This document shows, piece by piece, positions 1 to 64,000 of a stretch of DNA of 64,000 nucleotides (positions are counted from its first letter, which is position 1; each line of letters starts with the position of its first letter). Under the pieces are notes generated by a model, which was not told the origin of the DNA, ran no database searches, and was given only the letters and a program-made list of their open reading frames with translations. The DNA comes from Schmidtea polychroa. Taxonomy: Eukaryota. The DNA is taken from NCBI GenBank assembly GCA_044892525.1, contig CM097885.1:17734001-17798000 (forward strand), read 5' to 3'. A program made the translations under genes and the position numbers.

Positions 1-2
1 CT

Positions 3-386
3 TTAGGATTTGCATCTGCAATATTAACAGTTATTTTACCCATAACTTTACCAGTTGTTACTCTTGCACCTGTAATACTTGGAAGTATTTCTGTGGCTGA
101 TGGTTTCTTAACTGAAATAGTTTCATTATCTTATACTTCTAAAAAGAAAAGTTTATATAGAGAAGTTTGTTTATCAATAGAATTAGGAATCTCTAAATTA
201 TTTTTATTTCAATTAAAAGCTTTGGAAGATGGAATCCTGACAGACGAAGAAATAATGAAATCAAATCAAATAATACAAGATATAAAGAATGAGGTTATAA
301 GATTAAAAAGGGAGGGCATGGTGGCTAATGTTATAAGTAATAAAAAAACATCTCGAGAAAAATGGTTAAAGAATTCTTACTTATAA
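3..386 (+). CDS. 5'-partial membrane protein, probably encoded by the Polinton-like element
   Basis: Frame is open from the window edge: hydrophobic LGFASAILTVILPITLPVVTLAPVILGSISV followed by KALEDGILTDEE. Intronless and convergent with the PolB cassette. Confidence 0.5.
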   Translation, partial: LGFASAILTVILPITLPVVTLAPVILGSISVADGFLTEIVSLSYTSKKKSLYREVCLSIELGISKLFLFQLKALEDGILTDEEIMKSNQIIQDIKNEVIRLKREGMVANVISNKKTSREKWLKNSYL

Positions 387-480
387 AATGGGTGTATTTT
401 TAAAAAAGTAGATCAGGTTGCTATAGTTGCTTAAATTAATTGTCGACATTTTATTATTAAAAAATTAAATATCGTTGGTT

Positions 481-1035
481 TCAGTTATGGTTGAAAGCCA
501 ACCTATGAATCATTAATTTATGATCTTTAAATTCTTTATCACTTAGACCTTTTATATATTCAGGATCAGTATTAAAATATTTAAGTTCTAAACATATAGG
601 ATTAAAAACTTGAGAATATAAAGGTTTCTCGATTTCTCTCTCGGGATAAATAATTTCAACATTATAAATATCAAGATCAGTAATCTTTGTATCATATAAC
701 TTATTCAACTTTTCTAGATTTTTTATTATAGGGATTAAATTATTTCCAATAGGTAGAGTTGTCTTTAAATCACTTAGTATGAATCTCTTATCATCATAAT
801 TTGATAATGATACTTTTTGAGATTCTATCAAGTGAATATCATGGTTTTCACTTTTAAGTTGATGTATTTCATCAATTTTATCTTTATGATTTGGGTTTAA
901 TGTATCTATATAATCTTGATGAGAAAGATTCTTTGCAACCACTCTCTGTATTCCTTTACATCTGTTATCCTTTAAATTAGTAATATTTTTTATAATTTCA
1001 AAAATGTTATTTTCTTGATTTTTAGTTTCCATCAT
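481..1035 (-). CDS. Stand-alone paralog of the pPolB C-terminal region (thumb plus tail), 184 aa
   Basis: KGIQ..., NYDDKRFILSDLKTTLPIGN.LIPIIKNL and ELKYFNTDPEYI.GL are shared with the last ~165 aa of ORF 1060-5442. It has its own ATG and no internal stops. Confidence 0.75.
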   Translation of the reverse strand: MMETKNQENNIFEIIKNITNLKDNRCKGIQRVVAKNLSHQDYIDTLNPNHKDKIDEIHQLKSENHDIHLIESQKVSLSNYDDKRFILSDLKTTLPIGNNLIPIIKNLEKLNKLYDTKITDLDIYNVEIIYPEREIEKPLYSQVFNPICLELKYFNTDPEYIKGLSDKEFKDHKLMIHRLAFNHN

Positions 1036-1059
1036 TTTATAGTATTAAAATTCTAATTC

Positions 1060-4000
1060 TTAGACCAGTCGTAATTGATTTATAATTATTTCTGCAGTAA
1101 TGCTTTTTAACATTAATTTATGTGATTTAAAGTCTTCTGGTGTTAGTCCTTGGATATATTCAGGATCAGTATTAAAATATTTAAGTTCTATAGGTTTTAT
1201 ATTTTGAACTTGATTATATAAAGGTTTAGGAATTAATATTTCAGGATATTGGATTTCTACTTTAGCAAGTTGAAGGTCTGTAATCTCTAGGTTATAAATT
1301 TCATTTATTTTATCAAGATTTTTTATTATAGGGATTAAATCATTTCCAATAGGTAATGTTGTCTTCAAGTCAGAAAGTATAAATCTTTTATCATCATAAT
1401 TTGTTATAGCAATCTTGTTACACTCTTCAAGATATATATTATGTTTCTCTGATTTAAGATGATGGGTTTTAGCAATTTTATTTTTATAATTTATATTTAA
1501 TGAATCTTTATACTCTTGATGTGTGAAGGTTTTTGACACTGATTTTTGAATTCCTTTACTTTTATTTTCTTTATAGCTTTTCGGGTTTTCAGGGAATGAA
1601 GGATATTCAAATGTTCGATCTACTTCAACAGATCCTTCTATTATAAATTTTATTGTATGCTCTTTCATAATTGGTTTGTCTTTCATTTCAAGAGAATATT
1701 GTTTAGGTCTAATAAACACTCCTCCAGTTATTGGAGTATTTGGTTTTTCATCTTTAAAAGTAAACAACTCTCCAGAATTGTTTATTAATTTATTTAAGGT
1801 TGGATCTTCACGTATTTCTTTTTTTAAATCTTTGCTATATCCTTTTAAAAACATACTATCAGTGTCCATTGCATGCATGGATATTCGATCTCCAAAATGT
1901 GGTACTAGAACATCATAGTAGGCTTCATACATTTGAAGCTTTGAAAGTTCTAAAATTGAAAACCCTATAAAGATTGGTTTATTATAAGTTTTTACAGAGT
2001 TTTTAATCTCTATGGCTATAAGGTTACTAGAGAATATCTCGGCATTTTTAAATGTGGGCTTTCCAATTATCCGGTTGTACCTATTAAGGTCTTTGGATGT
2101 ATTGGTCAAAAGCTCTACACGTGTGTACTTGTCTATATTCTCCATGGTCTTTCCAAAGACCGCATTGTTCAGGAGTTTGTAAATCATATCAAGAAATGCA
2201 TTTCCAGCTCTCTTTGCTGCATTTCTTTTCAAAATATTTCCCTCTATGAATTTTTTCATAAAAGGGGCTTGTCGAAATTTAATAATGGAATGTACTTTTT
2301 TTAAAACCATTCCATGGGAGAGATAAAACTGAAGGAGTCTATAATGACAAAGGTAATCAGTTTTATCGGTCTGATCGCATAAAAGTTTTATACAGGGCGA
2401 TCTATCCTGAGCCATCTGCCAGTCTGAAAGTTCTTCAGTCGAGATCTTTCTTCTTACTGGAGCAAATGGAAAGAATCTTGTCCTGGATTTTATTTCATTG
2501 GGATATTCAAGATCGCATTCTATGACATATCCATATTGTGAATTCTTTGGTGTTTTTAGAATTTCTTGTATTAATTCCTCAGTGGGCTCTTCCCAGGTGA
2601 ACTTGCCAATTGGAAGGTATTGAGTCATTACTCCTGCATATAAAGCTGTTGCATCTATATACATTATTTCAGAAGGATTAGAAAGACCTTCCAGTATTTC
2701 CTCACGATCTTCTGGGTTTGTTATTTCTACATATAGAGCATCATTATCTTTGAAAAATTTAGGATAAAGAGTTGTAAAATTATTAGCAATTATTTCTCTA
2801 TTCCCTTGTACTGAAGAAATACCTCCTCTAATATTATGTTTATATACATTAAACATATCAAGGTCAACTAATAATTCAATGGTTTTATTTCTTTCTGCTA
2901 TGTCTTCATCGGTCCATATGCTATATAATAATATATCCCAAGCTAGAGAGGGAGCGGTTATATAATTATAAGGTTTTAATTCAAAAGCTTTTGAAAATGT
3001 CTCGAAGCAATCAGCTAAGATATAAACATCTAAGGAAAGATACATGTCAGTATATTCTCCAAGGTTTCTACAGTTGAAAAGATTCCACATTTTAAGTGCA
3101 CGGGAATATTCCTGATCAGAAATCCCTGATTGTGTTAAAACAGAAAAGAAATCTTCTTGGGGTGGGAGTAATTCATTATATTTTTCAAAGGAGTCTATAT
3201 AATCATATGGATAGATTCCTTTTGCTAGACAGGTATTATATTCCTCTAATGGAATATTGTTTTTTAATAACACATGTTCTTTTGTATATTTAAAATCCTC
3301 AGGGTTCATAGTTTTAGCAATCCCATCCAAAGACATCCCTAAGAAATTTAACGAGTCCAAAAACTTAAAGCATCCATATTGAATGCTTTTATATTTTTCT
3401 TTTGTAAGTCCAATAACCTTGAAAGAGTTTTTAGCATTTGCAGCTAGATGTTTAATGAACAGGTGAATATCATAGCCAAAAAGATTGTGAAATATAAATG
3501 GTATGTGTGTTGGTTTTTTACAATTGAGATTACAATTTTTATGGGCCGCTCCTCTGTAATTATTTTCTATTTTAAAATGATCATGGTCAGGAACCTTTAG
3601 TTCACTAGTTGACTCCTCATCCTCAAACTCTTGTTTGCACATCCAGCAGTGTGTTGCATTTTTATATTCTTCCTCTTGTTCTTCTGAAAAATTCATAGGA
3701 AAGTTGGATTTTAATATTATATATAATTCATGTTCTAGATTATTTAAAGTTTCAACAAAATGGTCTAGAGTCTCTTTGTCAGAAGTTCCCCTAAATGAAT
3801 ATTCTCTAGATTCTACAAGTTCTGGATAATTACTTTTGAAAAACATTTTATAAGCAGAGGGTAATTGTTTTGTTAGTTTTACAGTATTAGTTTTTGTTCG
3901 TCTTAGTTTTACATTTATAGCTTCAAAATCACAATAAACCACTCCCAATGCTTCTAATAGATTGGAATAGTTTTTAAACCTCATATTAGCATTTTTCTTG

Positions 4001-5442
4001 TGTGGCATTTTTATTAAAGCAGGTTGATTCTTACAACAGAGTCTCTCATGTTTAATAGCAGCAAGTTTTGAACTTGAATGATATAAACATCTTTTACAAC
4101 ATATGCCTCCACGAATGAGTGTGTTTCCTTTCATAAAACTTTGAAAATTCTTTATTAAGATATAATGAAGTTTTTTATCTAACATAGTGCCTCCGGACGC
4201 AGTGCTTTCTGCTTCTGGTTCTAATGAAATGCCTTCTTCTGCTTCTCTTTTCGGGTGAACGCTTTGAACCTCTTCACCATATTCTTCTCCATCAAAGTCT
4301 TCATCTGGTTTACCTTCTTCTAATATTAAAAGATCTACTTCTCTCTTTTCATCTGAGATTTCCATATTAGAAATGTAAATAGGAATAATGTGTTTATAAT
4401 TTTTATTTTTTCTAGTTTTTGTAATTTTGGTTGGAATGAATTGATAAATATTAATTTTAAGATTATTTAATTTTTCAAATGCTGGAACATCTTCAATTTT
4501 CATTGGGTGGGAAAAATCTTTTGGATATATTAATTCAGATTCATATTCTTCATATTTTTGAACTCTCTGTGGGTTAGTTGCTTGAGGATGTAAGTGTGCA
4601 AGTATTGACCATTGAAAACATTTATTATCTTTATTCTGTACATTTATAACATGGTTGGAGGTGAATGGTGTATGAATAAAAGATTTAGGATTTGGTGGTG
4701 CACCTCTCCAGTATTCAATCTCTATGTTTTGAAAAGAGTGGAATCTTAAATTAGATTCTCCTAGTTCTTGTTCCACCTGTTCTTGTTTTTCTTCCAATTC
4801 TTTAGCTATATCATTAACAAGTTTATTTCCTGCTTTTGTAGAAAATAAATATTTATATGAGGTTTCAATTTTTACATCTAGAGGCATTGCGATCGAATCA
4901 TCTCCTCTCCAGTATTTTGCATTTCCTGTAAATTTAACTTTTATAACATTAAATCTTGATCTACCAAATTTTTTTATAGCATCATCCATTGATGATATTA
5001 TTTTTTTTTTATTTTCTCTTATATATTGCATGATTGATCTGGGTCCTCGTTTTACTTCTGCAATTACATCGGTGTGATTGAAGTCATCCCAATTAAACTC
5101 CAGTTTTTCAGCTTTTTCAGTCATTGAGTTTGAATCAGAATCTTTTGCTTCAAGACCACAATCTTCTATGTGTCTTAAGTAAAAAGATTTTATCCTCATC
5201 TTTTTTCCACATGCTGAACATTCGAATATTTCTCTGTTTTTAGGAACTCCAATACAATTTTTAAAATGTTTCTTATAACCTGAAAATAAATATCTATCCT
5301 TACATTTAGTACAGATTTTGGAATTAGTGTCATCTAGTGTGTTAGCTTTTATTAAATGGTCTTTTGATTTTTTATGAGATGTTAAAGCAGTTTTATTTTT
5401 AAAATTTTTTTCACAAATTTCACAATTGAAAATAGCTTCCAT
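1060..5442 (-). CDS. polB: Protein-primed family B DNA polymerase of Polinton/Maverick (adintovirus) type, 1460 aa
   Basis: N-terminal C2H2-type fingers; DNKCF...HY region; ExoI YCDFE; endonuclease VII-like insert DHDH...YRGAAHKNCNL; ExoII FHNLFGYD; KGIYPYDY; ExoIII YLSLDV; motif A YIDATALY; motif B YKLLNNAVFGKTMEN; motif C DTDS; PKQY; KGI; DDKR. Intronless. Confidence 0.95.
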   Translation of the reverse strand: MEAIFNCEICEKNFKNKTALTSHKKSKDHLIKANTLDDTNSKICTKCKDRYLFSGYKKHFKNCIGVPKNREIFECSACGKKMRIKSFYLRHIEDCGLEAKDSDSNSMTEKAEKLEFNWDDFNHTDVIAEVKRGPRSIMQYIRENKKKIISSMDDAIKKFGRSRFNVIKVKFTGNAKYWRGDDSIAMPLDVKIETSYKYLFSTKAGNKLVNDIAKELEEKQEQVEQELGESNLRFHSFQNIEIEYWRGAPPNPKSFIHTPFTSNHVINVQNKDNKCFQWSILAHLHPQATNPQRVQKYEEYESELIYPKDFSHPMKIEDVPAFEKLNNLKINIYQFIPTKITKTRKNKNYKHIIPIYISNMEISDEKREVDLLILEEGKPDEDFDGEEYGEEVQSVHPKREAEEGISLEPEAESTASGGTMLDKKLHYILIKNFQSFMKGNTLIRGGICCKRCLYHSSSKLAAIKHERLCCKNQPALIKMPHKKNANMRFKNYSNLLEALGVVYCDFEAINVKLRRTKTNTVKLTKQLPSAYKMFFKSNYPELVESREYSFRGTSDKETLDHFVETLNNLEHELYIILKSNFPMNFSEEQEEEYKNATHCWMCKQEFEDEESTSELKVPDHDHFKIENNYRGAAHKNCNLNCKKPTHIPFIFHNLFGYDIHLFIKHLAANAKNSFKVIGLTKEKYKSIQYGCFKFLDSLNFLGMSLDGIAKTMNPEDFKYTKEHVLLKNNIPLEEYNTCLAKGIYPYDYIDSFEKYNELLPPQEDFFSVLTQSGISDQEYSRALKMWNLFNCRNLGEYTDMYLSLDVYILADCFETFSKAFELKPYNYITAPSLAWDILLYSIWTDEDIAERNKTIELLVDLDMFNVYKHNIRGGISSVQGNREIIANNFTTLYPKFFKDNDALYVEITNPEDREEILEGLSNPSEIMYIDATALYAGVMTQYLPIGKFTWEEPTEELIQEILKTPKNSQYGYVIECDLEYPNEIKSRTRFFPFAPVRRKISTEELSDWQMAQDRSPCIKLLCDQTDKTDYLCHYRLLQFYLSHGMVLKKVHSIIKFRQAPFMKKFIEGNILKRNAAKRAGNAFLDMIYKLLNNAVFGKTMENIDKYTRVELLTNTSKDLNRYNRIIGKPTFKNAEIFSSNLIAIEIKNSVKTYNKPIFIGFSILELSKLQMYEAYYDVLVPHFGDRISMHAMDTDSMFLKGYSKDLKKEIREDPTLNKLINNSGELFTFKDEKPNTPITGGVFIRPKQYSLEMKDKPIMKEHTIKFIIEGSVEVDRTFEYPSFPENPKSYKENKSKGIQKSVSKTFTHQEYKDSLNINYKNKIAKTHHLKSEKHNIYLEECNKIAITNYDDKRFILSDLKTTLPIGNDLIPIIKNLDKINEIYNLEITDLQLAKVEIQYPEILIPKPLYNQVQNIKPIELKYFNTDPEYIQGLTPEDFKSHKLMLKSITAEIIINQLRLV

Positions 5443-5602
5443 TTTTAAAAGAATTTTTTGGTTGGATACGATGTTTTGGTTTTGATATTAATTTTTATTT
5501 TTTTTAAATCTAAAAGTGATCAGGCGACCTAGATCATTATGAATTAGGTAATCTGATATTCTTATAACATTAAATCCTTATAACATTAAATCCTTAAGAC
5601 CA

Positions 5603-5847
5603 AGTAGTGAGGAATCTATGCACCCCGTTACCTTTTCTCGGAATTACTAATCTATAAATACATCTATTCCGAACTTTTTTACTTTTAAGGGAAGAAATTA
5701 AGGGTTAATGGCAATAGGGGACAAAGTTTAAAAGTTAAAAAAAGTGAAGAATATGGGGTAAAAAAGCATATAAATGTGGAAAATATGGGTCAATAGCGCT
5801 GTTTTTTTTAGGGTGGGGGTGCTGGGGTGCATAGATTCCTCACTACT
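5603..5847. mobile_element. 245-bp mini-element with perfect 24-bp TIRs beginning AGTAGT
   Basis: agtagtgaggaatctatgcacccc (5603-5626) is the exact reverse complement of 5824-5847. No target-site duplication is visible. Confidence 0.75.
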
Positions 5848-5883
5848 ATTATTTATTCAATATAAGTTTCATTGGTTTCATTA

Positions 5884-6331
5884 ATGTTGACAAATATTAA
5901 TTACCGAGGACGAGTCCATTTGAAAATTATACGAAATATGAGATATCCATCAGGTAAACCTCAACAAAATTTAGATAGAAATGATAATTATACAATAATA
6001 TTTTTCAAGACAGGGAAATGTCGAATAATGGGTTGTAAGAAACCACTAGAAAGCATACATTATAATATTAAAGATGTTCAACTTCAATCATGTACAATCA
6101 CTAATGATATCTACCAAAAAATTAATTTGCTATATTTATCAAAGAAAACAAAATTTATATATGAATAAAAAATATTCACTGGGTTAAGAATTGAGTCTTA
6201 TAAACCTTTGTGTAAATTTATTTTCCAACGGGAAAATAGTTATACTTGGAATAAAAACTCTAAATTATGATTCGATTGTCAACAAAATTATACAAGATGT
6301 AAAATATTTGATTGGTTTACCAAAATTATAG
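5884..6331 (+). pseudogene. Divergent intronless TATA-binding-protein-like pseudogene
   Basis: Two TBP-repeat motifs: TIIFFKTGKCRIMGCK, then FIYE*KIFTGLR and, after a frameshift, VNLFSNGKIVILGIK. Broken by a stop at 6166-6168 and one frameshift. Confidence 0.7.
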
Positions 6332-6964
6332 ATATTGATAACGTTAACAATAAATTTAATTTACAATAATAACTCAACTTTCGGAAATTGGTAACATTTC
6401 AAATTTTATCATTTATTTTATTTTGTCTTAGAGTATAAGGTTGAGCTTCTTATTAATAAAGTGGTTGAGATTTATCCGGAAATGAAAGATGATATTATGA
6501 ATGATATTATGATATTATTTGTGCACCGGAAATTGCATCAAACAAAATATTTCAAGCAACTGGAAGCAATATAGAACGTATCATTTTTCATCATAAATTT
6601 ATGTTGTATGGCTATGAAAAATAAACGAAAATACTCAAAACTTTATCCTGTTATAGAAACTATGAAAAACATTACAATTAATAAGTCCGAAAATTTATTT
6701 TAATTATAAAATTGCGATGTTGATATCTGAATCCCATCTGAAGGTGATAATGATTTGGTTGCGATACCCGTGTTGGATGAAAATTTTCTTCTGAATAGTT
6801 AAAACAAATGTTATTGGCGAGCTTCATCTCTTCTTATATTCTCGTTTCTCTTTATTGAAAACGTAAGTATTTTTCTATTCTGATTATTTAATCAAGTCCT
6901 TTGTTTTCTATATCTTTTAGTACATTATAATATAATATATCTATATAAATAAATATGCAAATAT

Positions 6965-7174
6965 CTCAATACTCAATCATCTAATCTCAATGGTAAACAT
7001 TGATTTGCAATTTACGTGAAACCAGACAAAATATACGTATTTGATCCTTTGAGAATCTTTTATCCGCCTTTATTAATTAACAAACTACAATCAATGTTAA
7101 TGCCAAATAAGTACAGCCGAATTGGATATCAAAATCTAATGACAAAAACATGTGGACAACACTGTTTAGCTTAA
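6965..7174 (+). pseudogene. Adenain-type (adenovirus/Polinton) cysteine protease remnant
   Basis: Manual translation LNTQSSNLNGKH*FAIY...YVFDPL...YQNLMTKTCGQHCLA* keeps the H(W), FD and Q...CG catalytic pattern. The expected Trp position is a TGA stop. Confidence 0.75.
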
Positions 7175-8119
7175 TCAATTTCTTCAGTAGATAGTGATTA
7201 AGAACTTAAGAAAAGAGATGACGGGCAGTCATTCCAATGTATGTGGTCTTACATCCATGATATAAATATTCATCATCAAGATCCGAACAAAATCTATGTA
7301 AGATATACTTAAATCCACTAACAAAGATGAAGTTAAAAAACATGAATTAGAAACGACCTTACAACATTGAATACGCAACTTCTTGTTCAAAATCTTTACG
7401 CAAACTGTCTAGATGTTTGAAAGAAATTGCATATATAAGAATATTAAAACAATGCTGAGGAAGGGGGCTGTGTTATGTATTACTTTTACGACATGGAATA
7501 TGGAATGATGGATTAGTATATAAGCTCAAAAAATGTTTGCGTGTGAAATTGATCTCGTCTAATGGTGAGTCATTGTAAAGATCGCTAAGTGCATTACGCA
7601 TGAAAGTGTTGGATCCAAACAAAAGTTGTGAAAGAGACAAGCCGCTTGAACGATTGGATCATCTTAGTAAAATTAACGTAATTATTTTAAGCAATGAAGT
7701 TGACGTGGAGAGTATTCTGAGGGATGCTCTCAAAGTCACTACAAATATTAGAATAATTTAATAATTTACAATAAATAACAAAATTTAATAATTACTGCTA
7801 GTTAATAAATTACAATAATTGAAATTTTTAATAAAAATTGTGATTCATAATAATATTGTAAAATAATTTAAACCTAAAGATTTATAATAATATATAATTA
7901 AAAATAACATTTGATATTAAATAATTAATAATAATAATTAAAATTAATTAAAAAATATTAATTAAAATTATTTATTTAGATTGAGGAAAGTTCAACAAAT
8001 TTCCATTTCAAAGTTGGTGTAGATTCTTTCTAAAAACAAAAGCACTTGGCGAAATATTTATTATTATTAAAAGATAATAATTTTTATTTTTTAACAAATT
8101 TCATGGCAACCAAATGCTG

Positions 8120-8562
8120 TCAAGATTTATCCATTGTTACTCGGAAGTGACCTCCGCATAATCCAAAAATATCACATATGGGACCATAGATACAGTCCAC
8201 GTAAGCTTTAATTATCTTCTTGCATAACGCACAATGCATTATATAGAGGTTGAGCCAAGGCGTTATACACCAAATATAATAAAAGGCAACGCATCCGTAA
8301 CAACATCCCCAATAAAGTGCAATGCATAACCCAATGAGACCACTGAGAAACCTATAGCAGCAATTCCGCCCGCATTGAAAACATTTGAATGAACATTTCC
8401 ACAAACAATCGCATGATTTCAACCCGCCAGGTTCAGCGAAATTATCCTCCCATTCTGTCTAGAATGAATCAACGATGATCAAAAAGAATAAAATTATTTG
8501 CATACCGAAATATATGAATTAATATTTTTTGGATCTCGATTTTCTAAATCTACGTCATTCAT
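8120..8562 (-). CDS. Caveolin, 2 exons: complement(join(8120..8458,8506..8562)), 131 aa
   Basis: Spliced translation MNDVDLENRDPKNINSYIS|TEWEDNFAEPGGLKSCDCLWKCSFKCF... contains the caveolin RDP..IN and (F)ED..AEP signatures, then a hydrophobic hairpin. The 47-nt GT-AG intron (8459-8505) keeps the frame. Confidence 0.9.
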
Positions 8563-8660
8563 TTATAAAGTTTTATTTTGCATCACTGATGGATTGCTGT
8601 GGTTTTTATAGAGTCGGCGTTGGCCGTGATGCGCACCATTAGACTTTGCAGAGATTCCAA

Positions 8661-8674
8661 GTTACCATGACAAC
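8661..8674. promoter_or_regulatory. RFX X-box-like motif ~100 bp upstream of the caveolin ATG
   Basis: GTTACCATGACAAC matches the X-box pattern. A second copy at 9257-9270 lies in a ~140-bp local duplication. Confidence 0.5.
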
Positions 8675-10462
8675 GGTAACTATTTAGATAATTTTCTAAT
8701 AAAACAAAATGCAGTGCTTAGTGAAGAGCCCAATTGCTTATCAATATATTATTGATACATTCATTAATTGCACTTTTATAAAATCTTTCAGATGCTTACC
8801 CGTTAGCTTTACGCATTATGACTCTTTCAAGTAAAATTAATTTTCATTATTTGCTTTATCGTTCAGTATGAATCTTTAATGAATCACATGTGATACATAA
8901 GGATATGCTAGGATTAAGAATTTGGGAGAGAATTTTATCAAACACGGTTCATTAATGAAAAATTATAAATTAGGACGGTGATTTGTAATTTTGTAACTAA
9001 AGGGCAGCGGGCTACAAATATTACGCTGTAAATTGGCATAAAACATGTGGCACACACAGGACAGGCTTTACAATGACATGGTTTCATAAGGGTTAAACCG
9101 ATTTTTGTTGATTAAATCGGTTTTAAAAACAGGCCGCCGCTGTATCGATGGAGGTCAGATATACATACATATTCTGGATAGTTTAATTAAATCAAATTTA
9201 AAAAATGGCCACCCTGAATCAAATACATACTGATGGTTTTTAATGTACGATTCCAAGTTACCATGACAACGGTAACTATTTAGATCATTTTCTAATACAA
9301 CAAAATGCAATGCTTAGTGAAGAGCTTAATTGCTTATCAATATATTAATTGCACCTTTATAAAACCTTTCAGATGCATTTATATTTATTAATTGCACTAT
9401 TTTTACGCATTATGACTAATACGCATTATCCAATAGAAAATATTGAAGGATACTTTTTAATCGAAAAAAATATTAAAGATTGGTGACGTCAGATAAAAAC
9501 CCAACTGCAATGAAAATGATGCAAAAAAGAAAACAAAATCGGCATCTACAAACTTTCAGAGATAAAGTGGGAAATAGAAAAAAAGTATGGAAAATGTCAG
9601 ATCCAGAAATGGAAAAAATGACAAATTATTCTGAGTGCCAAACTGTCAGTGTTAACGCAGGAGCTGTACAAATTATGGAGAGACAGGAATGAAAAAGTGT
9701 CGGACAAGTGCAGTCTATAAAAGCAAAACTCCTCTGAATGAATCAAGTAGATAGATGTGAGTCCCATGAATCAGTATAAGTTATCGCGCATATATACCCC
9801 CCATTTTGATTGATGATTTATTGCGCGTTTGATCAATGAGTTATCGCGCGAATAATTTTTTTAAGTGTATATTGATTAAAAAGTGCCATTATTGATGTTT
9901 AAGTGATAAAAGTGAAAAGTGGAAATTATGACTAAAAAGTGCTATTTCTGAATATAGTCAGAGGTGCTTTTCTTAGATTTTAAGATTTCACCCCGACATG
10001 GTCCATGAAAAAGATTTGTTATTTGTCGACACAGATTATTTTATATGAAAATCAACGAAAAGATTTCTTTTCGGTATAAATTTCGCGTTTTTAAGGAATA
10101 ATTTTTGGAACATTTCGAGACATCCTTAACATAAAAGTTGCGCCTTGATTCATCTAGTAGGATTCTTTAATAAATATCTCGAAAATTCTCTTGGTTCTCC
10201 CAGGAATTAAGATTAAGTAAAAACAATCGATAAATCTCAAATTCGGGTATGTCCGACGGACTTTGAAATATTTTCAACGCTTCTATTTATGAAAGTGCAT
10301 CGTAAAATTTACATGTTTTCATGGGACTTTCAATTTCTATAGTAGTTTTGAATGGAGATATCCAATCTTTGTTCAAATGTATATTGTTATTGCGGCAACT
10401 ATGAATATTTGTTTAAATAAACTCATTTGATTAATATATAGAGCCAATATGAATAGAGATGT

Positions 10463-12552
<2,090 letters not shown>

Positions 12553-12559
12553 TTAATTC

Positions 12560-13830
12560 AACAATCAGATACCAACAACTACCCGGTATTTACAACTAGA
12601 AACCAAGTACTTACAACCAGCTACCAAGTACCATGTACTAACAACCAAGTAAAAACAACCTTGTACTAACAACCTACACATAAAATAATAACAATTAAAG
12701 ACTTAATACAATTTTTCATCAAGTATTTGCTTATAATAAGCTCTTCTTAATTCAGCAAGTAGCTTATTTCTTATATTCTTGTTAAAATCTAAAAAGTCAA
12801 CCAGATACTTACAACAATGTACTTCTAACAAACAGTTAATCACTAGATACCTAACAACTAGGTACTATCTATGTATTATCTACAATCTGATACCAACTTC
12901 CAGCTAATAAATATTTTTTGCCAGGCGTTAACAAATAAGTACTAAATACTTACAAATAGGTAATATATACTAACCGATTAGGTACCAAATACCAAGTACT
13001 AACTACTTACAAACAACTAAATATTTTATCAAATACTTTTTAAATTAATTTTTAATTTGTGTTCAAAAATATTTTTAATTACAATCAGTAGAAAACCTTT
13101 TCTAAGTGTCTAAATTTAACAAAAATGATGATTTTCATCAAAAATAAATAATTGTCAACTCAACACCACGTGGAATTGAAAATAATTTAAATTACAATGA
13201 AAGACTATAGAATTCTAATTCACAAAACATTCTTCTTTTAATTGATTACTACTGACTAATTATTGCAAAGAAAAAATTGCATTCAATAAATACTTATTGT
13301 TGATTCGTTTTATTATATAAAGTCTGAGTTTATCCGACAGGATGTTTTGACCCCCCTAAGGGTACTGGTCATAAGGGTACTGGTCGTAAGGGTACTAGTC
13401 ATAATGGTCACACTCAACCCCCACCTACCCATTAACTAGATGCTAACAACCACCATCAAAACCCATCGAGAAATTAACAAATATCAACCTACAACTATAT
13501 AACAACAATCAAGTTCCAACTACCAAGTACAAGATACCAACAACTTAGTATCATCAACCAGTAACTTACGAACACGTATTTACAACTAGATACCAAGTAC
13601 TTACAACAAAATATCAAGCACTATCAGTCAGGTATTTACAATTAGAAACCAAGTACCAACAATCAACTAGCAACACATAAAAATAATATCAAATAAATAC
13701 AAAATATTCTTCATCACATACACTATCTTCTTGTCAACATCTACAACTAAACTCTGTCAACCAGATTCCAAGTACTAACAACCAAGTATTGATTAACAAA
13801 TACCCACAACTACGTACTGACAAATAGATC
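12560..13830. repeat. Degenerate caactagataccaagtac-type satellite blocks
   Basis: Recurrent accaagtac/acaactag units at ~12560-13010 and ~13480-13830. Confidence 0.55.
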
Positions 13831-15065
13831 TTTAAAAGAAAATCTTCTTCACTTGAAAAATTGGATGAAAAATTAATAAAATTTCGATTAAACACGAAAT
13901 TTACCAATAACTTGGTAAAAATTGATTAAATAATTATAAAAATTTAAATTATTCAAAATATAATAAATAAATATCAAAAAACTGTAATTAATGGACAAGA
14001 AATAACTTTAAATTCTAGTCATTAATAATCTAGTAAATAAAAAATACTGATCATTCAAGTTAACATGAATCAACTAAGATAATAAATTAATAAGAATTTT
14101 GAAATAAGATCTAGTAGATAATTGATTTAAATTGAATAAATTAATTGAAATAAATTAATTTTAATTATTTTTTTAAAAGTAATACATGTACTCAAATTGA
14201 TTGACTGATTACTCAAAATATTCCAAAAATTCAGTATAAATTCATTACAATTATCAATGTCATCAATCTACATTAAAAATAATTATCATTAAATTCCAAA
14301 AGAGACTGATAACTAATTATAACATCTGATAAACAAGTAAATTTATTTAAATGACAATATTTGTTATATCTGTTATAAAGTTTAATAGTTTATACGTGTA
14401 TATTGTATTTGTTGGAGAATTGAAGACCCCAGCCGAGTCACCAGTAAATGAACTGTCTTGGGACAGCTGGGGGTGAATGTGTGTTGAAAGATATACAATA
14501 AAGAAATAATGTCTAAAATGATTAACTGAATACAACCAACAAAATATTATCCAACTTTTATTAACATAAAAAATATCGTAAGACCCGTTTTAATCGGGAT
14601 ATTGTTAGTTCAGGCTAAACTTAGAATCACTATGTAAGTTGTCGCCTGATCGAAAGTATAGTCCTTGTCAATCACAAAAAAATCAAAGTTGACATTGGAG
14701 CTATTAGAACGTGCTAACACATCTTCTAAATTATTTTTTAAAAACGGTTCAAAAGTTAAAGACATAATTCCAAATATTTATTATGTCACATATTGTTTAA
14801 TTTTAAACAACTTTTCAGCGTTGAATAAAATTTTTTCAAAACCATTTATCAAAATACTTCAATATTTAAAACATATTTATTTAAAAATTTTCATTAATAA
14901 AACTTCTTTTTTAAAAAGCTATTTTAATTTTTAATTCAAAAATTTCAACTTAAAAAATGCAATTTAAAAACTATTTAAAAGTTATTTAAATAGTCAATTA
15001 TTTACAATTTAAAATTATTTTGATAAATCATTGAAATATTTAACTCTCAGCTGAAAACACCTCAC

Positions 15066-18000
15066 ATCCCCTTCTTTAAGAAATTTCTTCATCTTTTCAA
15101 CATTTCTTTGAAGCATTTTCCCACTTTGGTCTTGTAGCAGGTATCGGCGATCATGGATCTTCTGCATTATTCTGTATGGCCCTTCGTATATTTCCTTGTC
15201 TTTCGTTTTTGATTCTACTTTTACCAGAATCTCATCTCCAATATTGAATGATCTCTTTGTCTGCGTTGTTTCTTTGTATCTTCTTTTTGTGAAATCGTCG
15301 CTTTACTATGAAATTGTTCTCGAGCTATTTTTCTTCCAAATATTACTTCTACGGGACTTCGTCTAATTGATTTCTGAAATGTTGCATTCATGGTAAATTC
15401 AATCTCTGGTATGATCTCTGCCCAATTTGTTCTACTTTTTTCTTTTAATGATGCATTTATATAGTCTCTTATTATCCTGAATTGACGTTCTATCACACCA
15501 TTTGTATTATGGTGATATGGACTTGAAAAGCATAGTGTAATTTCCATTGATTTTGTAAACTCTTTCATCGTCTTAGATTCAAATACTTTTCCACTATCTG
15601 TGTGAATTTCCTTTGGTGCTCCAAATCTAAGAATCCATTTTTGTAGTATTGTTTCCTTCACCGTTTCTTCATCCTGTTTAGCGACAGCACTCAGATAGAT
15701 ATATCTGCTAAATTGATCAATCATTGCGAATATAAATCTTTTCTTTCTGAATGTTTCCTTTAATGACCCACATATATCAATGTACACTTTTTCCCACGGC
15801 TCCTCTGCTGTAAGCTATATAGTCTCTTCCTTCATCTTTGTTGTCACTACTTGCGTTCTTTGACATGCCTCGCATTGTCCAATTGCTTCTTTAACTGATT
15901 CTTTTGTGTCTCCCATATCGTAATTGTCCGCTAAATATTTTGTCACTTTTTCTGCTCCTGCGTGTGATAGCAAAATATGCATACACTTTATCATTTCTTG
16001 TCTTTTTTCTCTAGGTATCCATATCTTACCCTTTATCGTTTTCGCCACGTTGTCTACCAGTATAAATTTCCAACTTGAACCCTGTGCCATTTTTTTTTAT
16101 TTGTTCTATTTCTGTATTATCTTTTTGCCACTTGTTATCTTCAGCTTTTTCCATCGTGTTTATTCTTCGGGTTTACATTCTTTTCACTTTCACGTCTTCG
16201 TGTGCCAATAAACATTGTGTACATGTTCCACGTGTACTCCTTGACAACATATCTGCCTTTGCAAGATCAGTACCTTTTCTATACTCTATTTTAATATCCA
16301 GACTACTGAGGTAGTTAATCCATGTCTGAAATTGAGTTGTTATTGGTTTCTTTGTGGATAACATAAAATTGATAGCTTTATGGTCCGTTCTCAAAATGAA
16401 TCGTTTTCCATACAAATAATGATTGAAGTGTTGACAAAAATAATAGATTGCCAGCAACTCTTTCCTTGTTATGCAATATCCCTTTTCATGATTGCTCATT
16501 GCATGAGAACCGTATGCTTTAACCTTTTCGCATCCGTTGTCATCATTCTGTGATAATACTGCTCCAATCGTGTCAAAACTTGCATCAGTATCCAGAATAA
16601 ATTCTCTTTCGAAATCTGGAAACCCTAGAATAGGTGAGGACACTAAAACATTTTTCATATTTTCGAATGCGATGTTGCATCCGTCAGTTCAAATTAATTT
16701 TTTGTTGTTTAATCCGCATAGCTCTTCTAATCGCGTCTAGCTTTGATGGGTCCGTCTGTATTTCATCTTTGTTGATTATGTGACCTAAGGTTTTGACTTA
16801 TCTTTAAGGATTTGGCACTTTTCAGGGTTTATCCTAAGACCCGCCTTTTCAATTTTGTACAGCACTTCATTTAAAACTTCCTAGTGGTGATTGATCGTTT
16901 CTGTAAATATCAAAATATCGTCTAGGTATACTGCTGCATATCTAGTACCTATTAATACTTTTCCCATCAGTTCCTGAAAGATACCTGGTGCCGCTGCTAT
17001 TCCAAATGGCATTCTGTTAAAACAGTATTGCCCTGATTTGGTTGAATACGCCGTTTTTAACTTTGATTCATCTTCTAGTTCTACTTGATAATATGCATTT
17101 CCAAGATCTATCGAACTGAAATACTTTGCTCCACCCAATTTATCTAACATCTCTGCTATATTCGGCATAGGGAACACCTGTCTCTCTGTTACTAGGTTTA
17201 ATTGCCTGAAATCAAGACAATATGATATCTTGCTTTTCTTTCTTCGAGACGCATATTAATGGAGTGTTCCATGGCGAATTACACTTTTTGATATTATTGT
17301 TTTCCAATAAGTTTTTTTCGCTTCATCTATTTTACCTTCCAAGTTCACTGGTTGTCTCCAAGGTTCAATATTTATCGGTTTTCCTTGAGTTTCTATCTTA
17401 TGCTTCAACAGCTTTGTGCAGCCAATGTCCCATTTATCAGCCATAAAAACATTTTGATTCTTTTTTACAATGTTCAATAGTATCGAATTATTTATCTTTA
17501 AAGTATTTTTTGCTCTTTGAAATCGTTCCATTTGCAACTCTATACCACCAATTGCCTCTGGAGTCAGATATTGTACTATCGTAAATTTTACCCTTCTTTT
17601 CCTGCCATTTATTACTATTTCTAATATTGCTTTACCTTTCGTTTCTAAAACACTATTATTTGCACATCTCAATGTATCAGTCGTTGTTGTTAATTTTACA
17701 TCTTTAAGTTTCTCAAATTTGCTTCAACTCATGATATTTACTGTAGATCCTGTATCGAGCAAGCATTCCATCTTCTGGTCTTGTATTCTAATAGTTACAC
17801 TTGGTCGGCCTTGTATTTTATCATAACTAATAATATCATTTTTCCATTCATCTAAGGTGAGTATTTGTATATTTTCTCTTTCTCTTTCTGCAAAATCCTT
17901 TTATATGAATCTGTTTACTTTCCTTTTTACATTATTTTCATCTTCCGTTACCTCTGTATCTTTCACATCTTTTTCTATAATACAAGATATTTTACTTTTA

Positions 18001-18130
18001 TTATAATAATTAATAATTTGGGAGTCAGCATTACTGTTTAATACACTGCCCCGACTATCTCCTCTTCTAACGGGCGTTATTATTTGGGTATTCTCTGTAT
18101 TTATCTTTTATTCTATCATCACTTGGTTCG
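15066..18130 (-). mobile_element. Decayed Ty3/Gypsy pol (PR-RT-RH-IN)
   Basis: Fragments CLLDTGST, FSSIDLGNAYYQ, YLDD, LDTDAS, RTDHKA, H...H/C..C, YIDICG and IHTDSG, with several stops and frameshifts. The polypurine tract aaagaagggga is followed by TGTGAGG at ~15065. Confidence 0.92.
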
Positions 18131-18189
18131 TCTATGAATGCTACATGTTATTATGTCCGAGGGTTTATCTATACTTAATTGATTTACAG

Positions 18190-18860
18190 TATCTATGTGA
18201 TGTACTATTGTGCGTGTAATGGGTATGTAGTTAGTATTTGAATGTCTATGTTGTAAGGAATTTGATGAGCCCGATAGAGTCACTGTTAAAAATTGTGGCG
18301 GGACAATCGGGGTGCGTGTATATGTGCGTGTTTATAAAACCTTGAAAAAATGATGAATAACAAACAATATAACTACAAAACGTTTATTAATGAATAAAAT
18401 TTATTTGACCTGATTTAGGGAATGTCTTTGTATCTTCTTTTAGATTAACTTGGAAGAAATGGACAATTGTGATCAAGCTTCAGAAAAGTCTTTATATCTT
18501 CTTTTAGATTATCTTGAAAGAAATGGACAATTGTAATCCAACTTCAGAAATGTCTTTATATCTTCTTTTAGATTAATTTGGAAGAAGTGGACAATTATAA
18601 TCAAACTTCTGAGATTTCTTTATATCTTCTTCTAGATTATCTTGGAAGAAATAGACAATTGTAATCGAACTTCTGAAATGTCTTTATATCTTCTTTTAGA
18701 TTAGCTTGGAAGAAAAGGGGTAGTTGCGATCAAGCTATAAAAATCTCTATTTATTTTCTTTTGTTAGCTTTGCTTTCAATTTTATTTTCGGTTTTATTTT
18801 CGATTTTATTTTCTATAGCGATAATTTACTAAAGTAAATTATCGCTATATAGTTTTTTTT
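18190..18860 (-). mobile_element. LTR-like sequence related to the LTR at 59488-60273, with ~60-bp tandem repeats
   Basis: Shares two hairpin motifs with that LTR in the opposite orientation. About 5-6 copies of tatcttcttttagatta.cttggaagaa.tggacaatt lie at ~18410-18740. Confidence 0.65.
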
Positions 18861-18949
18861 TAATTCTTTTTTTCAGGACGTTGGGGACGCCAAAACAGGA
18901 GTAAGAAAAATAACCTAATTGAGGTTCTGTTTTGGCCCATAATTATCAA

Positions 18950-19560
18950 TAAAAATGTAAAATTCGCTTGTCTTGTTTCCTTTCTCGTTCCTTGATAACC
19001 ATTATCTGCTTCGTATCGTTCTTGTTGTCTTCCAAAAATTTCATTGATTCTCCTATATCTCATTCTGTTTAAATTGACTGTCAGTTTACTAACAGTGCAT
19101 TGACCTTTATTTTCTTGTTCCCATTTTCCAGGTAGATTGGAATAGTCCTTAAACTAAGATAAGTTCTTAAGTTTTTCTCGTTCATCTCTTTCAAGGTCAA
19201 CATCGTGTTGTTACCATTTTCACTTTCCTCATTGTGCTGTCTTTCGTGCAATAATTCATTGTGTCTTTGCTTACATTCGATGACCTTGAAGAACGATTCT
19301 TTACGACATTCCTTGGTTATGTGATTTCTTTTGAAGTAATTTCTGCACAGTTTCTTTTCTTCAATGACCTTTTTCCTTTTTGAAATTGTGAGTTGCTTGA
19401 ACTTGTCACATTGGTCTAGGTAATGTTGACCACCACATTGTACACACTCTAATCTATAGAGGTTAGAATCATTCCCCTGTCTGACCGTCTCACCTTTAAC
19501 TTTGCCATCTGGTTGCCTCTTAAAATGCGTGCGACCTCCTGATTGAAGCTTTCTCTTCCT
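18950..19560 (-). pseudogene. BEL/Pao gag C-terminus and start of protease
   Basis: CVQCGGQHYLDQCDKF...LCRNYFKRNHITKEC...ECKQRHNELLH is the triple zinc knuckle typical of BEL/Pao. After a frameshift comes LRTIPIYLENGNKKIKVNALL. Confidence 0.8.
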
Positions 19561-20404
19561 CTAGACACACCTTCGACTCGTAATCGATGTCAGTGTTCAT
19601 TATTTATAAAGTTATTTCGTAATAATGAAAATGTTTATAATGAAAAGCATACTTTATTCTCCAGCCAATTAAAATTAAGATAGAAAATATATTACGTTGT
19701 GGTATTTTATAATTATTTTGTGAAAAGTGAAATAAATATGTGCTTAAATTGACTATAAAATTCATAATTACACATTTTTATTTAAAAATAAATAGATAAA
19801 ATATATTTTTTAAAATGTCTGATAATGACCATTTTATTTTACCATTTTTGATTTTGCGCTTATTTTGATTCGATTCAATTATGTATTATATATAGTAGAC
19901 TTACGAATGATATAAAACTTGTGTGTAAGTAAAACCGTCCCTTGTTTATTGCTCCTTATCAATGTTTTCATATGCAGACACACATAGATTATCTGACCAA
20001 AATAAAACATATATATATAGTTTTCATAAATTTAAATCAAATTACATGTATTTTCTTAAAAAACTTTGATTTTACCCTTATTTACTGCCCTTTACACACA
20101 TTCACTTTAGATCTCGCTTAGAAATATTTTTCTATTCTTAAGGTTTGTAATACAAAGACATATGCAATACAAATGAATGAGTAGCAAAGACATTTGCAAA
20201 CGTAGTATTAAAACGTGTTTTGACTTTGAAAATTTCCTATAAAGTAATTCGTTAAATGGACTTAGGAAACTTTTTAAAATTTTTAATTTTGACCTCAATT
20301 TGACCTTAAAATTAAGGGATAGGGGTAGGGGGTTGACCTTAAAATTTGACCTAAAATTTGGAAAAATTAGACTTTGGCCTCAAAAGTTGACCTTAAAATT
20401 GACC

Positions 20405-21035
20405 TTAAAAATTGACCTTAAAAACATCATTCACATTTTCCTTCTTTTCCATAAAAGATTGATTTGCTTTTCTTTCCATCAGTGCCCCAATTATTTGATG
20501 TTTTTCCTCGATCTCTTGCAGGTCTTTATCTAAGATTGCAGTGATGTCCAATCTTTGCAATCTTTTACTGATCGTTCTTAGATCCCTTAATTTTTCATCT
20601 AGACTCTCCTTTTGATCTTCATATTCCACAAACCATTCGCTAACTTCCTTTCCATTTATATCATTGAGAATCTTGTTTCTCAATCTCGTTAATTTTCCTT
20701 TTTTCATTCTCTTTTTCCACAGTTCTTCTTCTAACATCTCTTCGTCATTGACACCGCACAGTCTGAGTGATAAATGAATTATTGATCCTACTTGGATACT
20801 ATAGTCGTTCAATATTCTTTAATTTTCTAATTGCTTTCCCGCGTAGACTAACATTTGATAATTTTCCGGAATTCCTTCTTTGTTTTGAATTTTTACATTT
20901 TCAATCGTGTCACTCAATTCAACGTCAAGAAGGATTGTCTTACCAGTAAGAGCTTTGATAAATATTTTGCTTCCTACTTCTCAAACGCAACTCTTCTTCT
21001 TTCTCTATACGACAAAAACAAGCCTCAAAACCCAT
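20405..21035 (-). pseudogene. Ubiquitin-like domain fused to a BEL/Pao gag-like N-terminal coiled coil
   Basis: ~20753-20970 translates as [70 protein letters not shown] and continues in frame into ...KKGKLTRLRNKIL.... Stop at 20819-20821; probable 1-nt frameshift after the ATG at 21035. Confidence 0.85.
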
Positions 21036-21297
21036 TACTTCGCTCGCCCTCAACCTTGACTTAGCTCGCAAAAACGCTGAGCTTTATATTTCATTTTTAT
21101 TTAAACGGTTCTCCTGGCTACCCACTTTGAAAGAGTGCTGGGGCCCATAGCAGCACTCTTTCACGCTCGATAGGGAAGGGAGTTTGGTCAATTTTACAAA
21201 TATAAATTCAAACTAAAATTCACCATTGATCAGCCAGGGCTGTCTCCTTGCACCATTGTTCTCTTTCCTGGTGCGTAGCCCCCTGAAGGGAACTACA

Positions 21298-21313
21298 CTC
21301 TGCTACCATGTTT
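21298..21313 (-). promoter_or_regulatory. LTR 3' end and primer-binding site complementary to initiator tRNA-Met
   Basis: Minus strand reads ...aaaca TGGTAGCAGAG, complementary to the CUCUGCUACCA 3' end of eukaryotic tRNA-iMet. Confidence 0.75.
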
Positions 21314-21782
21314 AATTTTGGTTAAAAATTCTTGAATGTTTTTCCGTTGATCACCTTGAAGTTGCATTATTTCACCATATTCTTCATGCGGCACAATTGT
21401 ACCATTACATAAAAATTCCTTTTTACAAACTTTAAGGATACGTTTTTTATCATATTTTTCTGGGATTCCTTGAACAGTTGTTAATGTTTTCCGGCCATTT
21501 CTTTGTTGAATTCGAACATGAATTACATTCTCACTTTTACCATCATTATCTTCATTCTCAGCAAAAGGATCAACAGTTTACAAATTTTGAATTGACATAA
21601 ACAACTTTAAATTTCTTTATTTTTCAATCAAATTAAAACTCATAACAATAAAACAACTCAATTAAAAATTAATTCTCCAAGTCTACAAAATTCAAACAAA
21701 AATCAATCCAATTTTTCAAAACAAAAACGAAAATGCACAAAGGCGCGACTCAGGATTGACCAATTATTATTATTATTATTAA

Positions 21783-22013
<231 letters not shown>

Positions 22014-22014
22014 A

Positions 22015-22940
22015 TGATGATTTCTTGGTAGCAGCATTTATTATTTAAAACAATAAAATGATAATTTAAGCCTTTTGCAGCAAATAATGTATTTAATGAA
22101 AAAATTTTCGACAATAAGATAGTCCTAGTCAATCTCCTGGAATTTAGCAATGTTCTTCCCCAAAATACCTTTCAATCTTTCCTTTATTTCCTTTCTATTA
22201 ATTCTCATTGGTTATAAATATAATGAATTTTTTTATTAAAAACTTTTAAAATTTTTACATTTAAAATTCCAAAATGACACAAACTAAAAATTTTTAAATT
22301 TTTTTATACAGCTTCTATAATTAGCTTCTAGAAGCCTAATAAAATATTTCAAAATATTCTAAATAAAGCCTCCAATAACCACTTATATATGCTATTTAAA
22401 TATTTCAATAAATGTGTCAATTTTGATTTTCAAATCCTATTTTTTAAAATTTTCTATATTATTCTAATTATTACTTTTTAATTTATTATATATATTTTTT
22501 AATTTCTTTATATATTGTCAGTTATTTTCAAGGTCAATTGCAACAGATCAAATTCATGATTTCATTGATTTCTTCTTTAGTGTTGATCTTTGGCTGTCTG
22601 TTTATGATGAGAATTGCTTCTTTGAATCTGAAATTTTTCTTTTGGATGTTTCCATTAGCTATGATTTCGATTGAAATATTTTTTCTTTCCTCTGTTGGCT
22701 GACACTGCCGGAGATGTCTGTCCAACGAGGATGTTCCACCAGGATCTAGATGTTCTTTAACTCTTTGGTGCAAGGTCCTGAGGGTACTTCCAATGTAGAT
22801 TTCATTGCATACATTGCACGTGATGCAATAGACGATGTTTTTTCTAAAGCACATATCTTTCGGTGTCTGGCAGTTTTTCATTGTGCAATTGTTTTCTCTA
22901 TTTATGTTGCCTGCCAGAGCCCTTCTCAATTTATTATCAA
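22015..22940 (-). mobile_element. 5'-truncated Penelope-like element (GIY-YIG endonuclease plus 3' tail) between (ATT)n tracts
   Basis: KNIVYCITCNVCNEIYIGST.RTL.QRVKEH...RFKEAILI...PKINTKEE. Tail sequence is shared with ~30080-30170, 34625-35025 and 35885-36540. Confidence 0.85.
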
Positions 22941-23016
<76 letters not shown>

Positions 23017-23281
23017 GTTAGAAGAAGACATAGTTTCACAGAAATCTTTATTCACTTCAAAAATCTCAACGGAACACACAATCGTTATACTATTTATAGT
23101 ACATTGAATTGCGTAATCTACAAAAGGGAGAATTATTAGTTTAAGTGATACTGTTGACACAGAAGACACACATACTTACTTAATTTAGTTATACAAGCAT
23201 TCCCGCATCATTCAATAGATATCAAGGTCTAGTGACCTGGTTATGTAAGTAATTCGTTAGAAATTATTATATCATCTTACA

Positions 23282-23340
<59 letters not shown>

Positions 23341-23987
23341 GATTATTATTATTATTAATTATTATTATCCCCATCATCATTATATACATTATTTTGTGTA
23401 AAATATGATTACAGTGGAAAATATAACTATTTTGCTAAAATTATATTTTTTTAAATTATTTCACGCGAAACTGATAAATTCTCACGTAACCGAATCTTGT
23501 TTAGAAAAAATAATTTATCAAATTTCGTCATAAATTTGGTTTATGATTTCTGCCAGTTTTATATGATTTACAAAGTTTAAAATTGATACAAATTATTACA
23601 TATCGTATTTTGACTTAAAAAAATTACAAATATAAACTTAATTGATTTTCTAATTTATTTGTTTTAATAGATCACTTTTCAATTATTTAATACTTTCTCA
23701 ACTTAAAGATTGTGATTCAAATGTTTTGCAATTTTAATTAAATATTTTTTTAGAGTTCGTTCAAATTATTTTTGACGTATTCTTTGGGGAGAAAAGTTTG
23801 TTTGAAAAGTTATGAATGATGGCGGTGTTTTGAAATTTACTTTAGTGAAGGTTGAGTGAAAGATGACAGAAATTCGTGATTTATAAAATCGAGACTAGAA
23901 ATTTTAATTCATGCATTTAAATATAAAAATAATTATTATAATTTTGTTTATTACATAGACGACCTGAAAAAATAATATCACTGAACC

Positions 23988-24468
23988 CAGGGCCGGATTT
24001 AAGCATTTGTTGGCCCTAGGCAAAGGAGCTTTTTGGGGCCCTCAAAATTAATTATTATATTTCAAGGAATTTATATAGGTTATTTTATTTGCTAAAAGTA
24101 TTTAAGAAATAATTATTTACTACCTATTTATATTTTGAAATATATTTATTAAATAATTCCGTTTAAAAATAAGATACATATGTATCCGGATTTTTTCAAC
24201 TATAACAACTTTTAAAATTATTGGGGCCCCAAATTGTTGATATTTTAGAAAATTTCCTTAAATAAAAAAATACGTACAATGTTTTTTTAATTCTTTATAT
24301 AATACATGTATTTTATATTGTATTTTAATTTTTTATATTTTAGTATATAAAAAATCCATTAAAAAAAATATTTTTTTTGTGGCCCCTTAGATGATTTCGA
24401 TTTTGGGGCCCCCAATACTGCGGGCCCATAGGCAGTGCCTAGTCTGCCTATAGGTAAATCCGACGCTG
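23988..24468. mobile_element. hAT-type MITE
   Basis: TIRs CAGGGCCGGATTTA / TAAATCCGACGCTG (12/14 match) and a perfect 8-bp TSD ACTGAACC at 23980-23987 and 24469-24476. Confidence 0.9.
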
Positions 24469-24980
24469 ACTGAACCCGAGGGGTGAGGTCGTTTGATTAT
24501 TTATGGAGATACTCTTTGTTGTTTTCAATTTTGAATAAATTGATGTTATAATTGCCAAACTGGCTTATTGCTTTGCACTTTTTTATTATAGATTTACAGC
24601 TTTTTATCATATTTGATGCTATAGATCTTGTATCAACCTGTGGGATGTATGGAATGGGCAGTGCGATGTTACTACACATATGTTGGCACTATTCAACTCC
24701 CATATAAAATGGTTTATCCAACGTGATTGTGAAATTTAAAAAGCTCAAAACAAATAAAGCTAGTTGTGACAAGTGAGGAGTATGAAGCAAGGAAAATATT
24801 TCAGGATTCACTGTATTACATTATAAACGATTATGTAATGACTTTTATGGTTACGCAATAATTGAAATTTTACCCATTATACGTGAATTAACTTCTGAAA
24901 TCATAATTTTTCCTTTGATTTCTAGCATCGTGGTCGTTCGCTTTAAAAGTTAATTGAAATCAGTAAATTTGAAATATTAA

Positions 24981-25239
24981 CCCTTTAATGGACAATGACG
25001 TGTATAGCCGTCATGACGTCTATTGACGTCATGCCTCTTACCACAACTTTTCAGTTGTCATGGGTGTCATGACGGCAATACAAGTCAAAATGTGCATCAT
25101 TATTTTATGATTAAATTATTATAATTACTGCATTTCTTTCATTTTGCTGTTTTCAGAATTTCATTATCTTTAAAAATGTAAAAGATATGGCAAGTGACGT
25201 TCTGGGAACAGCAACTAAAAAAGTGTGTCCGCGAAATGG
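24981..25239. mobile_element. piggyBac-like MITE
   Basis: TTAA on both sides; imperfect TIRs CCCTTTAATGGACA / TGTCCGCGAAATGG. Confidence 0.65.
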
Positions 25240-25905
25240 TTAACTAACAGACGATGTTCAGCATGGAGCTTTTCATTCACAAATCATATAAAAACACAAA
25301 AGAAAGAATCGAATAATCACATATAAAATTGGGAAATTTTCTACTCAAATATTCATTGCAACATTCAGAATTGTTCTAGGCACTGATTTTTGAATTTTCA
25401 TCTGATTGTGTCTTCCGGCTTTGCATTCTGATAATTGATGAGAGCAAAGATCATGGTGTGACGCCATATTCTATATTTTTGCCAAAATAATATTTTGAAA
25501 ATCTCAAGCCCCCGCGCTAGAGAGAAATAAAACCAAAATGTAAAATTTCACTTTTGAATTACAATTTGAACTTTCGAAGAAATTGAGAAAAAATACTTTT
25601 AAATAAAATTTGATTTATTTATATCAAAAAAATAAATTCATGGTAGTATAAATTTTAGAGTCTATAGAGGACTCACAAGCCTGGTGCTTCGTTTCCATTT
25701 GATTCAGTGCGTGCGAAAACAACCAATCTGATTGGTTATTCTAATTTCATAACACACACACACATTCACAATCAAACGAAATTTTGTCCAACTTATTTAC
25801 GAAAATAATTCAAATCAATAGATTTTATTTTTGAATTTTTAAACCGTTGATTTTGTTTTTACTAGTTTTAGCTGTTAAGTTGGACAGTTGAAGATTGAAT
25901 TCGAT

Positions 25906-33662
<7,757 letters not shown>

Positions 33663-33870
33663 ATTTGATCCCAGCTCTCACTATGTGCCACTGTATAGGA
33701 GAAATATGAGGAGAAATATGTTGTTATTTTAGGATTAATTACTTTTGATTTTCTTATTTTATATAATCTTATTGAAAGATACAAAATCCTATTAACAGTC
33801 AAATAATATGAATTTTCAATATTTTTTTTATAATTTATTTTACATGTATAAATGTTTTTGGCTATTTGTG

Positions 33871-34008
<138 letters not shown>

Positions 34009-34476
34009 TTATTATTATGATATAAATAAATTTATTAATTCTGAATTTATGGCGATGTTTATTCCAATAAATGTTTTTGATTTATTTATTATTTATTTAT
34101 TTTTGGGGGAAAATTATTGCATTAAGTCGTTATAGGTTTTTCATATTTTAAATCAAAATGAAAGGAATTATTAAAAATAGTAAATAAATATATAAATGTT
34201 TAATATGGTGTGATGCTTTGATTGTTTTATGTCAACTAATATTTTTGAATTAAAAAATATAAATTTTTGAAAATATTGTATGTAATTGATAGTTATAACT
34301 TATTTTCGCTTTGTTGATTTAGTGTTTTTATTAATGTAAATAAATGATAAATTTATCAAAGTTTTAATATAAAAGAAGAATAGTTTGTTTTTAATTTTCT
34401 GCTAAAAATATCAATTAGGGATTACACATGCAGATATCGAGGTTGACAACATGAAAGAAAATTGGCGCTCCAGACA

Positions 34477-34568
<92 letters not shown>

Positions 34569-34624
34569 CATAATTATTATCATAATCATTATCATTATTA
34601 TAAAACAAGTAAATGATAATATAA

Positions 34625-36540
34625 CCTTTTGCTGCGAATTATATATTCAATAAAATGAAAGAATTGTCAACTATAAAAATAGTACTTTTCAATTTCCTGG
34701 AATTTACCTGCTTTAATTTTCAAATTCTTTTTAATCTTTTCTTTATTTTCCTTTCTCTTTCGTCTCATTGATTCAAAATAAAATAAATCAAAATAAAACC
34801 TTTTTTCAAGAATTTAAAATTAAATTTTCTCTAAAATTCAAAAAATAAATAAAAATTTCTAAATTTTTAAACTTTCTATAACTAGTTCTTAAGTTTTCTA
34901 ATAAATAATATTATAAAATATTTATTTATCAAAAATTTTTAAAAATACGCAATTCAAAATTTTTCAAACATAATTATATTCTGATTTTTTTTCTAATGAT
35001 TTTTAAAAGTTTACTTCCTTAAAATTTTATCTACAGGAGGATTTAGATGTCCTTTAATTAATTGGTACAAGTTCCTTAGTTTATTTCCAATGTATATTTC
35101 TTTGCATTCATTGCAAAAAACCAGCTTGCAAGGAAATATCAATGCGCCGAAGATCAGCGCTTCCATACTTACAGAAAGTAAGTGCCATAATAATCGAAAA
35201 ACAAAGGATGGTCAATCAATGTTTTGAAGAGAAGGAGAACTATAAACATCAATTAAACATCAATTTAGTCCTACACAGAAACAGATATCACAATAAGGAC
35301 TTTGAAATAATGAATCCCAAAAAGATCTATGGAGACAACACAAAAAAAGAAATATTTTTATCTGAATATTACATTCATCAGCGACATACTCGATTTCAAG
35401 ATCATGAATAAAGTTAAACGCACTGGCCTTCCAATTCGGATACAACGTAAGTCTTGAACATTGAGGGAAGCTCTTGTAAGCAACAAAAAAAATGAAAACA
35501 TTTTCACAATGCAAAACTTCCAGACATCGAAAGATATGTGCTTCCGAAAAAACGTTGTATATAATGTATGCAAAGAAATATACTAGAACTACGCTCAGGA
35601 ACTTGCACCAAAGAGATAAAGAACATCTATATCCTGTTGGTAAATCCTCGGTATACAGACATCTTCAATGATGTCAATCAAGGAAAGAAAGAAAAAAAAA
35701 TTTAATTGAAATCGTAGCCAATGGCAACATCCCAAGAAATGTCAGATTTAAAGAGCCGATTCTCATCATAAACAGACGGCCAACAATCAATCCTAAAGAA
35801 TAAATCAATGAAATTATCAGTTTGATTAGTTGTTATTGACCTTGTGAATATTTTCATTTTAAAAAATAATATAAAAAACTAGATCAAATTTTAAGGAAGT
35901 AAACTTTTAAGAATCATTAGGAAAATAATCAGAATATAATTATGTTTAAATTACGTATATAAATAGTTATTTAAACTTTTTTGATAAATAAATATTTTAT
36001 AATATTATTCATTGGAAAACTTAAGAACTAGTTATAGAAACTTTAAAAATTTAAAAATTTTTTTATTGTTTTATTTTGAATTTTAAAGTAAATTTAATTT
36101 TGAATTCTTGAAAAAAGGTTTTATTTTGATTTAATTTATTTTGAATCAATAAGGAGAGAAAGCAAAATAAAGAGAAGATTAAAAAGCATTTGAAAATTAA
36201 AGCAACTAAATTCTAGGAAATTGAAAAGTACTATTTTTATAGTTGAAAATTCTTTCATTTTATTGAATATTTTTATACATATATATTTATACTTTACAGC
36301 AAAAGGCTTAAATAATCATTTAATTATTATAAGAACTTTTTTTCCAATTTCACCACTGATTATTTTTTCCATTGAATTTATTAAAAAGAGAGCTTGAAGA
36401 TTATAAATCAGTAATATATCGATGTTTTTGATACTCACTAATTTTCGGCAGTGCCTTTTTTAAGTGAATTTTTTTTAAATTGTTTTCATTTAATTGTTTA
36501 ATATTGAATTAATGCTGCTACCAAGAAATCATCACTTTAT
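34625..36540 (+). mobile_element. Degenerate Penelope-like element with its ~400-bp tail also present inverted at the 5' side
   Basis: 35500-35839 is homologous to the GIY-YIG region at 22534-22900. 34625-35025 is an inverted copy of ~35885-36310. Confidence 0.75.
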
Positions 36541-36543
36541 AAT

Positions 36544-36578
<35 letters not shown>

Positions 36579-36592
36579 ATTATTATTATTAA

Positions 36593-36717
<125 letters not shown>

Positions 36718-37035
36718 TGATGTAATTATAATGGGATATTTGATTTCCCTAACCTTTACCCTAAGTTTTTGGAATTTATCAATTAGTCTTATTCTTTACA
36801 AGGCCACCAGGCTTTCAATCCAGGAATTATTACGGATTCTCTCGCAACCGAAGCTCTATTCAATTGGAAATGATTTGGAAGAATTTATTGAGAAGATTGA
36901 ATTATACTTTTTAATTATTCAGAAAAGTCATTGTTCGAGCTTATTTGGATGAAAATTGCCACAACAAATATGACAAAATTCCAGATGAAGAAAAGGCTTA
37001 GATTAGCATTCGAAGACAACTTGGATTTAGCTAAG
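36718..37035 (+). mobile_element. Probable 5' remnant (LTR start plus gag fragment) of a Ty3/Gypsy element
   Basis: Starts tgatgtaattataatgggatatttgat, similar to the post-PPT sequence at ~59150. Gag-like PKLYSIGNDLEEFIEKIELYF and KKRLRLAF. Confidence 0.5.
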
Positions 37036-37142
37036 AGTAGATGGATTGGGCACCGCTGGCACAGGGCACCGCTAGCACAGTACCCCCCTCCCCCCGTCGG
37101 TAAGATTTTCAAAAATATTCTAAGTCTAAAAGTACATTTTTT

Positions 37143-37645
37143 TTCAAGGTCAAATTTAAACAAAGACATATGACTCATCAAGGTCATTTAAACAAAGACC
37201 ATGACTCATCAAGGTCATTTTCAAGGTCGTATGGCTCATACTATGACTCATCAAGGTCATTTTCAAGGTCATATGACTCGTCCGATGAGTCATAAAAATT
37301 TTCAAGGTCATTTAAACAAGGATCATGACTCATTCAAGGTCATTTTCAAGGTCATGTGACTCATTCAAGGTCATTTTCAAGGTCATATGACTCATTCAAG
37401 GTCATTTTCAAGGTCATATGACTCATTCAAGGTCATTCTCAAGGTCATATGACTCATACTATGACTCATCAAAAAATTTCCAAGGTCATATGACTCATAC
37501 TATGACTCATCAAAAAATTTCCAAGGTCATATGACTCATACTATGACTCATCAAAAATTTTCAAGGTCATTTTCAAGGTCATATGACTCATCCAAGGTCA
37601 TTCTCAAGGTCATATGAGTCATCGCGATGAGTCATCAAGGTCATA
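37143..37645 (+). repeat. Subterminal array of ATGACTCAT and TCAAGGTCA motifs (inverted copy ~55225-55862)
   Basis: Dozens of tgactcat and caaggtca units alternate with variable spacing. Confidence 0.9.
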
Positions 37646-38159
37646 TTATTATTTTTAAAAAATATTATTATTTTTATTATTATTTTTTCAAAATATTATT
37701 AAGTGTGCTAGCGGTGCCCTACTATTTGGCATGCCAAAAGTTATCGTTCCCATCATTTTATTTCATCGATCGATAGCTTGTTTTGAAGCTTGGTGCAAGA
37801 CCTTTCGAATGAGGTATAATGGTCATCACCATCATTAATATTGGCAAAGTTATTAACATTTTCCCGAGACCATTTTCAAGGTCATTTGACTATTTTATTA
37901 TTATTTTTTAAAATATTATTTTTTTTTCAAGGTCATTTATTTTTTCAAGGTCAAATTTTTTCAAGGTCAATTTTTTTTCAAGGTCAAATTTTTTTTCAAG
38001 GTCATATTTTAAAATTTAAATTTACAGAGTTCCCGCCAACGAACATTATTCAACGATAGCTCATTTGAAAGCCCAATCCAGGACCTTTCGATTGAGCCAT
38101 ATATCTCATTATTAACATTATTATTTCTAAAGATATTATTATTATTATAATTATTATTA

Positions 38160-42537
<4,378 letters not shown>

Positions 42538-42602
42538 CATCATTATTATTATTATTATTTTTATTATTATTATTATTATTATCATCATTATTATTATTAT
42601 TA

Positions 42603-42724
<122 letters not shown>

Positions 42725-43045
42725 ATTTTCAAAGTTATTTTGAAAATTCGTCTTCTTATTATTATTATAATTTACAAATATTCATAAAACTTAATTTCTA
42801 CCTCAATTACATGATTTTCAACATTTTCATCATTTGCATGATTATTTTAATAATTTTCATTATTTTCATAATTTTCTACATTTTCAATATTTTCATAATT
42901 TCCAACATTTTCATAATTTTCTACATTTTCAATATTTTCATTATTATTTCAGGAACATTTTCATCAAATATTTTTCAAAGTAATATTTCCGTTAGCTTAT
43001 TTTCAAACAGTTCTTATTATTACTTTTATTATTATTTACAAAGTT

Positions 43046-43079
<34 letters not shown>

Positions 43080-43320
43080 GATTATTATTGCAAATATTCA
43101 TAAAACTTAATTTCTACCTCAATTTCATGATTTTCAACATTTTCATCATTTACATGAATATTTTCATCATTTGCATGATTATTTTAATAATTTTCTACAT
43201 TTTCAATATTTTCACGATTTTCAACATTTTCATGATTATTTCAGGAACTTTTCATCGAATATTTTTCAAAGTATAATTTTCAAAGAATTATTTTCAAATT
43301 ATTTTCAAAGTTTTTATCAA

Positions 43321-43383
<63 letters not shown>

Positions 43384-43887
43384 CATTATTATTATTATTA
43401 TTATTATTATGATTATTATTGCAAATATTCATAAAACTTAATTTCTACCTCAATTTCATGATTTTCAACATTTTCATCATTTACATGAATATTTTCATCA
43501 TTTGCATGATTATTTTAATAATTTTCATTATTTTCATAATTTTCTACATTTTCAATATTTTCACGATTTTCAACATTTTCACGATTTCAGCATTTTCATG
43601 ATTATTTCAGGAACATTTTCATCAAATATTTTTCAAAGTATTATTTTCAAAGAATTATTTTCATTATTATTATTTACTTAAATATTCATAAAACTTAATT
43701 TCTACCTCAATTACATGATTTTCAACATTTTCATCATTTGCATGATTATTTAAATAATTTTCTACATTTTCAATATTTTCACGATTTTCAACATTTTCAT
43801 GATTATTTCAGGAACTTTTCATCGAATATTTTTCAAAGTATTATTTTCAAAGAATTATTTTCAAATTATTTTCAAAGTTTTTATCAA

Positions 43888-43953
<66 letters not shown>

Positions 43954-44458
43954 CATTATTATTATTATTATTATTATTATGATTATTATTGCAAATATTC
44001 ATAAAACTTAATTTCTACCTCAATTTCATGATTTTCAACATTTTCATCATTTACATGAATATTTTCATCATTTGCATGATTATTTTAATAATTTTCATTA
44101 TTTTCATAATTTTCTACATTTTCAATATTTTCACGATTTTCAACATTTTCACGATTTTCAGCATTTTCATGATTATTTCAGGAACATTTTCATCAAATAT
44201 TTTTCAAAGTATTATTTTCAAAGAATTATTTTCATTATTATTATTTACTTAAATATTCATAAAACTTAATTTCTACCTCAATTACATGATTTTCAACATT
44301 TTCATCATTTGCATGATTATTTAAATAATTTTCTACATTTTCAATATTTTCACGATTTTCAACATTTTCATGATTATTTCAGGAACTTTTCATCGAATAT
44401 TTTTCAAAGTATTATTTTCAAAGAATTATTTTCAAATTATTTTCAAAGTTTTTATCAA

Positions 44459-44600
<142 letters not shown>

Positions 44601-44985
44601 TGCGAAGTTCTTATTATTTTATTTTCGATGTTTTATTATTATTTACTTAAATATTCATAAAACTTAATTTCTGCATCAATTTACGATTTTCAATATTTGA
44701 TGATTATTTTCAGGAACATTTTCATAATGTTTAACGTTTTCATCATTTTCAATATTTTCATCATTTTCATCATTTTCAATATTTTCACGATTTTAAACAT
44801 TTTCAGGAACATTTTCCTCATTTTCAACATTTTCTATATTTTCATGATTTTTAACATTTTAATAATTTTCACGATTTTCAATATTTTCATGATTAAATAT
44901 TATTATTGTCATTTTCAAGGTCGCATGACTCATCCAAGGTCATTCTCAAGGTCATATGAGTCATCGCGATGAGTCATCAAGGTCA

Positions 44986-45024
<39 letters not shown>

Positions 45025-45422
45025 CTCCTTGCCTATCCGACAAAATATTTTGTCCCCCTATGGGTACTGCTCACACTCAACAGGTTGCAAGGTTACTAGT
45101 CATGCTTATTATTATTGTTATACAATATGATCTTACTTAGACATTTGAAGGTTCAACCATGGTTACAATTTCTAAATTTTGAAAACTCTAATTTGATTGG
45201 CTATCTCAATTTTTATAAATGTAAAAACAAAAGTAATTTATTTATTAAGAAATTTATTACTGATGATTTCTACAAGTAAAACTGTTGAATATGAATGTGT
45301 AAATCACAAAACACATTTGGTAACTTTATTATTTTGTCAATATTTTTTATATATGTCACTTATAGCAAGGAAGTCCTACTAGAAATAAGGAAAAATTAAG
45401 TCCAACCTATTCTGAAATTTCA

Positions 45423-45915
45423 TTGAAATTTTTCAACAACACAGTTGAAGATTTTATAAATAATCATGATACTTACAGTGATAAGCAAATCATAAATATT
45501 TTAAAAATTTTCAAACATTCCTCTATTGAATATTTGATTGATTTATTTAATTATGATAAATGCATTTTGAAGTTATCTAGTTATTTAATGTATTTAGAAA
45601 AAACAGTGGTAAACGACGATTCACTGAATGAATTACTTTTGGAGTTGCATGTATTTAAGGTTGAAACCGGGATATAGTAGATTGATTTATGAATGGATAG
45701 CAAAAGCCGACTTGATTGAAAATAAGCTAACGGAAAAACTGAACGATGTTAAGAAAAGGTATTTAACCTGTTCAATTTGTAAAGAAAATCAAGTTTCGGT
45801 TTTGTATTTACCGTGTGGTCACGTAATTGTTTGTTCTAAGTGTCACGAGAAGAATGTTCGCAATCGTCAAGCCTGTTTAATACTGATTAATGAATATCAT
45901 ACTATATACATGTAA
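45423..45915 (+). pseudogene. Frameshifted gene ending in an IAP/MDM2-type RING finger
   Basis: CSICKENQVSVLYLPCGHVIVCSKC...RQAC...YHTIYM*, where the penultimate Cys appears replaced by Arg. The upstream part is in another frame. Confidence 0.7.
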
Positions 45916-48900
45916 GTTCTCAATACAAATCAATACAATATCAAAGTCAAATGAATTATTAACAGACATAATGACGGTACTATAATGTAGGAAATTTTCA
46001 AACATTGAATAATATGAAATCAGCTTGGTAATTAATTATATTGGGCGCAACTACCAAATGTTGATGATATGATGAAGGGAATGGTATTTATAATATTATT
46101 TTTAGATTATTCAGAATGAAATATACCCATGAGTTCATCAAAATGGAAAACGATCTTCGCAAGAACCATGAAGATGCTGGATGTATTGGTTATTATTTTT
46201 TCGGAAATAAATGTTTTAATTTGTTTTTATAAATTTATTGTTTTATTGTAATACTTTTTGATTAAAACATATTCATTTTGTTTTAATATTTGTATTAATT
46301 TTTTTTATATAGTGTTATTTATATATATGGAAATTTACAATTATATATAAATTATATTTACAATTATTATAAATCATAATGATGCTTTTCTTCTGTTCAT
46401 TGATTCTCCTCAGATATTACTGCCATAATCATCTTCGACAAAATGTAAAGATAATATTTCTAGTGTCTTTGTTAATCATGCCCATTTATTGCTAAGTCTT
46501 TGTTAATTATGCACTTGTATTGCAAATTTATTAGTCATACAATTATATTATTTTTTCATAATATTATTATTTTTAATTTTATTATTATGATTATTTAACA
46601 ATACCATATAGCAAATTTTTAGGCAATTTAGTGAAAAGTACATGGTTATTTTAAATATATAGCAATTTCTTAAGTAAAATATTTCCAGATAAATTTAAAA
46701 ATTTAGTTAGAAATCCATGGTTTTTGGCTGTACCCTTTAATTAAAATATTCTTGGATTCATAACAAATTTTTTTATATAGTTGATAGTAATACCAATTAT
46801 CTCAATTATTTAACTAGAAACATAACTGAATTCTTAGGTAATATAGTATTTTTTAGTTAATTTATAAATATTATCTGACATTTTAATGTATCAATGCAAT
46901 ATACAACAAATTAATCAATAAAAACCATAGCATATTGTAAGTTTTTATATATATTCTGAATTTATCCGACAATATATTTTGTCCCTCTATGTGTATTTGT
47001 CGTAAGGGTACTGCTTACATTCAACATGTCGCAAGGGTACTGCTTACATTCAACATGTCGCAAGGGTATATTAATTAAAGCACATGTATATTAGTTAAAT
47101 TTTCTTAGGTAATTTAGTGAGAAATGGATGATCATAGATATCAGAAATTCGTGAATATTTTGAATGTAACTTACCGAATTCTCATTTCGAGCGACTAATT
47201 TATTGGTTAACTTTGTCATGTTTAGTCATTTAAAATAATATTTAGCAAAAGGTAAGATATGAATATTTAGTATTTCATAGGTAATTTATTCATGTAATGT
47301 TCATTACAATAGTTAATATAACTTCGTGGGAAATGCATATTCATTAATAACAACATATATTCATTGATAATTTTGGTAGAAAGTCTTTATCATTTGGAGT
47401 AAATTTCTATCTTTGTTTGAGGCAAAAGGAGTCATAATAGAAACATGATCATTTAGTTATCATTTAACCAATTAAGGTGCTTATTAGTTAGAAATATAGG
47501 GTTACAATTCTTTTCTAATTTATTGAGATGATCATTGGGTGTAATATATCTTTGTGAGAAATACATGCTTAATATTATTAAATAGGGATTTTGAGTAACC
47601 TTTTACCAAAACAGCGATATTTTGTGCGAATAATTTAAGAATATTGGTTAATTTTCTCTTTTTTAGTCATTTAAAATAATATTTAACAAAGGTAATTTAG
47701 CAAAATATCATTGAAAGATTTATCCATCCGATAACTATATTTCTTCAATAGATTTTACCCTTAATATTCAACCGATTTAATTTCTAGAAATCTAATTAAA
47801 ATCATAAAATATTTTCAATAAAGATCAATTTTCTTTAGCTGTTGTCGATTTCCAACTTTTAAGTCAATATTTCTCAATATTTCCCCACAATGAATAAAAT
47901 AACTTCTTAAATAAAATAATTTAATAACCTTTGATATCAATCCCAATTAATTCTAAAGATTTCAAATATTTCATTGTCAAAACCAAGTAAATAGATCATT
48001 AACCCTAAACGACTTAATAAAACAATGGTTAATTAATAAAAATTGGTTCTAAAACATAAATTACTGTGCAATAACATTCATCACAACCTAATAAACCTCT
48101 AAAACGATATAATTTCACAGGAACTATTATTAATTCATAGCTAAATACTGACTATGTCCCTTTGATATTTTATCAATAAGAACATTGTCGATTTAAATAG
48201 AGATTTCAAACATTTCCACCTTAACCGATCCCTCACTAAATATTTCTACCCCTTTAAATATCCCTTTAAATACCATCTTAACTAAACCTTCACTAAATCC
48301 AACCGACTTTAATATATCAATTCTCTTAAAATCCATAGAAAATTCTTCAAAATATGAATTTTATTTAATTGTTACAGACATCCTTCCATTGAAATAATTT
48401 AGTATCTAAATTCATATAGTAAGAGCTCACTAAAAGATCAAAATTCACTAAAATCAATATTTTCAACAAATATTTCACCACATTTACCATCAAATACCTA
48501 ACTAGAGATGAAATATATTGATCATAATTCTTCATCGATTCAGCCAATTATATAGCAATTATAACCGTGATATATCTTTCAAAATCACAAATTTCAGTAT
48601 ATTTATCTCGAGTGTTATTAAAATTATCTTTCGACTTTACGCTTCTTACCATTTTAGAATTTGTGATTTTGAAAGATATATCACGGTTATAATTGCTATA
48701 TAATTGGCTGAATCGATGAAGAATTATGATCAATATATTTCATCTCTAGTTAGGTATTTGATGGTAAATGTGGTGAAATATTTGTTGAAAATATTGATTT
48801 TAGTGAATTTTGATCTTTTAGTGAGCTCTTACTATATGAATTTAGATACTAAATTATTTCAATGGAAGGATGTCTGTAACAATTAAATAAAATTCATATT

Positions 48901-51335
48901 TTGAAGAATTTTCTATGGATTTTAAGAGAATTGATATATTAAAGTCGGTTGGATTTAGTGAAGGTTTAGTTAAGATGGTATTTAAAGGGATATTTAAAGG
49001 GGTAGAAATATTTAGTGAGGGATCGGTTAAGGTGGAAATGTTTGAAATCTCTATTTAAATCGACAATGTTCTTATTGATAAAATATCAAAGGGACATAGT
49101 CAGTATTTAGCTATGAATTAATAATAGTTCCTGTGAAATTATATCGTTTTAGAGGTTTATTAGGTTGTGATGAATGTTATTGCACAGTAATTTATGTTTT
49201 AGAACCAATTTTTATTAATTAACCATTGTTTTATTAAGTCGTTTAGGGTTAATGATCTATTTACTTGGTTTTGACAATGAAATATTTGAAATCTTTAGAA
49301 TTAATTGGGATTGATATCAAAGGTTATTAAATTATTTTATTTAAGAAGTTATTTTATTCATTGTGGGGAAATATTGAGAAATATTGACTTAAAAGTTGGA
49401 AATCGACAACAGCTAAAGAAAATTGATCTTTATTGAAAATATTTTATGATTTTAATTAGATTTCTAGAAATTAAATCGGTTGAATATTAAGGGTAAAATC
49501 TATTGAAGAAATATAGTTATCGGATGGATAAATCTTTCAATGATATTTTGCTAAATTACCTTTGTTAAATATTATTTTAAATGACTAAAAAAGAGAAAAT
49601 TAACCAATATTCTTAAATTATTCGCACAAAATATCGCTGTTTTGGTAAAAGGTTACTCAAAATCCCTATTTAATAATGTTAAGCATGTATTTCTCACAAA
49701 GATATATTACACCCAATGATCATCTCAATAAATTAGAAAAGAATTGTAACCCTATATTTCTAACTAATAAGCACCTTAATTGGTTAAATGATAACTAAAT
49801 GATCATGTTTCTATTATGACTCCTTTTGCCTCAAACAAAGATAGAAATTTACTCCAAATGATAAAGACTTTCTACCAAAATTATCAATGAATATATGTTG
49901 TTATTAATGAATATGCATTTCCCACGAAGTTATATTAACTATTGTAATGAACATTACATGAATAAATTACCTATGAAATACTAAATATTCATATCTTACC
50001 TTTTGCTAAATATTATTTTAAATGACTAAACATGACAAAGTTAACCAATAAATTAGTCGCTCGAAATGAGAATTCGGTAAGTTACATTCAAAATATTCAC
50101 GAATTTCTGATATCTATGATCATCCATTTCTCACTAAATTACCTAAGAAAATTTAACTAATATACATGTGCTTTAATTAATATACCCTTGCGACATGTTG
50201 AATGTAAGCAGTACCCTTGCGACATGTTGAATGTAAGCAGTACCCTTACGACAAATACACATAGAGGGACAAAATATATTGTCGGATAAATTCAGAATAT
50301 ATATAAAAACTTACAATATGCTATGGTTTTTATTGATTAATTTGTTGTATATTGCATTGATACATTAAAATGTCAGATAATATTTATAAATTAACTAAAA
50401 AATACTATATTACCTAAGAATTCAGTTATGTTTCTAGTTAAATAATTGAGATAATTGGTATTACTATCAACTATATAAAAAAATTTGTTATGAATCCAAG
50501 AATATTTTAATTAAAGGGTACAGCCAAAAACCATGGATTTCTAACTAAATTTTTAAATTTATCTGGAAATATTTTACTTAAGAAATTGCTATATATTTAA
50601 AATAACCATGTACTTTTCACTAAATTGCCTAAAAATTTGCTATATGGTATTGTTAAATAATCATAATAATAAAATTAAAAATAATAATATTATGAAAAAA
50701 TAATATAATTGTATGACTAATAAATTTGCAATACAAGTGCATAATTAACAAAGACTTAGCAATAAATGGGCATGATTAACAAAGACACTAGAAATATTAT
50801 CTTTACATTTTGTCGAAGATGATTATGGCAGTAATATCTGAGGAGAATCAATGAACAGAAGAAAAGCATCATTATGATTTATAATAATTGTAAATATAAT
50901 TTATATATAATTGTAAATTTCCATATATATAAATAACACTATATAAAAAAAATTAATACAAATATTAAAACAAAATGAATATGTTTTAATCAAAAAGTAT
51001 TACAATAAAACAATAAATTTATAAAAACAAATTAAAACATTTATTTCCGAAAAAATAATAACCAATACATCCAGCATCTTCATGGTTCTTGCGAAGATCG
51101 TTTTCCATTTTGATGAACTCATGGGTATATTTCATTCTGAATAATCTAAAAATAATATTATAAATACCATTCCCTTCATCATATCATCAACATTTGGTAG
51201 TTGCGCCCAATATAATTAATTACCAAGCTGATTTCATATTATTCAATGTTTGAAAATTTCCTACATTATAGTACCGTCATTATGTCTGTTAATAATTCAT
51301 TTGACTTTGATATTGTATTGATTTGTATTGAGAAC

Positions 51336-51828
51336 TTACATGTATATAGTATGATATTCATTAATCAGTATTAAACAGGCTTGACGATTGCGAACATTCT
51401 TCTCGTGACACTTAGAACAAACAATTACGTGACCACACGGTAAATACAAAACCGAAACTTGATTTTCTTTACAAATTGAACAGGTTAAATACCTTTTCTT
51501 AACATCGTTCAGTTTTTCCGTTAGCTTATTTTCAATCAAGTCGGCTTTTGCTATCCATTCATAAATCAATCTACTATATCCCGGTTTCAACCTTAAATAC
51601 ATGCAACTCCAAAAGTAATTCATTCAGTGAATCGTCGTTTACCACTGTTTTTTCTAAATACATTAAATAACTAGATAACTTCAAAATGCATTTATCATAA
51701 TTAAATAAATCAATCAAATATTCAATAGAGGAATGTTTGAAAATTTTTAAAATATTTATGATTTGCTTATCACTGTAAGTATCATGATTATTTATAAAAT
51801 CTTCAACTGTGTTGTTGAAAAATTTCAA
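51336..51828 (-). pseudogene. Mirror copy of the RING-finger pseudogene
   Basis: Translation identical to 45423-45915. Confidence 0.7.
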
Positions 51829-52647
51829 TGAAATTTCAGAATAGGTTGGACTTAATTTTTCCTTATTTCTAGTAGGACTTCCTTGCTATAAGTGACATAT
51901 ATAAAAAATATTGACAAAATAATAAAGTTACCAAATGTGTTTTGTGATTTACACATTCATATTCAACAGTTTTACTTGTAGAAATCATCAGTAATAAATT
52001 TCTTAATAAATAAATTACTTTTGTTTTTACATTTATAAAAATTGAGATAGCCAATCAAATTAGAGTTTTCAAAATTTAGAAATTGTAACCATGGTTGAAC
52101 CTTCAAATGTCTAAGTAAGATCATATTGTATAACAATAATAATAAGCATGACTAGTAACCTTTCAACCTGTTGAGTGTGAGCAGTACCCATAGGGGGACA
52201 AAATATTTTGTCGGATAGACAAGGAGTATATAATAATAATAATAATAATATGACCTTGATGACTCATCGCGATGACTCATATGACCTTGAGAATGACCTT
52301 GGATGAGTCATGCGACCTTGAAAATGACAATAATAATATTTAATCATGAAAATATTGAAAATCGTGAAAATTATTAAAATGTTAAAAATCATGAAAATAT
52401 AGAAAATGTTGAAAATGAGGAAAATGTTCCTGAAAATGTTTAAAATCGTGAAAATATTGAAAATGATGAAAATGATGAAAATATTGAAAATGATGAAAAC
52501 GTTAAACATTATGAAAATGTTCCTGAAAATAATCATCAAATATTGAAAATCGTAAATTGATGCAGAAATTAAGTTTTATGAATATTTAAGTAAATAAAAA
52601 TAAAACATCGAAAATAAAATAATAAGAACTTCGCAAATAATAATAAT

Positions 52648-52846
<199 letters not shown>

Positions 52847-53073
52847 TTGATAAAAACTTTGAAAATAATTTGAAAATAATACTTTGAAAAATATTCGATG
52901 AAAAAATCCTGAAATAATCATGAAAATGTAGAAAATTATTAAAATAATCATGCAAATGATGAAAATGTTGAAAATCATGTAATTGACGTAGAAATAATAA
53001 ATATTTTATAAATATTTAAGTAAATAATAATAATGAAACTTCTAAATTAAAATAATAATTAGAACTTTCCAAA

Positions 53074-53116
<43 letters not shown>

Positions 53117-53370
53117 TCTTTGAAAATAATTCTTTAAAAATAATACTTTGAAAAATATTTGATGAAAATGATCCTGAAATAATCATGAAAATGCTGAAAA
53201 TCGTGAAAATGTTGAAAATCCTGAAAATGCTGAAAATCATGAAAATGTTGAAAATCGTGAAAATATTGAAAATGTAGAAAATTATGAAAATATTCATGCA
53301 AATGATGAAAATGTTGAAAATCATGAAATTGACGTAGAAATAAAGTTTTATGAATATTTGCAATAATAAT

Positions 53371-53414
<44 letters not shown>

Positions 53415-53777
53415 AACTTTGTAAATAATAATAAAAGTAATAATAAGAACTGTTTGAAAATAAGCTAACGGAAATATTACTTTGAAAAATATTTGATGAA
53501 AATGTTCATGTAACTAATGAAAATGTTCCTGAAATAATAATGAAAATATTGAAAATGTAGAAAATTATGAAAATGTTAAAAATCCATAAAATATTAATAA
53601 TTATGAAAATCATGAAAATGTTGGAAATTATGAAAATATTGAAAATTATTAAAATAATCATGCAAATGATGAAAATGTTGAAAATCATGTAATTGAGGTA
53701 GAAATTAAGTTTTATGAATATTTGTAAATTATAATAATAATAATAATAAGAAGAATTTTCAAAATAACTTTGAAAAT

Positions 53778-53821
<44 letters not shown>

Positions 53822-53864
53822 TAATAATAATAATAATAATGATAATAACAATAATAATAATAAT

Positions 53865-53930
<66 letters not shown>

Positions 53931-54930
53931 TTTGAAAATAACATCTTCCGCGCGGGCGTTATTATCTTTCCCAATAATAATAATAAATTAAATAATTACA
54001 TAATCGATAATTTAAACAAACGTAATCGATAATTAAAACAAAAAAAATAATATAATCAACGATTTAAACAAAATTAAATTATTACATAGTCGATAATTTA
54101 AACAAACATAATCGATAATTAAAACAAAAAAATGATATAATCAACGATTTAAACAAAACGAAATTATTATGTAATTGATAATTAAAACAAAAAAAATAAT
54201 ATAATCAACGATTTAAACAAAATAAATTATTAAGTAATTGATAATTAAAACAAAAAATAATAATATGACCTTGAAAATAATAATATTTTGAAAAGTAATA
54301 ATATGACCTTGAAAATAATAATATTTTGAAAAATAATAATATAACCTTGAAAATAATAATATTTTGAAAATTAATAATATGACCTTGAAAATAATAATAT
54401 TTTGAAAAATAATAATATGACCTTGAAAAAAAATAACGTAATCGATAATTAAAACAAAAAAATAATAGAATCAACGATTTAAACAAAATGAAATTATTAT
54501 GTAATTGATAATTAAAACAAAAAATATTATTATATAATTAACGATTTAAACAAAATGAAATTATTAAGTAATCGATAATTAAAACAAAAATAAAAATATT
54601 ATTATATAATCAACGATTTAAACAAAATTAAATTATTAAGTAATCGATAATTAAAACAAAAACAAAAATATTATTATATAATCAACGATTTAAACAAAAT
54701 TAAATTATTAAGTAATCGATAATTAAAACAAAAATAAAAATATTATCATATAATCAACGATTTAAAGAAAATTATTATTATTACGCAATATTTTGAAAAA
54801 TAATGATATGACCTTAAAAAAATAAAATAATCGAATGCGAGTTGTTGAGCGTGAGCAGTACCTTTGTGAGCATTACCCATGGGGGGACAAAATATTTTGT
54901 CGGATAGACTCAGAGTATATAGATTAATAC

Positions 54931-55065
<135 letters not shown>

Positions 55066-55976
55066 TAACAAGATATATAGCTCATTCGAAAGGTCTTGGA
55101 TTGAGCTTTAAAATGAGCTATCGATTATTATTTTTAGTTGGCGGGAATTTTGAAAAAATTAAAAATAAAATAATAATATTTTTAAAAATAATAATAAAAA
55201 TAATAATATTTTTTAAAAATAATAATATGACCTTGATGAGTCATTGCGATGACTCATATGACCTTGGGAATGACCTTGGATGAGTCATGTGCCCTTGAAA
55301 ATGTCCTTGGTGAGTCATAGGATGTCTCAGATGACCTTGAAAATGACCTTGAAAAATTTTGATGAGTCATAGTATGAGTCATGTGCCCTTGAAAATTTTT
55401 TGATGAGTCATAGTATGCGTCATATGACCTTGAGAATGACCTTGAATGAGTCATATGACCTTGAGAATGACCTTGATGAGTCATAGTATGAGTCATACGA
55501 CCTTGAAATGACCTTGATGAGTCATGGTCTTTGTTTAAATGACCTTGAAAATTTTTATGACTCACCTGATGAGTCATATGCCCTTGAAAATGACCTTGAT
55601 GAGTCATAGTATGAGTCGTACGACCTTGAAAATGACCTTGATGAGTCATGGTCTTTGTTTAAATGACCTTGAAAATTTTTTTTGACCTTGATGAGTCATA
55701 TTATGAGTCATATGACCTTGAAAATGACCTTGATGAGTCATAGCACGAGTCATGGTCTTTGTTTAAATGACCTTGAGAAATTTGATGAGTCATAGGATGA
55801 GTCATGGTCTTTGTTTCAATGACCTTGATGAGTCATATGTCTTTGTTTAAATTTGACCTTGAAAAAAATGTACTTTTAGACTTAGAATATTTTTGAAAAT
55901 CTTTTCGACGGGGGGGAGGGGGAGGGGGGTACTGTGCTAGCGGTGCCCTGTGCCAGCGGTGCCCAATCCATCTACT

Positions 55977-58900
55977 ACCCTAAATGCTGAATGTAATGAT
56001 TGTTTGGTTGATTGTTTGTTTGATAATCTAAATGTTGATTTTTCCCCAATCAAAAATTTGATTCTGATTTTTATTTAATTAATAATTACTGAACAAAATG
56101 TGAATGCCTGTATATTTGTGACTGATTGTGATAAAAATAATTGTTTTTTAAATATATCTAATAAAAAATTAAAATTACCGAGTGTTAATGTTATTAAAGA
56201 TATATATGATATAGGATATTGTAATGTAGATGGTAGACCATTTAATAATGTTAAATTAAATAATGTGACTTTTAATTCATTATTTGACACAGGAGCAAAA
56301 ATAAGTGTTTTATCCCAATCGATTGCTGAAAAATTAAATTTAAAATTTTTTAATGAAGGAAATAGAAAGATATCATGCGCAAACGGTAGTATGTTAGGGA
56401 TTTTAGGGAATGTTTCTCTAAGTTTAGAGTTTAACAATAAAGAAATAACTGGAGAATTTTTCGTTGCTATGGAAATATACCCAGAAGTAATTGTAGGAAT
56501 AGATATATCGAATTCTTTAAATATTAAGTTAGTTGAATTTTGTAATGAAAATGTCCTCAGTTTGCAAGCAAAATTTGGTAATATTTTAAAAATAAATAAT
56601 AAAAATAAATTTATGAATGAAATATTGAAAATAGAAAAATGCAATCCGATATATGAAGTAGTTGTTGAATTCTCAGATATTTTTATGTATAATAAATGGG
56701 ATATAGGCAAAAAAGATATTTTTAAGCACAGAATAGAAACTATTTGCAACCCAATACCAATTAAACCACGGCGAACACCAATGCATTATGAGGGAAAACT
56801 AGAGGAAATTGTTAAAAACCTAGAGGAAAATAAAATTATAGAGAAATGCGAATCACATTGGAATTCACCAATAGTATGTGTGCCAAAAAGGGTACTTCTG
56901 AAATTTGGATGTGTTTGGATTTTAGGATTTTAAATTCAAATACAGTTAGACCAGCTTTTCCAATTCCCAATGTTGATGAAATGCTTGATTCTTTGTATGG
57001 AGCCAAATATTTTTCGTCGATCGACTTAGGAAATGCCTATTATCAAGTTGAATTGGATGAAGAACGTAAATTGAAAACAGCATTTTCTACAAGACAGGGC
57101 CAATTTTGTTTTAATAGGATGCCTTTTGGAATAGCTGCCACACCATCAACGTTTCAAAAACTTATGACATTAATAATTGGAGATCTGATGTGAAATGAAG
57201 CATTAGTCTATTTAGATGACATATTAATCTTTTCGAAAACTATTGAAAAACAAAAAAAAAGAATAAATAAACTTTTCCTTAGAATTAAGGAATCAGGATA
57301 AAAAAATAACCCTGAGAAATGCAAGTTCTTAGTATCTGAATTAAAGTTTCTTGGACATATAATTAATGAAAAAGGTATCAAAACAGATAATTCTAAGATT
57401 GAAACAATTAAAAATGTAAAACAGCCTAATTGTGTGAAACATATTAGGAGTTTTTTAGGATTGTGTAATTACTATAGAAAATTTATTCAAAACTACTCAA
57501 AAATAGCTAGACCATTGGAATCTTTGATTGGAGGTAAAAACAAAAGTATTATTTGGACATCACACTGTGAAAAATCTTTTGACGAGTTAAAACATAGTTT
57601 GATCAGTGCACCATTACTATGCCATCCGTATTTTAATAAAAATTTCATTTTAGATACCGATGTTAGTTTTGATTGTATTGGCGCTGTTTTATCGTAAAGT
57701 GATGACAATAATGAAGAAAAGATAATCGCATATGGGTCAAAAGTATGAATAAACATGAAATTAGGTACTGTATAACAAAGAAGGAATTATTATCTGTTTT
57801 CCATTTTACACAGGATTTTAAACATTATCTCTACGGGAAAAAATTTATTTTAAGAACTGATCATAAGACAATCACATTTATGTTAACTACTAAAAAACCA
57901 ATTACCGCTCAGTTTCAAAATTGGATAAATTTTTTAAGTAGTTTGGACTTGAAATTAGAATGTCGCAGGAAATTGCACACAATGTCAGGTGAATCATATT
58001 GATGCTAAAGCAGAAAAAATTAAAACTAAAATTTTAGCAATTTCAATAGAAGATCAAACATTTAAATGGCAAAATAATTCTGAAGAAATAATGAAAATAA
58101 AAGAAAATATCCAGAACGGCAAAAATGAAAATTATTATGTGGACAATGGAATTATTATGATTCATAATAATAAAATATATATTCCTTCATATATGAAAAA
58201 CGATTTTATTTTAGAAATCCATAAAGAATTGTGTCATGCAGGAATCAACAAAACTACAAATTACATAAAGAATTATTACAATTTCCAAGAAATGGATAAA
58301 AGTATCAAGAGAATTATCACAACTTGTGAAATTTGCCAGAAACGTGAAATGTTCACTGGGAAAACAAAAGAAATTATTGAAAAATTAATTGCGCATGAAC
58401 CATTTGACAATATTTATATTGAATTTTGTGGCCCCTTTAAAATAACACCATCTGGCAAAAGATAGATCATTTTAAGTAAATATATAGTATTAAAAGCTGT
58501 AAGAACACAAGAAGAAAAGACATTAATTGATAATGTGAAAAGTTCGTGGATATTGAAGTTTGGACCACCAAAGGAAATTCATGTTGATAAAGGAAAATAC
58601 TTTGAATCCCAAGTTTTTAAAAATATGGCAGTAAAGTATCACTTGAAAATAGTTTATTCAAGCCCTTATCGTCATCAATCTAATGGACAAATTGAAAGTC
58701 AATTTAGAACGCTAAGAGACTGGATTTCATGCTGTCTGGAAGAGAAACAATTTAAGACATGGGAAGAAGCATTGCCTCATATAGAATTTGCAATGAACTC
58801 AACACTGCAGTCAAGTATAAAAGTTATTCCTGTTGAAGTAATATATGGAAGGAAATTTTGCAAAGAGCGTTTTATTAATGGTCCAGAAATTGATACTAAA

Positions 58901-59152
58901 GAATCAAAGAAGCATGAAATAGCATTGAATATTAAATCATTGAACCGCATAAATAATTATAATCAAGAAAATCGAATATATAGATCTTTCAGAGTTGGTG
59001 AATTAATTAACAAGCAAGATAACAGGTATTGCGGACCTTTTGAAATAATGGGAAAATATAATAAAAATAGTTATTTATTAAGGAATGCTGATAATAAATG
59101 TATTACTAGAAATGTGGAATGGCTAAAGCCATTTAAAACGAGGGGGATATGA
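55977..59152 (+). mobile_element. Decayed Ty3/Gypsy pol, same lineage as the 15-18 kb element
   Basis: SLFDTGA, FSSIDLGNAYYQ, YLDD, LDTDVS, RTDHK, HKELCHAG...CEIC and IHVDKG, with stops and frameshifts. PPT aaaacgaggggga at ~59135-59148. Confidence 0.92.
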
Positions 59153-59439
59153 TTATAAATTATAAATGCATATTTTGGGATATTTTGATTGTAGGATATT
59201 TGATTGTATTTAAATGTAGAGCACAAGCATCTTAATCTAAACAATTTGGTAATCTTTCCACATGTCATTAATTTTAAATATTATTTTTGATCATCTATAA
59301 AAACCTTCAAAATGGCTCTTGATAATAATATTTTATGAAAATGTTCATGCAACTAATGAAAATGTTCCTGGAAATTATCATGAAAAGGTTGAAAATTATG
59401 AAAATAATATTCTAAAAATAACTTTAAAATAATAATAAC

Positions 59440-59487
<48 letters not shown>

Positions 59488-60273
59488 TGTAATGTATTGT
59501 GATTCTCTGTTTTTTTTGGTTTTGTTAATCACATTGTATGAATGTAATAAACAATTCTGCACGCTGTACGTGGAGAAGGTTTTTATTTTATTTAAAAAAA
59601 TAAATAAACTATATAGTGATAATTTACCATAGTAAATTATCACTATAGAAAAATGACAAATTAATAAAATCAATAAGAAAATTTTAAAAAAAACAAAAAC
59701 TCCAGAAGATTAAATCAAATTGAACAACTGAAGAATTAGAATTATCAGCGCTATATTAAATTGAAGAATTGGAAGATATTTTCTTTCCCGTACTCTTTGA
59801 ACGATCGAAAAGAAAACTAAACAGAAATATAGACCCCAAGAAAATAGAAAAAGACAAATACACAACCGATAATTTTGTAACAAGTGACAACTGATATACT
59901 TTCCTACCAAATTCCTGTTCAGTTCAAATTCTACAACAACATCCATTACCTATTCTTATATTCCCTAAACAATCAAAAAGAAAACTAAATAGAAATATAA
60001 ATTCGAAAATAAGGAACGAATACCCAACTATTAAAATCGAGTCAAGAGACAATTGATATACTTTTCTATCCTCACTCAAGGTTTTTTAATTTGGTTAAAT
60101 AAAAGTTTTAGATTAATATACTATTGTTTATATTATTTTTATTTGCTTTATTGTTACACAACACGCACCCCGATAGTCCCAACACATTTTTCTTACCGGT
60201 GACTCTATCGGGTCCTTCAAATTTCTAGCATAGCACACCACAATAATATAATAATACAACAATCAACCTAACA
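59488..60273 (+). mobile_element. 5' LTR of an apparently intact Ty3/Gypsy element inserted in (AAT)n
   Basis: TGT...ACA boundaries, followed by PBS TGGTGTCAGAAG (60276-60287, tRNA-Leu-like). Confidence 0.75.
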
Positions 60274-60475
60274 ATTGGTGTCAGAAGAAAAAATACATAC
60301 AACACACACGCATTCGACGTTTTCTTTCAATCACGAAACCTTTCAGTATAGTTATTATAGAACTATAAAGGCTAGTGACACTGTTGGCCGAACACAGTAG
60401 GCCATATCCTTCAAACAAACCACTATTTTTTTTTTGCACAACAAACAATAAAAAAAAACAGCAACAAAACAATAA

Positions 60476-61570
60476 ATGGCTTCAAACCAGCAAAACCCGA
60501 CAAACAATACACAGATACCCAACAACTATGAAAATGCTCACTCACCGGAAAACATGAACCACCTATACAACCCAAGCACCAACAACGCAAACACACACCC
60601 AACACACGAAAGCAGTAGTTATTATTACAACCCTGAAAATTCATCCGCGGTAAACTCAATACTAAACCCCAAGGCAAACATCCCAAATTTTTTCACAGAC
60701 GAAAACGGGACCCCACAAAAATGGCTAGAATTTGCCAAATTAACATTAAACCTATCAGGCATTAAATCATCAAGAACAGTCTGTTCTCACATAATTGCCG
60801 CCCTTCCCAGCAACATCCTGAACGAGATAGCCGATAGAATAGAGGAAATATCAAAGGACGACAACCCTTTCGAAAACTTATACAACACTTTAATAAATCG
60901 GAACAAAGTAAACAGACGAGAACTACTCGAATCCTGTTTGAAAGATATCCAATTGGGTAATGACAAACCGTCTGAATTTCTGCGAAACCTAAAGACAAAA
61001 CTCGAATACTTACAACCAAAAATAACAAGCACCGGGTCAAAAGAGTTCATCAAAGACCTTTTCATGCGCGCAATGCCACCTGAAATAAGACGGATTCTAG
61101 CTGCCAGCAACTGTACAGACCTCGATACTCTGGCAAACATAGCAGACAAAATCAACGACGAAATATACCCAACAATATGTAGAACTTACCAAAACAAAAA
61201 TATTTTTAAGAGCAACGAAAACAAACCTGTACACAATAGCTCAGAAACTACAGAAACGAACAAACTCCTCTCAACTCTGGTAACAAAATTCGACGAAATA
61301 ATTATTGAAAACAAAAATCTAAGAAAAGACATAACCGAATTACAAAGAAGAGAATCCAGGAGAACTCAATATTACGAAAACAGACAAAATTATTCCAGAC
61401 AAAATACACGATCTGGCAGCCGCAACAGCTTCGACAGAAACAAAACAGGGAACAACCCCAATAATTGCACAAACCAAAACTATTGTTACTACCACAATAA
61501 ATTTGGAAATAAAGCATACAAATGCAACAAACCCTGCACCTTCGACAAAGAAGAGTCGGGAAACATATAA
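60476..61570 (+). CDS. gag: Gag of a CsRN1/Kabuki-type Ty3/Gypsy element
   Basis: LGNDKPSEFLR, LANIADKI and the C-terminal CYYHNKFGNKAYKCNKPC (CHCC) motif. Confidence 0.92.
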   Translation: MASNQQNPTNNTQIPNNYENAHSPENMNHLYNPSTNNANTHPTHESSSYYYNPENSSAVNSILNPKANIPNFFTDENGTPQKWLEFAKLTLNLSGIKSSRTVCSHIIAALPSNILNEIADRIEEISKDDNPFENLYNTLINRNKVNRRELLESCLKDIQLGNDKPSEFLRNLKTKLEYLQPKITSTGSKEFIKDLFMRAMPPEIRRILAASNCTDLDTLANIADKINDEIYPTICRTYQNKNIFKSNENKPVHNSSETTETNKLLSTLVTKFDEIIIENKNLRKDITELQRRESRRTQYYENRQNYSRQNTRSGSRNSFDRNKTGNNPNNCTNQNYCYYHNKFGNKAYKCNKPCTFDKEESGNI

Positions 61571-61621
61571 AGTCACCAATGATAGCACCGACATCGGGTG
61601 ACAGCCAAACCTTCACGGTGC
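61558..61621 (+). promoter_or_regulatory. -1 programmed ribosomal frameshift signal
   Basis: G GGA AAC slippery heptamer in the gag frame, then stem GTCACC/GGTGAC. Loop GCACCG can pair with downstream CGGTGC, giving an H-type pseudoknot. Confidence 0.85.
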
Positions 61622-64000
61622 ATAGCAATGGCCTCAATTTTCTTGTTGATTCAGGTTCAATAATTTCATTATTACCGAATTACCTATACAAAAACACAAA
61701 AACCGAAACCGCAAATTTGTGCGCAGCAAACGGCAGCCCAATAAAAACGTTCGGAAAGCAAAACATTAACATCACCATCAACAACACACAATACAATTGG
61801 CAATTCACTATCGCTGAAGTCAAACAAGCTATTTTAGGAGCAGATTTCCTTTCATACTATAATCTACTAGTCGACTGTAAGAATGGAAAAGTCATACCAA
61901 ACAATTCAAATGACATACACCACAAAAATAAACAATCAAAAAAACAAATCAATTGTGACATCGGAGTAATAACAGCCCAAAACGGTGAAGAAAAAACAAA
62001 TAAAACAGAAACAAACTGGCACATACCTAACGAAATCACAAAACTGATACAAAATGTAGCAAATATAACTAATAAATTAGAAGCAAACAATAACACCAAA
62101 TGCATAACCGAACACATAATAATTAGCAACGGAAACCCAGTCCATGCAAAAGTCAGACAGTTAGACAAAAATAAACTCGAGATAACTAAGAAAATATTCG
62201 ACGAACTACTAGAAAATCAAATCGTCAAACACTCAAACTCAAACTGGTCATCAGCCCTCATGCTTAAAGAAAAGGCAAACGGCGAATGGCGAGCCTGCGG
62301 AGACTACAGAGCATTAAACAATATCACAACAGCCGACAAATACCCAATCCCAATAATAAACGATATCATCAACAGATTTAACAAACCCAAAATTTTCAGC
62401 AAAATCGATTTACAAAAAGCCTATCATCAAATTCCCGTCAGAACTGAAGACATAAAGAAAACAGCAATCATCACACCCATAGGACTGTTCGAGTATAACA
62501 AAATGCCTTTCGGATTAAAAAATGCTGCAGCCACTTTCCAACGCTTCATGGACCAAATATTACGAAATCAACAGAACACAGTCGCATACCTTGACGACAT
62601 TCTGATAGCATCTGCAAACAAAACAGAACATATACAAAATATTAAAAATGTGTTCGAAATATTAAGCAAACACGAGCTAAAAATTAACATAAAAAAATGT
62701 GAATTTCTGAAAACAGAAATAAAATTCCTGGGACACATGTTAAACGAAAACGGAACAAGACCTTTAGACGACAAAATCAAAGCAATCAAAAATTACCCCC
62801 TACCCAAAACTACTAAAGAGCTAAGACGTTTCCTTGGAATGATCAATTTCTATCACAAATACATACCAAGATGTAGTGAAATGCTAGCCCCTCTCAATGA
62901 ACTGAACAAAATAAAGAGAAACATCAAAATAGATTGGAACGAAAAACTAATAACAGCGTTCGAGCAGGCAAAAGAAAATCTGAAAAATGCAAGCATCCTA
63001 AACTATCCCAACCAAGATTTACCATACATAGTCAACACAGATTGTTCGGGAGTAGCAATGGGCGGAACGATATTCCAAGAAGAAAATAACGAAAAAAGAC
63101 CAATAGCCTTCTTCTCAAAGAAACTCAAAACTCACCAAATGAGATACTCCACTTTTGACAGGGAGTTATTAGCGTTACATGATACAATCAGACATTTCCA
63201 ATACTTTTTGGAAGGAAAAGATTTCGAAGTGTATACCGACCATAAACCCTTAATAAACGCAATGAACATGAAAAATCCTTCACCGAGACAAATAAGACAA
63301 TTAAACTATATTTCACAATTTAATTGCAAAATAAAATACATAGCAGGTTCTGCTAACATAAGTGCAGATGCATTATCAAGAATAGAAACTGACATAAATG
63401 CACTTAACATAACACCCATCATAGAGTTAGAAAAGTTAAAAACTAAACAAAAAGAAACAACAATCGAAACTCCAAGGATGAATTCACTCCATCTGGAAGA
63501 AATAGACGGCATATGGTACGACACTTCAAATGACAATAACAAAAGGATTGTAGTACCAGCAGAACTGCGCGATCAATACCTCCAAAAATATCACAACATC
63601 TACCATCCGGGAAACAAAGCCACATACGAACTTCTGCATACCAAAGTTGTTTGGCCTTATATGAGAAGGGACGTAAAAATATTCGTAAAAAATTGCCCAC
63701 AGTGTCAAAAGAATAAAATAACAACAAAACAATTCAAAACAACAATTGTACAATTCCCAAGTTCTGAACCGTTCGAAACGATACATATCGACATAGTCGG
63801 CCCTCTACCTCCAAATAATAAACACAAGTACTTATTAACTATAATAGATCGAAAAACAAATTGGTTCGAAGCCATTCCCATAAAGGAAATATCAGCAGCA
63901 AAAATATGCAGTAAATTAGAATTAAACTGGTTCGCCCGGTATGGCTGCCCAAAGACAATAATCAGCGATCAGGGTAGGCAATTTGAATCCGACATTTTCA
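61561..64000 (+). CDS. pol: Pol polyprotein (PR-RT-RH-IN) in the -1 frame, running off the window
   Basis: FLVDSGS, ILGADFL, WRACGDYRALN, IDLQKAYHQ, YLDD, TDCSG, DRELLA, TDHKPL, HNIYHPG...CPQC, IHIDIVGP and ISDQGRQF all fall in the same frame. Confidence 0.93.

What the first reader, a model, noticed from the sequence alone, without database searches (positions are those of the whole stretch)
48581..48670. Palindrome centre is a sharp 64-bp asymmetric spacer
Arm symmetry ends at ...aaaatcacaaatt (48593) and resumes at aatttgtgatttt (48658). A short unique loop between long arms fits intrastrand fold-back priming or replication through a hairpin end. Such a centre could extrude a cruciform and exist in flip and flop orientations.
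Basis: partly seen in the sequence, partly recalled or inferred. Interest (0 to 1): 0.7.

Follow-up and report, generated by a model that had tools for sequence, protein, structure and literature searches.

The report
Loop of a palindromic Maverick-ended repeat
The short unpaired stretch is the central loop of a many-copy, mirror-image mobile element with Maverick-type ends in an animal-type genome, and its two arms were recently copied from one another, which offers a way to test how these virus-like elements copy their DNA.

Summary
Observation confirmed: 3,593-bp arms with 3 mismatches (45001-48593, 48658-52250) enclose a unique, unstructured 64-nt spacer. It is the centre of an 18.9-kb unit with inverted AGTAGA ends, no intact target-site duplication and no core Maverick gene found. 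The arm is a high-copy repeat (48,878 contigs in one run). In that run 51 contigs read through the spacer, carry about 19 further letters and return to the right arm. So the turn is shared by other copies, and 64 nt is probably a shortened loop, not the original turn point. Of 20 rare variants, 19 lie on both arms: the arms were re-copied from each other after this lineage diverged. Best reading: a passive loop of a snap-back-type, non-autonomous Maverick derivative whose second arm is templated on the first during helper-driven replication (inferred). Host gene conversion is the main rival. Flip/flop could not be tested; cruciform extrusion is unlikely with so long a loop. The scan noted palindromic Maverick-ended elements before at other places of this genome.

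The parts
48594..48657 (.). Central loop (spacer), 64 nt in this copy; about 81-83 nt in other copies seen in run X1
   Evidence: loose end behind 48660
45001..48593 (+). Left inner arm, ungapped mirror of the right inner arm
   Evidence: 3 mismatches in 3,593 bp
48658..52250 (-). Right inner arm
44415..45000 (+). Continuation of the near-identical tract (mirror 52251-52899), ending in an ATT run
   Evidence: 7 mismatches in 739 aligned bases for tiles 52150-52899
37036..44414 (+). Left outer arm: terminus, short-unit repeats, ATT runs, a 2.1-kb tandem duplication (38134-40250 / 40243-42359)
   Evidence: 9 mismatches in 2,117 for the duplication
52900..55976 (-). Right outer arm: same modules in other order and number, about 6% diverged from the left
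   Evidence: 152 mismatches in 2,615 aligned bases
37036..37089 (+). Left terminus, begins AGTAGA
   Evidence: 54 of 54 identical to the right terminus
55923..55976 (-). Right terminus
   Evidence: no 6-bp target-site duplication
45366..45912 (+). Broken gene in two frames for a helical protein with C-terminal RING finger; mirror copy on the other arm
   Evidence: PF13920 E 5.5e-10; relatives P0070, P0071 at 45-46%; upstream piece matches P0070, E 2e-08 pairwise
45034..45052 (+). Conserved 19-nt motif, also at 46963, at the mirrors 50270 and 52199, at 54888 and outside the unit at 13331; role unknown
   Evidence: 6 matches against 0.01 expected

Best explanation
The spacer is the passive central loop of a high-copy, palindromic, non-autonomous element with Maverick/Polinton-type ends. 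SHOWN: the palindrome, the matching ends, the many copies, a turn shared with other copies of one run, and recent arm-to-arm copying in this copy. INFERRED: an ancestor arose once when a strand of a gene-bearing Maverick-like element folded back and copied its own left part, giving two identical origins. A helper's protein-primed polymerase replicates it by strand displacement; after passing the loop the new strand can fold onto itself and use its own first arm as template, so both arms are reset to one sequence while the loop, which has no partner, drifts and loses letters. This copy's 64 nt is such a shortened loop. A loop this long keeps the palindrome fairly quiet in the chromosome and costs nothing in a fully single-stranded intermediate. 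Because both ends are alike, flip and flop are the same molecule and carry no function. The step in arm identity near 52.9 kb and the missing target-site duplication suggest that this locus later joined with the outer arm of another copy. My odds: family loop rather than one-off event about 0.85; self-templating during element replication as cause of arm identity about 0.5.
For: Arms 99.9% alike while 65-73% of the laid contigs in all four runs are under 99% alike to this copy. Among 40 variant rows shown of 246, 20 have the window's letter nearly absent in X5 and X7 and in the minority in X1; 19 of the 20 sit on both arms, 1 on the left only. 51 X1 contigs leave at 48660 and their printed consensus returns to the first 12 letters of the right arm (chance about 1.6e-05). 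Summed depth in the spacer bin is 0.27, 0.23 and 0.15 of the adjoining arm bin in X1, X5, X7, below the 1 expected for a plain internal region; weak, as the tool warns that summed depth is no copy number. Termini identical over 54 bp and starting AGTAGA, 5 of 6 letters of the (AGT)2 end motif given in PMC8097293. A protein-primed-type polymerase gene lies in the same window (PF03175). A single-stranded intermediate is the model proposed for Polintons (PMC4046053 passage).
Against: The longer loop is seen in one run only, which may be the window's own source; median loose length is 14 letters and agreement 0.75, so the return to the arm rests on the longer minority of the 51 contigs; 24 of 1,706 loose-end rows were shown. 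X7 leaves the spacer after 11 letters (3 contigs) and shows no return to the arm within 30 letters; X12 has no cover there. Near-identity stops at about 44415/52899 instead of reaching the ends, which whole-arm self-templating does not explain without a later join. No target-site duplication. No helper with the same ends, no free DNA form and no parent were found. The rare-variant count uses only the 40 best-supported rows.
Confidence: 0.55

Rival explanations
1. Conventional long-inverted-repeat (foldback-like) element: the loop is what is left of a deleted interior, and the host keeps the inner arms alike by arm-to-arm gene conversion or hairpin repair in the chromosome, working outwards from the centre.
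For: Near-identity covers about 4.2 kb around the loop and then drops to about 6%, as a conversion tract would. Arm homogenisation and spacer deletions are known in chromosomal palindromes (PMC8327919 passages) and by template switching (PMC8604942 passages). Explains 19 of 20 shared variants equally well.
Against: The drop is a step at a microsatellite run, and the target-site duplication is missing too, which one later join of two copies explains together. Does not by itself explain why a many-copy family keeps a loop of under 100 nt.
Confidence: 0.25
2. Library or assembly artefact: in-vitro fold-back at the palindrome (or one molecule read twice) made the arms identical, a read error shortened the loop, and the assembler joined another copy's outer arm at the ATT run.
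For: No shown contig bridges 48657/48658. The identity step falls in a microsatellite and the flanks share no duplication. Library type is not on record.
Against: Three substitutions separate the arms, and at 47573 the right arm has the common letter and the left a rare one, so the arms are not one sequence written twice. X1 contigs return to the same arm boundary, not to random points.
Confidence: 0.1
3. One-off fold-back priming at a chromosome break at this locus, with 48657/48658 as the true turn point.
For: Anatomy matches break-induced inverted duplications that end at a dispersed repeat (PMC10622511 passages); step at 52.9 kb.
Against: Other copies turn at the same arm boundary with a longer loop. 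The spacers in the passages read were 6 and 35 bp and 3-12 bp, shorter than here.
Confidence: 0.05
4. The loop is a functional site: a flip/flop switch, an extruding cruciform or a hairpin-telomere resolution site.
For: Sharp edges; the left edge and the first 11 spacer letters are shared with X1 and X7 contigs.
Against: No structure or symmetry in the loop; length and content vary between copies and runs; extrusion starts at the centre and a 52-bp spacer already removed fork stalling in eukaryotic cells (PMC7999016 passages); no Rfam family in 36500-56500.
Confidence: 0.05

Closest known systems
Maverick/Polinton self-synthesising elements (PMC8097293, passages read)
   Same: Long terminal inverted repeats, AGT-rich end, overall length (18.9 kb against 12.7-24.6 kb for intact vertebrate elements); a protein-primed-type polymerase gene in the same window.
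   Different: Inverted homology runs to within 64 nt of the middle (reported TIRs 46-1,447 bp); no core gene found in the unit; end reads AGTAGA; no 6-bp duplication in this copy.
Snap-back defective viral genomes (PMC13506859, one passage read)
   Same: Almost wholly self-complementary, little or no coding capacity, presumably helper-dependent.
   Different: The passage concerns RNA viruses and a loop of one nucleotide; this is DNA, sits in a chromosome in many copies and has a loop of 64-83 nt. Palindromic and hairpin derivatives of terminal-protein replicons (yeast killer plasmids, phi29, Streptomyces plasmids) are recalled from memory, not read here.
Foldback inversions from intrastrand priming (PMC10622511, passages read)
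   Same: Long perfect arms, short asymmetric centre, outer end closed at a dispersed repeat.
   Different: Those are single rearrangements with spacers of 6-35 bp; here the centre is shared by copies of a mobile family.
Chromosomal palindromes kept alike by gene conversion (PMC8327919, passages read)
   Same: Arm-to-arm divergence far below divergence between homologues; deletions concentrated at the spacer.
   Different: Those are host gene-bearing loci with kilobase-scale deletions; this is a dispersed mobile repeat with a tiny loop.
Foldback (FB)/Galileo and MITE-type non-autonomous transposons (recalled; Galileo seen only as a mention)
   Same: Long inverted arms built of tandem sub-repeats, variable middle, no own enzyme.
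   Different: Ends are Maverick-like, not those of a cut-and-paste transposase family; arms include kilobases of unique, once-coding sequence.

Membership tests
Maverick/Polinton (autonomous) | Terminal inverted repeats | tested here: met
   37036 and 55976, 54 of 54 identical, homology continues inward
Maverick/Polinton (autonomous) | End motif (AGT)2 or (AG)3 | tested here: inconclusive
   Both ends read AGTAGA, 5 of 6 letters of (AGT)2
Maverick/Polinton (autonomous) | 6-bp target-site duplication | tested here: not met
   1 of 6 at the boundary, at best 4 of 6 over 25 shifted boundaries
Maverick/Polinton (autonomous) | Polymerase, integrase, ATPase, protease, capsid genes inside the element | tested here: not met
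   Frames of 125 aa or more in 37036-55976 are repeat-derived; of 7 shorter pieces scanned only the RING piece gave a clear Pfam match. Decayed core genes were not sought with dedicated profiles.
Non-autonomous Maverick derivative | An autonomous helper with the same ends in the genome | not testable with these tools
   No genome held; end motif absent from viral contigs; the polymerase gene at 1060-5442 was not tied to these ends
Non-autonomous Maverick derivative | Dispersed multi-copy family | tested here: met
   48,878, 7,289, 382 and 1,444 contigs laid in four runs of four studies, most under 99% alike; copy number itself not measured
Snap-back defective genome | Near-complete self-complementarity with a short loop | tested here: met
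   outer arms of this copy are unequal (11,558 and 7,319 bp)
Snap-back defective genome | Derived from an identified parent at a defined turn point | tested here: inconclusive
   No parent found; X7 loose end at 48604 may be another loop or a parent
Snap-back defective genome | Free, helper-replicated DNA form | not testable with these tools
   Only assembled contigs were available
Flip/flop hairpin terminus (pox- or parvovirus type, recalled) | Two complementary loop orientations; nearly paired loop | tested here: inconclusive
   Loop is unpaired; orientation not testable, nearest arm difference 1,020 bp away

The most novel reading that the evidence does not exclude
An integrating DNA snap-back satellite of animal Mavericks: a head-to-head palindrome whose loop is the obligatory turn of a hairpin replication intermediate, so that each round of helper-driven copying rebuilds one arm from the other. 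It has spread to many chromosomal copies, still carries mirror copies of a RING-protein gene from its parent, and records the single-stranded step of Maverick replication in its sequence.
Probability: 0.35. Interest if true: 0.8.

Novelty: new variant of a known kind. Interest (0 to 1): 0.52.

Why it matters
How Mavericks replicate is still a model (single-stranded intermediate, protein priming). A family with two arms and a short loop is a built-in recorder: comparing arm-to-arm with copy-to-copy divergence, and the position where identity ends, separates self-templating during element replication from host gene conversion using sequence alone.

Tried and rejected
No genome held. DNA patterns: none in viral contigs or metagenome contigs. 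Related loci in viral contigs: none for the RING alignment or the polymerase. Longer homologues: none for 45366-45674 or alignment A3; weak evidence by the tool's own note. Atlas: no usable hit for 45366-45674 and 48196-48360; the frame that starts in the spacer has no Atlas result. Exact look-up of 4 window proteins: none held. No RNA holder listed. Rfam: 0 matches. Codon-usage scoring could not fix the coding strand near the centre. The gag-like look of the left flank got no Pfam match and no tblastx match, so insertion into one retrotransposon is not shown. Literature: searches with Polinton/Maverick plus palindrom and non-autonomous (11 papers), planarian and inverted repeat (7), foldback (5), racket-like (20 of 124 listed), AGTAG (15 of 38), nonautonomous termini (15 of 27) and snapback (1) showed no title or abstract on palindromic Mavericks; the library lacks most subscription papers and Repbase, and no supplements were read. 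Rejected: spacer as structured RNA or hairpin; spacer as decayed continuation of the arms; 48657/48658 as priming site.

Full report
Observation. Base pairing between the two sides of the centre ends at 48593/48658. The arms 45001-48593 and 48658-52250 align without gaps over 3,593 bp with 3 mismatches. The 64-nt spacer does not fold (188 and 198 of 200 shuffles fold at least as well), has no inner symmetry (835 of 2,000 shuffles score as high) and has no second copy in the window.

Setting. The window is 74% AT and holds retrotransposon genes and a protein-primed-type polymerase gene at 1060-5442, as in an animal genome; the organism was not identified and no whole genome is held. The palindrome is the middle of an 18,941-bp unit, 37036-55976, whose ends are inverted, identical over 54 bp and start AGTAGA. 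Vertebrate Mavericks end in (AGT)2 or (AG)3 with 6-bp duplications and have TIRs of 46-1,447 bp (PMC8097293, passages). Here the end matches 5 of 6 letters and there is no duplication: 1 of 6 at the boundary, at best 4 of 6 over 25 shifted boundaries. Near-identity continues to about 44415/52899 (7 mismatches in 739) and then steps to 152 in 2,615 (5.8%) in outer arms of unequal length. No core Maverick gene was found inside, so the unit is not filed as an autonomous Maverick. It is not gene-free either: each arm carries a broken gene for a helical protein with a C-terminal RING finger (PF13920; relatives at 45-46%; upstream piece matched). Whether that family belongs to Mavericks is open; the relatives lie on contigs of 537-1,409 bases or have none on record.

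The centre in other copies. Of 24 runs listed I laid 4, from 4 studies, on 45030-48700. They gave 48,878, 7,289, 382 and 1,444 contigs, 65-73% of them under 99% alike to this copy: a diverse, high-copy family, though summed depth gives no copy number. In X1, 51 contigs leave the window at 48660; their printed consensus runs about 19 letters beyond the window's spacer and then matches the first 12 letters of the right arm (chance about 1.6e-05). So other copies turn at the same arm boundary with a loop of about 81-83 nt, and this copy lacks about 19 letters, with 3 letters shared by both sides of the gap (read by eye). Limits: one run, possibly the window's source; median loose length 14, agreement 0.75; 24 of 1,706 loose-end rows shown. 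X7 leaves the spacer after 11 letters in 3 contigs with other sequence and no return to the arm in 30 letters; X12 has no cover in the last bin. No shown piece (32 of 58,545) bridges 48657/48658, so the short form may be private to this copy or a sequencing error. Depth in the spacer bin is 0.27, 0.23 and 0.15 of the adjoining bin, compatible with one loop per two arms plus loop variety, but weak.

The arms were copied from each other. One search showed 40 of 246 variant rows. In 20 of the 40 the window's letter is nearly absent from X5 and X7 (98% or more other letter) and in the minority in X1. Of these 20, 19 are on both arms and 1 (47573) on the left only; with 98% required in all three runs it is 3 of 4. 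Independent mutation of two arms would put such letters on one arm. The arms were therefore reset to one sequence after this lineage left the family's common form, and only 3 differences have arisen since.

How it most likely works. Inferred: an ancestor arose when a strand of a gene-bearing Maverick-like element folded back and copied its own left part, which gave two identical origins. A helper's polymerase copies it by strand displacement through a single-stranded stage, the model proposed for Polintons (PMC4046053, passage). Once the new strand has passed the loop it can pair with itself and use its first arm as template, the intramolecular switch described for short inverted repeats (PMC8604942, passages). 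Arms are reset, the unpartnered loop drifts and loses letters. A long loop suits the chromosome: extrusion starts at the centre, and a 52-bp spacer removed fork stalling in eukaryotic cells (PMC7999016, passages). With equal ends flip and flop are the same molecule. The step at 52.9 kb and the missing duplication are best met by a later join with another copy's outer arm; this is an added assumption. Confidence 0.55.

Rivals. Host arm-to-arm conversion from the centre outwards (0.25) explains the shared variants and the 4.2-kb tract as well, and spacer deletions are common in chromosomal palindromes (PMC8327919, passages). Artefact (0.10): the junction is unconfirmed and the step lies in a microsatellite, but the arms differ by 3 substitutions and X1 returns to a fixed boundary. 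One-off break repair here (0.05): the anatomy fits foldback inversions (PMC10622511, passages), but the turn is shared. Functional switch or resolution site (0.05): the loop is unstructured and variable.

Comparison and novelty. It works like a snap-back defective genome (PMC13506859, one passage on RNA viruses) with Maverick-type ends; membership of either kind is only partly met, as the table shows. Seven searches aimed at palindromic, foldback or non-autonomous Mavericks listed nothing on them by title or abstract; passages of PMC6431247, PMC8504770, PMC3014272, PMC8969392 and bioRxiv 10.1101/2023.08.22.554363 held none; no supplements were read and Repbase is not covered. Earlier notes of this scan describe gene-less palindromic Maverick-ended elements of 10.9-17.7 kb elsewhere in this genome and one copy-back element with mirrored genes; they are unchecked and are not counted as support. 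No look-alike of this arm was among them. My reading was set before I saw them.

Verdict. Real feature; new variant of a known kind; interest 0.52. The element is the surprising thing and its arms make a testable record of replication; the 64-nt loop itself is probably a passive, shortened loop.

Noticed in passing
window 1060-5442 (-) and 481-1035 (-): Open 1,460-aa protein-primed-type polymerase gene (PF03175); closest relatives 52-53% identical on metagenome contigs. The 184-aa frame behind it resembles the polymerase's own C-terminal part by eye.
   Followed up: partly
window 5603-5847: 245-bp element with 24-bp perfect inverted ends starting AGTAGT; flanks show no 6-bp duplication. Possibly a miniature Maverick-ended element.
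   Followed up: partly
window 10460-13700: Another AGTAG-type start followed by short-unit repeats, an AAT run and the 19-nt motif at 13331: perhaps an end of a related element.
   Followed up: no
window 44892-45075: The inner arm begins with a second copy of the sub-terminal module plus motif seen at 55303-54865, as if the core came from the left end of another element.
   Followed up: partly
window 37702-37720: Short inverted copy of terminal-repeat sequence inside the left arm, at the edge of a stretch that the right arm lacks.
   Followed up: no
window 48368-48652 (-): An ATG inside the spacer opens a 95-codon frame with one stop that reads outward into the left arm; the region is C-rich on +. 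No Pfam match; coding strand not settled.
   Followed up: partly
window 34643-35033 and 35880-36270: Inverted repeats of about 390 bp (89%) around a decayed frame like the GIY-YIG frame at 22534-23169.
   Followed up: no
window 56100-59152 (+), 60476-63999 (+), 15221-17831 (-): Gypsy-type retrotransposon remains; the one right of the element starts just beyond its terminus.
   Followed up: partly
window 33117-33662 (+): 181-aa frame that looks like a host gene exon (LicD-like by recall); no Pfam match.
   Followed up: no
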